Positions 1 to 64,000 of a stretch of DNA of 64,000 nucleotides are shown in pieces. Made by a program: the position numbers and the translations under genes. The number at the start of each line of letters is the position of its first letter. Positions within the stretch are counted from its first letter, which is position 1. The notes under the pieces were generated by a model that made no database searches, had not been told where the DNA came from, and worked only from the letters and a program-made list of their open reading frames with translations. Location of the stretch: contig OZ241963.1 of assembly GCA_965204115.1 (NCBI GenBank), forward strand, positions 121,475 to 185,474, read 5' to 3'. The stretch is from Minisyncoccota bacterium. Lineage in GTDB: Bacteria; Patescibacteriota; Minisyncoccia; Phycocordibacterales; JABAAK01.

Positions 1-382
<382 letters not shown>

Positions 383-408
383 AGGAAACCAAAGACCGTT
401 TTTTTATT

Positions 409-585
409 TTGTATGTAGTAACGATGAGTTGCTCATGCTATTTGCAATGCACAAAATTATTACAAAAAGCTGGAGAGTTGCTGCGGCGTGAATTACTATT
501 CACGCCTACTCACAAAGTGATATGCCTATCACTTTGCTCCTGTTATTTGCAATGCACAAATAATTTTTACAAACAATGCACTGTT
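409..585 (+). repeat. Two ~35-nt direct repeats (TATTTGCAATGCACAAAWTWWTTTTTACAAA) plus two short hairpins in the 23S-5S spacer
   Basis: tgctatttgcaatgcacaaaattattacaaaaag at ~428-462 and tgttatttgcaatgcacaaataatttttacaaacaatg at ~541-578. Hairpins cgtgaattactattcacg and gtgatatgcctatcac lie between them. Confidence 0.6.
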
Positions 586-589
586 TTGT

Positions 590-700
590 TCTGGTGATGA
601 AACCGGAGGGGAAACACCTGTTCTCATTCCGAATACAGCCGTTAAGACCTCCAGGGGCGATGGTACTGCTTTATGCGGGAGAGTAGCTCGTCGCCAGTAC
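590..700 (+). rRNA. rrf: 5S rRNA
   Basis: CTGGTGATG...CACCTG..CCGAATACAGCCGTTAAGAC...GATGGTACTG...GAGAGTAGC...CGTCGCCAG. The terminal helix pairs ctggtgatg with cgtcgccag. Conserved CCGAA/GTTAAG/GAGAGTAG elements are present. It lies ~200 nt downstream of the 23S end. Confidence 0.85.
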
Positions 701-797
701 AAAGGGGTGCTTGTGAAAAATGGAAGTACTGTTTTTTTGACAGTAGGTTTTCTAAAAAAATCCTTCCCTTGCGTAGTGCAAGGGAAGGGTGTCCTAC

Positions 798-1859
798 TTA
801 TGTGTTTCTTTGCTTGCGTCTCGTGCGTACTGCTTTTGCAAAGTTTGTAAGTAGTGGCTGTGTTCGTTTCCAACTCATACAAGGATCAGTAATACTCAGT
901 CCATAATCAAGATTATCGCTGAGGTCCTGCCGACCCTCTTTAATAAAACTCTCCATCATTACTCCCATGATGCTGTGGCTGCCGGCAGTAATTTGGTCGG
1001 CAATTTTTCTTGCCACATGATCCTGACGCACCGGGTCTTTCCGGCTATTTGCATGACTACAGTCAACCATCACCTTTTGGGGCAGATTTGCTTCCCGGAG
1101 AAGATCAGACGCTTCTGCAATCGCACTTGCACCAAAGTTAGTCCCGTGTTGGCCGCCACGCAGAATAATATGGCAGTCACTATTGCCGGCTGTTGCAACG
1201 ATGGCAGCGACACTGTCTTTTGTGACACTGGGAAAACGGTGTGGAAACGCGGCAGAGCGAACTGCATCAACGGCGATTTGTATTTGACCCATAGTGCCAT
1301 TTTTAAAGCCAACAGGCATTGATAATCCGGAGGCCAATTCCCGATGAACTTGACTCTCTGTTGTTCGTGCGCCAATTGCTCCCCAGCAGATAATGTCCGC
1401 AATAATCTGAGGAGTAATCGTGTCAAGGAATTCTGTGCCGGCGGGTAAACCAAGGCCGGCAACATCAAGCAAGAACTTTCTTGCCAGACGCATGCCACAA
1501 TTAATTTCAAAGGTCTCGTCAAGATACGGGTCATTGATAAGACCTTTCCAGCCAACAACTGTTCGAGGTTTTTCAAAGTAGGCTCTCATTACCACCAGTA
1601 ATTCATCTTGAAACTCTTCGGTGTGCGCAGCTAAAAGCTTAGCATAATCTAACGCTGCCTTCGGGTCATGTATTGAGCATGGTCCCACAACAACAAGCAG
1701 GCGATCGTCATCGCCATGCAGGATACGAGAAATAATCTTTCGCTTGTCGATAATTAGTTTTGCTGCGTTTTGCGAAAGAGGTAGTTCCTCCAACAGAATG
1801 TTGGGAGGAAGAAACGGTCGCAAGTTTTCAATACGAAGATCATCCGTTTTCATAGGCAT
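798..1859 (-). CDS. aroG: 3-deoxy-7-phosphoheptulonate (DAHP) synthase, class I (AroG/F/H family)
   Basis: 353-aa ORF with the typical class-I DAHP synthase N-terminus (DDLRI...LLPP..L..ELP), VVVGPCSIHD, KPRT, IGARTTESQ and CSHANS motifs. Confidence 0.85.
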   Translation of the reverse strand: MPMKTDDLRIENLRPFLPPNILLEELPLSQNAAKLIIDKRKIISRILHGDDDRLLVVVGPCSIHDPKAALDYAKLLAAHTEEFQDELLVVMRAYFEKPRTVVGWKGLINDPYLDETFEINCGMRLARKFLLDVAGLGLPAGTEFLDTITPQIIADIICWGAIGARTTESQVHRELASGLSMPVGFKNGTMGQIQIAVDAVRSAAFPHRFPSVTKDSVAAIVATAGNSDCHIILRGGQHGTNFGASAIAEASDLLREANLPQKVMVDCSHANSRKDPVRQDHVARKIADQITAGSHSIMGVMMESFIKEGRQDLSDNLDYGLSITDPCMSWKRTQPLLTNFAKAVRTRRKQRNT

Positions 1860-2055
1860 AGAGCGTCTCCTCTATAAGCAAGGTTTTTGTAACACAAAAA
1901 AGAAGGGCAATAAGGTGCCCAAATATCACCTTATTATAGTATACCATGTGTCCGTTTACTCTGACTTGACGAGATTTGTATTTCATACATAATTTTGATG
2001 CCGTGCTATACTGCGTGCAGTGTTACAAGTCAAAGTTGTTGAAACATTTAGGATA

Positions 2056-2092
2056 GGGGAGGGTGATATAGTCACCCTCCTTTTTTATTTTT
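2056..2092 (+). terminator. Rho-independent terminator, plus-strand oriented (GGGGAGGGTGA-tatag-TCACCCTCC + TTTTTTATTTTT)
   Basis: Perfect GC-rich hairpin followed by a U-run on the + strand only. It lies between divergent/abutting minus-strand genes, which implies a short + strand transcript. Confidence 0.6.
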
Positions 2093-2099
2093 GCCGATA

Positions 2100-2654
2100 T
2101 CAACTTTCTTTGTGTGCGAAATAGGTGAAGAAAATGACGAGGATGAAGGCGGTGAGTGACATCAGGGGGATGGTGATGTAGCCGAGCTCTATGAAGTAGT
2201 ATTCGGAGCAGGATTTTGACATCCCAACCGCAACACAGTCAGTGGTGATAATGCTGTAGCGGGTGTGGAGCTGCTGAATGAGGTAATGATAGGAGGCAAT
2301 TATTGTGCCTATGCCTGCAAGGGCGTAGATATAGATCTTGTTGCGGAAGTCTTTTCGTTTGAGTATAAGGAATAGGAGGATGACGAGTGGGAACATGAAA
2401 ATTCGTTGATACCAGCAGAGTGTGCAAGGGAGGAAGTGATAGCTGTAGGTATAGATGAGGGGGCCGACGGTTGCGAAAAGCGCAGTTCCGAATGCGCAGA
2501 TCAGTCCGTAGCGGCTGAGGCAGCGCTGTATCGGTGTAGTTATTTTTTTTAATACTGGGATCTTGCTGTAACGCAATATCAGAAACACCACCAAAAAGAT
2601 ATGTGCGCTGACTGTTGCTATCGCTAAGAGTTTTGAGTAAAGGAATACATCCAT
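2100..2654 (-). CDS. dsbB: Disulfide bond formation protein B (DsbB/BdbC family) membrane oxidoreductase
   Basis: Four-TM hydrophobic profile with the LCWYQR motif and a second Cys pair (C..C). Start taken at the internal Met MDVFLYS; the long N-terminal ORF extension overlaps the divergent neighbour. Confidence 0.55.
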   Translation of the reverse strand: MDVFLYSKLLAIATVSAHIFLVVFLILRYSKIPVLKKITTPIQRCLSRYGLICAFGTALFATVGPLIYTYSYHFLPCTLCWYQRIFMFPLVILLFLILKRKDFRNKIYIYALAGIGTIIASYHYLIQQLHTRYSIITTDCVAVGMSKSCSEYYFIELGYITIPLMSLTAFILVIFFTYFAHKES

Positions 2655-2718
2655 GTTTTTTAGTATAGCATGAAGCTGCGTTGTAGAGCATGTTGATAAA
2701 GTGCTATAGTATAAGTAT

Positions 2719-3678
2719 ATGAAGATTCTCGTCACTCGCCGTATTCCTGATGTCGGGCTGTCGCTCTTGCGAGAGCATGAGATTGAGTTGCAAGTGCTTG
2801 AAAAAAAACAGCTGCGGAAAAGTGCGCTCATTGCAGCATTAAAAGCGGAGGCGTATGACGGGATGATTGCGCTCCTGACGGATACTATAGATGAGGAGGT
2901 GCTGAATGCTGTTGGCTCGCAGATGAAGGTAATAGCAAATTATGCGGTCGGGTTTAATAACATTGCGGTAGAGAAGGCGAAAGAGCGGGGGATTGTAGTG
3001 ACCAATACCCCGGGCGTGTTGACCGAGACCGTTGCGGAACATACCTTTGCGTTGATCTTTGCGGTGGCGACCCGCGTCGCGGAGGCGGATGCTTTTGTGC
3101 GGGCGCAAAAGTTTACCGGTTGGGAGCCGGAGCTGCTGCTCGGGGTTGATTTGCTGGGGAAAACGCTCGGCATCATCGGTGCGGGGCGTATTGGCTCTCG
3201 CGTCGCTGAGATTGGAAAAGCGATCGGTATGGAAATTGTCTATCATGATATGCAGGAAAATACTTTGCTGGAGGAAAAGACAAACGCTGACTACTGCGGC
3301 AGTCCTGAAGAAGTGCTGCGTCGCTCATCAGTCGTTTCAGTACACTTGCCGCTTACTGATGCAACCCACCACTGCATTGACGCGGACAAACTGTCTCTCA
3401 TGCAGTCAGATGCAATTCTTATAAATACTTCGCGGGGGCCGGTTATTGATGAGGAAGCGTTGATTGCTGTTTTGCGTCAACGGAGAATTTTTGGTGCCGG
3501 GCTTGATGTGTTTGAACATGAGCCGAAGGTGCCTGTCGCACTTAGAAAGTTGCCTAATGTGGTTTTGACACCGCATACTGCGTCGGCAAGTATTGCTACC
3601 AGAGGAAAAATGGCAAAAATAGCAGCGGAAAATGTCATAGCAGTTCTACACGGCGGCAAAGCCCCTAATGAGGTCTAG
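2719..3678 (+). CDS. D-isomer-specific 2-hydroxyacid dehydrogenase (glyoxylate/hydroxypyruvate reductase-like)
   Basis: GIIGAGRIGSRVA Rossmann motif, catalytic SVHLPLT...H...INTSRGPVID...TPHTAS pattern. 319 aa. Confidence 0.85.
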   Translation: MKILVTRRIPDVGLSLLREHEIELQVLEKKQLRKSALIAALKAEAYDGMIALLTDTIDEEVLNAVGSQMKVIANYAVGFNNIAVEKAKERGIVVTNTPGVLTETVAEHTFALIFAVATRVAEADAFVRAQKFTGWEPELLLGVDLLGKTLGIIGAGRIGSRVAEIGKAIGMEIVYHDMQENTLLEEKTNADYCGSPEEVLRRSSVVSVHLPLTDATHHCIDADKLSLMQSDAILINTSRGPVIDEEALIAVLRQRRIFGAGLDVFEHEPKVPVALRKLPNVVLTPHTASASIATRGKMAKIAAENVIAVLHGGKAPNEV

Positions 3679-3684
3679 TGGAAG

Positions 3685-3981
3685 GTGCCTCAGAGTGTGT
3701 GCTATACTATACAGATAATGATTAGAATGCGATCCACAAAGAGTAAGCAAGGAGGTCGACGGTCACAACACGGTGTGGCTTCATCTGCATATACCACCGA
3801 TGAGGACGGCGAGGTGCGGCAACGGCATCGGGCAAGTCGGCGGACAGGGAAGTATCGAGGTCGGTCGGTTATGGATGTCACCCGTGAGGTGAAAAAAGCG
3901 GAGAAGCGGGTAGGGCAAACGCAACAGGGCAGCGATGATGAGGAGAAGAAAACCGTTGAGCAAGTAGCGGCACCAAAATAG
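3685..3981 (+). CDS. Small basic/acidic hypothetical protein (possibly stress-associated)
   Basis: 98-aa ORF (alternative starts at 3715/3724). N-terminus is Arg/Lys-rich, C-terminus acidic. A TATACT -10 lies immediately upstream. Confidence 0.4.
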   Translation: MPQSVCYTIQIMIRMRSTKSKQGGRRSQHGVASSAYTTDEDGEVRQRHRASRRTGKYRGRSVMDVTREVKKAEKRVGQTQQGSDDEEKKTVEQVAAPK

Positions 3982-4079
3982 TGCTGTTTTATAGGGTATA
4001 CTGGTAGTATATCCCCAAAAAAGTAGATAACCTGTTTACACCTATCAGGAAGGATATATACTTATATTGTACATTCTGT

Positions 4080-4970
4080 ATGACTACCTCAAGACGCGAC
4101 GCACGCATAGTGATCATTCAAACTCTTTTTGAGAGCGACTTCCACCAGCGGGATCCGGATGGTGCGCATATGGTGGCAATGTTTAATGCGACTGCCCGGG
4201 AACATAACCCGGCCTTGGTGGATAATGAATATGCGAAAAAGATACTGACTGGTATTGCCAGCAAGTACTATGATATTAACGCTATTATTGAGAAGGCAGC
4301 TCCTGACTGGCCGCTGGATAAAATAGGCAGTGTAGACCGGAATATTCTGCGTTTGGGGGTGTTTGAGCTGCTGTTTGGTAAGGATTTGGAGGTGCCGGGG
4401 CGCGTGGCACTAAATGAGGCAATTGAGATTACGAAGATGTTTCTGGGAGACGGGGCGCGGCGTTTTGTTAACGGTGTGCTTGGTTCAATTTATACCGAGG
4501 TGAAGGATCCGGCGGAAGATGACTATGTGCCGAAGAAAATGCAGCATAAAAAGTCGGTCGGCGGTGTCATCTTTAGAATTGATGAGGGCGGCTCTCCGTG
4601 GTTTGCGTTTGTTCATGATGTTTTCGGTAAGTGGACGTTATCAAAAGGTGGGTTGGAAGGTGAGGAGGCGATAGACGCAGGGCTGAAGCGAGTCATTAAA
4701 GATGAGATCGGCATTGATATTGAGGTTATAGAGAAGATTGGTTCAAATGCGTATAAGGCGCATCCGCCGACTGGTCCGGTATTGAAAGAGGTTACCTATC
4801 TTCTTGCTAAAACTGATGATGATCTGCTCACCCTCAAGGAGACGGAAGGGTTAGATGAAGCAAAGTGGTTCTCCTTTGATGAGGCAAAGAAACTTTCTTT
4901 TTATCCGGATTTGCGACAGATTATTTTGGATGGTATGACGAAGGCGATTCAGGTGTATGCGAAAGGATAA
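4080..4970 (+). CDS. nusB: NusB (transcription antitermination factor) N-terminal domain fused to a NUDIX hydrolase-like C-terminal domain
   Basis: N-terminal ~150 aa resemble NusB (RRDARIVIIQTLFESDF...AIIEK...DRNILRLGVFELLF...ALNEAIEITKMF). The C-terminal ~140 aa carry a Nudix-like box, GGLEGEEAIDAGLKRVIKDEIGI. Confidence 0.7.
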   Translation: MTTSRRDARIVIIQTLFESDFHQRDPDGAHMVAMFNATAREHNPALVDNEYAKKILTGIASKYYDINAIIEKAAPDWPLDKIGSVDRNILRLGVFELLFGKDLEVPGRVALNEAIEITKMFLGDGARRFVNGVLGSIYTEVKDPAEDDYVPKKMQHKKSVGGVIFRIDEGGSPWFAFVHDVFGKWTLSKGGLEGEEAIDAGLKRVIKDEIGIDIEVIEKIGSNAYKAHPPTGPVLKEVTYLLAKTDDDLLTLKETEGLDEAKWFSFDEAKKLSFYPDLRQIILDGMTKAIQVYAKG

Positions 4971-5670
4971 TACACAAAACGATAGTATTGTGCAGAAGAT
5001 GGAGGACACCATCGGCTATCGTTTTACTGATAAAAATGTAATACTGCAGGCGCTCACACATCGTTCGTATACGAATGAACACCCGGGGACGGCTCATAAC
5101 GAGCGACTTGAGTTTTTGGGTGATGCGGTGCTTCAGTTTACCGCTACCCGTACGCTGTACACGCTGTACCCTGATGTTGCAGAAGGGGAGTTGAGCGTGA
5201 GTCGCTCATTGCTGGTAAAAACAGAGTTTTTACTCCAAGCGGCAGAGAAATTGGAAATACCGACATGCCTGCGGGTATCAAGCGGGCAGAAGAAGGATTT
5301 AAACACGGTGAGTACAAGCTTATTTGCTGATGCGGTAGAGGCGATTATCGGTGCGATATACCTTGATGGCGGGCTTGAGTCGGCAGAACAATTTATTTTT
5401 GATAAAGTGCTGGTTGATATAACGGGATACCTGTCGCAGGTGCCGCTGCAGGACGCAAAAACGGCCTTGCAGGAATATACCCAGCAGGAATTTGACATAA
5501 CACCGGAGTATGTTGTGTTAGATGAATCCGGACCTGATCACGCCAAAACTTTCACCATCGGGGTTAAGGTCGGGGATGCGATGCATGCGCAGGCAGTTGG
5601 GAAATCAAAGCAGGAGGCAGCGCAAAAAGCCGCTGAAGAAACGCTGAAAAAGTACAAGAAGGGGAAGTGA
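4957..5670 (+). CDS. rnc: Ribonuclease III
   Basis: LQALTHRSY, ERLEFLGDAVL signature and a C-terminal dsRBD (...GPDHAKTFTIGVKV...GKSKQEAAQKAA). Overlaps the nusB stop by 14 nt. Confidence 0.9.
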   Translation: MRKDNTQNDSIVQKMEDTIGYRFTDKNVILQALTHRSYTNEHPGTAHNERLEFLGDAVLQFTATRTLYTLYPDVAEGELSVSRSLLVKTEFLLQAAEKLEIPTCLRVSSGQKKDLNTVSTSLFADAVEAIIGAIYLDGGLESAEQFIFDKVLVDITGYLSQVPLQDAKTALQEYTQQEFDITPEYVVLDESGPDHAKTFTIGVKVGDAMHAQAVGKSKQEAAQKAAEETLKKYKKGK

Positions 5671-5865
5671 TGGTTGACCATTTGATTATTTTATTGTACA
5701 GTTATATCACGAACAAAATAGTATGTCAACGGGTTGCTTTTTTTGATTTTTTTGTTATTATATATGTAAAGTACTGAGGGCAAGAAGCCTGATGTATGTT
5801 GCTGTACATTACCCAAGTAAATTAACAATATGGTCGCTTGACGACCCCAAAAGAGGAGGATTGAC

Positions 5866-6372
5866 ATGATTAATAAAATGTCAGCCAAGCTTTCTTTCAT
5901 CTTGGTCGCACTGTTAGCGGCCATAGGTATGAGCGTTATCGGGTGTGGGCAAATGAGTGACTCTCCCACGGACGGAATTATTTCAGGGGGAGATGATGAA
6001 ATCTCTGGAAAAACTCCGGAAATTGCGATTGTGAAGACGATCACCACAAAAGCGGGTACCACTGAGATTTCCTACCACTTTGAGTCGGATATGGACCTTG
6101 AGATGAGTATCGTCGTAGGGCTGGAAGTTAGAACCGGAGATAACACGGAAGGCGCAATCGTCATCCTGCAGAAAGACACGAGTGTCTCTGAGGCGTTTTC
6201 TTTCGGAGATCACATCAGTCAGGTCACGATCTTGCAGCACAAGGATCTCCTTGACTTTAAGTCAACCGTAGCGGCGATAAATGAGGCGGATATGTCTGTT
6301 GATTTCACACAGTATCCGGTCCACCAGAGGCCGTACAATGTGAACACGGAAAATAGTTCGGTTTCCAGATAG
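5866..6372 (+). CDS. Hypothetical lipoprotein
   Basis: Signal peptide MSAKLSFILVALLAAIGMSVIGC with a lipobox-like VIGC. SD-like AGGAGGA sits upstream of the ATG. Confidence 0.6.
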   Translation: MINKMSAKLSFILVALLAAIGMSVIGCGQMSDSPTDGIISGGDDEISGKTPEIAIVKTITTKAGTTEISYHFESDMDLEMSIVVGLEVRTGDNTEGAIVILQKDTSVSEAFSFGDHISQVTILQHKDLLDFKSTVAAINEADMSVDFTQYPVHQRPYNVNTENSSVSR

Positions 6373-6452
6373 CTGCACATTATGTGAGGGCAGGTAAGTA
6401 TGTTTTTCAACAGTACTGCCTGTCCTTTCTTTTTTGTAGAGGAGATGATGAA

Positions 6453-7076
6453 ATGAAGAAGGTTTTTCTTTTTGCAGCGCTTGCGATACTGCTTATGCCA
6501 TTTTTGTTTTTGGTGGGTTGCGGAGAGGGCTCTGCGAGCGGCTTACTCGGCGGAAATGAAGAAGGTGCGACACCGCAACGGACTACTGGCAGACAGCCAC
6601 CGCCAACACTTGGTTCGGCTTTTGATACAGAGGCAGGTGGCGAAAGGTCGGTCGCTGATCCGAGTAGTGATGGTGCGTTAGAGCGCGTTGAGGTTTTGAT
6701 CGCTCCCATCTGGCTGCAGTCATTTGAGGACGGCACTTTTATGGCAGTCACTGACTTGCCGGCAAAGCAGAATATCTACATCCTCACCCGGACATCCCAT
6801 TGGGCGCATCCGGAGGATGAAGTGCCGTTCATCACAAAGCTGGAGACAATTACGATTCGACAGAACGCCAGTTTCTCACAACGGTTTTCTCCGGATCCGC
6901 TCCACTGGACACGGGCAGTGGAGGTCTCTATTGAACCATTTGAAATATTACAAAAACTTCCGCTCCCTGAGACAACAGCAGAGGGGATTGAGATAGGGGC
7001 GGGAGTAGGATTCACCATTCGCTACCGAGCGCTGGAAGACCACGATCGCGTGGTATTCTTTCACCGCCTGGAGTAA
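6453..7076 (+). CDS. Hypothetical lipoprotein
   Basis: MKKVFLFAALAILLMPFLFLVGCGEG signal peptide + lipobox. It sits in tandem with the preceding lipoprotein. Confidence 0.6.
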   Translation: MKKVFLFAALAILLMPFLFLVGCGEGSASGLLGGNEEGATPQRTTGRQPPPTLGSAFDTEAGGERSVADPSSDGALERVEVLIAPIWLQSFEDGTFMAVTDLPAKQNIYILTRTSHWAHPEDEVPFITKLETITIRQNASFSQRFSPDPLHWTRAVEVSIEPFEILQKLPLPETTAEGIEIGAGVGFTIRYRALEDHDRVVFFHRLE

Positions 7077-7095
7077 CCATGCGAAGCGGCGAGCG

Positions 7096-7129
7096 ATAAA
7101 AAACGGACTGACTTTCAGTCCGTTTTTTC
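7096..7129. terminator. Bidirectional intrinsic terminator (AAAAAACGGACTGA-ctt-TCAGTCCGTTTTTT)
   Basis: Palindromic hairpin flanked by an A-run and a T-run. Confidence 0.6.
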
Positions 7130-7159
7130 ATTGCTAAAAAATGTTACAATAGTAGGTGT

Positions 7160-9322
7160 ATGCATCTTAAAGAATTGCGTATTGAAGGATTTAAATCGTT
7201 CGGCAAATCAGTGGTGTTGTCGTTTCCGACAAATATCACCGGCATTGTCGGTCCGAATGGGTCGGGAAAGTCTAATGTCGCGGAGGCATTTCGTTTTGTG
7301 TTGGGAGAGCAGTCCATGAAAAGCATGCGCGGGAAGCGCGGTGAAGACCTGCTCTTTAACGGCGGTACCGGGGCGAATCGGGCGAATCGGGCGAAAGTGT
7401 CTATTGTATTTGATAACACTGAACGCTTGCTCAACAGTTCGTTTGACGAGGTGTCTGTTTCCCGTACTGTGTATCGCAACGGAACGAATGAGTATGCGAT
7501 TAACGGTACTCAGGTACGGCATCGGGATGTTATTGAACTGCTGGCTAAGGCGAATGTCGGATCTACCGGGCATCATATTATCTCGCAAGGCGAGGCGGAT
7601 CGTATTTTGCACGCGACAAATGAAGAGCGCCGAGAGATGCTGGAGGACGGTCTTGGTTTGAAGCTGCTGCAGTATCGGCGGGCGGAAGCGGAGAAGAAAC
7701 TGCAACGCGCACAGAAGAATATCGCTGAAACTGATCTTATCCTTCGGGAGACCGCGCCGCACTTGCGCCACCTGAAGCGACAGGTTGAGCGGTATGAGAA
7801 GGCAAAAAAAACACGGGAAGAATTGGTGCGATTGTATGCGGTGTACCTTGCGTATGAAACGGCATATATCGCGACTGGCAAGTGTGCGGCGGAAGGTGCC
7901 TTTGATTCGTTGCAAGAGAGGATTGCCGTTATTAAAAAAGATATTGCGGGAGAGAGGCGAAAGGCAGGAACAGAGCGGACAGTAGATGTGGCGCGAAAAC
8001 AAGAGGAATCTCTCGCGGAGGCACTTCGCGCTGTGCGGGATAAGTGGGATATGGTAACCCGGGAAATCGGACGACTCGAGGGGGAGCGAGCCGCACTTGA
8101 AAACCTCACGAAGGAGGGCGAGCGTGAGCCAATAGATCGTACAGCGCTGCTGCGACTTTACAAAGAGGTGCAACGCCGCTTTATGGGAGAAGATGATTAC
8201 CCTGCGGTTATCACCTATGCGCTGCAGCAGTTAAAGACGATACTTGGAAGTAAAAGCGCGGTGCAGGAAGGGGCAGAACGGCGACTCACCGCTTTGCAGA
8301 AGAAGTTGAAGGAGCGGCAGGAGCAAATGAGCAAATTGCAAGAGCAGGAGCGGCAGCATCTCTGTGAGCAGGAGGCACTGTATAAGCAGAGAGAGCGGGA
8401 AATCACTGCCACACGACAGTCAGAGAAAAAAATACTCGCGCTGGTGACAGAAAAAAACTCCCTTGAGCAGGAACTTTCTGAAGTGCAGCACTCACTGGCA
8501 CTTTTTCGGGAGGATGAGGAGAATATACGGCGGGAAATGGTTGAAGGGACTGTGCTCGTCGGCAGTGCGATTAATAACTATAAATCGGTCGCTGTTCCGC
8601 AGGAAATACAAGATGAAGACCGAGCAAAACAAAAAGAACGGCGGCGTGTGTTAGAGCGAAAAAAGATTGAGCTTGAAACGGTAGGGACCGGTGATAGTGG
8701 CGAAGAAAGGCATGCTGAATATCGAGAGGTTTCCGAACGGGTTGATTTTTTAAAGAAGGAAAAAGAAGATCTGTTGCGCAGTATAAAGGATTGCGAAGAA
8801 GGTATCGCTGCGATACAGCAAGAGGTAGAAGCGCGGTTTAAAGCAGGCGTGGAGGCGATTGATAAAGAGTTCGGCCGATTTTTCAAGATTTTATTCGGCG
8901 GAGGGAAGGCGGGGGTTGTTGTTGAAAGACGAACCATTGCCAGAGAAGATGAGGACCCGGAAGTGCGGGTGGGTGTGGCGGTGCGGGTGGCACTGCCGCG
9001 TAAGAAAATTAACGCTCTGGAACAACTTTCAGGTGGTGAGCGTGCGCTGGTGTCTATCGCTTTGCTGTTTGCTATGTCGCAGGTGACCCCGCCGCCATTT
9101 TTAATACTGGATGAGACCGATGCGGCGCTGGATGAGGCGAATTCACGGCGATACGGTGATATGATAGAGTCATTAGCAAAACAGTCGCAGTTGATTTTGA
9201 TTACCCATAATCGTGAAACTATGCATCGAGCAGGAGCGCTATATGGTGTGACGATGGGGATGACCGGTATATCAGCGATACTTTCTGTACAGTTTGATGA
9301 GGCAGTGCGTGTGGCAGAATAG
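7160..9322 (+). CDS. smc: SMC-like chromosome-segregation ATPase, short (720 aa) with no recognisable hinge
   Basis: N-terminal Walker A GPNGSGKSN in the typical SMC head context (LKELRIEGFKSF). C-terminal signature LSGGERALVSIALLFA and Walker B ILDETDAALD. The middle is coiled-coil-like, and no G-rich hinge motif was seen. Confidence 0.75.
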   Translation: MHLKELRIEGFKSFGKSVVLSFPTNITGIVGPNGSGKSNVAEAFRFVLGEQSMKSMRGKRGEDLLFNGGTGANRANRAKVSIVFDNTERLLNSSFDEVSVSRTVYRNGTNEYAINGTQVRHRDVIELLAKANVGSTGHHIISQGEADRILHATNEERREMLEDGLGLKLLQYRRAEAEKKLQRAQKNIAETDLILRETAPHLRHLKRQVERYEKAKKTREELVRLYAVYLAYETAYIATGKCAAEGAFDSLQERIAVIKKDIAGERRKAGTERTVDVARKQEESLAEALRAVRDKWDMVTREIGRLEGERAALENLTKEGEREPIDRTALLRLYKEVQRRFMGEDDYPAVITYALQQLKTILGSKSAVQEGAERRLTALQKKLKERQEQMSKLQEQERQHLCEQEALYKQREREITATRQSEKKILALVTEKNSLEQELSEVQHSLALFREDEENIRREMVEGTVLVGSAINNYKSVAVPQEIQDEDRAKQKERRRVLERKKIELETVGTGDSGEERHAEYREVSERVDFLKKEKEDLLRSIKDCEEGIAAIQQEVEARFKAGVEAIDKEFGRFFKILFGGGKAGVVVERRTIAREDEDPEVRVGVAVRVALPRKKINALEQLSGGERALVSIALLFAMSQVTPPPFLILDETDAALDEANSRRYGDMIESLAKQSQLILITHNRETMHRAGALYGVTMGMTGISAILSVQFDEAVRVAE

Positions 9323-9329
9323 TGTTTGT

Positions 9330-9764
9330 ATGCAGCAAAGGAGACAGCGCACTGGTGCTACAACTTATGTGCCAAGGAAGAGTGATTATGTCCTGGAAAT
9401 TCGCAGATCGTCTGCCGGACTTGGGCTCTTTACTGAAAGCCCGATACCGCGGGAAAAATTTATTATTGAGTACTATGGTCCGATACTCACCCGTGAACAG
9501 GCAGATGAAAAAGGTGGCAAATATCTTTTTGAAATCAATAGCAGGAAAGTGATAGACGGCTCTCCCCGCTACAACACTGCCCGCTACCTTAACCATTCCT
9601 GCCGACCTAACTGTGAGACCGATGTCGTGAAAGGGAGGGTGTATATCTATGCTAAGCGCAATATTAAGCCTGGCGAAGAACTTACTTATGACTACGGAAA
9701 AGAGTATATTGATGACTTCATCAAGCCATACGGCTGTAAATGCCCAAAATGTCTTGCAGGTTAA
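9330..9764 (+). CDS. SET-domain protein (protein-lysine methyltransferase fold) with post-SET Cys cluster
   Basis: GLGLF...IIEYYG...YNTARYLNHSCRPNCE...ELTYDYG and a C-terminal CKCPKC. Start chosen at MQQRR, just after the smc stop. Confidence 0.7.
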   Translation: MQQRRQRTGATTYVPRKSDYVLEIRRSSAGLGLFTESPIPREKFIIEYYGPILTREQADEKGGKYLFEINSRKVIDGSPRYNTARYLNHSCRPNCETDVVKGRVYIYAKRNIKPGEELTYDYGKEYIDDFIKPYGCKCPKCLAG

Positions 9765-9855
9765 GGTGTTGATAGTAGGGTTATACACATTGTTCACAGG
9801 GTGTGCGTAATGGTTCAAAGACACGCGTTCGGTTGTGCGTGGTACCATACCAATA

Positions 9856-10407
9856 ATGCAGTATGATTTCAGTGCTTTTTCTGAAAGAGAGAAAGAAACA
9901 CTCGCGTGGTTGGGTGATGAATATGCGCAGATACAATCGGGGAGAGTTACCACTGCGCTGCTGGATCGAGTTGCCGTTGCTGCCTATGGCGCGAAGACCG
10001 CATTGAGTCATTGCGCTGCCATTGCGGCGGAGGATCCGAAGACGCTGACGGTAACACCTTACGATCCTACGCTGTTGCCTGAGATAGAAGCGGCACTTCG
10101 GGAGCAGGTGCCGTCTATGAGCGTCGCAGCCGGTGAGACAACAATACGGGTTATTTCTCCTGAGCTAACCGGTGAGAGGCGGGCGGCGTTGGAAAAGATG
10201 GCGCGGGAACGAGCAGAGGAGGCGAAACAATCCCTTCGCGGCGCTCGGGAAAAAGTGATGTCGGACATAAAGCAGCAGAAAGCAGATGGAACGCTTTCAG
10301 AAGATGAAGAGTTTGCCGTTAAAAAGGAATTGCAGGAAAAAATTGACGCGGCAAACAAGGCAATAGAAGAAATGTGTGAGAAAAAGGTGCAAGATACACA
10401 GCTATAG
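9856..10407 (+). CDS. frr: Ribosome recycling factor
   Basis: 184-aa protein with the RRF pattern (MQYDFS...YAQIQSGRVTTALLDRV.V..YG......A.I...D..TL.V.PYD...) and a Lys/Glu-rich C-terminal half. Confidence 0.85.
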   Translation: MQYDFSAFSEREKETLAWLGDEYAQIQSGRVTTALLDRVAVAAYGAKTALSHCAAIAAEDPKTLTVTPYDPTLLPEIEAALREQVPSMSVAAGETTIRVISPELTGERRAALEKMARERAEEAKQSLRGAREKVMSDIKQQKADGTLSEDEEFAVKKELQEKIDAANKAIEEMCEKKVQDTQL

Positions 10408-10410
10408 CGT

Positions 10411-11559
10411 ATGGCAGACAGCATGAATGAAAAAGGAAGAGGCATGCAGCATAGTCTCAATTTTTTGCGAAAGCATGATCTTTATCAGCAGCTTGTGTTG
10501 GGTAGAAGTCAGTCGAAGGCACCCAAGCCATCAAAGAAAACAAGGGATACTTTTTTAAGTTCACTCGGCAATCAGGTGGGCATTGACCTCGGCACCGCAA
10601 CAACAGTGGTGTATGTGAGCGGTAAGGGGGTAGTTATGCGGGAGCCGACCTTGGTCGCGGTGAATAAGCGAACAGACCAGGTTGTCGCCATCGGCAAACG
10701 AGCGCGACAAATGATCGGCAGGACGCCTGAGTATATTGAGGTGATACAGCCGGTACAATTGGGTGTTATCAATGACTATGAAATAACTGAGCAGCTGTTT
10801 GAGCATATCTTCAGAAAAGTGCAGGATGCACTGCCGAAAATTTTCAGCCCTTCAGTGATTATCGGCGTGCCCTGCCGTACTTCTCAGGCGGAAATAAACG
10901 CCGTGCGTGATGCGGTTGTTGACGCAGGTGCGCGGCGAGTGGGTATTGTGTATGAGCCATTTGCTGCTGCGGTAGGTATTGACCTGCCGCTGCTGAGCGA
11001 AACAGCAGTTATGGTTATTGATATCGGCGGCGGCACTAGCGACACGATGATTCTTGCCGGCGGAGAAATCGTCTCTTCAGATAGTATACGAGTTGCCGGT
11101 GATGCGTTTGACTCAGCGATTGTTGAAGGGCTCAAAGAGCGAAAGCATATTGTCATCGGTGAAAGAACCGCAGAGGATCTGAAAGTCGCGATGATGCAAT
11201 CGGCAAAAGAGCAGAAGGTGTTCGGCGTGCAGGGCAGAAGCAGCAGCACCGGATTGCCGCTGGAGATAGAGGTTTCATTTGAAGAAATTGTGCAGATACT
11301 TGAACCCTACCTGGAAAAAATCGCTGAATATATCGGCGCCTTTGTGGGGCAGTCATCCCCGGAGGTGCAGGCGGATTTGAAAAATAATAATATCTATTTT
11401 GTTGGCGGCGGACCGGCGGTACACGCTTTTCCGAAAAAAATCGAAGACATGCTTAACCTGCGCGTTATTGTCCCGGAAAATGCGACCGGACTTGTTGCGC
11501 GAGGCACGGCGGTGATTGCGCAAAATCCTGATAGATATGAAAAATATTTTCTCGCGTAA
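10411..11559 (+). CDS. mreB: Rod shape-determining protein MreB (actin-like ATPase) with a ~50-aa N-terminal extension
   Basis: GIDLGTATTVVYV, IGGGTSD and VGGGP actin-fold motifs. The annotated start may instead be the internal Met at 10444. Confidence 0.85.
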   Translation: MADSMNEKGRGMQHSLNFLRKHDLYQQLVLGRSQSKAPKPSKKTRDTFLSSLGNQVGIDLGTATTVVYVSGKGVVMREPTLVAVNKRTDQVVAIGKRARQMIGRTPEYIEVIQPVQLGVINDYEITEQLFEHIFRKVQDALPKIFSPSVIIGVPCRTSQAEINAVRDAVVDAGARRVGIVYEPFAAAVGIDLPLLSETAVMVIDIGGGTSDTMILAGGEIVSSDSIRVAGDAFDSAIVEGLKERKHIVIGERTAEDLKVAMMQSAKEQKVFGVQGRSSSTGLPLEIEVSFEEIVQILEPYLEKIAEYIGAFVGQSSPEVQADLKNNNIYFVGGGPAVHAFPKKIEDMLNLRVIVPENATGLVARGTAVIAQNPDRYEKYFLA

Positions 11560-11577
11560 ATTACAACAGCACGCACT

Positions 11578-12375
11578 ATGCAGAAACAAGAACAAACAGG
11601 AGGTAAAGCCGGTTATGTAGTGATGGCATTTCTCCTTATAACCTATATTTTTTTCCCGTCGTGGTATAGAACGATTTCACAGAAAATATTCGGTGTCGTG
11701 TATATGCGTTATGCGCAGTCGTTACAAGACGGCGATATTGATTTTAGGATGCCGTCGATATCGCAAGAGTCCGGGATGTTGCCGGTTTTTGTGATAGCGC
11801 GTCCTCCACAAACACCGTATGACTATGTTCTCACTACCGTGCCGGAACAGTTTCAGGAGGCAAATCAGCAAGAGGGCAGGTGGTATGTGTATGATGATGC
11901 CGGGCAGCCGGTCGGCTATGTGGAGCAATGGCATTCGTCACTCCTGGTGATACCGCTGTTCAGCGCGCCCGGGAGCGATGAATTGTTTTCGGTGGCAGGA
12001 TATGTTTCCCGGGGAATTGGCGACGGCGGGGGCAGTTTTTCATTGCAGGTCCCTATGGATATCGCCGTAACAACGGGCATGCCGATTGTTCATCAGGCGA
12101 CCGGAAAGATACTCAGTGCTGTTGTTGCTATTGAAAATATACCGGAGAAAAATGTGCAGAAAGTCGTCGGCGTCCTGCGAGAGAGCCCTTTGGAAATAGC
12201 AACGCTCTACATGCTGCGCGAACCCAACAATGCGGTACTGCCGGAAGTCGTTGAATCAGCGACTGACATGGTACGAATCCTTGCGGATACTGCGCGGAAA
12301 GAGCAGACAGAAGATCAGGAAACCACCCCTGAGCAGCAGCTGGAAGCGGCGATACCGGAAACATCATCAGAATAA
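11578..12375 (+). CDS. mreC: Rod shape-determining protein MreC
   Basis: N-terminal TM segment, then an MreC-like beta-rich domain. Position immediately after mreB. Confidence 0.65.
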   Translation: MQKQEQTGGKAGYVVMAFLLITYIFFPSWYRTISQKIFGVVYMRYAQSLQDGDIDFRMPSISQESGMLPVFVIARPPQTPYDYVLTTVPEQFQEANQQEGRWYVYDDAGQPVGYVEQWHSSLLVIPLFSAPGSDELFSVAGYVSRGIGDGGGSFSLQVPMDIAVTTGMPIVHQATGKILSAVVAIENIPEKNVQKVVGVLRESPLEIATLYMLREPNNAVLPEVVESATDMVRILADTARKEQTEDQETTPEQQLEAAIPETSSE

Positions 12376-12380
12376 TCACC

Positions 12381-12647
12381 ATGCAAAACATACGGAAAAA
12401 AATTATGGCTTGCGGCATAGTGATACTCGGCATTATTATGGCACCACTCTTCCCGTTTTGGGGATTGCTCCTGATGCCGATACTGCTCCTCCTGCTCGGT
12501 CAGCCGGTTGTCGCATTGTTGCTTGCCTTGCTTCTTGATTCGTTTTTGGCACCCGGCGGTGTTGCGCCGATATGGACATCTCTCACCTTCTATACGACAC
12601 TCTGCATACTGTTTTACGCCTATCTGCGCTATACTACCACCGTATGA
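12381..12647 (+). CDS. mreD: Small polytopic membrane protein, probable MreD-like
   Basis: 88 aa, almost entirely hydrophobic. Placed between mreC and PBP2 in the canonical mreBCD-mrdA order. Confidence 0.45.
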   Translation: MQNIRKKIMACGIVILGIIMAPLFPFWGLLLMPILLLLLGQPVVALLLALLLDSFLAPGGVAPIWTSLTFYTTLCILFYAYLRYTTTV

Positions 12648-14350
12648 ATATACCAGCGCGCCTTGCCGGAGGGATACGCCGACTCTTCAGGAAAAGGCGG
12701 CGAATTCAACCCGTTCATCTGCATAAAACTTATATTGACAAGACAATATCCGGCGAGGAATTTTCTGTTCAGGATGGGGAAGGGCACCTGCACCGCTCAA
12801 TTGCCCTGCATCAACTCTACTGGATTGGTGCGGTTTTTGCGCTGTTTGTCCTGGTGATGTTGGGTAAGACCGGCTATCTCCAAATCGTGGTCAGCGAGCA
12901 GTATACCCAGATTAGTGAAAATAACTCATTTGATCGTGTTGCCGTGCTGCCGGTTCGGGGCACTATTTATGACCGCAACGGCACACCGATCGCGTGGAAT
13001 GCAGGCGAGAGCGGCGACCCTATGCCGGAGCGGCGATACTTCGGGGAAGGATTCAGCTCATTGCTCGGCTTTATGCGCTACCCCAAGCAGGATGCGATGG
13101 GCACTTATTATCGCCAGGAGACAGAAGGGAGCGGCGGATTGGAGCAAAAATATAATTTTCTGCTCGCCGGTGGCAGCGGTTCAATTGTGCTGGAGAAAGG
13201 TGCGACCGGCGAGGTTATCTCAGAACTTTACATAGAACACCCGACGGACGGTGAGGATGTGGTTATATCTCTTGACGCTGCTGTGCAGGATATCCTGTAT
13301 ACCACCATCAAAGAGGTTGCTGAAGAGCGGGAGTTTCAAAGCGGCTCTGCCGCTATTTTGGATGTGCAGACCGGGGAAATTATTGCGCTGGTGTCATACC
13401 CGGATTTTGATAACAACGCGCTGGTGAGCAAGACAGAAAAAATACCGACTGACTATGTGCAGCAGCAGGATGAAGGGGTGTTTGTACACCGAGCGATCTC
13501 GGGGCTGTATAGCCCGGGTTCAACGGTTAAACCGTTTTTTGCCGCTGCTGCGCTTGAAGAAGAGGTTATTAGGCCGACTGACATTATTACCAGTAACGGA
13601 TTTATCACTCTGCAAAATCCTTACGACCCCGACATTGTCTATACCTACAAAGATTGGAAAGTGCATGGTGACCTGGATGTCTATGGCGCAATTGCGCAGT
13701 CGTCTAATGTGTATTTCTATTATGTCGGTGGCGGGTACGGTCACATAGACGAAGGGCTTGGTATTGACCGTCTGAACTTTTATGCTGAAATGTTTGGCTT
13801 TGGGCGACCGACGACTATCGGCGTATTTCATGAACCGGAAGGATTGTTGCCAAATCCGAAATGGAAAAAGAATCGTTACGGTGAAGATTGGACTATCGGT
13901 GATACCTATAATACCGTCATCGGACAGTATGCTTTTCAGGTGACCCCACTGCAGCTCGCTCGAGCGACTGCGGCGATTGCGAATGGCGGCATTTTGCTTG
14001 AACCTCACCTACAAAAAGAAGAGCGATCAAAAAAAATTCGCTTAGCGATATCACCGGAAAGCTTGGCTATGGTGCGCGCCGGTATGCGAAAAACAGTGTT
14101 GGAGGGGACGGCAAAAATACTGCGTACTGATACGCACACGCTTGCGGCGAAAACCGGCACTGCGCAGGTCGGCACGGCCGGACTCCTTAATTCGCTGCTT
14201 ATTGGCTTTTTCCCCTATGAAAGGCCGAAATACGCCTTTGCTATCGTTATGGAGCGCAGTGAGCAGGAAGGGGGTGCTTTGAGCGCTGCACGGGCATTTT
14301 TTGACGCTATGAGGGTACAGCATCCTCACTATTTACAAGTTACAAGGTAA
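12644..14350 (+). CDS. mrdA: Penicillin-binding protein 2 (elongasome transpeptidase)
   Basis: N-terminal TM anchor, then a transpeptidase domain with the active-site STVKP and KTGTAQV motifs. Start at MNIPARL overlaps the mreD stop (ATGA). Confidence 0.85.
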   Translation: MNIPARLAGGIRRLFRKRRRIQPVHLHKTYIDKTISGEEFSVQDGEGHLHRSIALHQLYWIGAVFALFVLVMLGKTGYLQIVVSEQYTQISENNSFDRVAVLPVRGTIYDRNGTPIAWNAGESGDPMPERRYFGEGFSSLLGFMRYPKQDAMGTYYRQETEGSGGLEQKYNFLLAGGSGSIVLEKGATGEVISELYIEHPTDGEDVVISLDAAVQDILYTTIKEVAEEREFQSGSAAILDVQTGEIIALVSYPDFDNNALVSKTEKIPTDYVQQQDEGVFVHRAISGLYSPGSTVKPFFAAAALEEEVIRPTDIITSNGFITLQNPYDPDIVYTYKDWKVHGDLDVYGAIAQSSNVYFYYVGGGYGHIDEGLGIDRLNFYAEMFGFGRPTTIGVFHEPEGLLPNPKWKKNRYGEDWTIGDTYNTVIGQYAFQVTPLQLARATAAIANGGILLEPHLQKEERSKKIRLAISPESLAMVRAGMRKTVLEGTAKILRTDTHTLAAKTGTAQVGTAGLLNSLLIGFFPYERPKYAFAIVMERSEQEGGALSAARAFFDAMRVQHPHYLQVTR

Positions 14351-14628
14351 GTTGTCAAGCAGGGGAACATCTTTTTGGAGGAAACTAAAATGACAAGAAT
14401 GACTTACTCTATGAAGCACCTTGGGTGGTCGTAGCAAAACCACATAAGGTGCTTGAAGGACTTCATCACTGCCCTGCGGGGTGAGGGGGCGAGCCCTCCT
14501 CGGTAATATTTGAAGTCGGCCAAAAGGGCTTAGTCCAGCCCATGCTCTCGGGTTTTAAGAAGTGATCCGAGGAGGGTGGGACCTCCGAAACAACTTCTAA
14601 TCTGTTCTTTTACAATAGGTGGGAACAC
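14351..14628 (+). ncRNA. Candidate structured non-coding RNA (family unidentified), ending at an intrinsic terminator
   Basis: ~280 nt with no ORF and several strong stem-loops: aagcacctt...aaggtgctt, cctcctcgg...ccgaggagg, gggcttagtccagccc. Directly followed by the terminator at 14629-14659. Confidence 0.4.
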
Positions 14629-14659
14629 GGGAGACCGAAAGGTCTCCCGTTTTTCTTTT
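14629..14659 (+). terminator. Intrinsic terminator GGGAGACC-gaaa-GGTCTCCC + GTTTTTCTTTTT (member of a repeated element; see 44574)
   Basis: Perfect 8-bp GC stem, GNRA-like loop, U-run. Confidence 0.8.
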
Positions 14660-14699
14660 TATACAAAAAAACTTATTAGGTGTGGCATACTATGGGAGT

Positions 14700-16982
14700 A
14701 TGGCGATACTCGATGTGTTACTCGGCTCTGAGTCAGAGCGATATGTAAAAGGGTCCAAAGGTGTGGTGCGGAAAATACAGGAGCATAAAGAAGCGTTTTC
14801 AGCGTTGTCTGATAGCGATTTGCAGGAGAAGACGAACACTTTTAAAAAACAATTACAGGATGGGGCAGTATTAGATGCTGTACTGCCGGAGGCATTTGCG
14901 GTGGCTTGTGAGGCGGTGCGGCGGACGACCGGGATGGATCCGTTTGCGGTGCAGATCATTGGTGGCAAGGCGATTCACGAGGGGTCTATTGCCGAGATGC
15001 GTACCGGTGAGGGAAAAACGCTTGTGGCAGTGCTGCCGGCGTACTTGAACGCGCTGAGCGGTAAGTCGGTACATATTGTGACCGTGAACGACTACCTGGC
15101 ACGGCGAGATGCGGTGTGGATGGGGCAGGCGTTCGCGTTTTTGGGTTTGACGATAGGGGTGATTAACGGACAGGACGGATCGTATATCTATGATGCGGAG
15201 CATCAGGAGCAAGACCGGGAGCGGGATGATGAGGGATCGTATAAGGTGGTGCACGAATTTTTACGCGAGGTGAAGCGTGAGGAGGTATATCAGTGTGATA
15301 TTGTCTATGGAACGAATAATGAATTTGTGTTTGACTACCTGCGGGATAACATCGCGTATGATCCGGAGGAGGTTCGGCACCGAGGATTTCACTTTGCTAT
15401 TATAGACGAGGTGGATTCTATTCTCATCGATGAGGCGCGTAGTCCGCTGATCATTTCCGCGCCATCAAACATTCCTGCATCGCACTATATTCAGTTCACC
15501 AGATTTGCTGATTCGCTGAAAGAGGAGGAGGATTACACCATTGACGAGAAAAAACGGGCAGTTGCGTTGACCGCAAGCGGTATTGAGAAGTTTGAACGCT
15601 CGTTGAAAGTGGAGAATGTGTATGTTGAGGGTGCGCAGCGAACACTACACTATCTGCATAATGCGCTGAAGGCGAAGTCGCTGTTTAAGCGGGATAAGCA
15701 GTATGTGGTACGGGATGATCAGGTAATTATTGTTGATGAATTCACCGGACGACTGCAGCCCGGGCGACAGTGGAGTGACGGCATCCATCAGGCAGTTGAG
15801 GCAAAAGAAGGGGTAACCGTGAAGCAGGAAACGCGCACCTATGCATCTATCACTTTTCAAAATTATTTTCGGATGTACGAGAAACTCGCTGGCATGACCG
15901 GAACGGCAAAATCCTCTGAGGAGGAATTTTATAAGGTGTACAAAATGCCGGTAATGAGTGTGCCGACGAACAAGCCGATACAGCGTGTTGACCATCAGGA
16001 TGCTATTTATCAAACCCATCATGCGAAACTCCGTGCCGTTGTTGCAAAGGTGAAAGATCTGCACGAAAAAGGGCAGCCGGTACTGGTTGGTACTGCGTCC
16101 ATAGATCACAACGAAGCCCTTTCCAAGCGGCTGAAGAAGGCGAAGGTCCCGCACGAAGTACTCAACGCGAAGAACCATGAGCGGGAAGGTGAAATTATCG
16201 CGCAGGCAGGGAAACGAGGCGCAGTGACGATCGCGACTAACCTTGCCGGGCGAGGGGTTGATATCAAGCTTGGCGGTGCGACGGCAGAAGAGTCGAAGCA
16301 GCATGCAGATGCGATTAAGGAGCTCGGTGGACTGTTTGTGCTGGGAACCGAACGGCATGAGTCGCGACGGATTGATGATCAGTTGCGAGGGCGGTGCGGT
16401 CGACAGGGCGACCGGGGTGAGACGCAGTTCTACCTATCGCTGGAGGACGATCTGACACGCGTGTTCGGATCAGATCAGGTAAAGCAGGTCGCGGAGCGGC
16501 TCGGCTTGCCGGAAGATCAAGGGATACAGAATAAAATTATATCAAGGTCAATAGAAAGTGCACAAAAGCGGGTGGAGGGGCATCATTTTGATGCGCGACG
16601 GTTCAGCTTAGAGTACGACACTATCTTAGACACCCATCGCGGGGAGGTGTACACGCGGCGACGAGAGATATTGCTGGCAACAACCCTTGATCCACTGCAG
16701 GAATTTCTAGATAAAAAAACTATTGAGGTGATGGAGGAGCAACACGGCGAAACTGCTGTTACCGAACTACGAAGGTTGGTATTGCGCAGCATTGATATGG
16801 CGTGGATGGAGCACCTTGAACTGATGGATTATGCACGGAGCAGTGCGGGACTGCGATCATACGGACAGCGGGAGCCGCTGATGGAATACAGAAAGGAGGG
16901 CAATCAGTTATTCAGTGGTTTTTGGGGATATGTGCGGGAACTTGCTACAAAGCCGACAGAAAGCGCTGCAAAAGGTGAGTAG
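14700..16982 (+). CDS. secA: Preprotein translocase ATPase SecA (short form, no C-terminal zinc-finger tail)
   Basis: Start at [11 protein letters not shown]. Motifs MRTGEGKT (Walker A), [39 protein letters not shown]. Confidence 0.9.
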   Translation: [760 protein letters not shown]

Positions 16983-16997
16983 GTGTATTTTTCAAAC

Positions 16998-17636
16998 TTA
17001 TTTTTTCTTGACCGACAATTTTTTATGCGCCGCTTTGTCAATCTTCGGCATTGCTATGGTAAGTACACCGTCTTTTACCTCTGCTTTTGCGTCTTCAACC
17101 TCCACCTCCGCAGGTAGGAGGATGGAGCGGGAAAAGGAGCCGAATGAGATCTCTTCATAGAGATAGTCACCGGTTTTTTCAACGCAGTGTTCGTTTGATC
17201 CGACGGTAATAGTCAACATTTCGCGGTTTAGGTCTATTTCAATCTTGTCCTCTGCAACACCCGGAACCAAGGCCTGCGCGACGAATGCGTCTCCGGTGTC
17301 CACGAGATTGATTTGTAAATCTTCAGCCCCGGACATACGAGTAGGTGCTTTTTCTTCCTTTTCATCCTCAAGAGCAAACTCGCTGTCATCTTCAAAGGGG
17401 CTATTGTCTTCTTCCATAGTGTCAAGCGCCTCATCAAGATCCATTTCTTCAAATTCGTCGTAGAGGGTATCGTCAGTACTGCGCCCCAACATACGACCAA
17501 TCCATGATGTTTTTCCTTTTTCGACGGGAGCCATACTATTGTATTGTAGCATTGTTTCGCCGCACAGTGAGTGCCGCAACAATGTCATTAGTATACCAAG
17601 CATACCACCGGCGTATGGTGCGTCAGTGGAAAACAT
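16998..17636 (-). CDS. Hsp20/alpha-crystallin family small heat-shock protein with an acidic N-terminal region
   Basis: C-terminal alpha-crystallin-like domain (...DKIEIDL..EMLTI..........YLYEEISFGSFSRSILLP..V..E.AKAEVKDGVLTIAMPK). Start set at the Met following the tsaD stop. Confidence 0.65.
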   Translation of the reverse strand: MFSTDAPYAGGMLGILMTLLRHSLCGETMLQYNSMAPVEKGKTSWIGRMLGRSTDDTLYDEFEEMDLDEALDTMEEDNSPFEDDSEFALEDEKEEKAPTRMSGAEDLQINLVDTGDAFVAQALVPGVAEDKIEIDLNREMLTITVGSNEHCVEKTGDYLYEEISFGSFSRSILLPAEVEVEDAKAEVKDGVLTIAMPKIDKAAHKKLSVKKK

Positions 17637-17640
17637 CTGT

Positions 17641-18801
17641 CTATACCGTAAGGGCAGGAAACGAGAGATTTGCATCGGCGCTGAGGGTTTCTGCTGCCGT
17701 GGTGACACGATTTGCATAGGCAGCCAGCGCGATCATCACTGCATTATCAGTTGCGTAGGAGCGATTGGTACAGTAGAGTGCGACTTGTGGGTGTTGTTCG
17801 GAGAGTCGTCGGAATTGTTCTCGAAGCTGTTTATTTGCTGAAACCCCGCCACTGACGATGATACTTTTCGGGCTGTGGTGTTCTAGTGCGCGCTGTGTTT
17901 TTACCAATAGCGTTTCAACGACTGCATCTTCAAATTCCATCGCTAAGGCCGCCCTCTCATCTTCTGAAAGGTTTGGGTGTTTTTCACAGAAGACCCGAAC
18001 CGCTGTTTTTAAACCGGCATAGGAAAAGTTGAGGGTGTTGTCCTGCAGCATTGGGCGAGGAAGCATGGTCGGCGGTGTGGTGCCGGCGGCACGAGCGGTC
18101 TCGGCGAGATCTGCCAGTGCGGGGCCGCCCGGGTAGGGTAGTCCGAGTAATCGCGCCACCTTGTCAAATGCCTCGCCTGCGGCGTCGTCGAGTGTTTGTC
18201 CTATTTTTTGATAGGCGCCGAGGTGTGGTGAGAGCACCAGCTCGGTGTGGCCGCCGGATACCAAGAGAGCGAGGATCGGGTACTGCGGCGTGATGAGCTC
18301 GACATCGGTAATGAGCGCGGAGACAATATGCCCCTCCATATGGTTGACCGGGATAATGGGTATATCCCACAAGAGCGCGAGCGCCCGGGTGAAATTGACC
18401 CCGACCCAAAGTGCCGGTGCGAGCCCCGGTCCGCGGGTGACTGCTAATGCGTCTATAGTGGTCGGGCGGGTATGGGCAAAGTGCTGTTCAATCGCTTTCA
18501 ACATATCCGGTTCGCGTGCGCAAATTTGTCGTATTGCGTCAGATATCTGAGCAGACGGCTCTTTCTGCAGAAGTGACTCATCTTCAAGCAGTGCGTGCGT
18601 CAGGATAGGGAGTATTTTTTGATGTTCCCGTTTTGCCAGAGATGGGTAAACACCACCGTATGAGTTGTGCATGTCGGACTGTGAGTGTAATTTTTCAACA
18701 AGTATTTGATAGTGTGTTTTGCTGCCCGTATCGGTGAACGAAAGAAGGGCAACCGCCGTTTCATCGCAGCTTGTCTCAATAGAGAGAATACGCATAGACA
18801 C
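17641..18801 (-). CDS. tsaD: tRNA N6-threonylcarbamoyladenosine synthase TsaD (Kae1/YgjD family)
   Basis: ILSIETSCDETAVAL, HMEGH metal-binding motif, LLVSGGHTEL, SGGVSAN. Confidence 0.9.
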   Translation of the reverse strand: MSMRILSIETSCDETAVALLSFTDTGSKTHYQILVEKLHSQSDMHNSYGGVYPSLAKREHQKILPILTHALLEDESLLQKEPSAQISDAIRQICAREPDMLKAIEQHFAHTRPTTIDALAVTRGPGLAPALWVGVNFTRALALLWDIPIIPVNHMEGHIVSALITDVELITPQYPILALLVSGGHTELVLSPHLGAYQKIGQTLDDAAGEAFDKVARLLGLPYPGGPALADLAETARAAGTTPPTMLPRPMLQDNTLNFSYAGLKTAVRVFCEKHPNLSEDERAALAMEFEDAVVETLLVKTQRALEHHSPKSIIVSGGVSANKQLREQFRRLSEQHPQVALYCTNRSYATDNAVMIALAAYANRVTTAAETLSADANLSFPALTV

Positions 18802-18809
18802 AGTATATG

Positions 18810-19090
18810 TTATTTAGGAGCAACGCAACACGGATGTTGCGTTGCGAGTAGGCGCAAATTGAATTTTGCGCTGCAAGACAGGTGCGACTGCCAAGTCGCA
18901 CAGTGAAATGACACGGATGTTGCGTTGCGAGTAAGATGCGACTGCCAAGTCGCACAATAATGGATATGAAAAAACCCCCATGCGGTGAGAGTTTGGCAAG
19001 GTTATGATGGTGAGATTATGAAACCTGCCAATTACTCTCGGTGCATAGGGGGCGAGGCATTATTTTTTTGTAAGTAAGGAGGCATGCCTC
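18810..19090. repeat. Cluster of tandem hairpin repeats plus a ~90-nt long hairpin with bidirectional U-runs (REP-like / terminator region)
   Basis: Unit acacggatgttgcgttgcgagta...gtgcgactgccaagtcgcac is repeated at 18829 and 18909. Hairpins gcaacgcaaca-cgga-tgttgcgttgc and gtgcgact-gcca-agtcgcac. Long stem ccccatgcggtgagag...ctctcggtgcataggggg. Palindrome gaggcatgcctc flanked by T- and A-runs. Confidence 0.6.
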
Positions 19091-19220
19091 TGAGAAAAAA
19101 ACAGAATGGAAAAAACCATGTACTGTATTTTATACTACCATACTTTTTTCCTAACAAGTAGGTATATAAGCATTTGCTGTATTGTCAAATGTGTTGCTTG
19201 ATGCCTTGCGAAAAGAAGAT

Positions 19221-19829
19221 TTAAGCAAGTGGGTTGCGGTGGGTGAGGGCATTGATGAGTGTTTCAGGGTCTGAGTATTCCACCTCGGAGCCGGAGGAGA
19301 GTCCTCGACCGAGCGTGGTAATAGTGATGTCGGGGAACCGCTGCTTGAGCAGATTGCTCAGATGGCGCGCGGTGTGATCAGCATCAGGATGAACAGCCAG
19401 TGCAATGATGATTTCTTTCGGACCGTGGGTCTCCACAGAAGTGATAAGTTGGGGGATACGAGCGGATGTTTGCTCGCTGTTTGCGATGGGGACGAGTCCG
19501 CCAAGGATGAAGTAGTAGCCCTGAATAACCGCACTGGCTGACGCGGCAAGCATGCCGGCGTCCACATCTTTTTCAACGACAATGAGGGTGTCAGTATGGC
19601 CCTGCTCACAGACCGAGCATTTTGTTGTTTGCTGTTGATGGCGGATAAAGCACTGCGGACACTGTTTGCTGGCACGGTGCAGAGCGATGATGGCTTCCGT
19701 GAGATGCTGTACATACTGTGTGTCCTGTCGACTCAGAAACCGCGCGAAGCGCTCCGCTTGCCGGAGCCCGATACCGGGAAAGCGTTTGAAGAGCATGATA
19801 AGGCGTGCTAATGTTTCTTCTTGCTGCAT
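19221..19829 (-). CDS. recR: Recombination protein RecR
   Basis: HhH N-terminus (LIMLFKRFPGIGLRQAERFARFL), C4 zinc finger (CPQCF...CSVC), Toprim domain (TLIVVEKDVD...). Start at MQQEET just after the dnaB stop. Confidence 0.85.
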   Translation of the reverse strand: MQQEETLARLIMLFKRFPGIGLRQAERFARFLSRQDTQYVQHLTEAIIALHRASKQCPQCFIRHQQQTTKCSVCEQGHTDTLIVVEKDVDAGMLAASASAVIQGYYFILGGLVPIANSEQTSARIPQLITSVETHGPKEIIIALAVHPDADHTARHLSNLLKQRFPDITITTLGRGLSSGSEVEYSDPETLINALTHRNPLA

Positions 19830-19842
19830 GGTGATGGCAATA

Positions 19843-21276
19843 TTAAAATGCGTCCGGTGCTGCCGCCGCTTCCTGATCGGCATACGCATCATTCGCCGGT
19901 TCAACAAAGGTTGCGCGCTTCCGGTCAAACTGCAATGCCACCTTGCCGGTCGGTCCGTTACGATGTTTCTCAATCATTAAATCAGTGGGGACGGGCGTGC
20001 CATCACTCTCCCCTTCATACATTTGATCTGTTCTCCGATGCAGAAACATTACCACATCGGCATCCTGCTCAATGGATCCGGAGTCGCGAAGGTCGGAGAG
20101 GCGCGGCTTGCCTTCCCGTTTTTCTACATCACGAGAAAGTTGGGAAAGGGCGAGGACGGGGATGGAGAGTTCGCGCGCGATCTGTTTCAGGGTGCGGGAT
20201 ACCTCGGTGATATGCTGCACCATAGAATCGATCCGTCGACCTTCGTGCGGATTGATGAGCTGTAAATAGTCAACAATCAGCATCTTAATGTCGTGTTCGC
20301 GTTTCATTCTGCGGGCGGTGGAGCGAATAGAGAGGACGGACATCCCGGATCGGTCGTCTATATAGATAGGGAGTGCGCGGAGACGATCTGCCGCTTCATT
20401 GAGTGCGCTGAAATCCTCCTGTGACTGTATTTTTCCGGTACGCATGCGCCACGCATCAAGACTGGATTCAGTGGCAAGGAGGCGCTCTATCAATTGTGAG
20501 GTGCTCATCTCAAGTGAGAATATCCCGACCGGTGTTTTTTGTTTGCTGGACGACCGGCGAGCAATATCAAGCGCGAGCGATGTTTTACCGACACTCGGTC
20601 GCGCGGCAAGGATGATGAGATCGGATGGGTGAAAACCGGAAAGGGCATTGTCTATTTTGTCGTAGCCGGTGGAAATACCACGGTGCTTGTCGGTGTTTTC
20701 GGAAACCATAATAATTTCCTGCACCAAGTCAGGAATGGTATCTGATACCTGCTTGTAGCGAGCATGCGTATGTGTTTGTGTGATGTCAAAGAGCGCCTGC
20801 TCCGACTCATCGATAACCTGCTCAATATCTTTCTCCCCCTCCACACTCATCTCGGCTATGCTGCTGCCGGCGGTTTGTAGGCGACGCCGGGTATATTTGT
20901 CCTGGACTATTTTTGCGTAGCTTTCGAAGTGCGCTGCTGCCGGTGACTGTTCCACGAGCTCGGCGAGATATTCCCGTCCTCCGATCATTTCCAATTTTTC
21001 AGTAGTATCAAGCTGCGTGCTGACAGTGACGGAGTCAATTGCATCGCCGCGGGAAGCGATGGTCCCCATTGCCTCAAAAATGTGCCGATTGCGAGGAGCA
21101 TAAAACGCTTCTGCCTGCACAAGCTCAGCAACATCGTGAAACTTGTCAGCATTCCACAGCAGCGCGCCAAGCAGCGACTGCTCAACAACAGTGTCGTGCG
21201 GAACCGTTTTTGCTGTCGGTGGTGCGAGAGTAGAAACGGTATCTGCTGAGTATGCCTCAGTCGCATAATCTTCCAT
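19843..21276 (-). CDS. dnaB: Replicative DNA helicase DnaB
   Basis: N-terminal DnaB domain (EQSLLGALL), Walker A ARPSVGKTSLALD, and the typical C-terminal RecA-like motifs (IIVDYLQLI, SQLSR). Confidence 0.9.
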   Translation of the reverse strand: MEDYATEAYSADTVSTLAPPTAKTVPHDTVVEQSLLGALLWNADKFHDVAELVQAEAFYAPRNRHIFEAMGTIASRGDAIDSVTVSTQLDTTEKLEMIGGREYLAELVEQSPAAAHFESYAKIVQDKYTRRRLQTAGSSIAEMSVEGEKDIEQVIDESEQALFDITQTHTHARYKQVSDTIPDLVQEIIMVSENTDKHRGISTGYDKIDNALSGFHPSDLIILAARPSVGKTSLALDIARRSSSKQKTPVGIFSLEMSTSQLIERLLATESSLDAWRMRTGKIQSQEDFSALNEAADRLRALPIYIDDRSGMSVLSIRSTARRMKREHDIKMLIVDYLQLINPHEGRRIDSMVQHITEVSRTLKQIARELSIPVLALSQLSRDVEKREGKPRLSDLRDSGSIEQDADVVMFLHRRTDQMYEGESDGTPVPTDLMIEKHRNGPTGKVALQFDRKRATFVEPANDAYADQEAAAAPDAF

Positions 21277-21423
21277 ACACTAACAGTTTACTTTGCCAAA
21301 AGATGCCGCTGTGATGGGTTGTGTATTGTATTTCTGTATAACTTCTGCACTCCTTAAAAATAATCAATAAAAGTATCTGCGTTTTTTGTGTAAAGATGCC
21401 CTGCTATTTTTATTTTCAGGTTT

Positions 21424-21762
21424 TTGCGGTATTATAAAGATATTATGCGCAACACTACGGATACTCATACCGCCTCTACAGAGGATGATGCTGCGCGCGG
21501 TGTGCAGCGAGCGATCAGCTTGGCGCTGCTGGAGAAGGATGCGGAGGCGCAAGATCGGCTGGAGGGGGAGGTTGAGAAGATTTTAGCGTTTGTCGGCGAG
21601 GTGCAGTCGGTGGTGACTGACAGCGTGGCACAGGATGACGGAAAGGTAAATGTGTTTCGGGATGATGTGGTGACCGTGGAGGCAGGGGAGTATCGGGAGG
21701 ACATGCTGGCGCAGGCGCCGGCATCGTTTAAGCAATGGTTTCTTTCTAAAAAGATTTTATAA
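21424..21762 (+). CDS. gatC: Glu-tRNA(Gln)/Asp-tRNA(Asn) amidotransferase subunit C
   Basis: ~100-aa acidic protein directly preceding and overlapping gatA. The GatC-like core is ...ILAFV.EV..V...... Confidence 0.6.
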   Translation: MRYYKDIMRNTTDTHTASTEDDAARGVQRAISLALLEKDAEAQDRLEGEVEKILAFVGEVQSVVTDSVAQDDGKVNVFRDDVVTVEAGEYREDMLAQAPASFKQWFLSKKIL

Positions 21763-23162
21763 TGCGGTATGAAGAAGCAACAGTACAGGACATGCGTGAG
21801 CTGCTGGCGAAAGGCGATTCGTCGGCTGCCGGATTGCTGACTGAGGCCAAGCGAGTGATAGCGGAACGGGACGGTGAGGTGAAGGCGTTTGTGGAGGTGT
21901 TTGATTCGGCGGATGAGGACGCGAAACGGGCGGATACAATGCTGCGCGAAGGGCGGGCGATGCCGCTGACCGGCATTCCTATTGCTATTAAAGATAACCT
22001 CTGTATACAGGGTAGGACGGTCACTGCAGCATCAAAGATGTTAGAGGGATTTGTCGCGCCGTATGATGCAACAGTCATTTCACATCTACGAGGGCAGGGG
22101 GCAGTGCTTGTAGGACGGACAAATCTTGATGAATTCGCGATGGGGTCAAGCACAGAGCGATCAGTGTACGGGACAACCTTCAATCCGCACGATACGGAGC
22201 GAGTGTCCGGCGGATCGAGCGGCGGATCAGCGGCAGCGGTTGCGATGGGAGCAGTGCCGCTTGCGCTTGGCTCGGATACCGGCGGTTCTATTCGGCAGCC
22301 GGCGAGTTTTTGCGGAGTGGTGGGACTGAAGCCGACCTATGGAACGGTTTCACGGCACGGCTTAATCGCACTTGGGTCATCACTTGATGTGGTGGGTCCG
22401 CTCGCGCGGACAGTTGCTGATGCGGAGGCGCTCTTTGAAGCGTTGCGGGGTGAGGAGGTGCCGTATGACAGCACCGTCGGCTTGTTTGCTGAGTCGGGGC
22501 GAGGGAACACCGCGGAACAGGTGATCGGGGTGCCGGATAATTTGCAATCAATCGGGGTATCGCAAGAAACCTTGAACGCCTTTAACACGACGCTTGAGCA
22601 CTTGCGCGAGCGCGGGTACACGGTACGGGAGGTGTCGTTGCCGATTATGGAAAAAGCGGGGGCGATTTACTATATTATTCAACCGGCTGAGGCATCTTCT
22701 AACCTTGCGCGGTTTGATGGAGTGCGCTATGGGTATCATCAAGACGGAGCGGATATTTGGGGTGATTACCTCAAGACACGGAGCAGTGGGTTTGGTGAAG
22801 AGGTTTCCCGACGGATTGTGGTTGGTTCGTATGTGCTCTCAGCGGGGTACTATGATGCGTATTATAAAAAAGCAGTGGCGGCACGCGCTGCTATGCGAGA
22901 GTCATTTCTTAAGGTGCTGCAGGAAGTTTCGGTGCTGGCAATGCCGACAACCCCTGATACTGCATTCAAGGAAGGAGCTATTCAGGACCCGATTGCGATG
23001 TATGCGGAAGATCGCCTGACTTTACAGGCAAACCTCACCGGGCTGCCGGCAATATCAGTGCCGATGACGGTTGACGGGCTGCCGCGCGGCGTACAGTTTA
23101 TCGGTGATCATAATAGTGAAGCGATGCTGTTCGCATGTGCGAAAGATGTTGCTGTGGTATAA
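21762..23162 (+). CDS. gatA: Glu-tRNA(Gln) amidotransferase subunit A (amidase family)
   Basis: Amidase signature GGSSGGSAAAVA plus the conserved TDTGGSIRQPA motif. 466 aa. Confidence 0.9.
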   Translation: MRYEEATVQDMRELLAKGDSSAAGLLTEAKRVIAERDGEVKAFVEVFDSADEDAKRADTMLREGRAMPLTGIPIAIKDNLCIQGRTVTAASKMLEGFVAPYDATVISHLRGQGAVLVGRTNLDEFAMGSSTERSVYGTTFNPHDTERVSGGSSGGSAAAVAMGAVPLALGSDTGGSIRQPASFCGVVGLKPTYGTVSRHGLIALGSSLDVVGPLARTVADAEALFEALRGEEVPYDSTVGLFAESGRGNTAEQVIGVPDNLQSIGVSQETLNAFNTTLEHLRERGYTVREVSLPIMEKAGAIYYIIQPAEASSNLARFDGVRYGYHQDGADIWGDYLKTRSSGFGEEVSRRIVVGSYVLSAGYYDAYYKKAVAARAAMRESFLKVLQEVSVLAMPTTPDTAFKEGAIQDPIAMYAEDRLTLQANLTGLPAISVPMTVDGLPRGVQFIGDHNSEAMLFACAKDVAVV

Positions 23163-23204
23163 AAAGTAATCGGAGCACGCAAGTGCTCCGATAAGTTTGG
23201 TGGC

Positions 23205-23963
23205 TTAAAATAGGTATGAAAGGGCAAGATCCCACCAAATCTGGTGCTCCTCTCGCCGGATATCCTGGAAAAAATTGAATCCAAAATCTATTTCCAGCGG
23301 GGAACTCTTGGACTGTAACTGCAGGGCAACACGAGTTCGCATTATCGTCTCTTGCTCACGATTTATATTGAACAAGGATGTCGCGAATGAAGTGTTGGTA
23401 TGAAGCCCTCCGCCCCACGCAGCGTCGTTGTACACCGGCGTGTGTGTCTTAAACCCGAACCCGCCCATGCCAACCATCTTTTCAACGGGGACATACGCAG
23501 GCACAATCAGCCCACTGAAGAGATACGGCTTCTGTGCACTATTCGCCAGCTCTGCCTTCAAAAGCGTCTCGTACATATCATCCTGAAAGAAGTCAGTGGC
23601 GCCTTGGGCGGTGTGCATATAGCTTTGCCGCGCGCTAAGATATGCGATACCAACTTTTTGCCCGATTCCAATAGAAAAACCCGTGTGTCCTGTTAGGTCG
23701 CCCTCTCCATCCTGCGAACGCGTCTGCATGCTGCTTAAAGCAGCACTAAGGTCAGTAGCGCCGGTCGAATGTAGTGACAATTTTCCGCCAAAAGCAGGGC
23801 CACTCAGGAAGTGCGGAAGTATGGACCCACCGACATTCGCATCGCTGTAGAGCAGGTCGGCCCGCACATTAGTGCTGTTTACATTGATACTATCTGCATA
23901 CGCCAGTGGCAATAGACACTGGAGGAGTAAAGCAAACAGTATTGAGAAAAACTTTTTGGACAT
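23205..23963 (-). CDS. Secreted beta-rich protein, possible outer-membrane beta-barrel (C-terminal ...ALSYLF)
   Basis: N-terminal signal peptide MSKKFFSILFALLLQCLLPLAYA, alternating hydrophobic pattern, terminal aromatic Phe. Confidence 0.5.
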   Translation of the reverse strand: MSKKFFSILFALLLQCLLPLAYADSINVNSTNVRADLLYSDANVGGSILPHFLSGPAFGGKLSLHSTGATDLSAALSSMQTRSQDGEGDLTGHTGFSIGIGQKVGIAYLSARQSYMHTAQGATDFFQDDMYETLLKAELANSAQKPYLFSGLIVPAYVPVEKMVGMGGFGFKTHTPVYNDAAWGGGLHTNTSFATSLFNINREQETIMRTRVALQLQSKSSPLEIDFGFNFFQDIRREEHQIWWDLALSYLF

Positions 23964-24205
23964 TTGGAAACCTCCAAATTTGTTTACTTAAAGAATTTGG
24001 TTCAGTGTCAGAGATAAATTTCTGACGCTATCATCAACTATAGCATAAATGTAACCACAAAGCAAATGGTTTTCTTTTTTTCTCCGCTGCTTTTCCAAAA
24101 AAATATTGACTCTTTGAAAGTGGTTTTGTGATGCGTTGCACCTATGACACAAACTTTTTCTTTGTCAACCGACTCACCTGACCATATGTTTGCTACACTG
24201 TAGTT

Positions 24206-25627
24206 ATGTCAACTTACACGCCGACTATCGGGCTTGAAATACATGCAGAGCTGCTCACTGAGAGCAAGTTGTTTTGCGGGTGTCGGAATGATCCGAATAG
24301 TGATGATCCGAATGTCTATGCATGCCCGGTGTGTGTGGGGTATCCGGGAGCCCTGCCATATATGAATAAAAAAGCAGTTGAGCATGTTTTGCGAATCGGT
24401 GTCGCGCTTGGCGGAGAGTTGGCATCGTTTACAGAGTTTGATCGTAAGCATTACTTCTACCCCGACATCCCGAAAGGGTATCAAATCAGCCAGTACGCAT
24501 TTCCGCTGGTGAAAAATGCTGTGTTGGCAGGAGTTGGTATTGAGCGAATACATTTAGAAGAAGACACTGCGAAGAGCGCGCATGATGTGTGTTCCACAGG
24601 ATCGGTAATTGATTTTAACCGTTCAGGTGTGCCGCTGATGGAGCTGGTTACCGAGCCGGTGATACATACTGCCGAAGATGCGTGCCAATTCGGTGATATG
24701 CTGCAGCAGACGCTTCGGTATCTCGGTGTGGCGCGTGCGCGGATGGAGTGGGGAGAGATGCGCGTTGAGGCAAACATCTCGGTGAGCAAGACTGACACCT
24801 TGGGAACAAAAGTTGAGGTAAAAAATCTTAACTCTTTTAAGGCGGTGACCGGCGCAATTGCTTATGAAATAGAGCGGCAGACGGCGTTCTTGGAAAAAGG
24901 GGAGCGGATTGCGCAGGAAACCCGCGGATGGAACGAGAACACCGGCAAAACTTTTTCGCAGCGCTCAAAAGAAACCTCAGCGGAGTATCGGTATATGCCG
25001 GAGCCGGATTTGCCGAAGTTTCATATTGACCGAATACCGGAATGGAGTGCGGATTCGCTCCGATTGACACTCCCTGAATTGCCGGAGCAAAAGATGAAAC
25101 GATACCGCGAGGAATTACGCCTTGACGAAAAAAAGACAGCCGTATTGATAAAAAATAAACAGCTGGGAGATATTTTTGACGCTGTTATTGTTCAGCTTGA
25201 CCACCCGGACACTGTTCGCCTTACCGCAAACTACCTCACCTCAGATGTTATGCAGTACCTTGAAGAGGGTAACGACACGCTGTTTGAGCGGATAACCGCT
25301 GAGGTGATCGCTGAGGTAGTGCAGATGCTCACTACCGGTGAACTCTCCTCCCGTGGCGCGAAAGACATTATTGCAGTGCTCGTTAAGGAAGGCGGTTCAC
25401 CGCGGAAAATCGCTGAACGGGAAGGGCTCTTTCAGCAATCAGACGAAGGCGCGCTTCAGGAAATCATCACGCAAGTAATCGCGGATAATGAATCGGTGGC
25501 TGCGGAATACAAAGCAGGCAAAGAACAATCCTTAAAATTCCTTATCGGGCAGGTGATGAAAGCGACTAAGGGGGCAGCAAACCCTGCTAAGGCACAGGAG
25601 TTGCTCAAAGAGATGCTGTTGGGATAA
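24206..25627 (+). CDS. gatB: Asp-tRNA(Asn)/Glu-tRNA(Gln) amidotransferase subunit B
   Basis: GLEIHAEL, CPVCVGYPGALP zinc motif, RKHYFYPD, and a C-terminal YqeY-like domain. 473 aa. Confidence 0.9.
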   Translation: MSTYTPTIGLEIHAELLTESKLFCGCRNDPNSDDPNVYACPVCVGYPGALPYMNKKAVEHVLRIGVALGGELASFTEFDRKHYFYPDIPKGYQISQYAFPLVKNAVLAGVGIERIHLEEDTAKSAHDVCSTGSVIDFNRSGVPLMELVTEPVIHTAEDACQFGDMLQQTLRYLGVARARMEWGEMRVEANISVSKTDTLGTKVEVKNLNSFKAVTGAIAYEIERQTAFLEKGERIAQETRGWNENTGKTFSQRSKETSAEYRYMPEPDLPKFHIDRIPEWSADSLRLTLPELPEQKMKRYREELRLDEKKTAVLIKNKQLGDIFDAVIVQLDHPDTVRLTANYLTSDVMQYLEEGNDTLFERITAEVIAEVVQMLTTGELSSRGAKDIIAVLVKEGGSPRKIAEREGLFQQSDEGALQEIITQVIADNESVAAEYKAGKEQSLKFLIGQVMKATKGAANPAKAQELLKEMLLG

Positions 25628-25671
25628 CAGGAATCGGGCGGATCTTATTTTGATGCTGTACCATACAGATA

Positions 25672-26547
25672 ATGCAGGGTGTTGTTATGCAGTTGATAGT
25701 CAATAGTGTTGTTGCGGGGGCACTGTATGCGGTTATTGCGATTGGATTTACTTTGTCGTATGGTGTGGGGAAGTTTTTTAATCTGACACACGGGGTGATG
25801 ACGGCGGTCGGGGCCTATGCGGTATTCTACCTGACTAAAGGATTGCAGATGGATGTGTGGATTGCCATCGTGATTGCCGTTGTGTTTACCGGAGCGGTCG
25901 GGTGGCTGCTGGAGCGATTCGTGTACGCGCCGTTGCGGGCGCGGAAGGCATCTGCTTTAGTGCTGTTGGTGGCATCGCTCGGAGCATTCACTGCGCTGCA
26001 GGGTGTTCTATCTATTCTTTTTTCCTCTCAGATTCAAACGCTAACCCAAGGGAGTGCCGTGCAGCAAGTATTTATGCTCGGTGGAGCGGCGATAACAGAG
26101 ATACAGATTATCACCGTTATCGTAGCAATGGCAGTGTTACTTGGATTTGTGGTGTTGCTGCGGTATACGCTGTTCGGAAAAGCAGTGCGAGCAGTGAGCG
26201 ATGATGAAGAGGTATCAAAAATTGTCGGTATTAATACTGCCCGAGTGATTGGTGTGGTATTTTTTCTCGCCTCAGCGGTCGCCGGATTGGCCGGAATACT
26301 GGTCGGCTTTGATACTGCGATAGAGCCGACGATGGGGATGACACTGCTGCTGAAAGGAGTCATCGCCGCTATTGTCGGAGGTATCGGGAATATCTATGGA
26401 GCGGCACTCGGAGCATTTTTACTCGGTTTTGTGGAAAATTTCGGTATCTGGAAAATATCAGGTGAGTGGAAGGACGCTATTGCGTTTGCGTTGCTGATTG
26501 TCTTTTTACTGTTTCGCCCACGCGGAATACTCCCGGTAAAATCATAA
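25672..26547 (+). CDS. livH: Branched-chain amino acid ABC transporter permease (LivH type)
   Basis: Polytopic permease with N-terminus LIVNSVVAGALYAVIAIGFTLSYG, typical of LivH. Confidence 0.8.
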   Translation: MQGVVMQLIVNSVVAGALYAVIAIGFTLSYGVGKFFNLTHGVMTAVGAYAVFYLTKGLQMDVWIAIVIAVVFTGAVGWLLERFVYAPLRARKASALVLLVASLGAFTALQGVLSILFSSQIQTLTQGSAVQQVFMLGGAAITEIQIITVIVAMAVLLGFVVLLRYTLFGKAVRAVSDDEEVSKIVGINTARVIGVVFFLASAVAGLAGILVGFDTAIEPTMGMTLLLKGVIAAIVGGIGNIYGAALGAFLLGFVENFGIWKISGEWKDAIAFALLIVFLLFRPRGILPVKS

Positions 26548-26548
26548 C

Positions 26549-27427
26549 ATGCAGGAATTTATTTACTACTTCACCCACCTTGCGATTATCATATCCATCT
26601 ACGCCATCCTGGCATTGGGGCTGAATTTGGTGGTCGGCTATACCGGTCTGCTCTCAGTGATGCATGCGGGGTTTTACGGTATCGGAGCGTATGCTGTCGC
26701 GTTACTGATGACACAGTTTGGTTTTAATTTTTTTATTGCGATTGCCGTGAGCGTACTGGCTGCCGCGGTGATAAGTTTTCTTATCGGCTTAGTGCTGAGT
26801 AAATTTGACGGGGACTATTACGCACTCGGTTCGCTCGGGTTCGGGGTGATTGTGTACTCAATCTTTCTGAGCTGGAAAGAGCTCACGCGCGGGGCGTTAG
26901 GCATACCGCAGATACCGAAGCCGGAATTGTTCGGCTTTGTGTTCTCATCGACTACCGTTTTTCTTATCCTTATGCTGGCGGTGTTGGCAGGAATATACCT
27001 GCTCTCTCGTTTCGTGACACGCTCGTCGTTCGGACGGGTGCTGACGGCTATTCGTGAGGACGAGCAGGCAATTCAGGTATTCGGGTATCACACACTGTAT
27101 TTTAAACTGACGGTGTTTGTTATCGGGGCAGCAATCGCGGCAGTTGCCGGCTCATTATTCGCCTCGTATGTTACCTACATTAATCCGTCATCCTTTACCG
27201 CATTAGAGTCGATCTATCTTCTCTCAATCATTATTTTAGGCGGGCTGGCGAGCTTGCGCGGTTCAATACTCGGCGCGGTATTCTTAGTGCTGCTGTTTGA
27301 GGGGTTGCGGCACATCGGTCTCTCCACCGTAATGGCGGCACACATACGAGAAGTGCTGTACGGACTTATACTCATCGTGCTGATGCTGCACCGCCCGCAA
27401 GGACTTGCCGGAAAATACAAACTATGA
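26549..27427 (+). CDS. livM: Branched-chain amino acid ABC transporter permease (LivM type)
   Basis: Polytopic permease with GLNLVVGYTGLLSVMHAGFYGIGAY. Confidence 0.8.
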   Translation: MQEFIYYFTHLAIIISIYAILALGLNLVVGYTGLLSVMHAGFYGIGAYAVALLMTQFGFNFFIAIAVSVLAAAVISFLIGLVLSKFDGDYYALGSLGFGVIVYSIFLSWKELTRGALGIPQIPKPELFGFVFSSTTVFLILMLAVLAGIYLLSRFVTRSSFGRVLTAIREDEQAIQVFGYHTLYFKLTVFVIGAAIAAVAGSLFASYVTYINPSSFTALESIYLLSIIILGGLASLRGSILGAVFLVLLFEGLRHIGLSTVMAAHIREVLYGLILIVLMLHRPQGLAGKYKL

Positions 27428-28158
27428 GTATCATAACGACAAAAAATATTGTAAAGCGGTTTGAAGGCGTGCGTGCGCTGGATGATTTATCTCTGGAGAT
27501 TGCGCGAGGTGTGGTAACCGGCATTGTCGGACCGAACGGCTCAGGAAAAACAACCTTGATCAATGTGCTGAGCGGTATGCTGCGCACGGATGAGGGAATA
27601 CTTCATGTTGGTGATGAGGTGGTTCAGGCGATGAAGCCGCATCGGGTGAGTACATACGGGATAACCCGCACCTTCCAAGAGGTACGACTGTTCGAACAGA
27701 TGACCGTGCTGGACAATGTTCTTGTCGTGCTGACCGAGCGATCGGTGATCCCCTCGCTATTTCGGCGACGGCAGGAGCAGTGCGATGTTGCGGCGCGGCA
27801 GGTATTGGAGACGGTCGGCTTGTGGGAAAAACAAGATGTGTTGGCATCAGCACTTTCCTATGGACAGCGGAAACTGCTGGAAATCGCGCGGGTGTTGGCA
27901 ATGCCGAAGATGGCGGTATATCTTTTTGACGAACCATTTGCCGGATTGTTTCCGGCGATGGTTGACACCGTAGTTGGCGTTATGCAGGATTTGAAACAGC
28001 AGGGGAAGAGTGTGGTATTGATTGAGCATAGCATGGAGCTTATTCGCCGCTTGTGTGATACCGTGATCGTGATGGATGAAGGGAAACTGCTTGCGCAGGG
28101 CACGCCCGAGGCGGTATTCGCGCGTCCGGAGGTTGTCGCGGTATACTTAGGAAAATAG
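27424..28158 (+). CDS. livG: ABC transporter ATP-binding protein (LivG type)
   Basis: Walker A GPNGSGKTT, signature LSYGQRKLLEIAR, Walker B VYLFDEP. Overlaps the livM stop. Confidence 0.85.
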   Translation: MSIITTKNIVKRFEGVRALDDLSLEIARGVVTGIVGPNGSGKTTLINVLSGMLRTDEGILHVGDEVVQAMKPHRVSTYGITRTFQEVRLFEQMTVLDNVLVVLTERSVIPSLFRRRQEQCDVAARQVLETVGLWEKQDVLASALSYGQRKLLEIARVLAMPKMAVYLFDEPFAGLFPAMVDTVVGVMQDLKQQGKSVVLIEHSMELIRRLCDTVIVMDEGKLLAQGTPEAVFARPEVVAVYLGK

Positions 28159-28159
28159 T

Positions 28160-28882
28160 ATGGATACAGAAACACTATTACAAATACGCGATGGTAAGGT
28201 TCGGTACGGTGAGCTGACCGTGCTTGACGGTGTGTCGCTAACGCTTGATGAAGGGGAGATTGTCGCGCTGATGGGGCCGAACGGAGCAGGGAAGTCAACT
28301 ATCCTGAAAGCGATTTTTGGATTGGCACCGCTCTCCGGCGGACGAATACTCTGGAACAATCATTCCTTCACGCCGGTGGCGCATCAGGTAGTCCGGCGCG
28401 GTATTTCCTTTGTCCCGCAGGGACGACGGGTGTTTTCTGGACTCTCCGTGGAGGAAAATTTGGAAATTGGTGGTGCGATTATCAAAGATAAAGAAAGATT
28501 GAAACAAGCCACTGAAGAAGTGATGCGAATGTTCCCGATACTCCGGCAAAAGCGCAAAGCACCCTCCGGCACTCTCTCCGGCGGACAGCAGCAAATGCTT
28601 GCTCTTGCCCGCGGTCTGATGACCGATCCAAAGGTGCTCCTCCTGGATGAGCCATCACTCGGCTTGGCGCCGAAAGTTGTCAAAGAAATTTTTGCAAAAA
28701 TGCGTGAAATCAACCAAAACCGCAAAACCGCCATTCTTGTTGTTGAGCACAACATCACTTCACTGCTCCAAATCGCTCATCGTGCCTATGTCCTGGACAA
28801 AGGAAAAATTGTCGTCACCGACACCGCAAAAAACCTGCAAGGAAGTGATGTACTGGAGAAAGTATTCCTCGGCACGCTATAG
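28160..28882 (+). CDS. livF: ABC transporter ATP-binding protein (LivF type)
   Basis: Walker A GPNGAGKST, signature LSGGQQQMLALAR, Walker B LLLDEP. Confidence 0.85.
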   Translation: MDTETLLQIRDGKVRYGELTVLDGVSLTLDEGEIVALMGPNGAGKSTILKAIFGLAPLSGGRILWNNHSFTPVAHQVVRRGISFVPQGRRVFSGLSVEENLEIGGAIIKDKERLKQATEEVMRMFPILRQKRKAPSGTLSGGQQQMLALARGLMTDPKVLLLDEPSLGLAPKVVKEIFAKMREINQNRKTAILVVEHNITSLLQIAHRAYVLDKGKIVVTDTAKNLQGSDVLEKVFLGTL

Positions 28883-28951
28883 CTTAGATATTGGTCTCTT
28901 GCTGAAACATGATTTTGTCATTCTTATATATGGTGGTATACTTGTAATACT

Positions 28952-29326
28952 ATGAGAAAAAAGGAGAATACTTTGCACAGTGGTGTTTTGCGCTGCCTTG
29001 TGTATCAGATTTCAGACGATGCGGAGGTGTACTATGCGACGGCACTTGAGCTTAATCTGACCGTGAGTGCGGAAAGTGATGACTTGGCATTGCTGGAGTT
29101 GCGTGAGCAGATTAAGGCATATATTGCGACTGCCCGTGAGGAAAATGCACCGGAATTGTTAAATCAAAATGCTGATGCAGACCTTGAGAAGGCATGGGTG
29201 AACATGATACGCAATGAAGAGCAGGAAGAGGAAAGTGTTGAGACACTGCAATTAAAGCCACTCTTCGCAGCAATATCGCCGATTGCTGCCGAAAGAGAAG
29301 TGGAAGCAATAGGTGTGCCGTTTTGA
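28952..29326 (+). CDS. Hypothetical acidic protein (possibly HicB/UPF0150-like alpha/beta fold)
   Basis: 124 aa, no TM segment. The pattern L.C.V.Q..DDAEVYYA.ALELNL.V.AES.D is reminiscent of HicB-type antitoxin folds. No HicA partner is present. Confidence 0.35.
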   Translation: MRKKENTLHSGVLRCLVYQISDDAEVYYATALELNLTVSAESDDLALLELREQIKAYIATAREENAPELLNQNADADLEKAWVNMIRNEEQEEESVETLQLKPLFAAISPIAAEREVEAIGVPF

Positions 29327-29342
29327 GCGGTATACTGGTGAT

Positions 29343-29804
29343 ATGACGCTTTCTTCTTTTCTCTCCGTTGAAGTAGTGGGGCTGTTTGTATTGCTTGCGG
29401 GGTTTGTGGTAGGGCTGGGGGCTGTGACGGTGATTGATGTGCACGGGTTTTTGGGGAGGCGATCGGCGTACTGGAATGAGGCGACGACGCGAACGCACAA
29501 GGTGACAAAGCCGTTGATTTGGGTAGGTATCGGACTGGCGATTGTCGGCGGAATGCTGTTCTATTGGGGTGAGCCGTTGACGGGAATACCGCTGATACAC
29601 AGCATCGTGGCAGTGGTGCTGGTGTTGAACGGCTGCTTTTTATCATTTTCGGTGAGTCCGTTTCTGCTGAAAAGAGAAAAGGAGGGAAAGGCAGGAGAAT
29701 TGCTGCCGCAGTCATGGCAGCGGAAGATTATGGTGAGCTTGCTCCTCTCTGATGTGGGGTGGTGGGGAAGTTTGCTGTTGCTATCGGTGTATTTGGTCGG
29801 TTGA
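29343..29804 (+). CDS. Hypothetical 4-TM membrane protein
   Basis: Four hydrophobic segments. Start at MTLSSFL. Confidence 0.45.
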   Translation: MTLSSFLSVEVVGLFVLLAGFVVGLGAVTVIDVHGFLGRRSAYWNEATTRTHKVTKPLIWVGIGLAIVGGMLFYWGEPLTGIPLIHSIVAVVLVLNGCFLSFSVSPFLLKREKEGKAGELLPQSWQRKIMVSLLLSDVGWWGSLLLLSVYLVG

Positions 29805-29859
29805 AAAAATTGTGTTCAGGCCATTTGACAGCGGAAGAGGGTGGTACACTATCTACTAT

Positions 29860-30912
29860 ATGGGTATAGCGCATATCACACTCGGTATTGCTGTTTTTTG
29901 GTCGGCGGTGGGTATTGGGACCGGGGTTACCGCACTCATTATCCCGGGGCTTAAAAAAATGCAGGCGCAGAAAAAGAAGGATCGCAAGGAAACAATGTAC
30001 GGAACGGAAGCAGTTGAGTTTAACAAGATACGAAAAGCGGAGGAGCAGGTGGTAAAAAAAGAGCCGGTCGCGCGAATCGGAGGATTAACACTACTGCCGA
30101 CCATTCTGTTTATCGGATTGTGTGTTGCGTGGCTGCTGCAATCAGCATTGATGGCGGTATGTGTGGTACTGGTGTTCGGCGTGGCATTGGTGGCATTGTA
30201 TGATGATCTGCTTGATATCGGCTTGCTGCAGGGGAAGGTGTGGCGAGCGCGGAAGCGGCTGTTTTTAATGGGGCTTGTTGCGGTGATTGGCGGCATCGGG
30301 CTCTACTATCAATTGCTGCCCGGGACGATATCGTTTCTGCCGTTCGCGCCTTTTGAAAAAGTGCCGGTCGGGATGTGGTTGCCACTACTCTTCGCACTGT
30401 GGTATATTTTTTGGCAGGCGTCTTCTATGATAGACGGCATAGACGGCTTGTCTGGTAGTATTTTTTTAGTGCTGTTTCTCGGCACCGCGGCAGTGAGTGC
30501 GCTGCAGGGAGCCATTGAACCGTTCTTGCTGAGCGCGCTGGGAGCAGGGACGATGGTGCCGTGGCTTTTTGTGAACTATGCGCCGGCGAAAGCGTATTTG
30601 ACCGAGACCGGCATCACCATCCTACTTATGCTGTACGCACTGATTTCGTTCTTGCTCGGTAGCGGCACTGATAACGCCGACGGTTTATGGGTTGGTGGTA
30701 TTTTCGGTCTTGTCCTGATAGCAACATGGGGGTCTAATGCGATCCAGTTGCTGTATCGGAAACAAACCGGCAAAAAATTATTTCGTATTGCACCGCTCCA
30801 CCACCACTTTGAGGCACTCGGGTTGCCGGGGCATGCCGTTGTCACGCGCTATATGCTGGCAACTATCATCTGTGTCATAGGCGGACTGTCTATTCTCCTC
30901 TTGTTACGATAA
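29860..30912 (+). CDS. mraY: Phospho-N-acetylmuramoyl-pentapeptide transferase (MraY; glycosyltransferase family 4)
   Basis: Polytopic protein with MIDGIDGL and the C-terminal APLHHHFEALG motif diagnostic of MraY. Confidence 0.75.
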   Translation: MGIAHITLGIAVFWSAVGIGTGVTALIIPGLKKMQAQKKKDRKETMYGTEAVEFNKIRKAEEQVVKKEPVARIGGLTLLPTILFIGLCVAWLLQSALMAVCVVLVFGVALVALYDDLLDIGLLQGKVWRARKRLFLMGLVAVIGGIGLYYQLLPGTISFLPFAPFEKVPVGMWLPLLFALWYIFWQASSMIDGIDGLSGSIFLVLFLGTAAVSALQGAIEPFLLSALGAGTMVPWLFVNYAPAKAYLTETGITILLMLYALISFLLGSGTDNADGLWVGGIFGLVLIATWGSNAIQLLYRKQTGKKLFRIAPLHHHFEALGLPGHAVVTRYMLATIICVIGGLSILLLLR

Positions 30913-30930
30913 GAACAGTATTTTATTTGT

Positions 30931-32097
30931 ATGCAAAAACTCATTCGCCACTACATCACTAAAAAAGAGCAGTTGCGGCAGTTGATACTGCTGATAATCG
31001 GCGTGCTGTTCGGTATGGGGCTGTTTTTTTTGTTCTATGCGTATATTGCTGAGGCGATACGGCTGCCGAGCACGAAAATTTTTACTAACCTTGGCGTGCA
31101 GATTGCGGCGTTTGGGGTCGGGTTGGTGGCGATGTACTTTGTGTCACGATTGAAGTACCAATTCTATCGCCGGCATATTTTTTTGATCGGTGCGGTGTCG
31201 GTGGTATCCATGCTCCTGCTCTTAACACCGCTGGCGATTGAGCGAAACGGTGCGGTGCGGTGGCTTGATCTTGGCGCACTACAATTTCAGCCATCTGAAT
31301 TGTTGAAACTGGGGTTTGTGCTGTTTTTTGCGTTCCTGTTCACCCAGAAAAATATCAGAAAAAACACAAAAAAGATGCTCATCTTTACCGTTGCCGGGTT
31401 TGCTGTACTGCTGGGAGCCTCAATACTGCAGCCGGACTACGGATCGGCCGTGATTATTGGTAGTGCGATCATGGGTATGGCGATTATCGCTCGATTGCCG
31501 AGGACCTGGTGGATCAGCATATTAAGCGCATTGATTGTTGCGAGTGTGGCGATTAGTTTTGTCGCGCCATCGTATATCGCGAATCGCTTTAAGGTTTTCT
31601 ATGATGTGAACTTTGGGGAACTCACTCCGGAGCAGCGATATGGCGAGGCGTATCATTCCCTCCAAAACCTGGAGGCGGTGCGAGTCGGCGGGCTCATCGG
31701 GCAGGGGCCGGGCTATGTCGCACAGAGCTCGCGCCTCAGCATTCCTGAAGTGACAACTGATTCTATTTTCGCCCTTATCGCGGCAGAAGTCGGCTTTATC
31801 GGGTCGTTCATCCTGATTATGCTCTTCTTGTTCTTTTTCTTGATATGCTATACCATTGCCGATTTTACCAAAGACCCCTTCGGGAAATATGTTGTCGTGG
31901 GTATCACCACGCTTTTTGCCGCACAATTTTTTGTGAATATCCTCGTGGTGCTCGGGCTGCCTGCGACCGGTATCCCGCTCATCTTCTTTAGTCGTGGTGG
32001 AAGTTCACTGGTCATTACGCTCGCTTCAATAGGTATTATCTTAAATGTCTTGAGACAAAAGCCGATGCGACGGGAGATCTATCGTGGAGAACTGTGA
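30931..32097 (+). CDS. ftsW: SEDS-family peptidoglycan glycosyltransferase (FtsW/RodA)
   Basis: 10-TM SEDS profile with the conserved PDYGSA, periplasmic-loop and GGSS motifs. Positioned right after mraY. Confidence 0.75.
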   Translation: MQKLIRHYITKKEQLRQLILLIIGVLFGMGLFFLFYAYIAEAIRLPSTKIFTNLGVQIAAFGVGLVAMYFVSRLKYQFYRRHIFLIGAVSVVSMLLLLTPLAIERNGAVRWLDLGALQFQPSELLKLGFVLFFAFLFTQKNIRKNTKKMLIFTVAGFAVLLGASILQPDYGSAVIIGSAIMGMAIIARLPRTWWISILSALIVASVAISFVAPSYIANRFKVFYDVNFGELTPEQRYGEAYHSLQNLEAVRVGGLIGQGPGYVAQSSRLSIPEVTTDSIFALIAAEVGFIGSFILIMLFLFFFLICYTIADFTKDPFGKYVVVGITTLFAAQFFVNILVVLGLPATGIPLIFFSRGGSSLVITLASIGIILNVLRQKPMRREIYRGEL

Positions 32098-32120
32098 TGC
32101 AGTCAAGATGATGGAGGGCG

Positions 32121-32747
32121 ATGTATACTACTGTTATGCAAAGAAAAGAAGTAGTGAAGGGGATTTTTGATTATACATCAATCGTGGTGTCATTTCTGAT
32201 ATTTTTTCTGGCGTGGTTCAATGGCAACTTAACTGATATGCCGTGGTATGGGCTGTTGCTGGTCATTGTATTGACGACAACGGCAGCGTTGGGGGTTTTC
32301 GCGATGCTGGAGATACGCAATCATAAACGACTGGCAATTGCACTCGGTGTTTTGCTCCTGTTGATGAGCGTACCGTCTATGGCACATCACGCGTTGGGTT
32401 TTTCTTCCGGGCTTGAAGCCGCTGTCTTTTACCTTAAACAGATATACATCCCGCTCCTTGCTGGTGGCTCGCTTTTCCTGCTCCTGAAAAAGCAGCAGAA
32501 AACATGGCAAGTACTTTTGCGCTGGGGCACCCGGCTTTACGCTCTACTCGGTACTACGATCGGCATTGTTCTTCTTTACAATAATTTCATACAAAATGCA
32601 CCCATTGAGACGGCAGGAGTACCCGACGAGATAGCAACAGCACTTACCATCGCCATGATCGTCGGCATCATCCTCACTGTTATCGGACTCCTCATAAACC
32701 CACTCTATGTCGTGTGGCGCAATGAAACGCGAGATATGAAGAGATAG
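32121..32747 (+). CDS. Hypothetical polytopic membrane protein
   Basis: 6 predicted TM segments; no recognisable motifs. Confidence 0.4.
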   Translation: MYTTVMQRKEVVKGIFDYTSIVVSFLIFFLAWFNGNLTDMPWYGLLLVIVLTTTAALGVFAMLEIRNHKRLAIALGVLLLLMSVPSMAHHALGFSSGLEAAVFYLKQIYIPLLAGGSLFLLLKKQQKTWQVLLRWGTRLYALLGTTIGIVLLYNNFIQNAPIETAGVPDEIATALTIAMIVGIILTVIGLLINPLYVVWRNETRDMKR

Positions 32748-32790
32748 CGGCGTTGTGATACCGCACATTGCAATGTGATACACTGCTCGT

Positions 32791-34938
32791 ATGGCTACTC
32801 AACCGGAAATTCCTGAGGTTTTCCTATCTCCCTATAACCACACTGATACTGAAGAGCAAATATATGCGCTATGGGAAAAGAGCGGATACTTTAACCCAGA
32901 CAACCTGCCGGGCAGGCGAAAAGAGGCATATACCGTGATTATGCCGCCACCGAACGCAAACGGCTCGCTGCACGCGGGACATGCGCTGTTTGTGACTCTG
33001 GAGGATATGATGGTGCGGTATCAGCGCATGCAGGGCAAAAAGGCGCTGTGGGTACCCGGGGCAGATCATGCAGGATTTGAAACGCAGGTAGTGTACGAAA
33101 AGAAATTAGCGAAAGAAAAGCGATCGCGCTTTGGTATGCCACGAGAAGAGCTCTACAATGAGATATTGGCGTTCACCCTGGAAAATAAATCACATATGGA
33201 GCGACAACTACGCTCACTCGGAGCAAGTTGCGATTGGTCACGCATGCTGTTCACCCTTGATGACCGTGTGAAAGAGCAGGTGTACGCGACTTTTGTGCAG
33301 TTAGAGAAAGATGGACTGCTGTATCGTGGCTTGCGTTCGGTGCATTGGTGTACAAAGTTCCAAACCGGTCTCTCTGAGTTGGAATTGGACCATCAGGAAC
33401 GGAAAGACCCCTTTTACTATTTTCAGTACGGTCCGTTTGTAATTGGCACCGTGCGACCGGAAACAAAATTTGGTGACAAGTATGTGGTAGTGCATCCGGA
33501 CGATGAGCGGTACAAGGAGTACGAACACAGACAGAAAATAACGGTTGATTGGATCAACGGTCCTATAGAGGCGATGGTGATAAAAGATGAGGCGGGAGAC
33601 CCGGAAAAGGGAACCGGCGCGATGACCATCACCCCCTGGCACTCAAAAATTGACTGGGAAATAGCACAGCGGCATGATTTAGAGGCGGAGCAGATCATTG
33701 ACGAACGAGGAAAACTATTGCCAATCGCAGGAGAATTTGCCAGCATGAACAGTATGGAAGCCCGTGGAAAAATTGTGGAAAAAATGGGGAAAATGGGACT
33801 ACTCGTTCGTACTGATGAGGATTATGAGCACAGTGTGGCGCTGTGCTATAAATCCGGGCGGGAGATTGAACCGCAGCTGAAGCAGCAATGGTTTGTTAAA
33901 ACAAAACCCTTGGCAGAAAAAGCAACTGCGGCAATTAAAAATGGAGAAGTGTCATTTGTGACCGAGCGGCACGAGCGAGTCGCCCTGCATTGGCTCTCAC
34001 AGATACAGGACTGGAATATATCACGGCAAATTGCATGGGGTATACCGATACCGGCAAAGATCTGCACTCAGTGTGATCACGGTATGGTTGATATTGACAA
34101 CACTATAACAGAATGCACAAAGTGCGGCGGAGCGGTTGAACAGGACCCGGATACCTTTGACACCTGGTTTTCCTCAGGGCAGTGGCCATTTATCACCCTC
34201 GGATACCCGGACGGAAAAGATTACAAAACATTTTACCCAACCGATATGATGGAAACCGGCAATGACATCCTGTTTTTCTGGGTGGTGCGCATGATACTGC
34301 TTGGGCAGTATCGCACCGACAAGGTGCCGTTTAAGAAGGTGTACCTGCACGGCTTAGTGCGCGACAGCAAAGGAGAAAAAATGAGTAAGTCAAAGGGTAA
34401 TGTCACTGACCCGACTGAGGTGGCAGGAGAGTACGGCACCGATGCAATGCGCATGGCATATATCGTCGGTAATGTACCCGGAGAGCATATTAACTTCTCG
34501 TTGGATAAAATTCGTGGGTATAAGAAATTTGCAAACAAGGTGTGGAACATCGGACGATTTGTCTTAACTGAGACAAGCGGCTGTGTCTACACAAGCGCCC
34601 TTACCAAACAGGACAAAGAATACAAGAAAGTGTTTGACACACTACTCAAAGAGATAACCGATGATATGGAAGAGCATCGATATCACCTCGCCGCTGAAAA
34701 AATCTATCACTATGTATGGCACACCTTCGCTGACACTATCATTGAGGAGAGTAAAGATATTCTCTCAGGAGACGACGCCGACAGCAAGCAGTCACGGCAA
34801 TCATTGCTGCTGTACCTTTTTACCGCGTCACTCAAAACACTCCACCCCTTTATGCCCTTCATCACCGAGACGATCTGGCAGCACATTCCGGAGGGGGAGT
34901 ACAAAATGCAAAAACTCCTTATTGTTGAGCAATGGTAA
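32791..34938 (+). CDS. valS: Valine--tRNA ligase, short form (715 aa) with no C-terminal coiled-coil
   Basis: Class-I HIGH region PPPNANGSLHAGHA, KMSKS loop EKMSKSKGN, and an internal Cys-rich insertion (C..C...C..C). Confidence 0.7.
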   Translation: MATQPEIPEVFLSPYNHTDTEEQIYALWEKSGYFNPDNLPGRRKEAYTVIMPPPNANGSLHAGHALFVTLEDMMVRYQRMQGKKALWVPGADHAGFETQVVYEKKLAKEKRSRFGMPREELYNEILAFTLENKSHMERQLRSLGASCDWSRMLFTLDDRVKEQVYATFVQLEKDGLLYRGLRSVHWCTKFQTGLSELELDHQERKDPFYYFQYGPFVIGTVRPETKFGDKYVVVHPDDERYKEYEHRQKITVDWINGPIEAMVIKDEAGDPEKGTGAMTITPWHSKIDWEIAQRHDLEAEQIIDERGKLLPIAGEFASMNSMEARGKIVEKMGKMGLLVRTDEDYEHSVALCYKSGREIEPQLKQQWFVKTKPLAEKATAAIKNGEVSFVTERHERVALHWLSQIQDWNISRQIAWGIPIPAKICTQCDHGMVDIDNTITECTKCGGAVEQDPDTFDTWFSSGQWPFITLGYPDGKDYKTFYPTDMMETGNDILFFWVVRMILLGQYRTDKVPFKKVYLHGLVRDSKGEKMSKSKGNVTDPTEVAGEYGTDAMRMAYIVGNVPGEHINFSLDKIRGYKKFANKVWNIGRFVLTETSGCVYTSALTKQDKEYKKVFDTLLKEITDDMEEHRYHLAAEKIYHYVWHTFADTIIEESKDILSGDDADSKQSRQSLLLYLFTASLKTLHPFMPFITETIWQHIPEGEYKMQKLLIVEQW

Positions 34939-34959
34939 ACACAGTTTAAATAAACTAAA

Positions 34960-34995
34960 CATCTCGCTCAACAGAACGAGATGCTTGATTTTGTT
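34960..34995 (+). terminator. Intrinsic terminator after valS (CATCTCG-ctcaacagaa-CGAGATG + CTTGATTTTGTT)
   Basis: Hairpin plus U-rich tract 20 nt after the stop. Confidence 0.6.
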
Positions 34996-35027
34996 AAACC
35001 TTTTAAACGATATCCCTTTATTTTCAA

Positions 35028-35366
35028 TCACATCTGTGACACTAAATCACGCAAATCACGCAGCGACCCATTTCGCTGACGGGTAATTAAAAGGCATACC
35101 GATTGAATCTCCTCATCAGTAATTGGGTTTTCTCCCAGATTTCGTCCGCCGGCACCCCAGCCACTCAACTCTTTTTTCGCACTGTCTACCGCATCCGAAA
35201 AATCATCAGCAGACCAAGCGGAGTCAACATTTTTATCAATCCAATCATCAGATTTTTTTTTCAAATTTTCTAAACTAACCATTCCCTCCGATGAGTCTAA
35301 CTTTTCAGCCCCCTTTTTTTCATCCTGCCCCGTTTTATTTTGTAATTCAAACCTCTTTTTTTCCAT
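35028..35366 (-). CDS. Hypothetical hydrophilic low-complexity protein
   Basis: 112-aa ORF with no SD and no recognised motif. Confidence 0.3.
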   Translation of the reverse strand: MEKKRFELQNKTGQDEKKGAEKLDSSEGMVSLENLKKKSDDWIDKNVDSAWSADDFSDAVDSAKKELSGWGAGGRNLGENPITDEEIQSVCLLITRQRNGSLRDLRDLVSQM

Positions 35367-35451
35367 AAAATATAATTTACTTTAGTAATACTATAAAGCA
35401 TACCACATAAAAACAGGGTAGTGCTGCCATGCTGGTATAGTATAGGTATCA

Positions 35452-35524
35452 GCCACCTTAGCTCAGTTGGTAGAGCAGCGCACTCGTAACGCGCAGGTCG
35501 TCGGTTCAAATCCGACAGGTGGCT
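35452..35524 (+). tRNA. tRNA-Thr (anticodon CGU); no CCA encoded
   Basis: Cloverleaf: acceptor GCCACCT/AGGTGGC, D-arm GCTC-AGTTGGTA-GAGC, anticodon loop CTCGTAA (U33, CGT, A37), T-arm GTCGG-TTCAAAT-CCGAC, discriminator T. Confidence 0.9.
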
Positions 35525-35526
35525 CT

Positions 35527-35984
35527 TGGCTCAGGTATCCACCGAACACTCCTGCTTCAGGGGCGACACTCCGTATAGCTCCGTTCCTCGCAACAATGAT
35601 GACACTACTTTGTAAAAGATAACGGGTATTTCCCCATAGTTAAGTTGCTCGTAACGGACTATACTCCGTGTCGCGGTTTCTCTGTGTAGTGTTCGGTGTG
35701 TACCGTTCGCTGTGGGTAAGGCGAAGTCGAAGGGTGTTTGGGTAGAAGACGCGCTTTTCGCTGTAGGGGTATTGGGGCGGGGGATGTGCTTTTCGCCGTT
35801 AACGGTGTCGTGTTTTGTGTACCGCAGCCATCATTTCCCCATATATAGTTATTTTGTCAAGCCCTATAGTGCATGAGGGTGCGTGGCGATACTGAGGAAG
35901 AATATCAAATCAATACTCCTTCAGCGCTTCCCGAAGAGGATTAATTTTGGCACAATCACAGGATAGTATGGTAGTATAGAAAGT
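35527..35984. other. 460-bp ORF-free spacer with long-range complementary segments (possible unrecognised ncRNA or degenerate remnant)
   Basis: No ORF of 60 aa or more on either strand. ccaccgaacact (35541) is complementary to agtgttcggtg (35688). Repeated gc(g/t)cttttcgc motifs. Confidence 0.4.
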
Positions 35985-36674
35985 ATGAAAATAGCGTTTG
36001 CAAAACGAGAGGTGACGGGCAAAAAAGTTGGAGGTCTGCGGAAGCAAGGACAGACCCCGGTTGTCTGTTACGGCAATAAGGAAGAGTCGCAGTCATATGC
36101 CGTTGCCACAAAGGCACTGAAAACAGCACTGACCTCTGACAGCGTGGTATTTGAAACAGGCGGCGATGTGCCGGGAAAGCAAGTGATGGTGCAGGATATT
36201 GACTATCACCCCATCACTGAGGAGCCGATTCATGTTGACTTTCTTTTTGTGGATGCGACACATGAGGTTACCCACGAAGTGCCGGTGCAGGTTGAGGGAG
36301 AAGCGCCCGCGGAAAAAGCATACAACGGACAAGTGCTGGTAACGCTTGACAAAATTGAGGTGCGCGCCCTGCCGCAGCATATCCCGAGCCAAGTTATTGC
36401 TGATATCAGCACGCTGGAAGAGATCGGCTCCCGCCTTACGGCATCTGCTATACCACTCCCCGAGAATGTTACACTGGTAACCAATGCGGATGAGATCATC
36501 GTGTCCGTCGTGGAAGAATCTCAAGAGGAAGAAGAACCAACAGAAACTGATGAAGACTACTTATCAAAAATTGAAGTTACCGGAAAAGGCGGTAAGAAGG
36601 ATGCCGAGGACGGTGAGGACGGCGGTGATGAGCAGTCCGATAAGTCCGGCGGAGAACCCTCTGACGGGGAATAA
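35985..36674 (+). CDS. rplY: Ribosomal protein bL25 (general stress protein Ctc form) with an acidic C-terminal tail
   Basis: MKIAFAKREVTGKKVGGLRKQGQTPVVCYG...IHVDFL matches L25/Ctc. C-terminus is Glu/Asp/Gly-rich. Confidence 0.8.
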   Translation: MKIAFAKREVTGKKVGGLRKQGQTPVVCYGNKEESQSYAVATKALKTALTSDSVVFETGGDVPGKQVMVQDIDYHPITEEPIHVDFLFVDATHEVTHEVPVQVEGEAPAEKAYNGQVLVTLDKIEVRALPQHIPSQVIADISTLEEIGSRLTASAIPLPENVTLVTNADEIIVSVVEESQEEEEPTETDEDYLSKIEVTGKGGKKDAEDGEDGGDEQSDKSGGEPSDGE

Positions 36675-38355
36675 CCGAAGAGGTGGCGAAAGCGCTTCAG
36701 TGCGTGTGGCTTCGTGGATACTCTTCTGTGCGTTTTTTCTGCTCCTGTTCTTGCCCTATTCATTCCCGGCGCAGTCAGAAGAGTGTTTTACTAATCTCGG
36801 CGGTAGTCGGAAAGAATTAGAGCAGGCACTCGCAGAATGCCAGGCACAAATTGAAAAAAACGAACAGATACTGCAGCAGCAGACCACTGAGCGAAAGGGC
36901 ACTGAATCTGACATCTTATTAATAAACAACGAAATCAACAAAGGACTCGTGCGTATCAAACAAATTGATGCGGCGATAAAATCGTTGGGGGCAGAAATTG
37001 TGGACAAAGAAGAAACCGTGCAGAATCTTACCAAGGAATTCTCTGAGAGTCAGCAGTTTTTGCGCACGCTCCTACAGCGCATCAATGAATCAGAGCAAAC
37101 CGGGTTTGCCCGATTTCTCTTCTCCAATGCGACCCTTTCGTCATTCTTCGTCCGCGTTAACGAACACCAATCGTTGCGGGAAACGGTGGAGGACTCTATA
37201 CGCAAAGTAACCGCACTGCGGGAGCGAGTTGCGGCAAACATTGATGATTTGGAGGATAAAAAGGAGGAACGAGGGTCGGCGCGACAGCAGCAGCGTGCGG
37301 CGGTGAATCAAGTACAATATCAGCGCAAAGAGAAAGAGCGGCTCCTTGATCTGCAGGTGACCCGTGAAAAACAAACCGCGGAAAAATTGAATGAGTATGA
37401 GCAGCGTGTCGCAGAGATACAAAACCGACTCTTTGAACTGCGGGGCAGTGGGGATATTTCATTCGGACAGGCGGTGCAGTATGCTCAAGAAGTGGAGCGA
37501 GCGACGGGTGTGCGCCCCGCTTTTCTGCTTGGGCTGATTAAAAATGAATCTGATCTCGGGAAAAATGTCGGCACCGGAAACTACCTCACTGACATGCACC
37601 CGACTCGGGATGCGCCGATTTTCCCCTATATTGCGAAATTGCTCGGCTTTAGGGATCCGAGTGAACTGAAAGTGTCGGCGAACCCCGGGTTCGGCTGGGG
37701 AGGCGCAATGGGGCCGGCGCAGTTTATTCCGTCAACCTGGGTTCGATTCGGTGGGTTGATCAATGTCAAAACCGGTGGTGTCAATCCCGGAAAAAATATC
37801 ATACAAACGACGCAAATACTCCAAGTAGGGAGTACCGGTGCGGATGTGAAACGGCTGCAACAGTTTCTCAATCAAAACGGTTTTACCGTTGCGACGAGCG
37901 GTGAAGGTAGTCCCGGCAAAGAGAGTAGCCGCTATACCAATAAAGTTGCGGCAGCGGTCAGCCGTTTTCAGGAGCACTATGCGCGCAGGATTTTGAAGCC
38001 CTATGGCTATACCCGCGGCACCGGCGCTGTCGGCAACTCAACAAGAAATGCTGTCAACCAACTCAACTTTTTCTCCGGTCCGTGGCAGTATCGATCGGAT
38101 AAGGATATGATACGAAAAAAGGCAGGGAATCACCGCCCTTCCAACCCGTGGAATCCCCGTGATGCGTTCTTCGCTTCAGGTATCTACCTCCAACAGCTCG
38201 GTGCCGCACGAGATGAGTGTAACGCCGCCGCCAGCTACTATGCCGGACCGGCGTGGCGAAGCGGACGCTACAAGCAGTATGCGCTCAACTACTGCAAAGC
38301 AGTGCTCTCTAATGCCCGGATATTCCAGCGGGATATTGATTACCTTGATGGTTAA
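36628..38355 (+). CDS. Secreted lytic murein transglycosylase-like protein with a coiled-coil region and a peptidoglycan-binding domain
   Basis: Signal peptide (...VASWILFCAFFLLLFLPYSFPAQS). Long coiled-coil. MltB/Slt-type GPAQFIPSTW motif. PG_binding_1-like segment TGADVKRLQQFLNQNGF. The start could instead be the GTG at ~36700. Confidence 0.65.
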   Translation: MSSPISPAENPLTGNNRRGGESASVRVASWILFCAFFLLLFLPYSFPAQSEECFTNLGGSRKELEQALAECQAQIEKNEQILQQQTTERKGTESDILLINNEINKGLVRIKQIDAAIKSLGAEIVDKEETVQNLTKEFSESQQFLRTLLQRINESEQTGFARFLFSNATLSSFFVRVNEHQSLRETVEDSIRKVTALRERVAANIDDLEDKKEERGSARQQQRAAVNQVQYQRKEKERLLDLQVTREKQTAEKLNEYEQRVAEIQNRLFELRGSGDISFGQAVQYAQEVERATGVRPAFLLGLIKNESDLGKNVGTGNYLTDMHPTRDAPIFPYIAKLLGFRDPSELKVSANPGFGWGGAMGPAQFIPSTWVRFGGLINVKTGGVNPGKNIIQTTQILQVGSTGADVKRLQQFLNQNGFTVATSGEGSPGKESSRYTNKVAAAVSRFQEHYARRILKPYGYTRGTGAVGNSTRNAVNQLNFFSGPWQYRSDKDMIRKKAGNHRPSNPWNPRDAFFASGIYLQQLGAARDECNAAASYYAGPAWRSGRYKQYALNYCKAVLSNARIFQRDIDYLDG

Positions 38356-38370
38356 AAAGTGTATAAAAAA

Positions 38371-38425
38371 CAAACGGGGCACTAAGAGTACTTTCAATGA
38401 TGAAATACGCTTAGTGCCCCGTTTG
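38371..38425. terminator. Long palindromic hairpin (CAAACGGGGCACTAAG...CTTAGTGCCCCGTTTG) flanked by A/T runs
   Basis: 16-bp perfect stem 15 nt after the transglycosylase stop. Confidence 0.55.
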
Positions 38426-38615
38426 CCAATGTAAAGTGTTACATTTTTATGGTGTATAATTTGTAATTCTTTTCGTCCTGCCATGGACTCTTCAGGCGAC
38501 TGGCATCAAGCCGCTAAGAACTGCTACAAATAGGGATCTGTTTATCTGATGTATATAATAGCATATAAATACCTAAATGTCAAACCCCTGTATAGCAGCC
38601 CTTAAAAATACTCCC

Positions 38616-38880
38616 TTTTATCCACAAACCCTTATTTCACGGGCTATTTTAGTGATATACTCAGTATATATAAAAGGCACCTGCCCGCAAGAGGTTGACA
38701 ATTGTGTTGTGTTGTGGTATAGTAATATCAGTGATGGGGATTTAGACAATTCTCTTAAGGTGTATTTGGGAAGCGGCAACCTATTAAATAGAGGGGAAAC
38801 CTCTACATTGTGTATTAAGCGCAATCCACAAGTCACCTTAAGAGAGTTGTATAAATGTATAGTTTGTATGACTTTGGTCT
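38616..38880 (+). promoter_or_regulatory. Copy A of a duplicated promoter-leader cassette: a 137-bp conserved 5' block (incl. TTATCCACA and a sigma70 promoter), a 75-bp unique insert bracketed by a 14-bp inverted repeat, and a 44-bp conserved 3' block
   Basis: Near-identical to 62125-62381 except for the insert. Promoter TTGACA(38695-38700)-17 bp-TATAGT(38718-38723). IR caattctcttaagg (38747-38760) / ccttaagagagttg (38836-38849). Confidence 0.8.
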
Positions 38881-39085
38881 TTTACAAGAAAAAGGGAGGA
38901 CAAGTACATAGTCCACATAACATGATTGTTTCTCAGTCAGGTTATGCGGGCTGTGTACATGAGGTACATGAGCGACCAAAACCTTTAAACTCCTGGATTT
39001 CAACCTACAGCACGCTTTGTCTGCATATGGGATGTATGCAGCGTGTTTGGGGTTGATTTCCGTATTTCCCATAGGAGGGAAACAC

Positions 39086-39658
39086 ATGTCTGTTAAAATT
39101 GCAAAAAAAGTCACGAGCGCTCACGTTGAAAAGTCCATATCTCGCCGCAACCCGTTTGGCCTTCGTGAAAATCCTCTCTCAATCGCGCTCCAAGAGGCGA
39201 TTAATGAGTACAGAGGGGGGTTTGAAGAAGAGCCCTATGAATTTTGGAAGCTCAGAGGGGCTAATGTTTCCTATGACGAGGACGGGAGAATGGCACTGGT
39301 TGTCCAGGACGGCTCCTATGTTCGGGGAAACACGTACCGGACATTGGCCTATTTCACCCCGAGAGCTATTGAGCTCTATCATGAGTGGGTTGCCCAAAAA
39401 GGGCGCCTCGGCAGATTTGCCGCTCAACGCACTGGGTGGACGCAACCTGGTGTTGAAGGCCCGTCACTGCCGTCTTGCGTCATCGTAGTCCAAGATGCTG
39501 ATAAGTTTTTGGAAACATCTTGGGACGCGGGCACGATTGATATCGTCTCCGTGAAAGACTATGAAAATGAGCAACTTCTCGCCGAGAAACGGGAGGAGTT
39601 GCGGGAGTGCTGGCGGAACATCCGTCGGCTGAAGAAGGAAATCAGGAAGATCTCTTAA
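39086..39658 (+). CDS. Hypothetical protein (family A/B, copy A), 190 aa, cytoplasmic
   Basis: SD GGAGGGA 7 nt before the ATG. Shares ENP[LV] and G..V.[YI]D[ED][DN].[RK][MI].L...[DE]G motifs with the copy-B protein. Charged helical C-terminus. Confidence 0.6.
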   Translation: MSVKIAKKVTSAHVEKSISRRNPFGLRENPLSIALQEAINEYRGGFEEEPYEFWKLRGANVSYDEDGRMALVVQDGSYVRGNTYRTLAYFTPRAIELYHEWVAQKGRLGRFAAQRTGWTQPGVEGPSLPSCVIVVQDADKFLETSWDAGTIDIVSVKDYENEQLLAEKREELRECWRNIRRLKKEIRKIS

Positions 39659-39747
39659 ACCTCAACCTCGAACCGCCCCACCTAATGGGGCACAAAGGAG
39701 GTGTCTCTTGTAGACACTGACACTACTCCCGAAAGGGACTCCAGAAT

Positions 39748-39815
39748 GAGGGCAGCCAATGGCTGCCCTCTACATATTTTATAGACACAGCACCACACAG
39801 GTGCTGTTTTTTGTT
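39748..39815 (+). terminator. Two tandem intrinsic terminators after gene A
   Basis: GAGGGCAGCC-aatg-GCTGCCCTC + TACATATTTTA, then CAGCACC-acaca-GGTGCTG + TTTTTTGTTTT. Confidence 0.65.
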
Positions 39816-39870
39816 TTCAAACAACAGATGAAAAGCAGGGCATACTGGGGGTGGTATAAGAAATAGTACG

Positions 39871-40284
39871 ATGAATGCGAAAAAAGGGCTTTTTGATTTA
39901 TTGGGGATTCCGGAGACGGCGGTTTCGGTGCGGTTTGTGCGTGCCGGTGGGCCGGGCGGGCAGAAGGTGAACAAGACCTCTTCGGCGGTGCGGCTGTTTT
40001 TTAACACCCACTGCTTGGATGGGGAGGTGCAAAAGCGGTTGCAGCAAATTCCGAAGGCGAAGCTCAGCAAAAATGGCACACTGCTCGTCGTGGCGCGAGA
40101 ATATCGCTCGCAGCAGCAGAATATGGCTGCCGCCTATCAGCGCCTTGCTGATATGCTTTCTGTCGCCCGCCGTAAGCCAAAAATACGCATCCCCACAAAA
40201 CGAACGAATTCTTCAAATGAACGCCGTCTTACTAAGAAAAAGCAGCACAGCCAGAAGAAAGCAGAGCGTCGGTGGAGTGCATAA
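39871..40284 (+). CDS. arfB: Alternative ribosome-rescue factor ArfB (peptidyl-tRNA hydrolase, GGQ motif)
   Basis: 137 aa; RAGGPGGQKVNKTSSAVRL GGQ domain plus a basic C-terminal tail typical of ArfB/YaeJ. Confidence 0.8.
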   Translation: MNAKKGLFDLLGIPETAVSVRFVRAGGPGGQKVNKTSSAVRLFFNTHCLDGEVQKRLQQIPKAKLSKNGTLLVVAREYRSQQQNMAAAYQRLADMLSVARRKPKIRIPTKRTNSSNERRLTKKKQHSQKKAERRWSA

Positions 40285-40304
40285 TGTGAAGTATACTGGG
40301 TATA

Positions 40305-40649
40305 ATGAAGTTCAAATATGTGCTGCGGGTTTTGCTGGTGTGGGCAGTGTTGATTCTGGGGATCACCTACCTTGACGGGATAGTGTTAACAACAACGGAA
40401 TACGGTTTGGTTCCTTCGTATGTTCTGGTGTTTATTATTTTTGCCACAGTTGAGCTTTTGCTGTACCCGGCGATGAAAATATTGATACTGCCACTGCGTA
40501 TTCTGACACTCGGGCTTGCCTCAATGGCGCTGTCAGTAAACTTGGTATATCTCATTGCGTTTATCGTTCCGTTTTTCACCGTGTCTTCGCTTTGGCAGGC
40601 CGTGGTGGTGGGTGGTGGTATGGGTATCGCGCGGGTGCTGACAAAATAA
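40305..40649 (+). CDS. DUF360/YvlD-type 4-TM membrane protein (Phage_holin_4_2 superfamily)
   Basis: 114 aa; ILILPLRILTLGLASMALSVNLVYLIAFIVPFF closely matches the family's conserved core. Confidence 0.6.
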   Translation: MKFKYVLRVLLVWAVLILGITYLDGIVLTTTEYGLVPSYVLVFIIFATVELLLYPAMKILILPLRILTLGLASMALSVNLVYLIAFIVPFFTVSSLWQAVVVGGGMGIARVLTK

Positions 40650-40655
40650 AAGAGT

Positions 40656-41612
40656 ATGTTTGTAGATGAAAGGACAATCACAATAGCCGGTGGTAAGGGT
40701 GGAGATGGTGTGGTGCACTGGCGGCGGGAAAAGTTCGTCGCGAAAGGCGGCCCGGACGGCGGTAATGGCGGCAAGGGGGGTGATGCGTATATTGTGGCGG
40801 CGCGGAATATTCGCGCGCTTGAGCGGTATACCGAAGGTGAGGTGCTGCAGGCGCAAAATGGCACGAATGGCAGTGGTGTTGAGCGGGATGGCAAAGGCGG
40901 GGCAGATATGACCGTACTGGTGCCGATCGGATCGGTTGTGCTGAATAAATATACCTTAGAGCGGTTTGAGATAACGGAGGAAGGGCAGCGGATACTGGTC
41001 GCTGCCGGCGGCAAGGGTGGATTCGGCAATGCGCATTTTAAAAGCTCGGTGAACACCACACCGACCAGAGCGACTGATGGGCAGGAAGGGCAGTCGTACG
41101 AGTTCTATATAGAGCTGCACATTATCGCTGATGTCGGCATCATTGGCTTTCCGAACGCGGGGAAGTCAACGCTCCTCAACACGCTCACCAATGCGTCCGC
41201 GCGGGTTGCCGCGTACCCTTTTACCACGCTTGAGCCGAATCTCGGCATGTTTCACAGCTATACGCTTGCTGATATTCCGGGGTTGATAGAGAACGCCTCG
41301 CAGGGAAAAGGGCTGGGGCATAAATTCTTGCGGCATATTTCCCGCACACGCATGCTGATACATATGGTATCCGCTGAAGAAGAGGACCCGGCAAAAGCAT
41401 ACCAAACTATCCGTGATGAACTCTCAGCGTATGATAAAGCCCTCCTCGAAAAACGGGAGGTTGTCGTGCTGTCCAAGACAGACGCCGTTGACCCGGCCGT
41501 CGCCGAAGATCGCCTCAGCAAGCTGCCGAACGGAGCACTGTCGCTCACCATCCTTGACGATGACTCAATTACCGCATTTAGCAAAAAACTATCTCAAGTG
41601 TTGACTGCTTGA
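40656..41612 (+). CDS. obg: GTPase Obg/CgtA
   Basis: Gly-rich Obg fold (GGKGGDGVV..., GGNGGKGG). G-domain GFPNAGKST, DIPGLIE, SKTD. Confidence 0.9.
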   Translation: MFVDERTITIAGGKGGDGVVHWRREKFVAKGGPDGGNGGKGGDAYIVAARNIRALERYTEGEVLQAQNGTNGSGVERDGKGGADMTVLVPIGSVVLNKYTLERFEITEEGQRILVAAGGKGGFGNAHFKSSVNTTPTRATDGQEGQSYEFYIELHIIADVGIIGFPNAGKSTLLNTLTNASARVAAYPFTTLEPNLGMFHSYTLADIPGLIENASQGKGLGHKFLRHISRTRMLIHMVSAEEEDPAKAYQTIRDELSAYDKALLEKREVVVLSKTDAVDPAVAEDRLSKLPNGALSLTILDDDSITAFSKKLSQVLTA

Positions 41613-41634
41613 CTGGGCAAGTTGCAGCTACAGT

Positions 41635-42339
41635 GTGGTATGGTGGGCGTGTATGTACATGCAGAAGATTACCGAGTGGCTGGGTGGATTTATTGTGCGT
41701 GATGAACCGCGCGGTGGTCGAGTGTGGGTATTTCTTGATGAGAGTGGAACTTTTAGTTTTGGGGTCAGGTCGTCAAAGTGCTTTGTGGTGGCGTGTGTGG
41801 TAACAAAAGATGTGCGCGGTGTTGAGCGGGTGGCGCGGAAGGTGTTTCGAGGGCTTTTGAAAAAGGAGCGGAAGAAAAGGAAGGGAGCGATGCTGCATGC
41901 GCATAAAGAGACAGACAGGATTCGGATGCAGTTTTTGAAACTGTTTGCTGCGCATAAACAGTCACGGGCATCTGCACTGATTGTAGAAAAAGAAAAGGTA
42001 CCGGAACGCTTGCGTGGTGAGGTGCATTTTTTCTATAACCACTGTGTTGAGCAGCTGATCAGTGCAGTGATCAAAAAGTATCAATGTGCTGACATTACGC
42101 TGATTGCGTCGCGACGAGAGACAAACAAGCACTTAGATCGGATGTTCTCTGAGCACATACAAAATAGTATACAAAAACGGCATAACCTTGCTGTGCATGT
42201 AAAGGTCATACCTCCGTCTATTGACTGGTCGCTGCAGGTTGCTGATTTTGTTGCATGGGCAGTATTTCAGAAATACGAGAAAGGCGATAGTCGGTATTGT
42301 GATACGCTCGGTGGTGTTGATGAGGTGTTTTACTCATAA
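41635..42339 (+). CDS. DUF3800-family protein
   Basis: N-terminal FLDESG and C-terminal LQVADFVAWAV match the two hallmark motifs (DES...QxxD) of the family. The true start is probably an internal Met. Confidence 0.55.
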   Translation: MVWWACMYMQKITEWLGGFIVRDEPRGGRVWVFLDESGTFSFGVRSSKCFVVACVVTKDVRGVERVARKVFRGLLKKERKKRKGAMLHAHKETDRIRMQFLKLFAAHKQSRASALIVEKEKVPERLRGEVHFFYNHCVEQLISAVIKKYQCADITLIASRRETNKHLDRMFSEHIQNSIQKRHNLAVHVKVIPPSIDWSLQVADFVAWAVFQKYEKGDSRYCDTLGGVDEVFYS

Positions 42340-42546
42340 CCTGTTTGTCAGGCATGAGCAAAGCCCCAAGCCATTACGCGGGTCGCCTCCGGCGACCCCG
42401 ACTTGAGGTCTTACTTACTCATAGGTAGTGTACTTGACAGAACCCTTGCTGTCAATAGATGAGGTGTGGATAAAGAATGTTCTGCAAAAGGTAAATTGGG
42501 GGATTTTTTGCTGTTTATGGCTATCTCTGTATGGTATACTATCTTT

Positions 42547-42927
42547 ATGAAAAAAGAGACACATCCTGAGGTGCATCCTGTGATATTCCGTGATACGGGC
42601 GCGGAGGTTGATTTTACTGGGTTGTCAACGGCGACCTCTGAGGAGAAAGAAGTTATTGACGGCGTTGAGCATTTTGTTATTCCGATTGAAATCAGCTCGG
42701 CAAGCCATCCCTTTTACACTGGGGAAGAAAACATTATTGATGCTGCCGGACGGGTTGAAAAGTTTAAAGCGCGAGCGGAAAAGAAGGCAGCCGCAGGGAA
42801 ACCGCAGCGAGAGACGCGCCCTGCCAAAGAGCGAAAGGTAAAAAATATTTTAGCGGGCGGACAGAGTCAGCCGTCATCCGAATCGCAAAAAAGCGCGGCA
42901 AAAAAGAAAGGAGAACACCAACAGTAA
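42547..42927 (+). CDS. rpmE: Ribosomal protein bL31 (type B, no Zn ribbon) with a ~55-aa Lys-rich C-terminal extension
   Basis: MKKETHPEVHPVIFRDTGAEVDF...HPFYTG. Extended -10 TGGTATACT upstream. Confidence 0.8.
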   Translation: MKKETHPEVHPVIFRDTGAEVDFTGLSTATSEEKEVIDGVEHFVIPIEISSASHPFYTGEENIIDAAGRVEKFKARAEKKAAAGKPQRETRPAKERKVKNILAGGQSQPSSESQKSAAKKKGEHQQ

Positions 42928-42951
42928 CGATGGTGTTGCACCAAGATACTT

Positions 42952-43920
42952 ATGGACACTATAGCGCAGTATGAATCAGACCCTCGGACGATGTATATCG
43001 TGAAAGAGTACCGACGATTGCAGGAAGAGCTCAAGGGGCTTGATGGCATGCAGCAGGAAGGAATGGAATCGTTGGTGCAGGAGGAACGAGACGCGCTGCA
43101 AGAGCAGATGAAAGTGTTAGAGGAGCAAATACAGACCATTGTAAAAGAGGATGATGCCGCTGAAGAAAATGCTAACGAGGTCATACTGGAGGTTCGTGCC
43201 GGTGCCGGCGGGGATGAGGCATCTATTTTCGCGCGTGATCTTGCCGTGATGTATGAGAAGTACGCGAGCAGCAAAGGATACTCATTTTCTAAAGTGTCAA
43301 TCTCTGAAAATAACATTGACGGCTACAAAGAGGCGTCGTTTCAGATACGGGGGAAGGAGGTGTATGGAGTATTTCGTTTTGAAACCGGTGTTCATCGGGT
43401 GCAGCGCGTACCGGCAACTGAGAAATCCGGTCGGATACATACTTCTACTGCATCTGTGGCTGTCTTGCCGATACGCAAAAAACAATCCGCTGAGCTCGAT
43501 CCTAATGATATACAAATGGAGTTCTCTCGTGCCGGTGGTGCCGGTGGGCAGAATGTAAACAAAGTTGAGTCAGCGGTGCGCATGGTGCATATCCCGACCG
43601 GCACTGAGGTGCGCTGTACCGAAGAGCGAACACAGCAGCGCAACCGAGAGCGGGCGCTGGAGATTTTAACGGCGAAAGTTGCACAAGAGCAGGAGGCGAA
43701 AGCAGCGAAAGAGTATGCCTCAATACGAAAATCGCAAATCGGCACCGGGGATCGCTCTGAGAAAATTCGCACCTACAATATTCTTCAAGACCGTGTGACG
43801 GATCATCGTATAAAAAAGAGTTGGTCAAACATTGAGGGTGTTTTTGCCGGTGAATTAGATCCGATTGTTGATGCGCTTCAAGAGATATCAGCAGAGGGGG
43901 AAGGTGATGCCTCAGAATAG
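42952..43920 (+). CDS. prfA: Peptide chain release factor 1
   Basis: PAT tripeptide (RVPATE) and the GGQ motif (AGGAGGQNVNKVESAVR). Confidence 0.9.
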   Translation: MDTIAQYESDPRTMYIVKEYRRLQEELKGLDGMQQEGMESLVQEERDALQEQMKVLEEQIQTIVKEDDAAEENANEVILEVRAGAGGDEASIFARDLAVMYEKYASSKGYSFSKVSISENNIDGYKEASFQIRGKEVYGVFRFETGVHRVQRVPATEKSGRIHTSTASVAVLPIRKKQSAELDPNDIQMEFSRAGGAGGQNVNKVESAVRMVHIPTGTEVRCTEERTQQRNRERALEILTAKVAQEQEAKAAKEYASIRKSQIGTGDRSEKIRTYNILQDRVTDHRIKKSWSNIEGVFAGELDPIVDALQEISAEGEGDASE

Positions 43921-44059
43921 GTATGGCAATGATAGGTTGACATCTATCTATTTTATGGCATAATGAATTAAACCTTATTTTTATAAGGGGTGTATGAATT
44001 TGTATTCTATATGCTCCTTATCAGACTCTGAAATTTTATATGCCCAGGAGGCAAGAGCA

Positions 44060-44551
44060 ATGAAATTGTCAAGACAGATTTTTCTGATAACTTTGATTTT
44101 AGTGACTGCGATAATTATAGTAGGGTGCGGCGATGGGCCGGAGCAAGTCGTGTTGCCCGAATACGAAATCCAACCAGGTGATGCTACAGCCCCTCTTGAT
44201 CCGGTGACCATTCTTGACTTAAAAGTCGGTGAGGGGGATCTCGCAGAGCCGCCAAACACAGTGAGCGTGGGGTATGTCGGCACGCGAATTGACCCGGAAA
44301 CAGGTGTAGAGCTTATTTTTGACCAAATGACCGATCGCCATCTCCCATTTGTTTTCCAGTTGGGCGACGAGCAGGTGATCCCGGGATTTGAAATAGGTGT
44401 GACAGGTATGCGAGTCGGCGGGAAGCGACTGGTCACCATCCAGCCGGAGATGGGATACGGTGATCAACAGGTGGCCAGCATTCCGCCGAACACAACGCTG
44501 CATTTCTTGATTGAGCTGTATGAGGTTAAATTTGAAGAGGGTTTAGAGTAA
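44060..44551 (+). CDS. FKBP-type peptidyl-prolyl cis-trans isomerase lipoprotein
   Basis: Signal peptide + lipobox IVGCG. FKBP domain (...GDEQVIPGFEIGVTGMRVGGKR...IPPNTTLHFLIELYEV). Confidence 0.8.
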   Translation: MKLSRQIFLITLILVTAIIIVGCGDGPEQVVLPEYEIQPGDATAPLDPVTILDLKVGEGDLAEPPNTVSVGYVGTRIDPETGVELIFDQMTDRHLPFVFQLGDEQVIPGFEIGVTGMRVGGKRLVTIQPEMGYGDQQVASIPPNTTLHFLIELYEVKFEEGLE

Positions 44552-44573
44552 CCTGTTCTTTGCGGGCGGAGAT

Positions 44574-44606
44574 GGGAGACCAAACAGGTCTCCCATTTTT
44601 CTTTTT
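44574..44606 (+). terminator. Intrinsic terminator GGGAGACC-aaaca-GGTCTCCC + ATTTTTCTTTTT (second copy of the element at 14629)
   Basis: Near-identical stem and 3' tail to the secA-upstream terminator. The upstream ctgttcttt is also shared. Confidence 0.8.
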
Positions 44607-44651
44607 ATAAAAAATCTTGTTTGATGTGGCAAGCAGCGGACAGACCGATGA

Positions 44652-46691
<2,040 letters not shown>

Positions 46692-46754
46692 CCCGGAGAT
46701 TAAAGGGCGAGGGTGATATTGTGCTACACTGGAGAAAAGGCACTATTTATACTT

Positions 46755-47627
46755 ATGGAAAAAGAAGATCGGAAAAGGAGGATGCAGGAGATTGAGGCGG
46801 CTATGGGGCTGCCTGATTTTTGGGAGGACCCGGAGGCTGCACAGCAGACAGTGCGGGAGTATAATGAGTTGAAAGAGACCGGATCAGTGCGGCAGGCATT
46901 TCCGGCAGTGCTGCATATTATCGCCGGGACGGGCGGTGATGACGCGGAGGATTTTGCTCGCATGCTCGCCACAATGTACCAACGCTATGCTGAAGGGAAG
47001 GGGTTTGCGGTATATGAAATAGAGAAGCACCAAACACCGCAAGGAGGTTATAAAAATATCAGTATTGAGGTCGCGGATAAGCGGGCCTATGAACTGCTTA
47101 AGCATGAGGCAGGTGTTCATCGGTTGGTTCGTATCTCGCCGTTTAACGCAAAAAAACAGCGACACACCTCATTCGCATTGGTGGATGTCATCCCGAAGTT
47201 ACCGCCATTACAAGAAGTGGAAATTCCGGAGCGTGACCTTGCTATTGATTTTACTAATTCCGGAGGTCCCGGCGGGCAGAATGTCAACAAACGAAAAACT
47301 GCGGTGCGGGTTAAGCATATACCGTCCGGTATCACTGTTCGAGTAGAGCAAGAGCGTTCGCAAGCCCAAAACAAAGAACTCGGTCTGGAAATATTGCGCG
47401 GCAAACTCTTCGCTCTGATGCAACAAAAACGAGTGGCAACATTGCGTGACCTTTCGTTTGATAAGGCGACTGAGATAGAGTGGGGGAATCAAATCCGCTC
47501 GTATGTCCTGCATCCCTACAAGATGGTGAAAGACCTTCGTGTCGACTACACAGAGCGCGATCCTGACGAGGTCTTTGACGGTAATCTGGATGGTTTTGTA
47601 GAGGCATTGAAACAACACACAGAGTAA
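46755..47627 (+). CDS. prfB: Peptide chain release factor 2; contiguous ORF with no programmed +1 frameshift site and a short N-terminus
   Basis: SPF tripeptide (RISPFNAKKQRHTS) and the GGQ motif (SGGPGGQNVNKRKTAVR). No CTT-TGA-C frameshift window between ligA and the ORF. Confidence 0.8.
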   Translation: MEKEDRKRRMQEIEAAMGLPDFWEDPEAAQQTVREYNELKETGSVRQAFPAVLHIIAGTGGDDAEDFARMLATMYQRYAEGKGFAVYEIEKHQTPQGGYKNISIEVADKRAYELLKHEAGVHRLVRISPFNAKKQRHTSFALVDVIPKLPPLQEVEIPERDLAIDFTNSGGPGGQNVNKRKTAVRVKHIPSGITVRVEQERSQAQNKELGLEILRGKLFALMQQKRVATLRDLSFDKATEIEWGNQIRSYVLHPYKMVKDLRVDYTERDPDEVFDGNLDGFVEALKQHTE

Positions 47628-47672
47628 GTTGGGTATCTATTGAGGTTAGATTTAGTGGTACCATACTGCTAT

Positions 47673-48470
47673 ATGGATGGCTTGTTGTCTTTGTTTCTTT
47701 TGGCGGTGACGCAGGGAGTGACGGAATTTTTGCCGATCTCTTCTTCGGCACACTTGGTACTGTTGGGCGAGGTATTCGGGGGTGAGCAGGGGGCAGGTAT
47801 CACTATTGTGCTGCATGGCGCCACCTTGATTGCAGTGCTCTGCTACTTTAGAAGAGATCTCTGCCGTCTGCTGCGTGCGCTTTTCTCTCGCAGGGCATCA
47901 AAAGATCGAGAGATGGTCGGTGCTGTGGTACTGGCAACCCTGCCGGTCGCAGTTGCAGGATTTTTCATTTATCCGATGTTTTCTCTGCTCCAAACTGTGC
48001 CTATTGTTGCAGGAGCGTTGGTGCTGTCAGGATCGCTGCTCATTCTCGCTGACTATGGTGTGCAGAAAAAATGGGTGAAGGTGGAGATACCGCTGTGGCG
48101 AAAGGGTGTCGGTGTCGGACTGATGCAGGTGTTTGCGTTGATTCCGGGCGTTTCCCGATCCGGCATCACTATTGCCGGCGGGCGACTGCTTGGTTTTTCA
48201 AGGAGGGAGGCAGTGCGATTTTCTTTTTTGCTGGCGATTCCGACCATCGCCGGAGCACTGGTGTTACTGCTTGCGCAGACACCTTTAGCCGCCGTGTCGT
48301 TTGATGGTATTGAAGGTGGGGTGCTCATCCTTGCTGCCGCCATAGCCGGAGGTGTCGGTTACGCCACTATACATCTCTTCATACGGTTGGTAGAGCGTGT
48401 CGGTTTCCTGCCGTTTTTTTGCTATCAGGTTGCGTTGGGAGCGACACTGCTTTTCTTAGCGGTTGTTTAG
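47673..48470 (+). CDS. uppP: Undecaprenyl-diphosphatase UppP/BacA
   Basis: TEFLPISSSAHL, PGVSRSGITI and 8-TM architecture. Confidence 0.85.
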   Translation: MDGLLSLFLLAVTQGVTEFLPISSSAHLVLLGEVFGGEQGAGITIVLHGATLIAVLCYFRRDLCRLLRALFSRRASKDREMVGAVVLATLPVAVAGFFIYPMFSLLQTVPIVAGALVLSGSLLILADYGVQKKWVKVEIPLWRKGVGVGLMQVFALIPGVSRSGITIAGGRLLGFSRREAVRFSFLLAIPTIAGALVLLLAQTPLAAVSFDGIEGGVLILAAAIAGGVGYATIHLFIRLVERVGFLPFFCYQVALGATLLFLAVV

Positions 48471-48703
48471 ACCGGGGTACTGGTGGCGAACTCGCTGCAG
48501 CGTTATTTCATCGTGGGTGCGCGGCGTTCTGTCCAGTCCGTATGGAGGCTCGGTAACAACGATGTAGTAAAGCCATAAACACGCGATGACTGTCACGAAT
48601 ATGTAGGGCATTTTCATACCAATAGTGTACCACCACTACACCTGATTTTTCGTTAATCCACAACATACTTGTTGACAAGAGAAAAGCGTGCTATATTCAA
48701 AGA

Positions 48704-49162
48704 ATGGCAAATACCAACGAAAATCATATCACCGCCGATGAGAAATCGGAAATTGAGGCGGAATTAAAAAAACTTATAGAGACAAAGCGACCGGAGGTGA
48801 TTGAGGAGCTGCGTGTTGCGCGTGCGTATGGTGACTTGAGTGAAAATGCGGAGTATGACGCTGCTCGCAAAAAACAGGGTATCATTGAGGGTCGTATCAA
48901 TGAAATAGAGGCCATTTTGAAAACTGCGATTGTGGTAGAGGAAGATCATGGTAGGGATGTCGTTACGATCGGCAATTCAGTTACGGTGAAAGTGGAGGGC
49001 GAAGGGAAAAAGGTGTACGACATCGGCGTGGAAGGGAATGGACTGGAGGTATCCTCACACTCACCAATAGCGGAAGCGTTACTGGGTAAACAAAAAGGGG
49101 ACGCCGTGATGGCTAAGCTGCCGAAAGGCGCTGTGGAGATGACTATTCAGAGTATCAAGTGA
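48704..49162 (+). CDS. greA: Transcription elongation factor GreA
   Basis: N-terminal coiled-coil with the conserved acidic tip (ARAYGDLSENAEYDAA). C-terminal FKBP-like domain. Confidence 0.9.
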   Translation: MANTNENHITADEKSEIEAELKKLIETKRPEVIEELRVARAYGDLSENAEYDAARKKQGIIEGRINEIEAILKTAIVVEEDHGRDVVTIGNSVTVKVEGEGKKVYDIGVEGNGLEVSSHSPIAEALLGKQKGDAVMAKLPKGAVEMTIQSIK

Positions 49163-49221
49163 CGCGTGTGATACAGCAAACCTGTTTTAAACGGGTGTAT
49201 ACTACAGATAGTTTGTTTGCT

Positions 49222-49953
49222 ATGAAAGAAAAAAGATCTATACAACGAAGACGCGTGTCGCATAATACTGCGCGGCAAGAAGGGGTATTCAAAAGGCCGG
49301 GAATGCTGCGTTCTTTTGTTTATTCATTTGATATTTTTTTAGAGTTTTTACGAGGATTTAAATTTATATCCCACTTCGGCAAGGCGATTACTTTTTTTGG
49401 TTCTGCGCGGGAGGCATTGCCCGAACGATACTACACGGATTGCGAAGAGTTGGCAGCGCGTATGAGTACGAACGGCTTCGCTGTTATCACCGGAGGGAGC
49501 GGGGGCATTATGGAGGCGGCGAATAGGGGTGCGAATAGGGTAAATGGGGAATCAGTCGGCGTGAATATCCGCATTCCGAATGAGCAGGGGTATAACAATT
49601 TTTTGAAGCATTTTCAGACATTTAAATATCTTTTTTCAAGAAAAACTATTCTCTCCTGCGCTTCTGAGGTGTATGTCTTTTTCCCGGGAGGATTCGGCAC
49701 CCTGGATGAAGCATTTGAAATGCTGACCTTGGTTCAGATTGATTTGATAGAGCGGGTGCCGATTATCTTATATGGCAAAGAATACTGGGAACCTCTTGTG
49801 TCTTTTTTTCAAAAAGATTTGGTGACAACCTATAAAACAATATCTAAAGAAGACCTGGATTTGTTTGTGGTAATGGATTCTGTTGATGAGGCAGAGCACT
49901 ATATTCGATCGCTGGATTTGTCGCAAGTTCGTGCGTGTCGACTGCAGCGGTAG
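49222..49953 (+). CDS. LOG-family (TIGR00730, Rossmann-fold nucleotide-binding) protein
   Basis: ITFFGSAR...AVITGGSGGIMEAANRGA...PGGFGTLDEAFEMLTLVQ motifs of the LOG/lysine-decarboxylase-like family. Confidence 0.8.
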   Translation: MKEKRSIQRRRVSHNTARQEGVFKRPGMLRSFVYSFDIFLEFLRGFKFISHFGKAITFFGSAREALPERYYTDCEELAARMSTNGFAVITGGSGGIMEAANRGANRVNGESVGVNIRIPNEQGYNNFLKHFQTFKYLFSRKTILSCASEVYVFFPGGFGTLDEAFEMLTLVQIDLIERVPIILYGKEYWEPLVSFFQKDLVTTYKTISKEDLDLFVVMDSVDEAEHYIRSLDLSQVRACRLQR

Positions 49954-50004
49954 GAAGGCATCAACTCTCAGTTCGGGTATAGTGCTGGTGAGTAAGCGGA
50001 ATAC

Positions 50005-50390
50005 TATGTCGCACAATATACCTTTTGCGACATTGTGCAAAGCACAATGTCGCAAAAGGTCTCGTAGATTATGCGACAAATAAATTGTCGCATAATCTAC
50101 GGCCAAAGGTTCCGTATATTGTGCAACAAGCAAGTTGTCGCACGATATACGGCTAAACCCTCCATTAAAGTGTTGGCTTTGCACAATGTCGCAAAAGGTT
50201 TTGAATATTATACGACAAACAAGTTGTCGTATAATATTCAACCACCTACCAATCAAATAACATAGGTGGAGGACGCAAGCGGTATGTCGCAAAAGGTTCC
50301 GCACACTGTGCGAAAAGCAGCAGGTTTTTATAATCTATGACTTCCCTGCTGAAGTATAAATTTTGTGGCATGTCGCACAATATTTGACCT
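50005..50390. repeat. Array of long inverted repeats / half-sites with a TGCGACAA...TTGTCGCA core (at least 4 full palindromes and ~12 half-sites)
   Basis: Perfect palindromes at 50021-50059 (18-bp arms), 50064-50100 (16-bp arms) and 50201-50241 (18-bp arms), plus an imperfect one at 50114-50150. ATGTCGCAAAAGGT recurs three times and ATGTCGCACAATAT twice. Confidence 0.85.
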
Positions 50391-50394
50391 CTTT

Positions 50395-50613
50395 TTACCA
50401 AAAGATAATCTGCAGGAGGTTCTTTTTTGGCGGCTGGCAATCACGATGAGGATTTTCTGCAGTTTGCACGCAGTCGTAGAAATCCCATGATTCACCTTTG
50501 CCCACCAGGCGTGGCCATACGAAAATTTGTGCTGCTATGAAAAGAACACAGAAAAGAAAGTTGTACAGCAGAATGAATTTTAAAAAGACGATAAATTTAT
50601 TTTTCCTGGCCAT
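50395..50613 (-). CDS. Possible small single-TM membrane protein downstream of glyS
   Basis: 72-aa ORF from an internal Met (MARKNKFIVFLKFILLYNFLFCVLFIAAQIFVW...), 27 nt after the glyS stop. No SD identified. Confidence 0.3.
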   Translation of the reverse strand: MARKNKFIVFLKFILLYNFLFCVLFIAAQIFVWPRLVGKGESWDFYDCVQTAENPHRDCQPPKKNLLQIIFW

Positions 50614-50641
50614 CAAAGGCAGTATACCGCTTGATTTTTTG

Positions 50642-52006
50642 CTATCGTGCGGCGTCTTGTATATACTTCGGCAACTCTTGTATAGACATGCGCTCCTGCC
50701 GCATTGAATCCCGCTCACGGACGGTTACTGTCTCATCCTTTAGCGTGTCATAATCAATGGTTATCGCGTATGGTGTGCCGATCTCATCCGCCCGGCGGTA
50801 GCGCTTCCCGATTGCACCGGTTTCGTCATAGTAGACACTATAGCGTTCCCCTGCCAACTTGGCATACACTTCTTTGGCTTTTTCAGGATGGCCATCTTTA
50901 CGCATCAACGGCAATACTGCGACCGTCATCGGCGCGAGAGACGGATGCAACCGCAGCAGCACTCGCTCAGTGCCGTCTTCAAGTGTCTCTTTATCATACG
51001 CATCACAGAGTACCGCCATAAACAGCCGGCCGACACCGATAGAGGTTTCTATAATGTTCGGTACGATATGCTCGTTTGTCTCCTGATCAAAGTAGGTGAG
51101 TTTCTGCCCCGAGTGCTCAGTGTGCTGAGTCAGATCATAGTTTCCCCGATCGTGAATGCCTTCCAGCTCTTTCCAGCCGAATGGATATTCATACTCAATA
51201 TCAACCGCGGCTTTTGCGTAGAACACCAACCGCTCGTGCGGTGTTACCCGCAAGTGTTCTTCCTGAATACCGATTGCTTTAAGCGCCTCCAGCCGTAGTG
51301 ATAAAAATTCATCAAAATGCCGCTTGCTTTCCTTCTGGTGAAAATACTGCATCTCCATCTGTTCAAACTCCCGGGTGCGGAATAAAAACTGTCGCGGAGA
51401 GATTTCGTTACGGAACGCTTTCCCGATCTGTGCGATACCGAAGGGCAGTGGCGGGTGCATAGTATCCACCACCTGTTTAAAGTTGACATAAATACCCTGG
51501 CAGGTTTCACCGCGGAGGTAGGTAACCTCATCTCCCTCAAAAGTGCCTAAATTTGAAGTAACCAGCAGATTTTGAAACTCCGGATCGGATAAGTCATTCG
51601 GATCGCACCCCGCAACTTTTAAATTTGCTTTATGCTCCGCAAACACTTTGCGAAATTCCTCAATGCTCATCCGTTCATCAGCAGATACGCCGATTTCTTC
51701 AAGGAGGTGGTCCGCGCGGAACCGCTTTCCGGTCTTCTTGCAGGCCGTTACCGGGTCAGCAAACCCTTTCGTATGTCCGGACGCTTCCCAGATTTTCGGA
51801 TGCATCGTAATACCGGAATCCAATCCGAAAATGTCCGGGCGAGTACGCACCATGGTGTGCCACCATCGTTGCTTCAGGTTATTCGCCAGCTCAACCCCGA
51901 GCGGTCCGTAGTCATACACTCCCGCAAATCCGTCATAAATCTCAGAAGACGGGAAAACAAACCCCCGCCGTTTTGCCAGCTGTAGTATCTCGTCAAGGGT
52001 AGCCAT
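50642..52006 (-). CDS. glyQS: Glycine--tRNA ligase (alpha2 homodimeric GlyQS type)
   Basis: N-terminus MATLDEILQLAKRRGFVFPSSEIYDG, class-II motifs, C-terminal anticodon-binding domain. Confidence 0.9.
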   Translation of the reverse strand: MATLDEILQLAKRRGFVFPSSEIYDGFAGVYDYGPLGVELANNLKQRWWHTMVRTRPDIFGLDSGITMHPKIWEASGHTKGFADPVTACKKTGKRFRADHLLEEIGVSADERMSIEEFRKVFAEHKANLKVAGCDPNDLSDPEFQNLLVTSNLGTFEGDEVTYLRGETCQGIYVNFKQVVDTMHPPLPFGIAQIGKAFRNEISPRQFLFRTREFEQMEMQYFHQKESKRHFDEFLSLRLEALKAIGIQEEHLRVTPHERLVFYAKAAVDIEYEYPFGWKELEGIHDRGNYDLTQHTEHSGQKLTYFDQETNEHIVPNIIETSIGVGRLFMAVLCDAYDKETLEDGTERVLLRLHPSLAPMTVAVLPLMRKDGHPEKAKEVYAKLAGERYSVYYDETGAIGKRYRRADEIGTPYAITIDYDTLKDETVTVRERDSMRQERMSIQELPKYIQDAAR

Positions 52007-52352
52007 AATGCTTTCAGTATGCCATATTCGGCGCCCTGTCAGTCAGGACGAAATTGCCTCTATGGTATACTATTTTCGGGGAGGTGATATTTGTGCAACA
52101 TCAACAAGAAGAACAAGTATCTTCGCATTCTGCGGAAACTGCGGAGGAAGACCGCCCTATAGGTGCCGCTCCGACACTCCACATCGGCAATTTTCCCCTT
52201 GACGCAGTGACTGTCAGGTGGCTTGCTGCTTTCGCGGCTATCGGCGTTTCTGGTGATGATACTTTTGGCGGTGGTAGTGTTGACAGTATAGTAACTTAGG
52301 ATGTCTCGTATAAAAACCCGAAAACTCTCTATGAGTTTTCGGGTTTTTGAAA

Positions 52353-52940
52353 TTAGTAATACACTTTGAACCGTCGTACCAATTCCCTACTTGCCTCTGT
52401 TTCTCCGGACGAACAGGAGCTGTATCCTTTCACCTCTATTGACGATTCTATCAATCCGTCATTGCAAATATTTGTGCCGACAGTAGCACCGCTCACACAT
52501 ACTTTTTTAACGGTGACACGCGCGCAAGGCACGCTTGAAACATCTTTCAAATCCTTTACTGTGGATTGTATGACAGCGAATTGATAGGTTCCGGTTCCGG
52601 CGGGGTCTGTGTCACGCTCGTCTTTTGACGGAGCATAGGCAGACCAGTCACCCACCTTCCGCACTTGATAGAGATCGCCACAGTTAATTTCATCATATTT
52701 TCTTGTGGATATTTTTTGAAAAGCGGAACGGCGAAAATCATTAAAGAGTGCACACTCTAAAGCAGAATTCGCTATTCGTATTGCAATTTGTGACCGCCTG
52801 CCGTATGACTGCCGAAGAATATCCTTCTCAAGAATAGAAAAAAGTGTTATGCCAATTGCCAACAAAACTGCAGTAACAAGAACAGTAACAACTAACACTG
52901 ACCCACCATTCTCATATTTTTTTGTATAAATCTTTTTCAT
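52353..52940 (-). CDS. Membrane-anchored hypothetical protein, possible pilus-associated (minor pilin-like)
   Basis: N-terminal hydrophobic anchor (SVLVVTVLVTAVLLAIGITLF), then a Cys-containing beta-rich domain. Adjacent to the prepilin gene. Confidence 0.4.
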   Translation of the reverse strand: MKKIYTKKYENGGSVLVVTVLVTAVLLAIGITLFSILEKDILRQSYGRRSQIAIRIANSALECALFNDFRRSAFQKISTRKYDEINCGDLYQVRKVGDWSAYAPSKDERDTDPAGTGTYQFAVIQSTVKDLKDVSSVPCARVTVKKVCVSGATVGTNICNDGLIESSIEVKGYSSCSSGETEASRELVRRFKVYY

Positions 52941-52944
52941 AGTG

Positions 52945-53673
52945 CTACTTTTTTCTTTGTATCCACTCAAACATCGCCTCCTGCGTCTCCACTCGCCTTA
53001 TGGTGTCCGTTTTGTCAGACCACGAGATACACGGCACTACAACGACATACTGCACCTCATCATCGTTCCGCGCAATGACGGTGTTGAGTGTAGTTGTAAA
53101 TGCGTTGTTCGCTTTCGCTTTGTTGCCGTCACAGGTGTCCGTTCGTATGTTGCCACGAGTGCCGCCGATTGACGCAATGCCGGCAACAGCTCCGCTATAC
53201 ATCCCATTGTTCGGGGCGGGCGTGCCGCACTCCCCTTGCATGGTTTTGTCTGTGACGAGACCGCGGTTGGGATCGTCACGGACAGCGAAGCATTCAACGG
53301 TGCAATAATTTTTGAGATAGGTTTCGCGATTTTCCAATATCCAATCAGCGGCAGATATCACACATGAGGCGAACATATTCGTAGACTGCGGGTCTGCAAG
53401 CGTGTCAAACCAATCCCCGCCACCGGGATCAAGAAGATCTGAATCCCGCGTATACCGAACATACTCAACAATCTCCTGCACTAACAACCCGGCAGTAACC
53501 CTGTTTTTCGTCAATGCATTCTGTATCAAATGATCTGATACAACAGAAACCGGTAAAAAGCCGATGATGGTGATAACTGCTATCGCCACCAACACTTCCA
53601 CCAATGTAAACCCCGTTTTCCCGTTTTTTGTCCGCGCATGCGCGAAAAAATTCTTACTAAAAAAGGAGACCAT
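52945..53673 (-). CDS. Type IV pilin / pseudopilin (prepilin with class III signal)
   Basis: Leader ...KNGKTG|FTLVEVLVAIAVITIIG with the conserved Glu at +5. C-terminal Cys pair. Confidence 0.75.
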   Translation of the reverse strand: MVSFFSKNFFAHARTKNGKTGFTLVEVLVAIAVITIIGFLPVSVVSDHLIQNALTKNRVTAGLLVQEIVEYVRYTRDSDLLDPGGGDWFDTLADPQSTNMFASCVISAADWILENRETYLKNYCTVECFAVRDDPNRGLVTDKTMQGECGTPAPNNGMYSGAVAGIASIGGTRGNIRTDTCDGNKAKANNAFTTTLNTVIARNDDEVQYVVVVPCISWSDKTDTIRRVETQEAMFEWIQRKK

Positions 53674-53757
53674 ACTCGTATAGCATAGTATACCAAACAA
53701 TACATGCAGTTTGTGCGTGGAAGATCCCCTTTTGCATTCCGTTGAGGGTTTCGGCCT

Positions 53758-55137
53758 CTATCCCTGCTGCATGCCGAGTGACTGACGCAGTGTTTCGCGG
53801 ATTATTTTTCGCTCATCCCACGGTACTGACTCCCCGTTAACTTCCATCGTCACTTCCGCGCCTTTGCCGGTTACGATAACAACATCACCCGCTCGCGCCA
53901 GAGAGAACGCTTTTCGCATTGCCTTTCGTCGGTCCAGTTCCACATACCATTCGGCATCGCTGTTTTTTCGAATGCCGGCAACGACCGCAGCGGCAATCTC
54001 CTCCGGATCATCAAAAAAAGGATCTGCATCCGTGATAATTGAAATATCGGCACATCGCCCGGCAACTTCGCCGATTGCGTCCGCGTTGTACCGCCAACGA
54101 GATGCTCCGACTGCCCCGACAACTACGATCAGCCGTCCGCCGTCCGAAGACACATACTGTCGCAATGCCTCACACACACTTTCAACGCTCAATGGCTCGT
54201 GGGCGTAGTCGCAAAACACCTGAAACGATTGCCCGACCTCTATCCGCTCCAATCGCCCCGGAAGTGTTGCCGTGGCGAACGCGTGGTTGAGCCGTTCCGG
54301 CGAGGCGTTGCAGTACCGTTTTGCAAGCAGGATTGCCGGCACAGCGTTGCGTATGGTGATAACCCCCGGTAATGGCACCGTATATCGGTCACCCTCCAGC
54401 AGAAATGCGTTTTCAGCACTTCCCTCTTCAGCACGAATACTGACAGACGCCTTCGCACTGAAGCCGACCAACACCTCCTCATTCAACGGCATTGCCGCAA
54501 TCTTTTGAAAATACTCAACATTACTGTCGTCAGCGTTGAGGATGATGCAGCGCTTTACCGCCTTGCCTCCCAGTGTTTTTTGCGGCGATCGTGCCTGCTG
54601 TCTGAAGAGCCGCCCCTTGGCGTGCCGATACCGCTCAAAGGTTTTGTGTGTCACCAAATGCTCCGGCGAAAGATTGGTATACACCAATGAGTCGTACCAT
54701 ACCCCAAGCACCCGAAACTGTCGCAACCCCTCGGATGGCGTCTCAATGACCGCATACCGACATCCCGCGTCGACCATCTTTCGCAGTTGCTGTTGCACAT
54801 ACCCCCGACCGGGCAGTGTCATATGCCGTTTATTCACAAACACCTTCTCACCAATCCGTACCTCTGTCGTTGAGAGCAGCCCAACCTTCTCGCCGGCAGC
54901 AGCTAGTGCGGTATGGATAAACGAAGCCGTTGAGGTCTTCCCTTTTGTGCCGGTTACCCCGATCACCACCAGCTCTTTTGATGGCTGTCGATACACCAGT
55001 ATCGCGACAACGGCAAATACAAAATGGTACCCCAACAGCAAAAACTCCGGTGTCAGCCGCGCTACAAAACGCTTCACCTCCGCCAACCGCTTTTGTAGAG
55101 TGCCCTTTGTCATATAGCACAAGTATACACCCGCCAA
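53758..55137 (-). CDS. Mur ligase family protein (MurE/MurF-like UDP-MurNAc-peptide ligase)
   Basis: P-loop GVTGTKGKTST, Mur ligase middle and C-terminal domains. 459 aa. Confidence 0.7.
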   Translation of the reverse strand: MAGVYLCYMTKGTLQKRLAEVKRFVARLTPEFLLLGYHFVFAVVAILVYRQPSKELVVIGVTGTKGKTSTASFIHTALAAAGEKVGLLSTTEVRIGEKVFVNKRHMTLPGRGYVQQQLRKMVDAGCRYAVIETPSEGLRQFRVLGVWYDSLVYTNLSPEHLVTHKTFERYRHAKGRLFRQQARSPQKTLGGKAVKRCIILNADDSNVEYFQKIAAMPLNEEVLVGFSAKASVSIRAEEGSAENAFLLEGDRYTVPLPGVITIRNAVPAILLAKRYCNASPERLNHAFATATLPGRLERIEVGQSFQVFCDYAHEPLSVESVCEALRQYVSSDGGRLIVVVGAVGASRWRYNADAIGEVAGRCADISIITDADPFFDDPEEIAAAVVAGIRKNSDAEWYVELDRRKAMRKAFSLARAGDVVIVTGKGAEVTMEVNGESVPWDERKIIRETLRQSLGMQQG

Positions 55138-55146
55138 AGCAGTGCG

Positions 55147-55464
55147 TTATGTTATTGCTGTAATCAGAACCTCACAAAACGGCTGTCGATGCCCGTAGTG
55201 TCGTCGATAGTTTGACTTCGCTTTAAACCGCACCACCGATATTTTCTTATGCCGAGCGACTTTTTCAATCGTACCCGTCACCTTCTTCCCTTCCACATAT
55301 GGCGCGCCAACCTCCGTTTTTTCCCCATCGTCAAACAGCACCACCTTATCAAACGACACCGAATCACCCTCCTGACACTCTTTCAGCAACTCAATCATAA
55401 CACGATCACCATCGCTTACCGCATACTGTTTCCCCCCCGTTTCTATCACCGCAAAGTTACTCAT
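55147..55464 (-). CDS. rplU: Ribosomal protein bL21
   Basis: FAVIETGGKQYAVSDGD...IEKVARHKKISVVRFKAKSNYRRHYGHRQPF. Start at MSNFAV. Confidence 0.9.
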   Translation of the reverse strand: MSNFAVIETGGKQYAVSDGDRVMIELLKECQEGDSVSFDKVVLFDDGEKTEVGAPYVEGKKVTGTIEKVARHKKISVVRFKAKSNYRRHYGHRQPFCEVLITAIT

Positions 55465-55529
55465 AGTTATTAGGCAGTATACACTATATTTTGCTGAGAA
55501 ACCCATCTCGCACAGAGTATCCACAGTGC

Positions 55530-55558
55530 TTGACAAAATATGAAATATCCTTTATAAT
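55530..55558 (+). promoter_or_regulatory. Consensus sigma70 promoter TTGACA-17 bp-TATAAT on the + strand
   Basis: Exact consensus hexamers with a 17-bp spacer (aaatatgaaatatcctt). The 260-nt region it drives ends at the terminator at 55786. Confidence 0.65.
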
Positions 55559-55646
55559 ATAGGCATACATGGCAAGGTCGCTCTTTGCTCTATGCTGCAC
55601 CCTAAACCGTTTAAAAACACCTATTATTCACTAAATACACCCTATT

Positions 55647-55760
55647 ATGAAGTTGTTATCGAAGATATTAGCGGCTGTCGTCGTCATTACCCTGACGGCT
55701 GTCATTGCCGCACTTACCACCGCGTCAACCATTATGTTTTACAGCGTTGCTTACGCATAA
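55647..55760 (+). CDS. 37-aa hydrophobic peptide MKLLSKILAAVVVITLTAVIAALTTASTIMFYSVAYA (small membrane protein or type-I-toxin-like)
   Basis: Complete ORF between the consensus promoter and a strong terminator. It is a single predicted TM helix with no good SD. Confidence 0.35.
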   Translation: MKLLSKILAAVVVITLTAVIAALTTASTIMFYSVAYA

Positions 55761-55785
55761 AAACATAGTTGATGCGATGCCAACA

Positions 55786-55829
55786 AACCAAAACGACCGA
55801 GAATTATTCTCGGTCGTTTTGGTTTTTCT
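55786..55829. terminator. Bidirectional intrinsic terminator (CCAAAACGACCGAGA-attat-TCTCGGTCGTTTTGG + TTTTTCT)
   Basis: 15-bp perfect stem between the small + ORF and the pilC (minus) stop. Confidence 0.75.
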
Positions 55830-55842
55830 CCGGGGCAAACTA

Positions 55843-57039
55843 CTACACTGATGAGGATATAGAGTATATCGGGATGATGACTGAGCCGATGAGCAGTCCG
55901 ACACCTAATCCGAGGAAAACAATGATGGTCGGCTGGATAAGGTCAAGCATGGTATCAATAGTATTGCGGAGCTGTTTTTCATAGATGTCGGCGATGGTCT
56001 CAAGAATGTGCTGGAGTTCCCCCGCCTCTTCTCCCACCCGCACAATCTGTGCGACGCTGTTGCCGATATATTCACGCCTCGCCATGGTGTCGGAGAGCTT
56101 GACTCCTTGCTGTACTTCAGCACCCATTTCACGGACAACCTCTCGGTAGACGGTGTTGACCATGCTGCGCTGTAAGATTTGCAGTGAAGAGACAATGGGG
56201 ACACCGCTGCCGAGCATAACGCTGAGGTTGCGGCAAAACCGCACCAGGAAAAACTCTCTAAACATATTTCTTACTAACGGTATATTAACCAAAAAATTAT
56301 CATAGGCTTTTCTACCGTCTTCAGTGCGAACATAGTACAAGAATCCGATGCTGGTGCCGGCGAGCAGGATGAGGATGAGAACGATGCTCTCTTTAAGAAA
56401 ATCACTGGTACCGATGACAATCTTTGTAATGAGCGGCAATTCAGCGCCCGACTGTGTCAAAATGACGGAAATTTGCGGAATGACTGTCACCATAATAAGA
56501 CCCATTACGAGAAAAAACATCACTATGACAAAGGTCGGGTAGGTTAGTGCTTTGCGCATCCTGGCGTTTGTGTCGACACTGCGTTCCAAGTGGTCGGCAA
56601 GGTATGAAAATGACCGTGACAATGTTCCCGACTGCTCACCAATCGCGACAATGGAAACAAAAAACTCTCCGAAAACATCCTGATGTTTCAGCAGGGCTTT
56701 CTCAACGGACAACCCCTGCTCAACACTCTTGGCGATATCAACGAGGACACTCTGAAAATATTTACTCTGCATATTCTCAGACACCAAAGTAAATGCCCGA
56801 AGCGCTGATATCTCCGCTTCAAATAGTGTGGCGATTTGACGGGAAAAGATAACCAAATCTTTTTTGCGCACCCGTTGAAAAATGTTCATTTCCAGAACAT
56901 TGCTTGATTCGTGCTCTAAAGAAAGCACTGTATACCCGCGATCGAGCAGGAGGCTGATGGCATTGGTGCGGCTCAGTGCCTCAAGCTGCCCGGACACCTC
57001 TCTTCCTTCTTTGTCTACAACGGTATATAAAAAAAGCAT
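55843..57039 (-). CDS. pilC: Type IV pilus / T2SS platform protein PilC/GspF
   Basis: 398 aa, three TM segments, duplicated GspF domain architecture. Confidence 0.8.
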   Translation of the reverse strand: MLFLYTVVDKEGREVSGQLEALSRTNAISLLLDRGYTVLSLEHESSNVLEMNIFQRVRKKDLVIFSRQIATLFEAEISALRAFTLVSENMQSKYFQSVLVDIAKSVEQGLSVEKALLKHQDVFGEFFVSIVAIGEQSGTLSRSFSYLADHLERSVDTNARMRKALTYPTFVIVMFFLVMGLIMVTVIPQISVILTQSGAELPLITKIVIGTSDFLKESIVLILILLAGTSIGFLYYVRTEDGRKAYDNFLVNIPLVRNMFREFFLVRFCRNLSVMLGSGVPIVSSLQILQRSMVNTVYREVVREMGAEVQQGVKLSDTMARREYIGNSVAQIVRVGEEAGELQHILETIADIYEKQLRNTIDTMLDLIQPTIIVFLGLGVGLLIGSVIIPIYSISSSV

Positions 57040-57055
57040 ATGGTTACTCTAACGA

Positions 57056-58141
57056 TTATAAATAGCGCGACAGTGTCTGTTTATTGGAGGCATGTAGCGT
57101 CGCGACCTCAAGCGCCACTTCATTTCGCTTCACTAAGTCAGCAAGGGACTGCTCCAAGCTGATCATGCCCTCCTCTTTGCCGGTCTGAATGGCTGATTTG
57201 ATGCTCTCTACTCTGCTCTCCCGGATGAGGTTGGCAATCGCTTCATTGTTAATCAGTACCTCACACGCCGGTATCAGCCCGCCGGATACCCGCGGCAACA
57301 ATCGCACAGCGCACACGCCGAGCAGCGAGCCGGCGAGCTGGTGTGCTATCTGTCGCTGCTGCTCGTGTGGAAATGAATCAAGAATACGATGCACCGCACC
57401 GAATGCGGAGCTTGAATGTACCGTTGATAGTACCAAATGCCCGACCTCCGCGGCGGTCATAACCGCCTGCATGGTTTCAACCTGGCGCATTTCACCGATC
57501 ATCAAAATATCAGCGTCTGTTCGCAGCGATGTATCAAGCGCGGCGCGAAACGATGTTGCATCCCACGGGATTTCCTGCTGTGTAATGATTGATTTTCGGT
57601 CATTAAAAATAAATTCAATAGGGTCTTCAATGGTGAGGATGTGTTTGCGCATTACCTCATTGCAGTGATTGACCATTGCCGCGAGTGTTGTGGACTTTCC
57701 GTTGCCCGTCGCGCCCACAATTAAAAACAGCCCGTCCGGCTCGTGCATCACCTCTTTCAATACCGGCGGAAGGTTCAGCTCTTCCAAAGTCCGTGCTGTT
57801 TCCTGCACCAGCCGCATCGTTACGGCGATGTTCCCCATCTCATAGTACACCGTAACCCGGAAATTCACTTTCTTGTCCTGCTGCGTAGTGTGCTTGTAAC
57901 TGAACATCAGGTATTTCTGCTCCTGCAATACCGTCTCCGCATTTTCCATACGCGAACCGGCGATGAGTCGAAAAAATTCTTCTGTGTCTTTCGGCGTAAG
58001 AACTTCCTTCTGAATAAACGGTACTAATTCCCGCTGCACCCGAAACAGCGGTTTTGTGCCGGCAATCATATGCACATCAGATCCACCGCGCAAAACCAAG
58101 GTGTCAATGTAATCCTGCAATTCATTGTTATACTCCATCAC
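57056..58141 (-). CDS. pilT: Type IV pilus ATPase (PilT/PilB family; size fits the PilT retraction ATPase)
   Basis: Walker A GATGNGKST, Asp box and His box (GHLVLSTVHS), Walker B LMIGEMR. 361 aa. Confidence 0.8.
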   Translation of the reverse strand: MMEYNNELQDYIDTLVLRGGSDVHMIAGTKPLFRVQRELVPFIQKEVLTPKDTEEFFRLIAGSRMENAETVLQEQKYLMFSYKHTTQQDKKVNFRVTVYYEMGNIAVTMRLVQETARTLEELNLPPVLKEVMHEPDGLFLIVGATGNGKSTTLAAMVNHCNEVMRKHILTIEDPIEFIFNDRKSIITQQEIPWDATSFRAALDTSLRTDADILMIGEMRQVETMQAVMTAAEVGHLVLSTVHSSSAFGAVHRILDSFPHEQQRQIAHQLAGSLLGVCAVRLLPRVSGGLIPACEVLINNEAIANLIRESRVESIKSAIQTGKEEGMISLEQSLADLVKRNEVALEVATLHASNKQTLSRYL

Positions 58142-58190
58142 CCCCAGTATGACACATTCTTATCCTATGAAGCATGCTATCAACATATCG

Positions 58191-59360
58191 CTATGCCTTC
58201 TTGGCGATTGGTAACAACGCACGGATACGGCGTACTAACGCCCGCGCTGCTTTCCGTGCTGTTGTGGGCAGGACACCGATGCGGAGTGATTTTTCATTGG
58301 ATTGGTTACAGGCACTCCCTGTAGAAACTGCAAACCCTTTCGTATCCAGCAATGTGGCGAGGTATGCGTGGTTTGTATCAGGAAACGAAACATAGAGTAG
58401 ATGCGGCGCGAGCTTTTTCCAATCAGAGGTTTTCACCTCTTTCGCCGCTTTTTCAATGCCGTGTATGTGGGTGTCGGGCATCCGGCGACCGAACTCCTCG
58501 GCAATGGTGTTGCGCGCAAGACGCGCCTGTGCGGAGAGTTGCTTTCGCTGCTTGCGGGTTTCATCAAGGGCGATTGCAAAGCCGTAGAGCAGCGCAACCG
58601 ACGGTGTCCCCGGGCGCATATCCCATAGCGAGTGCTCTCCCTGCAGCCCCGGGTAGAGATGCGCCTTGTGCAGCAGCAGCGCACCGGCACCCTGCGGGCC
58701 GAAGCTCTTTGTGCCGTCTATCGTAACTGCGTCAACACCCAAAGAAACCGGCGAACAGGTGAGGTAAGCAGTCGCCTGTGCCGCGTCAGTGTGGATGAAG
58801 AGGGTTGGGTGTTTCTCCCGCGCGGCAGCGGCAATGTCTGCGACGGGCTGCACCACCCCATGCTGGCTGTTTACCATCTGCAGAGAAATAGCAATGGTGT
58901 TTTTGCGAAGATGCTGTGTGATGTCTGACGGCGTAAACTGCCGACCGTTTTTCGGTGTGGCAACCGTGCACTGCACACCAAGTGTTTGAAAATAGGCGAG
59001 CGGTCTATACAGCGACCCATGCTCCTCATTGCCGACAATGACATGCATAGCGTCAATAGGAATGCCCTGACGACGGGCATAGAGTACTGCCGTCCGCAAC
59101 GCGAGCAAATTTGCCTCAGTTGCTCCGGAAGTAAAGATCACATTGTCCGGCTTCACCTGATACCCCCGTGCCAGCATTGTTCGCGCCAGATCAAGGTATT
59201 CTTTCGCGTTCCGGCCCGGACTATGTGCCGCGATTGGGTTGCCTACACCGTGCTTTGTCTGCACCTGCAGTACACACTGCATCGCATGCGCAGCCTTCGG
59301 GTGTATCGGTGTGAAAGACCCGGAATCAAAGTAGTGTCGTTTTTTGAAAAGAGAAACCAT
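58191..59360 (-). CDS. Cysteine desulfurase / class V aminotransferase (NifS/IscS-like)
   Basis: PLP-lysine context (IDGTKSFGPQGAGAL), conserved TSGATEAN, catalytic Cys near the C-terminus (SGSACN). Confidence 0.8.
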   Translation of the reverse strand: MVSLFKKRHYFDSGSFTPIHPKAAHAMQCVLQVQTKHGVGNPIAAHSPGRNAKEYLDLARTMLARGYQVKPDNVIFTSGATEANLLALRTAVLYARRQGIPIDAMHVIVGNEEHGSLYRPLAYFQTLGVQCTVATPKNGRQFTPSDITQHLRKNTIAISLQMVNSQHGVVQPVADIAAAAREKHPTLFIHTDAAQATAYLTCSPVSLGVDAVTIDGTKSFGPQGAGALLLHKAHLYPGLQGEHSLWDMRPGTPSVALLYGFAIALDETRKQRKQLSAQARLARNTIAEEFGRRMPDTHIHGIEKAAKEVKTSDWKKLAPHLLYVSFPDTNHAYLATLLDTKGFAVSTGSACNQSNEKSLRIGVLPTTARKAARALVRRIRALLPIAKKA

Positions 59361-59474
59361 TATACCGCCAGCATACCACGGCAAAAACAGTGCGTTATTA
59401 CAATCTCCACAGCACCTGCCGGCAGGCATGCTCAGCGGTATGGTTGTTCACATTCGTCGTGCAAAAAATACTTT

Positions 59475-59690
59475 TTATTTGCGATTCATCATACCGACCA
59501 GTACAACAAGCGCAGCGATACCGACGATAGTGTAGAGCACAAAGCTCACCTCCGGTGTCTCCAGGAGACCGTACCCAATCCACTCAACGAGGTCAAAATG
59601 CGAACCGAACAGATTCGTCACACCGACCAATCCCCAGTTCAAACCACCGACGATGGTCAACACCTTTGCGATTTTGTAATATACATTCAT
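59475..59690 (-). CDS. DUF378-family small membrane protein
   Basis: 71 aa, two TM helices, the family-typical LNWGLVG motif. Confidence 0.65.
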   Translation of the reverse strand: MNVYYKIAKVLTIVGGLNWGLVGVTNLFGSHFDLVEWIGYGLLETPEVSFVLYTIVGIAALVVLVGMMNRK

Positions 59691-59816
59691 ATAAGGATAA
59701 AAGATCTTGTTAATAAACGCACAGATTGCTCCGTACAGAAACAGTATGCCACAGTGCTACGCGCATTACACCGGATGTGTATATGATCAATGGGACCATT
59801 GAGCGTAACGACAGGT

Positions 59817-60782
59817 CTAAAGTGTCTGCTCACCCTGAAACGAGCTTCGCAGCATTTTTTCTGCCGCTTCTGTCTCGGTCAGCGTCCGCTCCTTCTGCTC
59901 TTTCTGCGGGAAGTATCGGTGCCACAGGAGCAACACAGACGGTGCGAAGAAAAGTGACGAGTAGGTTCCGGCCACTACACCGGCAAACAGTGCAATGCTG
60001 AACCACTGCGTTGCTGACACCAGTATAAACAGCAGCACGAGCGGAGTAACCGTGGAGACCGAAGTATACAGCGAGCGTCGCAAACTGGTTCGCACGCCGT
60101 AATCAACGGTTTCGGCAAAGGGTTCCTTCTTCCCCTTCTCACGATTGTTTCGTAGACGATCGCGCATACGATCAAAGACCACGATCGTGTCGTTGATAGA
60201 GTATCCGAGCGTTGCCAGGAGCGCAGTCACAAACAGCGTGTCAATCGTCGCTGTCGTGAATGGTGCGATAATCGCAAATAATCCCAACGGAATGATTGAA
60301 TCGTGTACCAGCGCGAAAGTCGCTGCGACCCCGTACTTCCACGAAGCAACCGGACGGGATGCCTTCCTGAACACAAAAGAGATATAGATGATGATGATGC
60401 CGACCGCGACCAGCAGCGCGATTATTGCCTTGTACAGCAACTCCCGACTGATAGACGGAGAAAATGATTGGTACTCTTTCACCTCAAACGCTCCGATTTC
60501 CTCCGTAATATCGGCTTTGAAAGTACTGTACTCCTCAGCGTCTAATGAGCGCGTAGTGAAGGAGTATTCGGTATCGGACATGCGATGTGTTTCCGCCTCA
60601 AGCCCCGCATCACTCAGGCGACCTGCCACCCCCTGCTGCGCCTCCGTGAACGCCACCGTCAGCTCAGCGCTCCCGCTGAACTCCGGCGCGATGTTCGGCC
60701 CGATAACAAAGGTGCATACCACGGACAAAATAATCAGCCCGATTCCGATGATTGTGTGTATTTTTGCGTGTTTACTTACCAT
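59817..60782 (-). CDS. secF: Protein translocase subunit SecF
   Basis: 6-TM SecF topology with the conserved D..I..DRMRDRLRNN region. Confidence 0.85.
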   Translation of the reverse strand: MVSKHAKIHTIIGIGLIILSVVCTFVIGPNIAPEFSGSAELTVAFTEAQQGVAGRLSDAGLEAETHRMSDTEYSFTTRSLDAEEYSTFKADITEEIGAFEVKEYQSFSPSISRELLYKAIIALLVAVGIIIIYISFVFRKASRPVASWKYGVAATFALVHDSIIPLGLFAIIAPFTTATIDTLFVTALLATLGYSINDTIVVFDRMRDRLRNNREKGKKEPFAETVDYGVRTSLRRSLYTSVSTVTPLVLLFILVSATQWFSIALFAGVVAGTYSSLFFAPSVLLLWHRYFPQKEQKERTLTETEAAEKMLRSSFQGEQTL

Positions 60783-60791
60783 ACGATATTC

Positions 60792-62075
60792 TTAGTGTAT
60801 ATACCACCGCTGCAGCCGCTTGCTGAACAGCCGGGACGATGACCGCAAAAATAGCCGCGTTAGGACATACGCGGAAAACATACTGATGAAGACACCGATG
60901 ATGAAGGCGAAAGCGAACCCTTTGATGATAGAGGTGCCGAACCAAAAGAGCAGGAAAGCAATGATGATGCTCGTCAGGTTTGCGTCCCGAATTGCCACCC
61001 ACGCCCGCGCGCATCCGCGCTCTATTGCCGTCGCACGCGACTCCCCTCTTTTAATCTCTTCTCGCATGCGTTCAAAAATGAGTACATTCGCATCAACTGC
61101 AAACCCAATAGACATAATAAAGCCGGACAGCCCCGCCGCTGTCAGCACAATCGGCACCCCCTTGAATATCGTCAGCACCATCACGCAGTACACCGTCAGC
61201 GCCACCACCGCAACCGCCCCGACCGAACGATACACCACCAAAAAGAGGAGTGCGATGAGCAGTAGTGCGATGAGCCCGGCAAACACACTGTTCTCTGACA
61301 CCTCCGCGCCGAGTGACGGATTTACCGTCAATGTTTCAGCCAGCTCAATCGGCAGCGGCAATGCCCCGAGGTTTAGCCCGTCCACCAACTCCTTTGCCGA
61401 GTCCAGGGTGAAGTTCCCCTGTATCTGCGTTGTACCGCCGGTGATTGGCTCATTGATAACCGGTGAGGAGATAACACTCCCGTCAAGAAAAATTATCAGC
61501 CGCTGCCCGACATTCGCCCGCGTCACCTCCCCGAATATCTTGCCGCCCTCGCCGTTAAAGTGCAGTACCACTATCGGCTCGTTCGTCAGCGTCCCCCCGA
61601 CACCCGGCAAAAACTGCACCTCCGCAGAAGTGATGTGTGTCCCCTGCAATCCGGTGTCTATGATCTCTGCCGACTCACCGGCCAGTATTTTAAATTCAAG
61701 ATACGGTGTCTCCCCGATTGCCCGAGTCGCCTCATCGGTATCCGTCACCCCCGGTAGCTCAACAACCAGCCGATGCGCCGCCGCATTAGCGCCGATCCCC
61801 AGCCCCGTCACCGTGTATACATTCGGCTCAGACACTCCGAGCGCATTTACCCGCTGCTCAATCACCCGCTGCAGCGCGGACATCCGCCTCGATATCTCCC
61901 CCTCCGGCACTTCCGAGACATCAGCGGTGTAGGTTACCTGGGTGCCACCGGCAAGATCAAGCCCGAACGAAAACGGAAATCGCCCCACATCATACACATA
62001 CAATACCGCCAATGCGACCGTAACGGCAACAACGCCCAAACTGATAACCCACGGTGAAACAACCCTTTTTTTCAT
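60792..62075 (-). CDS. secD: Protein translocase subunit SecD
   Basis: N-terminal TM, large periplasmic domain, 5 C-terminal TM segments (LDLAGGTQVTY...). Directly upstream of secF. Confidence 0.85.
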   Translation of the reverse strand: MKKRVVSPWVISLGVVAVTVALAVLYVYDVGRFPFSFGLDLAGGTQVTYTADVSEVPEGEISRRMSALQRVIEQRVNALGVSEPNVYTVTGLGIGANAAAHRLVVELPGVTDTDEATRAIGETPYLEFKILAGESAEIIDTGLQGTHITSAEVQFLPGVGGTLTNEPIVVLHFNGEGGKIFGEVTRANVGQRLIIFLDGSVISSPVINEPITGGTTQIQGNFTLDSAKELVDGLNLGALPLPIELAETLTVNPSLGAEVSENSVFAGLIALLLIALLFLVVYRSVGAVAVVALTVYCVMVLTIFKGVPIVLTAAGLSGFIMSIGFAVDANVLIFERMREEIKRGESRATAIERGCARAWVAIRDANLTSIIIAFLLFWFGTSIIKGFAFAFIIGVFISMFSAYVLTRLFLRSSSRLFSKRLQRWYIH

Positions 62076-62124
62076 ATTACTCTGTTATTGTATCACAAGA
62101 AAAAAGTGCTTACTGCAGAAGCGA

Positions 62125-62381
62125 TTTTATCCACAAACCCTTATTTCACGGGTTATTTTAGTGGTATATTAGGTATAAGTAAAAAGGCACCAATCCATAA
62201 GGGGTTGACAATTGTGTTGTGTTGTGGTATAGTAATATCAGTGATGGGGGTTTAGACAATTCTCTTAAGGGTGTTCCGCGGAGAACACGTTAAAAAAATA
62301 ATGTATAATTTGTGTTTCTTATCTGTATAGGATACATCCTTAAGAGAGTTGTATAAATGTATAGTTTGTATGACTTTGGTC
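62125..62381 (+). promoter_or_regulatory. Copy B of the duplicated promoter-leader cassette (conserved 5' block, 67-bp unique insert, identical 44-bp 3' block)
   Basis: TTATCCACA at 62127-62135. TTGACA(62205-62210)-17 bp-TATAGT(62228-62233). IR caattctcttaagg (62257-62270) / ccttaagagagttg (62338-62351). 110 of 111 nt identical to copy A across promoter + 5' transcript + 3' block. Confidence 0.8.
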
Positions 62382-62617
62382 ATTAGCAATTAAAAAAGAA
62401 GAAAGGGAAAGGATTGGAAGGTGTGTATACTATCTCTCCCATAACAGTATTGCTCAATGCAGTAGTGTTGTGGGAGGGATGGCTGAATAGCTCTGTTGCT
62501 TATTCAAAATTCACACCATCCCATGTGGACTCCATCGATTATTGGGCGTCCAAATTCCGGGACCACTAAGGCGAGATGCCGGTCCCACATTCCCGCGGGA
62601 TGCGGGGAGGGAATATC

Positions 62618-63166
62618 ATGAAAAAATTCAAAAGATACTATCAAGAGGCCTTTGTCTCTCAATTCAGCTTTCTGTTTCACGGGGAAAACCCCGTTGCGAA
62701 CGGATGGCTTGTTGAAGAGGTGCGGGTTTCTCGCGTCGACGAAGCTCTCCTTGAGAAGACCCCAATGTACGACGGGGCGACAGGGTCCCGTGTCGGCATC
62801 GACGACAATGAGAAAATTTTCTTGTTTGACAAAGAGGGTAATCTTCTTACTGAGGTTGAGCAAGCCGGATACTGCAGACACAATGAGTCTCACTGTGACG
62901 ACGAGGAGTGGGACGGAGAGGCGGTCGGTGAGGCGCTGCTTCGTGTCGATGCCAAAGATGTCTACTATGTTGTCACGGTCCACACGGGGTACAGAATCCG
63001 TGACCACCACAGTGTTGGTGGGTATAGCGTCACGCTATACAAACCCCCGAAAGGGTTTTCACTCCCTGAGTGGGTCAAAGAGAGGCGTCGCCGCGCTGCC
63101 CAGGCGATCTCCGCGGAGATCGCGGAGATCGACGCCGAAGCTCAGCAAGGGTGTGTCTCCCGGTAA
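62618..63166 (+). CDS. Hypothetical protein (family A/B, copy B), 182 aa, cytoplasmic
   Basis: SD GGGAGGGAA before the ATG. Remote paralog of the 39086-39658 product, with a shared motif order and a charged C-terminal helix. Confidence 0.6.
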   Translation: MKKFKRYYQEAFVSQFSFLFHGENPVANGWLVEEVRVSRVDEALLEKTPMYDGATGSRVGIDDNEKIFLFDKEGNLLTEVEQAGYCRHNESHCDDEEWDGEAVGEALLRVDAKDVYYVVTVHTGYRIRDHHSVGGYSVTLYKPPKGFSLPEWVKERRRRAAQAISAEIAEIDAEAQQGCVSR

Positions 63167-63302
63167 ACCTAACTAACAAGATCAAACCAGATGCGTGTTT
63201 CATTCTCGTTATTAACGATTGAAGATGCAAACATGCGATGTGCTACCAACACGCGTCTGGTTAAGTAACTTCTTAATTAACTAATGGAGGCAATAGCTAA
63301 AG

Positions 63303-63746
63303 ATGTCAACAGCAACGAAAGTTTTTTCTTTTTGCCCAGATTGCTCACCTGTGAACGGAAAGGAAGTCACAGAGTGCAGTAGTGACTTCCACTACTGCGC
63401 AGGCGGACATTTCTTTCGCCCTAACAGTAGATCTGGAAAAATCATCAAGTTGCAGGTTGAGTTAAAAGAGACACTGCACTCAACCAACGCCGCGCAATCA
63501 CAAAATGGCGGTAATTACACGTATCACACATATACTGTTACTTCTGGTGGCGAGGAACCTGTCGAAGAGGTGGTACCAGAATTAAGGGGGCAAAGCTGCC
63601 CTGTGTCTCTTGGCGCACCTACGCCAACCCCGGAAGAACAGGCACGTGTGACTGCGGCAGTCGAGTCCATCTGGAAAACGATGGAAGAAAATGCCGCCGG
63701 TCTCGACAAGCAATCCCGTCGTGTTAACAACTTTCTTTTAACTTAA
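63303..63746 (+). CDS. Hypothetical protein with an N-terminal Cys cluster (possible zinc ribbon)
   Basis: CPDC...C...HYC near the N-terminus. SD AATGGAGG upstream. May be co-transcribed with gene B. Confidence 0.45.
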   Translation: MSTATKVFSFCPDCSPVNGKEVTECSSDFHYCAGGHFFRPNSRSGKIIKLQVELKETLHSTNAAQSQNGGNYTYHTYTVTSGGEEPVEEVVPELRGQSCPVSLGAPTPTPEEQARVTAAVESIWKTMEENAAGLDKQSRRVNNFLLT

Positions 63747-63822
63747 TCTTGGATGCTGGGCGTTGCTTTCTTAATTATTGCAACCCGGAACGAACACGCT
63801 CGGCACCCTCAAGGAGAAAAAA

Positions 63823-64000
63823 ATGGCAAGAAAAAGAAACACCTTAACTTCAGGGGAAAGGCTTTCAGTAGTCTCACTGAACACCATAATCGCGAAATCA
63901 ATATCAATTGGCCATTCCAACACTCTCCGGTATCTTGAAGAGCTGCGGGAGGTGAGAGAACAGCTTCAAGAAGAAGGAGTTATTCAGCAAGACGGAGAGT
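63823..64000 (+). CDS. Partial ORF (runs off the window): small basic N-terminal region, possible HTH-type (regulator or IS-element OrfA-like)
   Basis: SD AAGGAG 7 nt before the ATG. MARKRNTLTSGERLSVVSLNTIIAKSISIGHSNTLRYLEEL... resembles helix-turn-helix N-termini. Confidence 0.35.
   Translation, partial: MARKRNTLTSGERLSVVSLNTIIAKSISIGHSNTLRYLEELREVREQLQEEGVIQQDGE

Follow-up and report, generated by a model that had tools for sequence, protein, structure and literature searches.

The DNA analysed here is a 64,000-nucleotide stretch from a Minisyncoccota bacterium (GCA_965204115.1 OZ241963.1:121475-185474), referred to below as the window. Near its start, on the plus strand, lies an ATG-initiated open reading frame, nusB-nudix (4080..4970; 296 a.a. 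plus stop), recognized from the ORF list, from Pfam matches to both NusB and NUDIX, and from its full-length homologues. The encoded protein consists of an all-helical NusB domain (residues 1-141, 4080..4502, +), delimited by Pfam, TIGR01951, PDB matches and the AlphaFold2 helices; a flexible linker (residues 142-158, the VKDPAEDDYVPKKMQHKK region, 4503..4553, +), marked by low pLDDT, variable length and weak conservation; and a Nudix domain assigned to the NUDT2/Ap4A-hydrolase type (residues 159-296, 4554..4967, +) by Pfam, a PDB profile search, a domain model and Foldseek. The end of the frame shares 14 nt with the start of rnc, which encodes RNase III (4957..5670, +; TIGR02191, 224 bits), as a sequence-only reading of this DNA had noted. 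Upstream is an rpmF-like gene for ribosomal protein L32 (3727..3981, +), which has a weak Pfam Ribosomal_L32p match (22.6 bits) and is also a gene call on a matching public contig (L081, coordinates mapped to the window). A promoter-like site, TTTACA-16-TATACT (4035..4062, +), ends 18 nt 5' of the nusB-nudix ATG and matches 10 of 12 consensus positions in a consensus scan; it is weak evidence for a promoter, and the site counts of the promoter/terminator scan in the nusB-nudix region were no higher than those in shuffles.

With TIGR01951 and PF01029 as the tests for the NusB family and PF00293 as the test for the Nudix superfamily, both halves of the protein passed. Pfam NusB covered residues 7-138 (E 2.7e-26, 93 bits, cut-off 23.1), and the NCBIfam equivalog TIGR01951 nusB scored 108.2 bits versus a cut-off of 88.35. 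Pfam NUDIX (PF00293) covered residues 183-282 (E 7.4e-11, 42.6 bits, cut-off 21.1). The sequence-only reading, which had proposed an N-terminal NusB followed in frame by a Nudix-like domain, was thus right about both domains. Since both pass curated thresholds and the arrangement recurs in hundreds of diverged homologues, the two-domain protein is far beyond chance.

The fusion is also intact in nearly all relatives that were followed. Both Pfam domains are present in 117 of the top 120 homologues from the database search, which are 42-92% identical to the window protein and mostly 290-310 a.a. long. Scanning a single genome for each GTDB species brought up 597 relatives, and we examined the best 80, whose alignments span query residues ~1-295. 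A single ORF runs over both domains in 79 of these 80 loci, which come from independently assembled genomes, and split nusB / nudix versions did not occur among them. The identical protein is recorded on two public contigs, where its neighbours are also the same, and the junction of the NusB and Nudix halves displays no break in base composition. Artefactual joining of two genes through a frameshift, against which a check had been advised, or through loss of a stop codon or chimeric assembly is therefore refuted by the homologue architecture, the genome scan and the public-contig identity, and retains a negligible probability. The PDB profile search returned no chain matching both halves. The architecture had been called uncommon, which stands for bacteria generally but not within this lineage, where every full-length relative found shares the fusion.

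The suggested survey of its taxonomic distribution gave a uniform result: all 80 of the best genome loci belong to Patescibacteria, mostly labelled as Paceibacteria/Parcubacteria lineages (Paceibacterota, Parcubacteria, Kaiser-, Giovannoni-, Nomura-, Zambryski- and Ryanbacteria). These taxon labels are the submitters' own, and many bulk-submitted MAGs among the 80 are labelled 'Saccharibacteria'. The cluster at 92% identity includes MCY4576845.1, named by NCBI 'transcription antitermination factor NusB [Candidatus Kaiserbacteria bacterium]', and the host is best explained as a Kaiserbacteria-like Patescibacterium. When the Nudix half was used by itself in an exhaustive profile search, it produced 62 clusters (50% identity) at E <= 1e-30 and 744 at E <= 1e-10; the complete top matches were mostly proteins of ~290-305 a.a. 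with the domain at ~150-295.

The gene order is conserved on the 3' side. In 77 of the 80 loci rnc follows nusB-nudix immediately on the same strand, and in two of the three exceptions the contig ends there. Of the 80 loci, 64 contain an L32 (rpmF) homologue, counted as present irrespective of position. In the window, 23S and 5S genes lie ~3.4 kb upstream of nusB-nudix; no rRNA or tRNA was found within the ~4-kb flanks of 16 related loci, and since the adjacency is not conserved, we set linkage to the rRNA operon aside as evidence.

We next consider the NusB half. Residues 2-147 matched NusB structures exclusively in the PDB profile search, the best being those of T. maritima (2e-30), Aquifex (2.5e-28) and E. 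coli (3e-25), and the AlphaFold2 model contains the seven helices of the NusB fold (residues 5-141) at a pLDDT of ~90 or more. Residues were mapped through an alignment with the Aquifex protein, with residue roles taken from PMC3177189, and counted over 195 family members. In the NusB-NusE-BoxA structure, AaF122 stacks on BoxA-U8 and is required for antitermination, AaE81 is the acidic residue that reads U8, and EcY18, the nusB5 site, is an aromatic residue buried in the S10/NusE interface (PMC3177189). The counterpart of AaF122, F129, is present in 195/195 fused proteins, and that of AaE81, D86, in 194/195; F17, corresponding to EcY18, is Phe in 185 and Tyr in nine of the 195. The N-terminal R5 and R9 are each found in 193/195. 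At the sequence level the NusB half is thus expected to be functional, with the conserved contact residues pointing to binding of both S10 and BoxA.

As for the type of the Nudix half, its profile matched Aquifex Ap4A hydrolase (3i7u, 5e-13) and Chlamydia CT771 (4ilq, 3e-11) in the PDB, and further Thermus Ap6A hydrolase Ndx1 (1vc8), human NUDT2 (3u53) and C. elegans Ap4A hydrolase (1kt9); Dcp2 came next after these Ap4A-type enzymes. Foldseek gave 591 PDB Nudix matches at E <= 0.001, headed again by 3i7u (TM 0.78/0.86, rmsd 2.3 Å) and followed by mycobacterial MutT1/Rv2985 ('Nudix diadenosine polyphosphatase'), CT771, NUDT2 and Ndx1. The window protein shares the motif W-x-x-[PS]-K-G (WTLSKG) with NUDT2-type hydrolases, and its lysine, K189, is kept in 194/195 fused proteins. 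A tyrosine after the Nudix box (Tyr87, 1XSC numbering) is the proposed specificity determinant of ApnA hydrolases (PMC5389931); Y225, which aligns with the corresponding Tyr in ELNYVA of NUDT2, is present in 195/195. Both its profile and its predicted fold place the Nudix half with the NUDT2-type Ap4A/ApnA hydrolases and not with RppH or MutT. For RppH, NF001936 scored 16.9 bits versus a cut-off of 118 and NF001937 13.2 versus 139, and RppH structures appeared in Foldseek from rank 39 down, at 14% identity; for MutT (8-oxo-dGTPase), NF008044 scored 14.1 bits versus a cut-off of 148. An earlier suggestion of a possible link to alarmone metabolism fits the finding that Ap4A hydrolases are the closest relatives.

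The Nudix box itself deviates at a position of consequence. The sequence-only reading had described it as near-canonical, and the motif it quoted is present (G190-x5-E196-x7-R204-V205-I206-K207-D208-E209-I210-G211-I212; 4647..4715, +; read from the sequence and evaluated by family statistics). Compared with the canonical G-x5-E-x7-R-E-U-x-E-E-x-G-U, however, V205 (codon gtc, 4692..4694, +) replaces a Glu and D208 replaces the first E of EE. A comparison of wild-type and mutant PDB sequences, in which E58A turns RETQEE into RATQEE, places residue 205 at E58 of NUDT2. This Glu coordinates metal, and E58A abolishes the activity of NUDT2 on PPP-RNA (PMC8616924). Since V205 occupies the position whose change inactivates NUDT2, hydrolase activity of the window protein is doubtful.

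We evaluated how the box varies across 195 distinct fused proteins. Most of its positions are strongly constrained: Gly at 190 in 189, Glu at 196 in 165, Arg at 204 in 174, Glu at 209 in 192 and Gly at 211 in 169, with position 208 being Glu in 142 and Asp in 35. Position 205, on the other hand, is Glu in 66 (34%), Val in 64, Lys in 28, Ile in 15 and Ala in 14, and the fully canonical box remains in 51/195. When residue changes were counted by parsimony on a quick neighbour-joining tree, the residue class at position 205 changed at least 38 times, versus twice for E209, once each for K189 and Y275, and never for Y225. The pocket residues D180, W185, K189, Y225, W263 and Y275 are 98-100% conserved whatever residue stands at 205. 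Stand-alone relatives of the same subfamily (140-160 a.a.) behave differently: the Glu is kept in 23/26 of them versus 66/195 fused proteins (Fisher p = 1e-7), and the canonical box in 23/26 versus 51/195 (Fisher p = 9e-10). These conservation patterns indicate that one catalytic position is relaxed specifically in the NusB-fused lineage, with the putative ligand pocket strictly retained.

In the clade of the window protein, defined as 32 proteins at >= 58% identity, position 205 is Val, Ile or Ala in 32/32. The same 32 proteins all keep G190, E196 and R204, and 31 of them keep E209 and either Asp or Glu at 208. Since these residues are retained and the identity of the Nudix half is 0.68 versus 0.73 for the NusB half, the Nudix domain is not decaying.

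The predicted structure bears on how the two halves are joined. In the full-length AlphaFold2 model (mean pLDDT 89.8), helices 5-141 are followed by an alpha/beta/alpha sandwich at 155-295, with the pLDDT falling below 50 at linker residues 147-152. Each domain is confident by itself, yet the pTM of the whole model is 0.50, indicating that the modelled domains have no fixed mutual orientation; modelled alone, the Nudix domain reached a pLDDT of 93.9 and a pTM of 0.85. The linker, ~17 a.a. in the window protein, ranges from 16 to 42 a.a. across the family (median 27) and shows the weakest conservation of any segment of the protein. The tether exits the C-terminal helix of NusB, which supplies F129 to the BoxA site, and would for this reason keep the Nudix domain close to the bound RNA.

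The reading that we favour, at a probability of roughly one half, is that the protein is a working NusB carrying a tethered, binding-dominant adenine-polyphosphate module, where observation covers the architecture, its spread, the gene order, the fold assignment and the residue patterns, and the ligand, the loss of catalysis and the regulatory effect are what we infer. The NusB half would have its usual two partners, ribosomal protein S10 and the BoxA element of nascent rRNA. The Nudix half, of NUDT2-type descent, would hold a nucleotide-polyphosphate pocket formed by a lysine, two tyrosines, the box Arg and the Glu/Asp-Glu pair, and in the window lineage it would act as a binder of an adenine-polyphosphate group that it hydrolyses slowly or not at all. 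The hydrophobic residue in place of the metal-coordinating Glu, together with the retained pocket, suggests such a mainly binding module. Candidate ligands are an Ap4A-type dinucleotide or the 5'-triphosphate or Np4-capped end of the rRNA leader. With the tether at the C-terminal helix of NusB, part of the BoxA site, ligand binding might be coupled to antitermination and to processing by RNase III, the processing theme being suggested by the conserved co-operonic RNase III gene. The acidic character of the Nudix domain (mean net charge -7) disfavours extended RNA binding. A further step, that the antitermination complex of Paceibacteria is wired to dinucleoside polyphosphates, either by reading Ap4A or by recognizing a 5'-ppp/Np4A leader cap that canonical-box lineages would remove, is tentative and somewhat improbable as it stands.

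R204, E208/D208, E209 and E196 are strongly conserved, and binding alone would not obviously need them, an observation that runs against a binding-only reading. Residual or alternative catalysis in the Nudix half is possible on this pattern, and the fully canonical box in 51/195 fused members suggests that the ancestral, perhaps general role may have been hydrolytic.

NusB binds BoxA close to where the rRNA transcript begins, and this proximity is one reason to consider an active tethered pyrophosphohydrolase or decapping enzyme for RNA 5' ends, RppH- or NUDT2-like, acting co-transcriptionally. Such an enzyme would turn the 5'-ppp or Np4-capped end of the BoxA leader into 5'-p, allowing clearance of the leader once RNase III has cut. 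The structurally close NUDT2 does convert PPP-RNA to P-RNA (PMC8616924), and the operon with rnc, the canonical boxes of a quarter of the family and a small clade of RNase E proteins bearing copies of the same Nudix subfamily are all in keeping with it. Against these points, the window clade uniformly lacks the Glu essential to the PPP-RNA activity of NUDT2, position 205 is unconstrained across the fused family, and the domain is outside the RppH family by both profile score and fold rank. The RNase E-attached copies are moreover degenerate, and the Nudix domain is acidic. We consider this alternative unlikely, at the same time the best placed of those weighed here.

Somewhat less probable again is that genome streamlining joined a housekeeping Ap4A/ApnA hydrolase to NusB, with independent activities and co-expression as the sole benefit. 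The closest relatives are indeed free-standing Ap4A hydrolases, the linker is flexible and leaves no fixed domain interface, and the genomes are small, the gene being carried on contigs of 0.6-0.85 Mb. A housekeeping hydrolase would nevertheless be expected to keep its catalytic Glu, which the stand-alone enzymes largely do and the fused ones largely do not. In addition, the two halves have stayed joined throughout a very deep clade (to ~40% identity), with no splits in 80 loci, which argues for selection on the physical linkage.

A purely structural role, in which the Nudix half is a protein-binding subunit of the antitermination complex without any ligand, is improbable to a greater degree. 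It has a precedent in E. coli SuhB, an inositol monophosphatase whose enzyme fold serves in the rrn antitermination complex (PMC6614801); Nudix domains without enzymatic activity have been described (PMC5389931), and the relaxed catalytic Glu would be compatible with such a scaffold. Against it stand the residues that hardly vary: K189, Y225 and Y275, which in Ap4A hydrolases line the nucleotide-polyphosphate pocket, and the metal-binding E209 and R204. A scaffold would have no need of them.

The favoured reading, a functional NusB with a tethered binding module, can be set beside known systems. Canonical NusB is a stand-alone protein of ~140 a.a. Relative to NusB of E. coli, Aquifex aeolicus and Thermotoga maritima, the window protein has the same all-helical fold and an equivalog-level score and keeps the U8-stacking F129, the U8-reading D86, the S10-interface F17 and the N-terminal Arg residues; it differs by an additional ~17-a.a. 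linker and a 138-a.a. Nudix domain at the C-terminus. Its gene lies between rpmF and rnc, unlike nusB in other bacteria, which is found in neighbourhoods such as ribH-nusB. NUDT2-type hydrolases (NUDT2, aq_158 (3i7u), CT771, Ndx1 and the C. elegans enzyme) are the best profile and fold matches of the window domain, and share with it W-x-x-[PS]-K-G, Y225, the C-terminal aromatic Y275 and most of the Nudix box. The differences lie in the metal-coordinating Glu of R-E-U, which is Val in the window domain and variable in the fused family; in the first Glu of the EE pair, which is Asp; in the loop Glu of NUDT2 and the Aquifex enzyme, at which the window domain has an invariant Gly (G257) and then D259; and in the fusion to NusB.

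Other proteins offer partial parallels. The RsmB/Sun 16S rRNA methyltransferase provides a precedent, with a NusB-like fold ahead of an enzyme-type domain that acts on rRNA. RsmB models match window residues 28-160 weakly (40 bits versus a cut-off of 319), and RsmB has a methyltransferase at its C-terminus, whereas the window protein has a Nudix domain and its N-terminal half passes the true NusB equivalog model. NrtR, which binds ADP-ribose and regulates DNA binding, is a precedent for a ligand-sensing Nudix domain joined to a nucleic-acid-binding module, in that case a winged-helix DNA-binding one. Its Nudix domain is not closely related to that of the window protein (Foldseek rank 26, 16-17% identity), and the window protein instead pairs its Nudix domain with an RNA-binding antitermination factor. 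Mycobacterial MutT1/Rv2985 (a diadenosine polyphosphatase) likewise has two domains, and its Nudix domain falls in the same ApnA-type structural neighbourhood (Foldseek ranks 2-10), but there the Nudix domain is N-terminal and its partner is a histidine phosphatase; the NCBIfam MutT1 model scored 22.5 bits versus a cut-off of 475. RppH, whose Nudix fold works on the 5' ends of RNA, is a functional analogue of the decapping alternative, and the window protein is not a member of that family.

A full-text literature search on NusB in combination with Nudix returned no description of the fusion, and the Nudix-clan survey PMC5389931 never mentions NusB. The component families are known; the combination is best classed as a NusB with an appendage derived from ApnA hydrolases, for which we found no published description. 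NusB is a core rRNA antitermination factor and normally single-domain, and in an entire, very large uncultivated lineage it is instead a two-domain protein. The added module derives from hydrolases of Ap4A, a stress alarmone, one of which (NUDT2) also trims 5'-triphosphate RNA. An invariant pocket, combined with a catalytic Glu that is relaxed only after fusion, suggests that nucleotides or RNA 5' ends may be sensed at the transcription complex where rRNA is made and processed by RNase III, in organisms with minimal regulatory repertoires. The system would bear on the role of Ap4A and Np4A caps in bacteria and, if the tentative wiring to dinucleoside polyphosphates is true, this NusB would be the first Nus factor into which a module for nucleotide sensing or decapping is built.

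Several minor observations concern related proteins. Among the five best-scoring 'stand-alone' close relatives, three have non-canonical boxes, and one of these three, P0125, begins within linker-like sequence. The best-scoring 'stand-alone' relatives may be fragments of fused genes, and we do not count them as evidence of gene fission. As Rosetta-stone evidence, the RNase E-Nudix fusion was treated as weak support, given its tiny clade and degenerate copies. Finally, databases hold thousands of nusB-nudix proteins that are auto-named 'NusB', an annotation gap in which the plain NCBI name conceals the second domain.

The Nudix subfamily of nusB-nudix, the 296-aa NusB-Nudix fusion encoded at window 4080..4970 (+), also occurs on ribonucleases. 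C-terminal copies of it are found in one small RNase E clade among the database proteins (P0196, P0270 and P0271), whose members combine S1, RNase_E_G and thioredoxin-like domains in 1018-1167 aa. P0196 carries two copies, P0270 three matched stretches and P0271 at least one. The Nudix boxes on these proteins are degenerate; one example is RTVKGE, with WILSTN replacing WTLSKG, the motif of the window protein. The copies look like a non-catalytic module on a 5'-end-sensing RNase.

Six further database proteins (P0187, P0251, P0254, P0238, P0203 and P0158) place the subfamily in other architectures. Among them are a 379-aa protein with Sigma70_r4, a DnaA_C helix-turn-helix and Nudix, and a 608-aa Fic-Nudix protein. 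The longer proteins of this group have HATPase_c/STAS-like/cold-shock or NB-ARC/TPR regions N-terminal to NusB-Nudix, and these may be merged gene calls.

Within the NusB-Nudix family, the linker equivalent to window residues ~141-160 takes two forms. In the window's clade it is short and reads KDP(A/N)E(D/E)…PKK…KKS. In most other Paceibacteria members it is longer, and the pattern GEPGKDE…KKK…(I/V)P(F/Y)E(E/Q)MP(I/V)E(K/R) recurs.

Downstream, rnc is followed by two ORFs without a Pfam match, as well as by genes for an SMC_N/AAA_23-type ATPase (720 aa, ~window 7208..9370, +) and a bacterial SET-domain protein (144 aa, ~window 9378..9812, +), after which come frr (RRF) and mreB. The positions of the ATPase and SET-domain genes were taken from 7095..9257 and 9265..9699, respectively, of L081, a public contig locus encoding the identical nusB-nudix protein. 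On the other side, the window begins inside a 23S rRNA gene, of which it includes the 3' end (1..385, +; Rfam, 384.9 bits). A 5S rRNA gene follows (590..699, +), and nusB-nudix lies ~3.4 kb downstream of these genes on the same strand. No such rRNA adjacency was seen in the ~4-kb flanks of 16 related loci.

Upstream of nusB-nudix is an rpmF-like gene (window 3685..3981, +) with a weak Ribosomal_L32p match (22.6 bits), whose product ends in a long, charged tail (…KKAEKRVGQTQQGSDDEEKKTVEQVAAPK). Its start is placed at window 3727 in the public gene call, which is likely correct and gives a product of 84 aa. The 3' end of a promoter-like TTTACA-16-TATACT (window 4035..4062, +) is 18 nt upstream of the nusB-nudix ATG, with no obvious Shine-Dalgarno sequence in between, together suggesting that the transcript has a very short leader. 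The count of promoter-like sites around nusB-nudix is not above the shuffled expectation. Farther upstream, on the strand opposite to nusB-nudix, a 243-aa ORF (window 2100..2831, -) seems to encode a membrane protein that spans the bilayer several times and contains a number of Cys residues.

Follow-up and report, generated by a model that had tools for sequence, protein, structure and literature searches.

Locus and Parts of the RNA

The window analysed here is a stretch of 64,000 nt from a tiny Kaiserbacteria-like (CPR) genome, in which the intergenic region between the genes for PBP2 and SecA is a real folded RNA, candidate non-coding and outside the catalogued families. PBP2 is the final gene of an mreB-mreC-(mreD)-PBP2 block, and the RNA lies directly 5' of secA on the same strand in five of five sequences. 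Seven copies of the RNA were compared, originating from five distinct sequences (the window and the loci L085, L086, L088, and L089); homology to the sister strains by blastn begins at 14,398, and the counterparts cover 14,398–14,660 only. The parts of the locus are listed below with their positions in the window.

12,572–14,350, + strand: PBP2 (mrdA-like transpeptidase) gene, with Pfam Transpeptidase and PBP_dimer matches
14,351–14,397, + strand: strain-specific deletion junction, with no alignable sister counterpart save the SD-AUG stretch
14,379–14,435, + strand: Shine-Dalgarno (SD)-like GGAGG (14,379–14,383) and mini-ORF (ATG at 14,391, MTRMTYSMKHLGWS, TAG at 14,433–14,435)
Hairpin P1 (5' hairpin): present in sister strains; in the window its 5' arm is missing and helix 1 is unpaired
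14,414–14,454, + strand: hairpin P2 (aagcacctt...aaggtgctt)
14,457–14,461, + strand: 5' strand GGACU of the pseudoknot PK, whose partner is the P5 loop (14,532–14,536)
14,472–14,481, + strand: small hairpin P3 (CCC-UGCG-GGG), from the alignments
14,483–14,508, + strand: G-rich strand b (GAGGGGG), then the C-rich block CCCUCCUCGGUAAUA (14,494–14,508)
14,526–14,541, + strand: hairpin P5 (GGGC-UUAGUCCA-GCCC), with its loop at 14,532–14,536 (AGUCC) as the 3' strand of PK
14,545–14,590, + strand: 3' switch region, with CUCUCGGGUU (14,545–14,554), GAUCCGAGGAGGGUGGG (14,564–14,580), and the anti-SD-like CCUCCGAAA (14,582–14,590)
14,602–14,660, + strand: terminator cassette, CUGUUCUUU, spacer, GGGAGACC-GAAA-GGUCUCCC, then UUUUUCUUUUU
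14,681–14,702, + strand: extended -10-like box of secA, TGTGGCATACT (14,681–14,691), and the secA ATG (14,700), outside the RNA

A preliminary description of the region, made from its letters alone, had proposed several helices and a strong final terminator with a GAAA loop and a T-run, and all of these are found in the sequence where it had placed them. The arms of P2, aagcaccttgggtggt (14,414–14,429) and accacataaggtgctt (14,439–14,454), are 88% complementary, and a long-range pair, I4, joins ccctcctcgg (14,494–14,503) to ccgaggaggg (14,567–14,576) with 10 of 10 positions paired, enclosing the gggc-ttagtcca-gccc hairpin at 14,526–14,541. PK is an H-type pseudoknot: GGACU, 70 nt further upstream, is the partner of AGUCC in the P5 loop. 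The terminator, recovered by a terminator scan, has the form of a Rho-independent one, with a 10-bp stem at 14,627–14,650 (7 GC), a GAAA loop, and a following TTTTTCTTTTT; it is kept in every RNA copy that reaches that far, and the cassette is a generic one, and a near-identical cassette closes an unrelated gene at 44,553–44,610.

Folding Signal and Compensatory Changes

The minimum free energy of the whole region is -120.5 kcal/mol, compared with -94.5 ± 5.4 kcal/mol for shuffled sequences (z = -4.84; 0 of 100 shuffles as good), and 14,398–14,600, from which the terminator is excluded, gives z = -3.29 (1 of 200 shuffles as good). On the + strand the region ranks in the top six of 213 windows of 300 nt, in a noisy scan with 12 shuffles. 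The RNA is assigned to the + strand because that strand folds better, by about 20 kcal/mol over the - strand, and because many of the supported pairs are G-U.

When a structure derived from the seven copies is evaluated on the alignment of those same copies, 11 pairs are changed on both sides, compared with 6.2 ± 1.9 in shuffles (6 of 500 reach 11), the covariation score is 0.199 versus 0.144 (0 of 500 shuffles as high), and 90.7% of the cells are paired versus at most 57.7% in controls with slid partners; these covariation statistics are low-powered because the seven copies stem from only five distinct sequences. Compensatory changes thus exceed the controls in a set of only seven related sequences, as expected of a structured non-coding RNA that is apparently under selection for its fold. 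Across the seven copies, compensatory changes support P2, the GGGC/GCCC hairpin P5, and the pseudoknot between the P5 loop and GGACU. The distal stem of P2 reads GUGGU/ACCAC or GUAAU/AUUAC, with three pairs changed on both sides, and L088 carries a short UUCG hairpin in its place. PK is 100% paired, and three adjacent pairs of its five differ at both positions in L089A and L089B, which have GAGUU/GACUC where the others have GGACU/AGUCC. P5 is likewise 100% paired, with three of four pairs changed on both sides (GGGC/GCCC, GGGU/ACCC, and AAGU/GCUU); in L088, where CC has become UU in the 3' arm of P5, strand b (GGGGU to GAAGU) has followed the change, as has the P5 5' arm (GGGU to AAGU). P3 takes the forms CUUCC-CACG-GGAGG, CUCC-GAAA-GGAG, and CCC-UACG-GGG in relatives, its formal count being limited by the MAFFT register.

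The long-range pairing fared differently. The complementary arms cctcctcgg and ccgaggagg named in the preliminary description are indeed present, but the pair has no covariation and has two uncompensated mismatches in relatives, and with GAGGGGG/CCCUCCUC and CUCUCGG/CCGAG-GAG as alternatives I4 was rejected as the core of the fold. The first of these alternatives, the local hairpin b:c, is 98% paired without covariation and competes with I4. Several mutually exclusive pairings are possible in the 3' switch region, which is missing from copies L089A and L089B and in which helix 8 has one compensatory pair; duplexes of the SD with CCUCCGA are possible in every full-length copy. The 15-nt C-rich block CCCUCCUCGGUAAUA is identical in seven of seven copies. 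A search of the 64-kb window for a trans target of this block found none, and no partner protein gene for the RNA is evident.

Transcription Unit and 5' Deletion

In L085 the RNA is preceded by a promoter, TTGACA-17-CATCAT with TG (10 of 12 matches; 5,629–5,657), and is closed by a terminator at 5,966–5,997; in L086, a promoter read in the sequence as TTGACA-17-CATTAT precedes the same terminator. By these predicted signals, at least two sister strains have the RNA as a separate transcription unit of about 340 nt, which starts at a strong putative sigma-70-type promoter of its own, stops at the shared intrinsic terminator, and is situated between a fast-evolving lipoprotein gene and secA. Copies B and C of L089 have a promoter at 5,708–5,736 followed by an extra 90-nt module X, and no RNA promoter was found for L088 or for copy A of L089.

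The lipoprotein ORF is found in both sister sub-lineages, and the comparison shows in the window what is evidently a deletion that took the lipoprotein gene along with the RNA promoter and 5' leader, and that reached into P1, of which the 5' arm is gone. The window copy is thus 5'-truncated, without P1 and promoter, and may be in decay. Since the terminator scan finds none between the PBP2 stop codon and the RNA, the window copy is a predicted 3' extension of PBP2; its transcription would depend entirely on read-through at the end of the mreB-PBP2 operon and would stop at the shared terminator, which makes it 3'-UTR-like. The preliminary description had left a choice between an independent transcript and a long mrdA 3' UTR, and each finds its place: the former in the sister strains with their promoters, the latter in the window.

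The RNA might accordingly be read as a passive 3'-end structure, namely a long structured 3' UTR and terminator whose sole effect would be to stabilise or insulate the mRNA upstream of it. The window and L089A copies, which directly follow a coding gene with no promoter, and the last 60 nt, which are a generic terminator cassette, speak for such a structure; however, in L085 and L086 a strong promoter separates the RNA from the stop codon before it, and the pseudoknot, the invariant 15-nt block, and the conserved SD-AUG exceed what 3'-end protection needs, so that a purely passive role is considered unlikely. The small RNAs derived from 3' UTRs or operon ends offer a likeness, inasmuch as the window and L089A copies end at the terminator of the preceding gene and an internal promoter drives the RNA in other strains. 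Such sRNAs arise by two known routes, through the shared mRNA terminator alone or through an internal promoter. They are usually 50–150 nt in length with one accessible seed, whereas the present RNA is about 270–340 nt, pseudoknotted, and equipped with an SD-AUG mini-ORF.

Distribution and Variation among Strains

Homologues were found in just four further distinct sequences, all of them from closely related strains whose PBP2 shows an identity of 95% or more; the source samples of the sister strains are SAMN17524321-25. In L081–L084 and L091 (PBP2 69–79% identical), the element is absent by nhmmer and by a covariance model with filters off, and other genes follow PBP2; among genus-level relatives, no such RNA adjoins PBP2 or secA. 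A SecA-based scan of genome contigs returned four CPR relatives only, none with the element upstream of secA; the relatives whose secA stands without the RNA have a SecA 54–88% identical. A DNA-pattern scan of JGI metagenomes yielded a single match, due to chance and inside a coding region, an IMG/VR pattern scan yielded no match, and blastn against phages and plasmids gave terminator-like matches only.

The locus of the RNA is a hypervariable surface-lipoprotein island adjoining secA. Copy number varies between strains, L089 having three copies (A, B, and C), two of them truncated. Identity between copies in the core is 0.71–0.86, compared with a neutral fourfold-site identity of 0.66–0.78, and is not clearly above it for several pairs; moreover, the relationships of the RNA copies conflict with the PBP2 tree. 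Together with this conflict, the duplications, truncations, and deletions at the locus indicate that the RNA is accessory or dispensable in its apparent behaviour.

These observations raise the question whether the RNA is a repeat of this hypervariable island that is selfish or has no function, whose structure and similarity would come from recent duplication or recombination and not from selection. The narrow distribution, with negative metagenomes, genus-level relatives, phages, and plasmids, is what such a repeat would predict, as are the truncated copies of L089 and the window, the near-neutral core identity of some pairs, and the incongruent tree. It is at odds, however, with the compensatory substitutions seen in three helices, one of them the long-range pseudoknot with its three neighbouring pairs, with identical blocks of 15 and 42 nt among copies that diverge by about 25–30% at fourfold sites, and with a 64-kb window that holds no terminal inverted repeats, target-site duplications, or second copy of the RNA; a selfish origin is on balance rather improbable.

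Relation to secA

The -10 box of secA lies 8 nt upstream of the ATG, and the same box stands at the secA of L001, a relative without the RNA. Boxes of this type are enriched in the window (28 matches versus 15.4 expected) and typically lie 6–12 nt before start codons; 11 of 25 matches to the -10 motif fall 3–13 nt before the start of a long ORF, compared with 2.9 ± 1.6 at random positions. The secA mRNA is therefore probably leaderless or near-leaderless, as judged from these motifs. Because secA has this box of its own, conserved also where the RNA is absent and of the kind usual before starts, the RNA is not taken to be a secA leader, in agreement with the preliminary description.

A cis-acting leader, that is, a riboswitch or attenuator controlling terminator read-through into secA and possibly coupled to translation of the mini-ORF, would account for the constant position of the RNA directly upstream of secA, for a terminator 40–50 nt before the secA ATG, and for an SD and mini-ORF combined with a chain of mutually exclusive helices in the manner of classical attenuators. 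The likeness extends to riboswitch platforms, which share the sequesterable SD and the terminal terminator, but it ends at the terminator itself. On reading the sequence, no upstream segment complementary to the terminator 5' arm is visible, and hence no antiterminator; the terminator is generic and reused after an unrelated gene; copy L089A stands before a promoter and not before a gene; and the RNA is absent from the relatives with SecA 54–88% identical. With no helix competing with the terminator and a secA promoter box downstream of it, membership in the riboswitches or attenuators of secA was rejected, and control of secA in cis is judged quite improbable.

Known RNA Families and the Mini-ORF

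No Rfam family was matched at E ≤ 10 on either strand, whether on 14,250–14,750 or on the full-length L085 copy, and scans at gathering and relaxed thresholds, covering the window, the region, and the full-length homologues, gave terminator-driven noise only (MicX, L20 leader). The whole window has no RNase P, SRP, or 6S match at E ≤ 0.5, and RNase P RNA, SRP RNA, and 6S RNA were rejected for the region and the full-length L085 copy in the absence of a covariance-model match at E ≤ 10. For tmRNA, Rfam was negative and ARAGORN reported across the whole window tRNA-Thr at 35,452 only. A T-box was rejected on the same Rfam threshold, the downstream gene being secA and not an aminoacyl-tRNA or amino-acid gene. 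The earlier failure to match the region to tmRNA, RNase P, SRP, or T-box is thus confirmed, and its reservation that GGGTGGT is only a partial match was justified: GGGUGGU belongs to the P2 stem, at a distance of 200 nt from the terminator, and is not conserved, since L085 and L086 have UAGGUAAU instead and L088 has lost it.

The raiA motif was also considered. Its model core comprises P3a-P3b, P4, PK1, and PK2, together with P1 bulges and the conserved linker UUAGACGUAA; no match was obtained at E ≤ 10, and neither the element nor any of the loci contains the linker. Genes for raiA motif RNAs have their own promoter and terminator and often lie near hpf, secA, or prfB (PMC10861870), a contextual and non-defining trait that recurs in L085 and L086, whose promoter-to-terminator units immediately precede secA. 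That the RNA belongs, as a highly divergent member, to one of the known families (raiA motif/ModT, T-box, 6S, RNase P, SRP, or tmRNA) is nonetheless very improbable: the discrete, pseudoknotted build with its own promoter, terminator, and secA as a common neighbour is shared with raiA RNAs (PMC10861870), and GGGUGGU in the window copy resembles a T-box sequence, but the family scans are negative, the raiA linker is missing, the pseudoknot topology differs from that of raiA, and GGGUGGU has neither the conservation nor the position of its T-box counterpart.

The preliminary description had stated that no ORF is present, which holds for credible ORFs of at least 20 codons but overlooks a 14-codon mini-ORF with a strong Shine-Dalgarno. 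An SD-like purine tract, a spacer of 8–11 nt, and an AUG are kept in seven of seven copies; the length of the mini-ORF is 2 codons once and 3 codons four times, with 14 codons in the window and 20 in L089B. There is no peptide conservation past M-(T/N)-Y, and the 14-residue peptide is found in the window copy alone. A leader peptide or small protein was rejected on account of this lack of conservation, and the mRNA of a type I toxin-antitoxin was also rejected: the SD could be sequestered, but five of the seven copies have an ORF of just 2–3 codons, and hydrophobicity is lacking. That the region is simply the mRNA of a small protein is scarcely credible, as the constant SD, spacer, and AUG are followed by an ORF of 2–20 codons, which the alignment largely refutes as a gene, and by more than 200 nt of conserved structure after the stop codon.

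Proposed Function and Significance

The preferred reading, held with a probability of about 0.55, is that the + strand of the locus carries the gene for a small, strongly folded non-coding RNA specific to this lineage, proposed to act in trans and without cis regulation of secA; a trans-acting or RNP-type structured sRNA is the best guess as to its kind. The RNA would have no cis effect on secA and would act in trans, either in association with a protein or the ribosome or by pairing with mRNA.

As to how it might work, we only infer a two-state model and a 5'-stabiliser role. The SD-like strands (GGAGG, GAGGGGG, and GAGGAGGG) and the anti-SD-like strands (CCCUCCUC and CCUCCGA) could form two exclusive pairing sets, the first consisting of b:c and d:e with the 5' SD free and the second of c:d and e:SD; a switch between them would toggle exposure of the invariant C-rich block. 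At the 5' end, P1, the SD, and the mini-ORF may constitute a ribosome-loading stabiliser, as in STAB-SD or aprE-type leaders, in which a leader hairpin and a ribosome-binding site form 5' stabiliser modules of Gram-positive (Bacillus) mRNAs. The resemblance lies in the sister-strain P1 placed directly before an SD-like sequence to which no genuine coding ORF belongs; in contrast to those leaders, the window copy lacks P1.

Among known systems, the raiA motif RNA (ModT) of Bacillota and Actinomycetota is similar in being a discrete and ornate RNA of 200–300 nt with its own promoter, terminator, and pseudoknots, in not being cis-regulatory, and in having secA among its common neighbours (PMC10861870, PMC12968392). 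The two differ in that here a 3' hairpin loop pairs with a 5' single strand, whereas the raiA pseudoknot joins the loop of a 5' hairpin to a 3' linker, and in that raiA is single-copy and spread over more than 2,500 species, whereas this RNA is known from one species-level clade, with variable copy number.

For now, the importance of the RNA is limited by the very narrow range of strains in which it is known and by a 5' part that can be dispensed with. CPR genomes measure about 0.7 Mb and, to our knowledge, contain very few recognisable regulators, their non-coding RNA content being almost unexplored. A bolder and rather improbable proposal is that this RNA is the founder of a new CPR/Patescibacteria class of pseudoknotted riboregulators of about 300 nt, with SD-like and anti-SD-like strands and two folds. 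The switch between the folds would be linked to the loading of ribosomes on a 3-codon mini-ORF, and the RNA would affect either translation initiation or a protein associated with the ribosome. If true, such a riboregulator would be a functional counterpart of raiA/ModT-type RNAs in an organism where many mRNAs appear leaderless. The covariance model R1 built from the RNA provides a means to seek further members, and this promoter-to-terminator pseudoknotted RNA, new to Rfam, would, if functional, be among the first lineage-specific structured RNAs for CPR.

Locus and folded region

The region lies between the gene for penicillin-binding protein 2 (PBP2, mrdA-like) and secA in a bacterium of the CPR/Patescibacteria whose genome is very small; in a SecA search, the closest species representative was a Candidatus Kaiserbacteria MAG (88% identity). 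The features discussed below are as follows.

Features of the locus (window coordinates)
10411-11559, + strand: mreB
between mreB and PBP2, + strand: mreC-like ORF
12572-14350, + strand: PBP2
14379 (GGAGG) and 14391 (ATG): mini-ORF of 14 codons, strong Shine-Dalgarno (SD) sequence
14414-14429 / 14439-14454, + strand: P2 helix, 88% complementary
14494-14503 / 14567-14576, + strand: long-range helix I4, 10/10 paired, enclosing GGGC-UUAGUCCA-GCCC at 14526-14541
14627-14650, then T-run, + strand: terminator (terminator scan)
14681-14691: -10-like box TGTGGCATACT, 8 nt before the secA ATG, kept in L001, a relative's locus without the RNA
14700 (ATG) to 16982, + strand: secA
44553-44610: second terminator cassette (CTGTTCTTT, spacer, GGGAGACC-loop-GGTCTCCC, then TTTTTCTTTTTATA), after an FKBP-type lipoprotein gene (43994-44551)

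Every helix named in the preliminary description is found in the sequence, and the observation is real. For the 310-nt region the MFE is -120.5 kcal/mol, with dinucleotide shuffles averaging -94.5 +/- 5.4 (z -4.84); once the terminator is left out, the 203-nt core is still at z -3.29, and the reverse strand folds 20 kcal/mol more weakly. The absence of an ORF, as first described, holds for credible ORFs of at least 20 codons, of which there are none; the 14-codon mini-ORF had been missed.

That the region belongs to no known family was borne out in the window, the region and the full-length homologues. Rfam 15 at gathering thresholds returned only rRNA, 5S and one tRNA over the whole window; at E up to 10, the interval 14250-14750 gave terminator-driven noise alone, and at E up to 0.5 no family was found for the RNA over the whole window. 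The full-length homologues matched no Rfam family, and ARAGORN detected no tmRNA. In kind and genomic context, the RNA comes closest to the raiA motif/ModT RNA, which is likewise discrete and pseudoknotted and often located near secA and hpf (PMC10861870, PMC12968392). Membership of that family was tested and rejected.

Distribution of the element

Homologues were traced through the 90% cluster of PBP2, and the element adjoins secA upstream in another five contigs, all from very close strains whose PBP2 is about 95% identical to that of the window (fourfold-site identity 0.66-0.78 in all strain pairs). L085 and L087 are the same in sequence, and L089 carries three copies, of which C is full, A is without the 50 nt on the 3' side that precede the terminator, and B is partial and terminator-less; the set thus comprises seven distinct copies in five distinct sequences (window, L085/L087, L086, L088 and L089).

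The element is absent from genus-level relatives. In L001 (SecA 88%), secA is preceded by an unrelated spacer of 235 nt, of which the last 13 nt, GGTGTGGCATACT, are kept, and five relatives with PBP2 69-79% identical lack the element by nhmmer and covariance model, the gene after PBP2 not being the window's. A JGI metagenome scan with an invariant pattern gave a single chance match inside a coding region, and searches of the IMG/VR, phage and plasmid collections yielded no homologue. The slot after PBP2 varies among the genus-level relatives examined (tRNA_edit, GrpE in L082 and L091, Big_13, YgjP-like); in L083 (6133-9698), a 434-nt spacer rich in G and T comes after PBP2, and then a giant ORF of 4,414 aa with Big_13 domains.

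Conserved structure

The model built on the seven-copy alignment comprises hairpins P1, P2 and P3, a local hairpin between strand b (GAGGGGG) and the invariant C-rich block c, P5, a pseudoknot helix (PK), P6 and the terminator. It pairs 90.7% of cells, against at most 57.7% with the 3' partners slid; 11 pairs change on both sides, against 6.2 +/- 1.9 in shuffles (reached by 6/500), and the covariation score is 0.199 against 0.144 (reached by 0/500). The signal is carried by distal P2 (GUGGU/ACCAC versus GUAAU/AUUAC), P5 (GGGC/GCCC, GGGU/ACCC, AAGU/GCUU) and PK, in which GGACU (14457-14461) pairs with the P5 loop AGUCC (14532-14536), and which in L089 copies A and B reads GAGUU/GACUC, amounting to three adjacent double changes. 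L088 has GCGC-UUCG-GCGC in place of P2. P5 and PK are modelled as an H-type pseudoknot with linkers of 2 nt and 1 nt, holding a 64-nt insertion with P3 and the invariant block CCCUCCUCGGUAAUA.

The long-range pair proposed earlier, I4, is fully paired in the window but fares less well across strains: its 5' arm is invariant, two mismatches, in L086 and L088, are uncompensated, and it shows no covariation. Its strands have alternative partners, namely GAGGGGG with CCCUCCUC; CUCUCGGGUU with GAUCCGA-GAG, with one compensatory pair in L088; GGAGG with CCUCC; and the 5' SD with CCUCCGA. In L088, the P5 3' arm has UU instead of CC, and strand b (GGGGU to GAAGU) and the P5 5' arm (GGGU to AAGU) have both changed along with it, which hints at two competing helices. 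Because single-sequence folds disagree over the molecule's centre, we infer rather than assert a two-state fold, in which SD-like and anti-SD-like strands would allow two alternative folds.

All seven copies carry an SD-like purine tract, an A-rich spacer of 8-11 nt and an AUG, with no peptide conserved across them.

Mini-ORF products
L085, L086, L089C: M-T-Y-stop
L088: M-N-Y-stop
L089A: M-N-stop
L089B: 20 codons
Window: 14 codons, via a 9-nt duplication and UGA to UCU

The ribosome-binding signal itself may matter, and P1, the SD and the mini-ORF would together serve as a 5' stabiliser.

Transcription unit and 5' deletion

In all relatives with the RNA, a fast-evolving lipoprotein gene (L085 4991-5626; L086 4171-4776; L088 4912-5478; L089 4920-5408) separates PBP2 from the RNA. 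Its product, of 162-211 aa with lipobox IAGC, acidic repeats and no Pfam match, is 88% (L086), 52% (L088) and 37% (L089) identical to that of L085, the PBP2 of the same strains being 95-98% identical; it is a hypervariable surface protein near secA. A few nucleotides past its stop codon, L085 has a promoter (TTGACA-17-CATCAT, preceded by TG; 10/12 matches), with the terminator 340 nt downstream of it, and L086 has TTGACA-17-CATTAT in the same position; in both strains, therefore, the RNA forms a unit of its own. In L089, copies B and C lie behind their own promoter (11/12 matches), which heads a 90-nt extra module preceding them. This module (L088 5508-5600; L089 5745-5835; GCAACGC...GUUGUUUGUGUUGCAAAA...GUGCAAGCCAUAAGCCCCUGCAC), 84% identical between the strains, sits in L089 between the strong promoter and the RNA. 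L085, L086 and the window do not have the module, which may represent an additional 5' domain or a small RNA of its own.

Homology of the window to the sister copies starts at 14398, and the window has neither the lipoprotein gene nor the promoter, nor the 5' leader and the 5' side of P1 (CCCC-loop-GGGG in relatives). Since the lipoprotein ORF occurs in both sister sub-lineages and the window groups with one of them at fourfold sites, the window's state is a deletion. The interval between PBP2 and the RNA contains neither a promoter-like site nor a terminator, and the window's RNA could therefore be transcribed only as a PBP2 3' extension. The preliminary interpretation was essentially right: an independent transcript in L085 and L086, a 3' extension in the window, and no support for a secA leader.

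secA promoter and terminator cassette

The RNA is not a secA leader, and secA has a separate promoter. When up to 2 mismatches are allowed, the window contains 28 matches to the box motif TGTGGYATACT (15.4 +/- 4.1 expected), and 11 of 25 filtered matches lie 3-13 nt before the start codon of an ORF 80 or more codons long, where random positions give 2.9 +/- 1.6; examples are at 14681, 28932, 44662, 52016(-) and 59743(-). The motif is the extended -10-like element of this bacterium's promoters, which suggests that many mRNAs of this CPR genome, including that of secA, are leaderless or near-leaderless.

The last 60 nt of the RNA (CUGUUCUUU ... GGGAGACC-loop-GGUCUCCC-U-run) recur almost unchanged at 44553-44610; as the cassette is reused after an unrelated gene, the terminator is generic rather than a regulated platform. 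Upstream of that cassette, 43934-44037 (the FKBP lipoprotein gene's promoter, 5' UTR and signal-peptide start) is 85-90% identical to L085 4846-4972 and L089 4776-4886, the same parts of the variable lipoprotein gene that separates PBP2 from the RNA in sister strains; the two genes seem to share a lipoprotein expression cassette, which is a possible recombination substrate.

Other structured sites in the window

Of the 300-nt segments scanned, the one with the strongest structure (z about -10.9) falls at 50003-50383, in an ORF-free gap (49954-50641), where a dense palindrome array on TTGTCGCA / TGCGACAA has a 14-mer like ATGTCGCACAATAT eight times, besides several perfect inverted repeats of 17-24 bp; Rfam finds nothing there, and the array could consist of operators or iterons or be a repeat-based RNA array. 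Another candidate for a structured RNA or leader lies at 38696-39090, where a strong promoter (38696-38725, TTGACA-17-TATAGT) is followed by a 360-nt leader and then by an SD and ATG at about 39073-39089; the leader folds very strongly (MFE -134.8, z -8.5, perfect 17-bp helix) and has no Rfam match. The sub-threshold Rfam match to rpfG RNA at 18791-18865 (27.3 bits, gathering 75.9; E 0.087), at the edge of a 556-nt ORF-free gap (18802-19357), is probably chance.

Constraint and interpretation

A 15-nt block is identical throughout the copies, and one of 42 nt is identical between the window and L085, despite a fourfold-site divergence of about 25-30%; whole-core identity (0.71-0.86) is not consistently above neutral. 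Relationships among the copies conflict with the PBP2 tree, the window being closest to L089C in the RNA yet most distant from it in PBP2. This conflict and the changes in copy number identify the spacer between PBP2 and secA as a hypervariable island that recombines, and the RNA may be an accessory element. Comparative sequence evidence establishes the region as a conserved folded RNA with a predicted pseudoknot and a generic terminator, equipped with its own putative promoter in at least two sister strains and truncated by an apparent deletion in the window. Judged from the sequences compared, it is a new structured sRNA family of very narrow distribution, which would act in trans or inside an RNP.

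Follow-up and report, generated by a model that had tools for sequence, protein, structure and literature searches.

A promoter together with the beginning of its transcript occurs twice in the window (the whole stretch of 64,000 nucleotides analysed here), as direct repeats 23.5 kb apart (copy A, 38616-38900; copy B, 62125-62402), and in each copy an inverted repeat encloses a short segment found in that copy only. This locus raises the question of what such an arrangement is for: a DNA switch whose segment can be inverted or exchanged, a regulatory RNA with a variable domain, or simply a repeat. We addressed it by comparing the two copies, their neighbouring genes, their predicted RNA folds and their counterparts in related genomes.

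Layout of the two copies and their neighbouring genes

Conservation between the copies is very uneven (Table 1). Block 1 begins with 28 identical nucleotides out of 28, the portion covering 38616-38694 is identical at 67 of 81 positions, and the remainder (38695-38760), which starts at the -35 hexamer, takes in the first 31 nt of the predicted transcript and closes with the 5' arm, is identical at 65 of 66. When pooled with block 2, the sequence from the -35 hexamer onward amounts to 109/110 identical positions. A sequence-only reading of this DNA had given 110 of 111, which is essentially the same value, and the identical 44-nt block that it placed after the insert was recovered in full. The same reading had described a 137-bp near-identical block with a second copy 23.5 kb away; the repeat and the distance hold, but the block measures 145 nt and is a mosaic. 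Between the blocks, insert A and insert B share no detectable similarity (Smith-Waterman p = 0.66), and insert A contains a small hairpin of its own at 38789-38805, both as that reading had described for the 75-nt insert. We also considered whether insert B is insert A in inverted form, and this was rejected by comparison with the reverse complement (Smith-Waterman p = 0.09). Past block 2, a weak but significant homology (p = 0.003) continues through the purine tract and hairpin P2. The leader of about 200 nt previously regarded as unique is thus unique in its gene-proximal part, but not in the purine tract and P2. Judging from these alignments, the homologous unit extends from about -112 to about +225.

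Table 1. Positions of the module features and associated genes in the window (A and B, copies A and B)
Feature	Position	Strand	Remarks
Block 1	A 38616-38760; B 62125-62270	+	Mosaic identity; 145 nt, ~90% identical overall
Distal upstream box TTTTATCCACAAACCCTTATTTCACGGG	A 38616..38643; B 62125..62152	+	28/28 identical in copy A, copy B and L022
A/T-rich upstream region, then GGCACCTGCCC	A 38644..38694	+	Less conserved portion of block 1
Sigma-70 promoter	A 38695..38723; B 62205..62233	+	TTGACA-17-TATAGT; TG at 38715-38716; spacer (TTGTG)x3; sequence identical in A and B
Unpaired 5' end of the predicted transcript, AGUGAUGGGG	A 38730..38739	+	From folding; kept in B with one change
Hairpin P1	A 38740..38856; B 62250..62358	+	A: arms 38740-38760 / 38836-38856, copy-specific apex 38761-38835; B: arms 62250-62270 / 62338-62358, apex 62271-62337
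Insert	A 38761-38835 (75 nt); B 62271-62337 (67 nt)	+	No identity
Block 2	A 38836-38879; B 62338-62381	+	44/44 identical
Invariant A/U-rich linker	A 38857..38879; B 62359..62381	+	44/44 identical including the 3' arm (repeat comparison); mini-hairpin GAC-UUUG-GUC
21 nt after block 2	A 38880-38900; B 62382-62402	+	13/21 identical
Purine tract (copy A, AAGAAAAAGGGAGGA)	A 38886..38900; B 62392..62413	+	Within the weak-homology alignment of A and B
Hairpin P2	A 38904..38958; B 62430..62482	+	MFE (kcal/mol): A, -28.7 on + vs -18.7 on -; B, -36.9 on + vs -18.8 on -
Gene-specific leader of copy A	A 38959..39085	+	Shares no similarity with copy B
Gene-specific tandem hairpins of copy B	B 62559..62606	+	GAGAU/GGGAU loops, just 5' of the SD; covariation
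Gene A	39086..39658	+	190 aa, ORFan; followed by terminator-like hairpins at 39748-39807
Gene B	62618..63166	+	182 aa, family of unknown function; homologues in CPR- and Omnitrophica-labelled MAGs
RNase III gene	4957..5670	+	Pfam Ribonucleas_3_3, Ribonuclease_3 and dsrm

Counting the copies had been proposed as a check in the sequence-only reading. Sensitive blastn and mismatch searches found no third copy inside the 64-kb window and no further copy in 26 fetched loci, except for a partial one in the relative L022; in all, the module was encountered twice in full and once truncated. A search of GTDB species genomes and JGI metagenomes for exact matches to a 20-mer from the 5' arm gave four chance hits, all of them within unrelated coding sequence, and the promoter and the 3' arm had no match in viral contigs. 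Besides, the Rfam 15 covariance models gave nothing at gathering score, and hits with E values up to 10 were hairpin-like chance matches only. No ORF is common to both module copies. An ORF of 159 aa lying over copy A (38577-39056) was rejected as coding, having no counterpart in copy B.

We further characterized the genes next to the module. No family was found for protein A in Pfam, NCBIfam, PHROGs or PADLOC, its only match among 5.8 billion and 1.84 billion sequences was itself, and its single-sequence AF2 model was uninformative (pLDDT 34). For protein B, homologues at 50-63% identity formed 25 clusters, and the AF2 model, with a pLDDT of 80, had no fold match in the PDB. The downstream proteins had been taken for diverged homologues in the sequence-only reading, and this did not hold: comparison of protein A with protein B gave a BLASTP E value of 0.37 and an hhalign probability of 1%, by which the two are unrelated proteins and not diverged paralogues. 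Because the downstream proteins are unrelated, the module was placed before different genes and is not the remnant of a whole-gene duplication. The upstream neighbours are non-homologous as well (an SLT-domain protein versus SecD, of different Pfam families and on different strands). Furthermore, no invertase, integrase, transposase or recombinase domain was found in the approximately 60 ORFs scanned across the 64-kb window.

Promoter, hairpins and leader RNA

The distal upstream box TTTTATCCACAAACCCTTATTTCACGGG contains a perfect DnaA-box-like TTATCCACA, as had been noted from the sequence. A role of this DnaA box as an origin mark was rejected, since there is no box cluster and the GC-skew switches of the window track gene orientation and an apparent inversion. 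The promoter had been called a consensus TTGACA-17-TATAGT, and our promoter scan agrees, giving an 11/12 consensus match plus a TG at -15/-14 (extended -10) in both copies. The 29-mer had no chance match (0) in shuffles of the window, and the scan found no other promoter-like site on the + strand between the module and gene A or gene B. From the promoter spacing, transcription would start near 38730 in copy A and near 62240 in copy B.

Downstream of this predicted start, both copies contain an inverted repeat of 15 nt with 1 mismatch (ACAATTCTCTTAAGG / CCTTAAGAGAGTTGT), for which 14 bp had been claimed. In its two arms (ACAAUUCUCUUAAGG / CCUUAAGAGAGUUGU), the sole mismatch (38750-38846) forms a U.G wobble when read on the + strand. 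Below the 15-nt repeat, one G/A mismatch is followed by AUUUA/UAAAU, and the invariant stem (P1) thereby reaches ~21 bp. The helix also carries on upward into both non-homologous inserts, the 15 invariant bp being lengthened by the copy-specific apex to 17 (A) or 19 (B). Folding is strand dependent: P1 of copy A has an MFE of -46.6 kcal/mol on the + strand versus -40.7 on the - strand, and P1 of copy B, which has seven G.U pairs on the + strand, has an MFE of -40.7 kcal/mol versus -25.8. The segments carrying P1 fold well beyond expectation, with z = -5.0 for the 171 nt of copy A (38730-38900) and z = -6.45 for the 163 nt of copy B (62240-62402). Moreover, when the arms were held fixed, the native inserts outfolded shuffled inserts in copy A (z = -3.1, p = 0.008) and in copy B (z = -3.4, p = 0.004). 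On the transcribed strand, the inverted repeat forms the lower stem of an RNA hairpin of ~110 nt. One of the options left by the sequence-only reading, a stem that closes a variable RNA domain, is supported by the wobble, the continuation of the helix, the strand asymmetry and the comparison with shuffled inserts. Since the invariant stem gives no covariation, the RNA role of the lower stem is drawn from the one wobble and from the behaviour of the apex.

No intrinsic terminator was reported by the scan after P1, whose AUUUA/UAAAU base is followed by GUAUAGUUUG and is not a G+C-rich stem with a U tract. The inserts contain no promoter consensus, and one weak terminator-like hairpin was found, in insert A only. 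Two further roles were considered. The arms are unlikely to be a looping operator pair, their spacing being 90 nt in copy A versus 82 nt in copy B, which is out of helical phase. A match of the insert to its own leader, by SD mimicry or in antisense, had been suspected from AUAGAGGGGAAAC versus AUAGGAGGGAAAC and was rejected, both the sense similarity and the duplex energy being nonsignificant.

The motif UGUAU recurs throughout the leader. Three occurrences lie 8-9 nt apart in the 3' arm and linker of copy A (38848, 38856 and 38865), and each 5' UTR has six, all in the sense orientation, including two in each of the unrelated inserts. UGUAU is the sole 5-mer that occurs two or more times in each insert (p = 0.011 for any 5-mer; p = 0.0004 for a 5-mer repeated in the tail); the motif was spotted post hoc, and the statistic was then computed without choosing the 5-mer.

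Compensatory changes had been suggested as a test of the stem. There were none in the invariant lower stem of P1, but P2 has five pairs changed on both sides in a sequence-based MAFFT alignment of the two copies, in which 90% of the cells are paired. By this alignment, the P2 hairpins of copies A and B appear to be homologous but diverged, with compensatory changes.

The whole 5' UTRs are unusually structured (z = -8.0 and -9.0). SD-sequestering hairpins and an upstream purine-rich SD-like tract are present in the leaders of both genes; in copy A, the fold pairs UUUCCC at 39065-39070 with GGGAAA at 39077-39082. The tandem hairpins in front of gene B are kept before protein B homologues at six loci that have no module, L011, L012, L013, L015 and L018 among them, and their alignment has 98.8% of cells paired, with 7 of the 14 pairs changed on both sides. 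The presence of the same hairpins at module-less loci implies that gene B brings its own leader and that the module was placed upstream of it.

The module in related genomes

The host is placed by its SecD among the Kaiserbacteria-like Patescibacteria (CPR). In the relative L022, SecD is 97% identical at the amino acid level, with 92% nucleotide identity and a divergence of ~19% at the third positions of identical codons (silent sites). L022 carries block 1 beside the same flank as copy B, and its contig ends in the promoter spacer, before the hairpin; this end is presumably an assembly break at the repeat. Within the visible part, the 28-nt box (28/28) and the -35 hexamer with the spacer (24/24) are unchanged. 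This lack of change despite ~19% silent divergence, which conversion within a genome cannot explain, points to purifying selection on the box and the promoter core.

The A/T-rich region behaves differently from the box and the core, with 8-13 differences per 53 positions between copies. Over these variable 53 nt, L022 differs from copy A at 8 positions and from copy B at 13, and copies A and B differ from each other at 13. These distances are not tree-like, several of the differences are clustered, and the flank of L022 is that of copy B, which together suggest exchange between copies. Constraint and recombination or conversion had been proposed as alternative causes of the identity, and both seem to act on the module: the box and the core are unchanged in L022, and the distances are not tree-like.

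In L022, secD and the module are separated by an additional ORFan cassette of 1.1 kb with a 26-nt direct repeat on its flanks; the promoter and upstream region of this ORFan are a diverged relative of those of the module. The 85% relatives (L023-L026) have neither the module nor genes A and B at the corresponding sites, which places both copies at synteny breakpoints. Separately, a distant relative (L005) has a conserved 21-bp stem with a 43-nt or 6-nt apex before the SD of several ORFan genes; these hairpins show the same habit as the module, and their sequences are unrelated to it.

Interpretation and comparison with known systems

The most suitable reading of the module is reuse of a promoter and its leader, with putative RNA-level control, and not a new genetic switch. 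Specifically, we favour, at a probability of roughly 0.55, a reused promoter-leader module that is kept by selection and by exchange between copies and that carries an RNA-level recognition stem. Such a module, of ~340 bp, would sit before two unrelated accessory genes, each having its own gene-proximal leader. Its DNA part would comprise the 28-nt box, the A/T-rich stretch and the near-consensus extended -10 sigma-70 promoter, and its RNA part 10 unpaired 5' nucleotides, P1, the UGUAU-rich linker, the purine tract and P2; together they would give both genes equally strong transcription and a post-transcriptional handle in common. The invariant two-turn dsRNA stem is a candidate recognition and cleavage site for the RNase III of the host (4957-5670), and cleavage there could set the 5' end and the stability of the mature mRNA and release the apical hairpin, while a protein may bind at the UGUAU repeats. 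The mosaic identity would arise from purifying selection on the recognition elements and from gene conversion between the copies, which would be unable to cross the heterologous apex. RNase III cleavage is not predictable from sequence; the invariant stem of P1 is probably a recognition site for RNase III or for a protein.

Other explanations draw on the same features. The UGUAU motifs could be bound, in the P1 apex and the linker, by a multimeric RNA-binding protein, and binding would refold the purine tract, P2 and the SD-sequestering hairpin, controlling translation or elongation of both genes, with P1 as a scaffold and not a nuclease site. Such a protein-controlled riboregulator or attenuator would account for six sense motifs per leader, for the repetition of this 5-mer alone in both unrelated inserts, for the regular spacing of three motifs in the invariant linker and for the SD-sequestering hairpins and purine-rich SD-like tract of both leaders. 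We consider it unlikely, given that no candidate binding protein was found, that the motif count is small and that an alternative pairing common to both copies and a terminator after P1 are absent. It is also conceivable that P1 is a scaffold, processed at its stem, that releases copy-specific small RNAs, the apices acting in trans in an antisense or guide-like manner and differing according to their targets. An invariant base, a variable and well-folded apex, a very strong promoter and an encoded RNase III speak for it; however, the inserts are neither significantly complementary nor significantly similar to their own leaders or to anything else in the 64-kb window (best E about 0.8), the apices are mostly base-paired and leave little free seed, and no partner effector gene lies nearby, so that we hold this explanation to be rather improbable. 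In a bolder version, the invariant stem and linker would serve as a scaffold for processing and loading, and the apex as an exchangeable payload that recombination at the inverted repeat brings in; this version has in our judgement a slim chance of being correct. If it were true, the mRNA 5' ends of accessory genes would be, in this CPR lineage, the source of structured small RNAs or protein-binding decoys specific to each copy, a modular "cassette-in-a-hairpin" RNA system undescribed in bacteria.

The remaining explanations concern DNA and not RNA. The sequence-only reading had offered the inverted repeats (15 bp by our count) as sites at which a mini-cassette recombines and is exchanged or inverted; such a segment would be an inverton. 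Near-perfect inverted repeats do enclose a short segment 3' of a promoter, the boundaries of identity coincide exactly with the repeats, and spacer identity is also what would be expected of a recombination site; 5' UTR switches occur in other bacteria, for example, the cwpV and flgB switches of C. difficile. Support for this option was not obtained: there is no recombinase among the ~60 ORFs of the window, and the inserts show no promoter or terminator logic, having no consensus promoter and, in copy A only, one weak terminator-like hairpin. Moreover, both copies are in the G.U-rich orientation, which inversion would turn into A.C mismatches, and the inserts are only 67-75 bp and are not reverse complements of each other. 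We regard a DNA switch as very improbable. A selfish or neutral repeat, i.e., a MITE-like element or what is left of a segmental duplication, homogenized by conversion and with a functionless hairpin, would fit the location of both copies at synteny breakpoints relative to the 85% relatives, the non-tree-like relations of the three block 1 copies and the end of the L022 contig inside the repeat. Against it, the box and the promoter core are unchanged at ~19% silent divergence, beyond the reach of within-genome conversion; both unrelated apices fold above chance, and the pairing of P2 is kept through compensatory changes. In addition, the module lacks a target-site duplication and a conserved core, and what is conserved lies outside the inverted repeat, unlike in a MITE. 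Neutrality is therefore also an improbable account.

The module is real, selected and structurally defined, and the copies known, two and a half in number, come from a single narrow clade. Almost nothing is known about gene regulation in CPR/Patescibacteria, which cannot be grown on their own. A sequence-recognizable leader common to unrelated accessory genes is a concrete handle on it, comprising a defined promoter, a cross-species upstream box, a two-turn dsRNA stem and a repeated UGUAU. It opens the questions of whether reduced genomes coregulate ORFan genes via RNase III or an RNA-binding protein and of how promoters and leaders move between genes. If only promoter reuse and conversion are involved, the module is an ordinary example of a described phenomenon in an understudied lineage.

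Among known systems, leader hairpins processed by RNase III are found in E. coli rnc and pnp, in the N leader of phage lambda and in rRNA processing stalks. Like them, the module has a long and near-perfect dsRNA stem of about two turns near the mRNA 5' end, in a genome with an RNase III gene; indeed, P1 provides 5 bp, a G/A mismatch and 15 invariant bp, in line with the ~20 bp of near-continuous dsRNA that defines an RNase III substrate. Those leaders are single-copy and gene-specific and are not common to unrelated genes, and the module has no sequence relation to them. The upstream homology box regions of Borrelia likewise provide different gene families with a common promoter and 5' region kept alike by recombination; unlike the module, they belong to multicopy prophage plasmids and have no variable-apex hairpin, and there is no sequence relation. 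Invertons and other phase-variation switches, such as cwpV and flgB of C. difficile and the invertible promoters of Bacteroides, share with the module short inverted repeats around a segment between promoter and gene. The module differs from them in that no recombinase was found in the window, no orientation-dependent promoter or terminator is present, its inserts are far shorter and it folds in an RNA-type, strand-specific manner.

The statement of the sequence-only reading that no element with such an architecture has been described was too strong, since mobile promoters (PMC3488235) and Correia hairpins (PMC2649163) are on record. Putative mobile promoters (Matus-Garcia, Nijveen & van Passel 2012) are sequences of >50 nt at an identity of at least 80% before non-homologous genes with non-homologous upstream neighbours (PMC3488235; PMC3575422); two-member families are the commonest, and recombination-mediated duplication is one proposed route (PMC3488235). 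The module resembles them in its 145-nt block of ~90% identity, against an upstream alignment threshold of >50 nt and at least 80%, and in that both the downstream and the upstream neighbouring coding sequences are unalignable. It departs from them in position, as the screen covered positions -50 to -150 and the conserved blocks lie 207-470 nt (A) and 237-493 nt (B) before the ATG, and in adding a structured leader RNA of ~230 nt whose middle is not conserved.

Correia elements (CREE) of Neisseria carry inverted repeats that form, in 5' UTRs, mRNA hairpins bound or cut by RNase III, and they are associated with sigma-70 promoters and act on the expression of numerous unrelated genes (PMC2649163). 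The inverted repeats mark the ends of CREE, beyond which the flanks are unrelated, whereas the module is conserved outside its repeat (130 nt on the left and 30 nt on the right); CREE have a conserved core, whereas that of the module is variable (unalignable inserts); and CREE duplicate their target, whereas the flanks of the module (...TTTAG and ATAAA...) are inverted and not direct. By analogy, and without these defining features, the module would work most like the Correia elements of 5' UTRs, combining a promoter with an RNase III-bound hairpin.

Tandem hairpins and UGUAU motifs in leader regions

Every protein-B family gene that we examined, including gene B downstream of module copy B, carries a tandem hairpin pair immediately 5' of the SD, in which an outer stem is followed in order by GC-GAGAU-GC and CCGC-GAGAA-GCGG (see the table). 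Across the family, 98.8% of cells were paired, and changes on both sides were observed in 7 of the 14 pairs; a search of Rfam gave no match to these hairpins. In this CPR/Omnitrophica ORFan family, we consider the tandem hairpins a candidate for a new cis-regulatory RNA, and they possibly serve as an autoregulatory site. The intergenic regions of the gene-B operon (63167-63302 and 63747-63822) are also strongly structured, for example, with a 13-bp stem (ACCAGAUGCGUGU...ACACGCGUCUGGU) around approximately 50 nt.

Four or more UGUAU motifs within 170 nt occur nowhere in the window except in the 5' untranslated regions (UTRs) of the two module copies. The leader of the protein-B family gene in L012 has four such motifs, with none on the opposite strand.

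Features identified in the window and in fetched loci (L011, L012, L013, L015, and L018, loci with protein-B homologues; L022, a relative with 97% identical SecD and the upstream half of the module; L005, a more distant relative). Positions are those of the window unless a locus is named.
Feature	Location	Strand or context	Copies
Two tandem hairpins	62559-62606; L011 ~932-980; L012 ~9822-9874; L013; L015; L018
UGUAU, copy A 5' UTR	38761, 38811, 38848, 38856, 38865, 39033		6
UGUAU, copy B 5' UTR	62302, 62324, 62350, 62358, 62367, 62424		6
Module promoter spacer, 17 nt, ATTGTGTTGTGTTGTGG (TTGTG x3)	38701-38717; 62211-62227
Second strong promoter-like site, TTGACA-17-TATTAT with TG, 11/12	38555-38583	- strand
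Perfect palindrome, ATCCACAACTTGT-N10-ACAAGTTGTGGAT	L018 ~440-490	5' of a protein-B homologue
1.1-kb insertion	L022 110-1245	Between secD and module; - strand as fetched
ORFan gene cluster with repeat-built intergenic regions	L005 4440-8200
157-nt block	L005		3
Hairpins, CCCCACACTTGAGC..variable..TCAAGTGTGG	L005		5
21-bp stem, GAGUGGCGAAAUGAACAUUAG/UUAGUGUUCAUCUCGCCGCUC, apex of 43 nt or 6 nt	L005	Before start codons
Perfect 20-bp palindrome, 1-nt spacer, AAACCAAAACGACCGAGAAT/ATTCTCGGTCGTTTTGGTTT	55785-55825
TGTCGCA/TGCGACA array	49990-50380		~10

Promoters and operator-like sites

The TTGTG-repeat spacer of the module promoter is identical in copy A, copy B, and L022 (up to the end of the L022 contig), and conservation of this degree is unusual in a promoter spacer. 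The second promoter-like site lies in the unique flank of copy A and faces left, toward the 3' end of the SLT-domain gene and the terminator there; no equivalent of this leftward site is present at copy B. The L018 palindrome is located approximately 25 nt 5' of the -35 element and has ATCCACAA in common with the TTATCCACAAAC box of the module, a likeness that may indicate an operator shared within the protein-B gene family.

Accessory cassette and repeat families in relatives

The L022 insertion carries a promoter and a terminator together with an ORFan of 268 aa whose start resembles a signal peptide, and a direct repeat of 26 nt, TTGT(T/-)ATTGTATCACAAGAAAAAAG, is present on both sides of it. 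This locus next to secD seems to be a hot spot where accessory gene cassettes are gained and lost. In L005 (GCA_022563395.1, labelled Patescibacteria group bacterium), several repeat families make up the intergenic regions of the ORFan cluster.

The hairpin array near position 50000 and the adjoining block

Within the window, GC skew is negative only at 50000-62100, where all genes are on the - strand; this block is bounded on the left by the hairpin array and on the right by module copy B. In L024, an 85% relative without the module, SecD..T2SSF and then L25-SLT follow one another on one strand, and the block looks inverted relative to L024. The 20-bp palindrome inside the block is probably a bidirectional terminator; it lies just 5' of where the T2SS-F gene starts, in the intergenic space that separates this gene from the next open reading frame on the - strand (55147-55536).

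The array lies in the intergenic region where a LOG-like gene and the prolyl-tRNA synthetase gene converge, and the change in sign of the GC skew coincides exactly with it. Its heptamers, found 22 times in the window versus 10.8 expected, are packed there in four or five perfect 17- to 19-bp hairpins with 5-nt loops. It could represent a series of protein-binding sites, a site of the terminus type, or a noncoding RNA.

Follow-up and report, generated by a model that had tools for sequence, protein, structure and literature searches.

The element at positions 50006–50033 of the window (the whole 64 kb stretch of DNA that was analysed) is probably, as far as its sequence goes, a dif site, the place at the terminus where chromosome dimers are resolved by a tyrosine recombinase of the Xer family. 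An array of palindromes and half-sites adjoins it. The joint reading, in which the core is dif and the array is a non-essential, recombination-driven pseudo-dif array derived from this core, is considered moderately probable. Identification of the dif site is based on the switch of GC skew and gene orientation, the 11-6-11 layout, the conservation of the 28-mer, the recurrence of its arms with a dif-like centre and the Xer genes near it in other CPR loci.

The flanking genes, a LOG-family gene, a small ORF and glyS, are those named in the original prediction. The locus is surrounded by the following features:
49159–49953, + strand: LOG-family (Lysine_decarbox/SLOG) gene, left flank (Pfam PF03641, E = 2e-27)
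49700–50600, no strand: skew sign change, cumulative maximum and convergence of gene orientation, a replication-terminus signature
50395–50613, − strand: small ORF
50642–52006, − strand: glyS (glycine-tRNA ligase), right flank (Pfam PF00587 and PF03129)

The GC skew changes from positive to negative at ~50,000. This change coincides with the core, where gene orientation switches as well, which identifies the region as the replication terminus. The skew analysis proposed in the original prediction was the right test, and it places the cumulative maximum at the site. The homologous site shows the same skew switch in the loci L002–L005 of relatives. In 64 of 75 other loci the skew of the left flank exceeds that of the right flank (p = 6.5e-11). 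DnaA boxes or an origin were rejected because the skew has the wrong polarity. It is known that parS sites cluster near origins. The centromere- or partition-like (parS-like) role suggested earlier is unsupported, since the locus is at the terminus, with terminus polarity, and not at the origin. The convergent intergenic region had also been called an unusual place for a regulatory array; it is the expected place for dif. Homologues of the window's glyS are glyS genes of Cand. Kaiserbacteria, and the host is a Kaiserbacteria-like member of the Patescibacteria (CPR). Searched against Rfam at gathering thresholds, the window gives only rRNA and tRNA, with no match at the locus.

The core is composed as follows:
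50006–50033, no strand: dif-type core ATGTCGCACAA-TATACC-TTTTGCGACAT, an 11-6-11 site
50006–50016: arm c
50017–50022: 6-bp central region
50023–50033: arm a

A dif site has two 11-bp imperfectly inverted arms around a 6-bp central region and is 28 bp long in total (PMC5357621). Arms c and a of the core differ in sequence at a single base. The 28-mer agrees with the dif of E. coli at 18 of 28 positions (13 of 16 at the inner positions 7–22) and with that of Shewanella oneidensis at 19 of 28 (published sequences from PMC3025954 and PMC2731167). Archaeal dif sites accepted as such have 14–18 of 28 positions in common with the bacterial consensus (PMC2958812). The original prediction could not match the core to dif; this 11-6-11 site, which lies at the skew switch, is of the dif type.

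There is one copy of the 28-mer in the 64 kb window and one in each fetched homologous locus. It is identical over 28/28 positions in L001, L002, L004, L005 and L190 and over 27/28 in L003. The glyS DNA of the five relatives with the identical 28-mer is 72–87% identical to that of the window. In L002 the core is the sole feature of a 62-bp spacer. Within the fetched flanks of L006, L007, L191 and L192 (glyS 72–82% identical, other gene order) no core was found, even with relaxed arms, and these four loci carry no weight on the presence or absence of the array.

A scan with fixed arms and six free central bases found the arm pattern in at least 119 genome contigs, mostly from Patescibacteria of many classes, with one stretch per contig. 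This includes three complete chromosomes with one stretch each. The free centre was returned as the dif-like K-R-T-A-Y-M. The multi-operator regulatory region considered in the original prediction does not agree with a core that is conserved across the superphylum at termini and an array that close relatives can dispense with.

Full-length Xer genes are located within ~1.1 kb of the site in 13 CPR loci. No Xer gene was detected in the 64 kb window or in the loci of close relatives (L001–L007) by tblastn with an approximate E. coli XerD query. The CPR Xer proteins obtain equal scores on the XerC, XerD and XerA models. They remain below the equivalog cut-offs of XerC and XerD, and one of them is above the XerA cut-off. 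As the arms are near-identical and the CPR Xer proteins show no division into XerC and XerD types, these data suggest that one recombinase binds both arms, like XerA in archaea.

Viral contigs carry this dif type as well, with dif-like centres in 57 of them. Judged from the ORFs alone, most of these would be tailed-phage contigs. One of the 57 has a Rep of the ssDNA-phage type, and its site lies 33 bp downstream of rep. No published dif for Patescibacteria was found in the searched literature. The consensus ATGTCGCAyAA-KRTAYM-TTrTGCGACAT is offered as a testable dif for Patescibacteria/CPR, a very large and mostly uncultured group. It would allow the terminus to be located in metagenome-assembled genomes that are fragmented, suggests a recombinase that is XerA-like and probably the only one, and also flags phage-like contigs with the same site that may integrate there.

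The array beside the core contains the following elements:
50020–50060, no strand: palindrome A, perfect, 19-nt arms, 3-nt loop aaa; composed of dif arm a + ACC, the 5-nt stem extension TGTGC, the loop and an inverted copy ending in ATGTCGCAAAAGGT
50047–50079, no strand: pseudo-dif, an inverted dif copy with lengthened centre, ATGTCGCAAAA-GGTCTCGTAGA-TTATGCGACAA, 11-11-11
50063–50101, no strand: hairpin B1, perfect, 17-nt arms, 5-nt loop ataaa; built from two c-like arms (TTGTCGCATAA), each followed by a stem of the 6-bp centre length, with the loop at the outer end of the arms
50102–50111: degenerate >a half-site GGCCAAAGGT, directly before hairpin B2
50112–50152, no strand: hairpin B2, near-perfect, 18-nt arms, 5-nt loop, 89% complementary
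50186–50199, + strand: solitary half-site ATGTCGCAAAAGGT (arm a + half centre), which opens the unit containing B3
50201–50241, no strand: hairpin B3, perfect, 18-nt arms TTGTCGTATAA + TATTCAA, 5-nt loop acaag
50284–50318, + strand: truncated unit with half-site ATGTCGCAAAAGGT, TCC and then GCACACTGTGCGAAAAGC, a decayed left arm of a B hairpin
50370–50383, + strand: distal partial dif ATGTCGCACAATAT (arm c + TAT)

All three perfect palindromes, the near-perfect one and the half-sites of the original prediction are present where it had placed them, and the true extents of the perfect ones are slightly larger. The half-site ATGTCGCAAAAGGT occurs three times on the + strand (50047, 50186 and 50284), once on the − strand (50020–50033) and nowhere else in the 64 kb (chance expectation 0.62 matches). 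ATGTCGCACAATAT is found at 50006 and 50370, and GCACACTGTGC at 50301. The motif TGTCGCA is present nine times in 50007–50377, compared to 13 times in the remaining ~63.6 kb. The window has six perfect palindromes whose arms reach 14 nt or more, and three of them lie within this stretch; Markov-1 randomisations (n = 20) gave 0–2 palindromes each, despite a laxer cut-off of 12 nt. The single-stranded DNA fold of 49995–50400 has an energy of −103.7 kcal/mol, with shuffles at −44.9 ± 3.9 kcal/mol (z = −15.0). Hairpin B1 folds as DNA with −19.3 kcal/mol. The same spacer contains two other simple hairpins (50242–50269 and 50318–50352, DNA fold).

The palindromic arms of 16–19 bp, the short loops and the lack of U-tracts would fit a dispersed REP/MITE family or operators or centromere sites of an unrelated dimeric DNA-binding protein. 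Hairpin B1 also starts with GTAG, like REP elements, which favours this reading. However, the rest of the 64 kb window and ~150 kb of flanking DNA from relatives contain no copies of the array motifs; within this DNA the array is a single locus, and nothing like a dispersed REP/MITE family was seen. Furthermore, all arms are variants of dif arms, the locus is at the terminus rather than the origin, and stem positions beyond the 11-bp arm vary with compensation, which is unexpected for a dimeric repressor that reads sequence. This explanation is highly improbable.

Equally slight is the probability that the hairpins terminate transcription in both directions, for the LOG transcript and for the glyS/small-ORF transcripts that converge on it. 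They are stable and lie between convergent genes, but no terminator-like site (G+C-rich stem with T-run) is present in 49600–50900. The evident terminators of the window (7098, 52312 and 55785) belong to a different class, with A- and T-runs on either side and without the TGTCG motif. Relatives with a bare 62-bp spacer manage without hairpins (L002), and the simple hairpins at 50242–50269 and 50318–50352 could serve instead. The original view of the repeats as protein-binding sites and not terminators is in line with this. A polar fork trap of the Tus/RTP type was discarded because of the symmetry of the sites and because no protein of this kind was noticed. Hairpin telomere-resolution sites were set aside since the flanks do not mirror each other, and a CRISPR array since there are no spacers.

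In the arm map every arm of the array is a variant of a dif arm, and the orientation of the Xer-type sites alternates from one to the next. The reverse complement of dif reads ATGTCGCAAAA-GGTATA-TTGTGCGACAT, and the centre of the pseudo-dif at 50047–50079 corresponds to GGT + 5 nt + AGA/ATA. Array units read ATGTCGCAAAA-GGT+5nt+ATA-TTGTRCGACAA. The pseudo-dif layout recurs at 50186–50218 and in the units of L001 and L003. The TGTGC in the stem of palindrome A also flanks the bare dif of L002.

The array differs among relatives. It is absent in L002 and L005, both with the identical 28-mer, and is, on the loci compared, apparently dispensable. L003 contains five perfect 67-bp copies, L190 about four copies of ~122 bp, and the hairpin L001_b is chimeric. 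The array always directly adjoins dif on the side of arm a, and the whole module of dif and array is flipped relative to glyS in L003, L004 and L005. The distal half-site is the same in L001, and a similar one (ATGTCGCATAA) is present in L004. The same array grammar is found in Doudnabacteria and other CPR lineages; nearly all of the at least 119 other CPR loci have 0–2 extra half-sites. Unit length (64, 67 or ~122 bp) and spacing (4, 10 or 11 nt) differ between lineages, and the hairpin arms follow the local dif arms, with ATGTCG in Doudnabacteria and TTGTCG here. In L104 a second dif copy has a hairpin-bearing insert inside its centre.

Stem pairs were tabulated from individual DNA folds, as MAFFT put the bulges of the hairpins in different registers. 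Stem positions 13 and 15–17 each show 3–4 types of Watson-Crick pairs. Hairpin B3 differs from B1 at three stem positions, all of them compensated. Hairpin B2 is the positional counterpart of L001_a; several stem positions differ and both hairpins remain paired. The extension of the A stem differs and yet stays complementary in L003, L004, L190 and L185/L187, and also between close strains. Loop and inner stem are conserved as ACAA-RCAAG-TTGT. Derivation from dif parts, turnover and compensated stems are all evident in the sequences compared. Two routes could keep the complementarity: template switches inside quasi-palindromes, or selection that favours a hairpin or cruciform.

Switches of template inside a quasi-palindrome are an established route to perfect palindromes. 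In a first step, DNA would have been duplicated in inverted orientation about a point a few bases beyond arm a, which would give palindrome A together with an inverted dif copy whose centre is 4–5 bases longer. This lengthening presumably keeps the copy from recombining with the true dif. The B hairpin would then come from another inverted duplication, about the outer end of the c-like arm, and its stem corresponds to one arm plus a segment of the centre length. The resulting unit (~64–67 bp or 122 bp) may have been amplified and contracted by unequal recombination between the repeats. Duplication and template switching as the origin of the palindromes are suggested by their anatomy alone. Xer presumably binds the arms of the array. 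Most likely, the array is no regulatory device and arises as a by-product when Xer binds, and replication ends, at dif. Pairing that is kept across diverged orthologous hairpins (B2 and L001_a) could mean that the hairpins are selected for function; in that case the label "by-product" understates them.

The distal partial dif at 50370 repeats the first 14 nt of the core in direct orientation and has a degenerate second arm. Such a repeat of arm c + TAT is the expected remnant of a Xer-dependent integrated element; the by-product model has no need for it. One or several miniature elements, non-coding and Xer-exploiting, might have integrated to form the array, which we regard as rather unlikely. 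The ~364 bp between the core and the 50370 half-site would have entered by Xer recombination at dif, with the hairpins as attachment structures and the tandem units as repeated integrations. As a single strand, palindrome A and its flanks would fold into a dif-like duplex with a bulged centre, like the attP of CTX phage.

Both in the window and in L001, dif forms one boundary of the array, and the direct repeat of arm c and three centre nucleotides, with its degenerate second arm, forms the other. Trapped IMEXs have similar bounds, for example the gonococcal island with a degenerate dif site (PMC5357621). Integration is also in keeping with the patchy presence among close relatives, the same grammar in unrelated CPR classes, the hairpin-bearing insert within the second dif centre of L104 and the use of this dif type by mobile elements (the 57 viral contigs, including the ssDNA-phage-type Rep contig). 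Furthermore, arm c + TAT and ATA + arm b are complementary at 11/14 positions in the window and at 13/14 in L003, so that a long hairpin recreating dif with a 5-nt bulge is possible. The minimum-energy fold, however, has separate A and B hairpins and not the long mimic of dif. The array has no coding capacity, and units of 64–67 bp are too small for recombination as double-stranded circles. An episomal or phage form with the centre of the B hairpin was not found in IMG/VR, where all seven matches are isolated inside coding sequence and none is in a hairpin context. The full site is on the LOG side, the degenerate site on the glyS side and the array on the side of arm a, which misfits a simple integration into a complete dif; this order is workable only if a second full dif decayed later. 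Hairpin arms that follow the dif arms of each lineage are expected from local derivation.

Unlikely, and somewhat more so, is that the hairpin units are previously unrecognised non-coding, self-amplifying elements that parasitise Xer/dif. If so, the recombinase half-sites of each unit would be so placed that neighbouring hairpins in single-stranded or cruciform form rebuild a dif-like substrate with a bulged centre, and the host Xer could insert, duplicate and delete units beside dif. This would be a minimal, cargo-free analogue of recombination at CTX attP or integron attC.

The array could also be an accessory region whose extra Xer-binding arms or cruciforms help in the assembly or orientation of the synapse or hold the recombinase at the terminus, analogous to the accessory sequences of cer and psi or to the inverted repeats flanking dif in Thermococcales. 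The constant position directly beside dif with a fixed arm side, the hairpin complementarity that survives many substitutions and the conserved loop and inner stem are compatible with such a role. An extruded palindrome A would show the arms c, a, b and a round a four-way junction, like a Xer Holliday intermediate, and inverted repeats are reported on the flanks of archaeal dif, as possible binding sites of a partner protein (PMC2958812). The role is nevertheless quite unlikely: L002 and L005 keep the identical 28-mer without an array, extra half-sites number 0–2 in nearly all of the other CPR loci, and the variation of copy number, unit length and spacing by lineage is against a fixed architecture.

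For the preferred reading of core and derived array, the interest lies in a recombination site that has given rise to copies of its own half-sites, both inverted and in tandem, whose stems are compensated and which turn over rapidly. The arrays could record template switching linked to replication termination and Xer, or be a minimal Xer-exploiting element; either origin concerns the fields of site-specific recombination and genome stability.

The hairpin arrays next to the site are unusual. The site shares its length of 28 bp, the 11-6-11 layout and the location at the GC-skew shift point with bacterial dif/XerCD (E. coli GGTGCGCATAA-TGTATA-TTATGTTAAAT; PMC3025954). Its centre fits T-G/A-T-A-T-A/C, and a Xer-family gene is near the site in related genomes. 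In contrast to E. coli dif, both arms here resemble the XerC side (...CGCAyAA) and no arm of the XerD type (TTATGTTAAAT) is recognisable. Near-symmetric arms are also a property of archaeal XerA/dif (PMC2958812), and one CPR Xer protein passes the XerA cut-off. In CPR loci xer often adjoins the site, an arrangement shared with XerS/difSL (PMC5357621). The 11-nt centre of difSL has the length of the pseudo-dif unit centre, whereas the arms of difSL and difH (XerS and XerH) are unlike those found here in sequence. Tandemly amplified flanking copies of dif arms, as observed here, are not reported for the XerA, XerS and XerH systems in the literature compared.

The array is similar to REP/BIME sequences in that these are short, hairpin-forming extragenic palindromes; it differs from them in that it is not dispersed and its arms are half-sites of a recombinase. 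No gene for a RAYT transposase was noticed among the window genes examined. In IMEXs (the folded attP of CTX phage, TLC, VGJ and the gonococcal genetic island) DNA is enclosed between a functional dif and a degenerate dif-like direct repeat (PMC5357621), which the array between the probable dif core and the partial site at 50370 resembles. As in CTX attP, the inverted dif-like sites could fold as a single strand into a dif duplex with a bulged centre, and elements with this dif type exist on phage-like contigs. Unlike IMEXs, the array contains no genes, its units measure 64–122 bp, no free form was found and the arrangement misfits a single simple integration. The pdif modules of Acinetobacter have alternating XerC/D and XerD/C sites, and orientation alternates here too (PMC11705084, PMC12907356). 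Those modules, however, carry cargo genes and are found mostly on plasmids, whereas the "modules" of the array are empty stretches of 13–25 bp or hairpin loops at a chromosomal terminus.

The inverted repeats of the region 50005–50390 were recomputed, and the account of its sequence given in the original prediction is correct. The region and its flanks comprise the following features:

50006–50033: dif-type core, ATGTCGCACAA-TATACC-TTTTGCGACAT
50020–50060: perfect inverted repeat, 19-nt arms and 3-nt loop (palindrome A)
50063–50101: perfect inverted repeat, 17-nt arms and 5-nt loop (hairpin B1)
50112–50152: inverted repeat, 89% complementary (hairpin B2)
50201–50241: perfect inverted repeat, 18-nt arms and 5-nt loop (hairpin B3)
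Left flank, plus strand: LOG-family gene
Right flank, both on the minus strand: 72-codon ORF, then glyS

Of the six perfect palindromes of the window whose arms measure 14 nt or more, three fall into this region. Randomised sequences contain 0–2 palindromes each, even with an arm cut-off of 12 nt. The single-stranded DNA fold of the region has an energy of -103.7 kcal/mol, compared to -44.9 ± 3.9 for shuffled sequences (z = -15). The motif TGTCGCA occurs nine times within ~370 bp of the locus and 13 times in the remaining window. The 14-mer ATGTCGCAAAAGGT is present in four copies at the locus and in none elsewhere in the 64 kb. A dispersed REP/MITE family, as proposed earlier, is contradicted by the lack of further copies in the window and the flanks of the relatives. 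Terminators, dismissed already in the original prediction, are not supported, with none predicted at the locus. Long perfect palindromes at 7098–7128, 52312–52348 and 55785–55825 are flanked on opposite sides by an A-run and a T-run (e.g. AAAAACCCGAAAACTC-tctat-GAGTTTTCGGGTTTTT) and do not contain the TGTCG motif. These look like bidirectional intrinsic terminators.

The core consists of two 11-bp arms (c and a), differing by one base, around a 6-bp centre. This 11-6-11 architecture is that of dif, the site of chromosome-dimer resolution by Xer tyrosine recombinases (PMC5357621). In a comparison with dif sequences from the literature (PMC3025954, PMC2731167), the core is identical to E. coli dif at 18 of 28 positions (13 of 16 at the inner positions 7–22) and to Shewanella oneidensis dif at 19 of 28. 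Archaeal sites accepted as dif have 14–18 of 28 positions in common with the bacterial consensus (PMC2958812). The core had initially not been matched to dif; it is very probably a dif site.

GC skew in 2-kb bins is positive in nearly all bins of 1–50,000 and negative in all bins from 50,001 on except the last one. At 600-bp resolution the zero crossing lies between ~50,000 and ~50,600. Long ORFs are on the plus strand left of the locus and on the minus strand right of it. The switch from positive to negative skew, the cumulative maximum and the convergent genes are a replication-terminus signature, with which the locus coincides in the skew analysis suggested along with the original prediction. 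According to the best protein matches, the organism is a relative of Candidatus Kaiserbacteria (Patescibacteria/CPR). The rRNA genes at the start of the window (1–699, plus strand, 3' end of the 23S rRNA and the 5S rRNA gene) are co-oriented with the inferred replication direction. A single tRNA gene is located at 35452–35524.

For comparison, the glyS neighbourhoods of relatives were fetched. All 28 bases of the core are conserved in L001, L002, L004, L005 and L190 and all but one in L003; the glyS DNA of these relatives is only 72–87% identical to that of the window. Each locus has one 28-mer site, positioned at the skew switch. In L002 the entire glyS-LOG spacer comprises 62 bp, with the site as its sole content. 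The genes adjoining dif differ between relatives: a fusion of an N6/N4 DNA methylase and an HNH nuclease in L003 (11500–12744), a RadC-like protein in L001 (4938–5711) and a 257-aa orphan in L005 (11875–12648). The terminus looks like a hot spot for insertions. The 258-bp segment 50384–50641 of the window, containing the 72-codon ORF (50395–50613, minus strand; hydrophobic stretch, no hit in a Pfam search), is missing from L001, in which 38 nt separate the distal half-site from the glyS stop.

One genome per species was scanned with fixed arms and six free central bases. The arm pattern is present in at least 119 contigs, mostly from Patescibacteria of many classes. Among the matches listed, including three complete chromosomes, there is one stretch per contig and the free centre returned K-R-T-A-Y-M (e.g. 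TATATC, TATACC, GGTATA), which is compatible with the E. coli centre TGTATA. Skew is higher in the left than in the right flank in 64 of 75 listed loci with sufficient two-sided flank (Wilcoxon p = 6.5e-11). The site of chromosome OY282360.1 lies at 48.9% of its length, which is only suggestive, as this value depends on where the numbering starts. The operators or centromere-like site originally considered do not fit a superphylum-wide terminus site beside a dispensable array. No description of dif in Patescibacteria/CPR was found in the literature searched, and the core adds an example for this group. Five archaeal genomes (L010, L013, L014, L076 and L125; Poseidoniaceae, Methanocellaceae and other Euryarchaeota/Methanobacteriota MAGs) carry the same arms, which are thus common to some archaea and CPR bacteria. 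Four of the five have dif-like centres, e.g. TTGTCGCATAA-CATACA-TTATGCGACAA. Three matches on three contigs of the gammaproteobacterium Agaribacter flavus (L034, L060, L116) have centres that are not dif-like and probably belong to an unrelated repeat family.

Full-length XerD homologues (32–37% identity; tblastn with E. coli XerD as query) are present in 14 listed loci. Among these matches, the gene lies within ~1.1 kb of the site in 13, and in L031 it starts ~55 bp from it. The same query found no Xer gene in the 64-kb window. Three CPR Xer proteins encoded at such loci match the XerC, XerD and archaeal XerA models (E ~1e-60 to 1e-73); all are under the XerC and XerD cut-offs and one is over the XerA cut-off. 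The undifferentiated Xer proteins and the near-symmetric arms suggest a single-recombinase system like XerA.

All arm-like sequences were mapped, with ">" denoting an arm that reads ATGTCGCA on the plus strand. The array has the following order:

dif: >c, 6 nt, <a
Palindrome A: <a of dif, 5-nt extension, loop aaa, inverted extension, >a+GGT
8 nt, then hairpin B1: <b, loop, >b
Degenerate >a, then hairpin B2: <b, loop, >b
34-nt spacer
>a+GGT, then hairpin B3: <b, loop, >b
>a+GGT and a truncated unit
Last element (50370): >c+TAT

The b arms (TTGTCGYAYRA) are similar to arm c. Each B stem is formed by one 11-bp arm and 6–8 bp, the length of a central region, with the loop at the outer arm end. From >a to <b, the sequence can be aligned to the reverse complement of dif (ATGTCGCAAAA-GGTATA-TTGTGCGACAT), save for extra central bases; the L003 unit reads ATGTCGCAAAA-GGT+TCCGC+ATA-TTGTACGACAA. 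The unit centres are similar 11-nt sequences in the window and L001 and 10-nt sequences in L004 and L190. Because of this alignment the array can be described by three putative steps: dif would have been copied in inverted orientation with an elongated centre, an inverted duplication would have followed at the outer end of the c-like arm of this copy, and the resulting unit would have been repeated in tandem. In L002, TGTGC comes after the bare dif. These five bases form the inner stem of palindrome A both in the window and in L001, consistent with an origin in which arm a and its flank underwent inverted duplication.

The window, L001, L003, L004 and L190 have the array, whereas L002 and L005 lack it. 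It comprises five perfect 67-bp units in L003, and about four ~122-bp units fill the 530-bp spacer of L190. In every case it is on the arm-a side of dif. Relative to glyS, the module of dif and array has the opposite orientation in L003, L004 and L005 compared to the window, L001, L002 and L190. A flip should be harmless, since the terminus looks alike on both strands, and may have proceeded via inverted duplication and loss of the original copy. One hairpin of L001 (L001_b) combines the left arm of one hairpin type with the right arm of another, which points to exchange between hairpins at the conserved centre ACAA-RCAAG-TTGT. The array grammar is also found in Doudnabacteria (L111, L185). 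L187–L189, which are closely related, have a reduced B hairpin and an A-stem extension that differs through compensated changes; L184/L186 and L104 are further variants. In L104 (Paceibacterota, 5435–5650), dif and a 23-nt flank are followed by a second arm copy with the same flank, whose centre holds a ~100-nt insert of hairpins, one of them formed from arm-like sequences. Nearly all of the at least 119 species representatives have 0–2 extra half-sites near dif, so arrays are uncommon and lineage-specific. The array is possibly a functional accessory region of dif, but its absence in close relatives and its variable geometry weaken this explanation. The palindromes are pseudo-sites derived from dif, and the array that they form is remodelled rapidly.

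Eleven distinct B hairpins were folded singly and their pairs tabulated by distance from the loop. Stem positions 13, 15, 16 and 17 have 3–4 Watson-Crick pair types, positions 7 and 9 have two, and broken pairs are few. Hairpins B1 and B3 of the window differ at three stem positions and are both perfect. B2 and L001_a, a hairpin of L001, occupy the same position upstream of the common 34-nt spacer (~82% identical by manual count) and differ at several stem positions with pairing kept in both. A dimeric protein reading only the arm is insufficient, as complementarity is preserved outside the arm. Template switching within quasi-palindromes is an established mutational process. Either the hairpin or cruciform is selected, or such template switching restores complementarity mechanically.

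A miniature Xer-exploiting element is the serious alternative for the array, which has dif as one boundary and, as the other, a 14-nt direct repeat made up of the first dif arm and TAT. This dif type does occur on elements: 57 viral contigs from IMG/VR (L127–L183) combine the arm pattern with dif-like centres, frequently close to an end of the fetched stretch, and in L132 an ssDNA-phage-type Rep gene (PF23343) ends 33 bp before the site. Several of these contigs (L135, L142, L158, L159) have a poly-C run ahead of the site. Furthermore, palindrome A and its flanks could, on folding, yield a dif duplex whose centre is bulged, like that of CTX attP. However, the array has no coding capacity, no free form was found when IMG/VR was scanned for the B-hairpin centre, the order of sites misfits a single integration and the hairpin arms track the local dif sequence. 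A dif core with a remodelled array derived from it is the explanation that we favor with moderate confidence, since both the origin of the array and its role are inferred. No dif with such an array was found described in the literature searched. In many CPR genomes the inverted repeat itself reaches far past the 28-mer, with arms of up to 24 nt (e.g. L033 76–129, L015 5271–5318 and L110 3903–3948), and recalls the inverted repeats reported to flank dif in Thermococcales.
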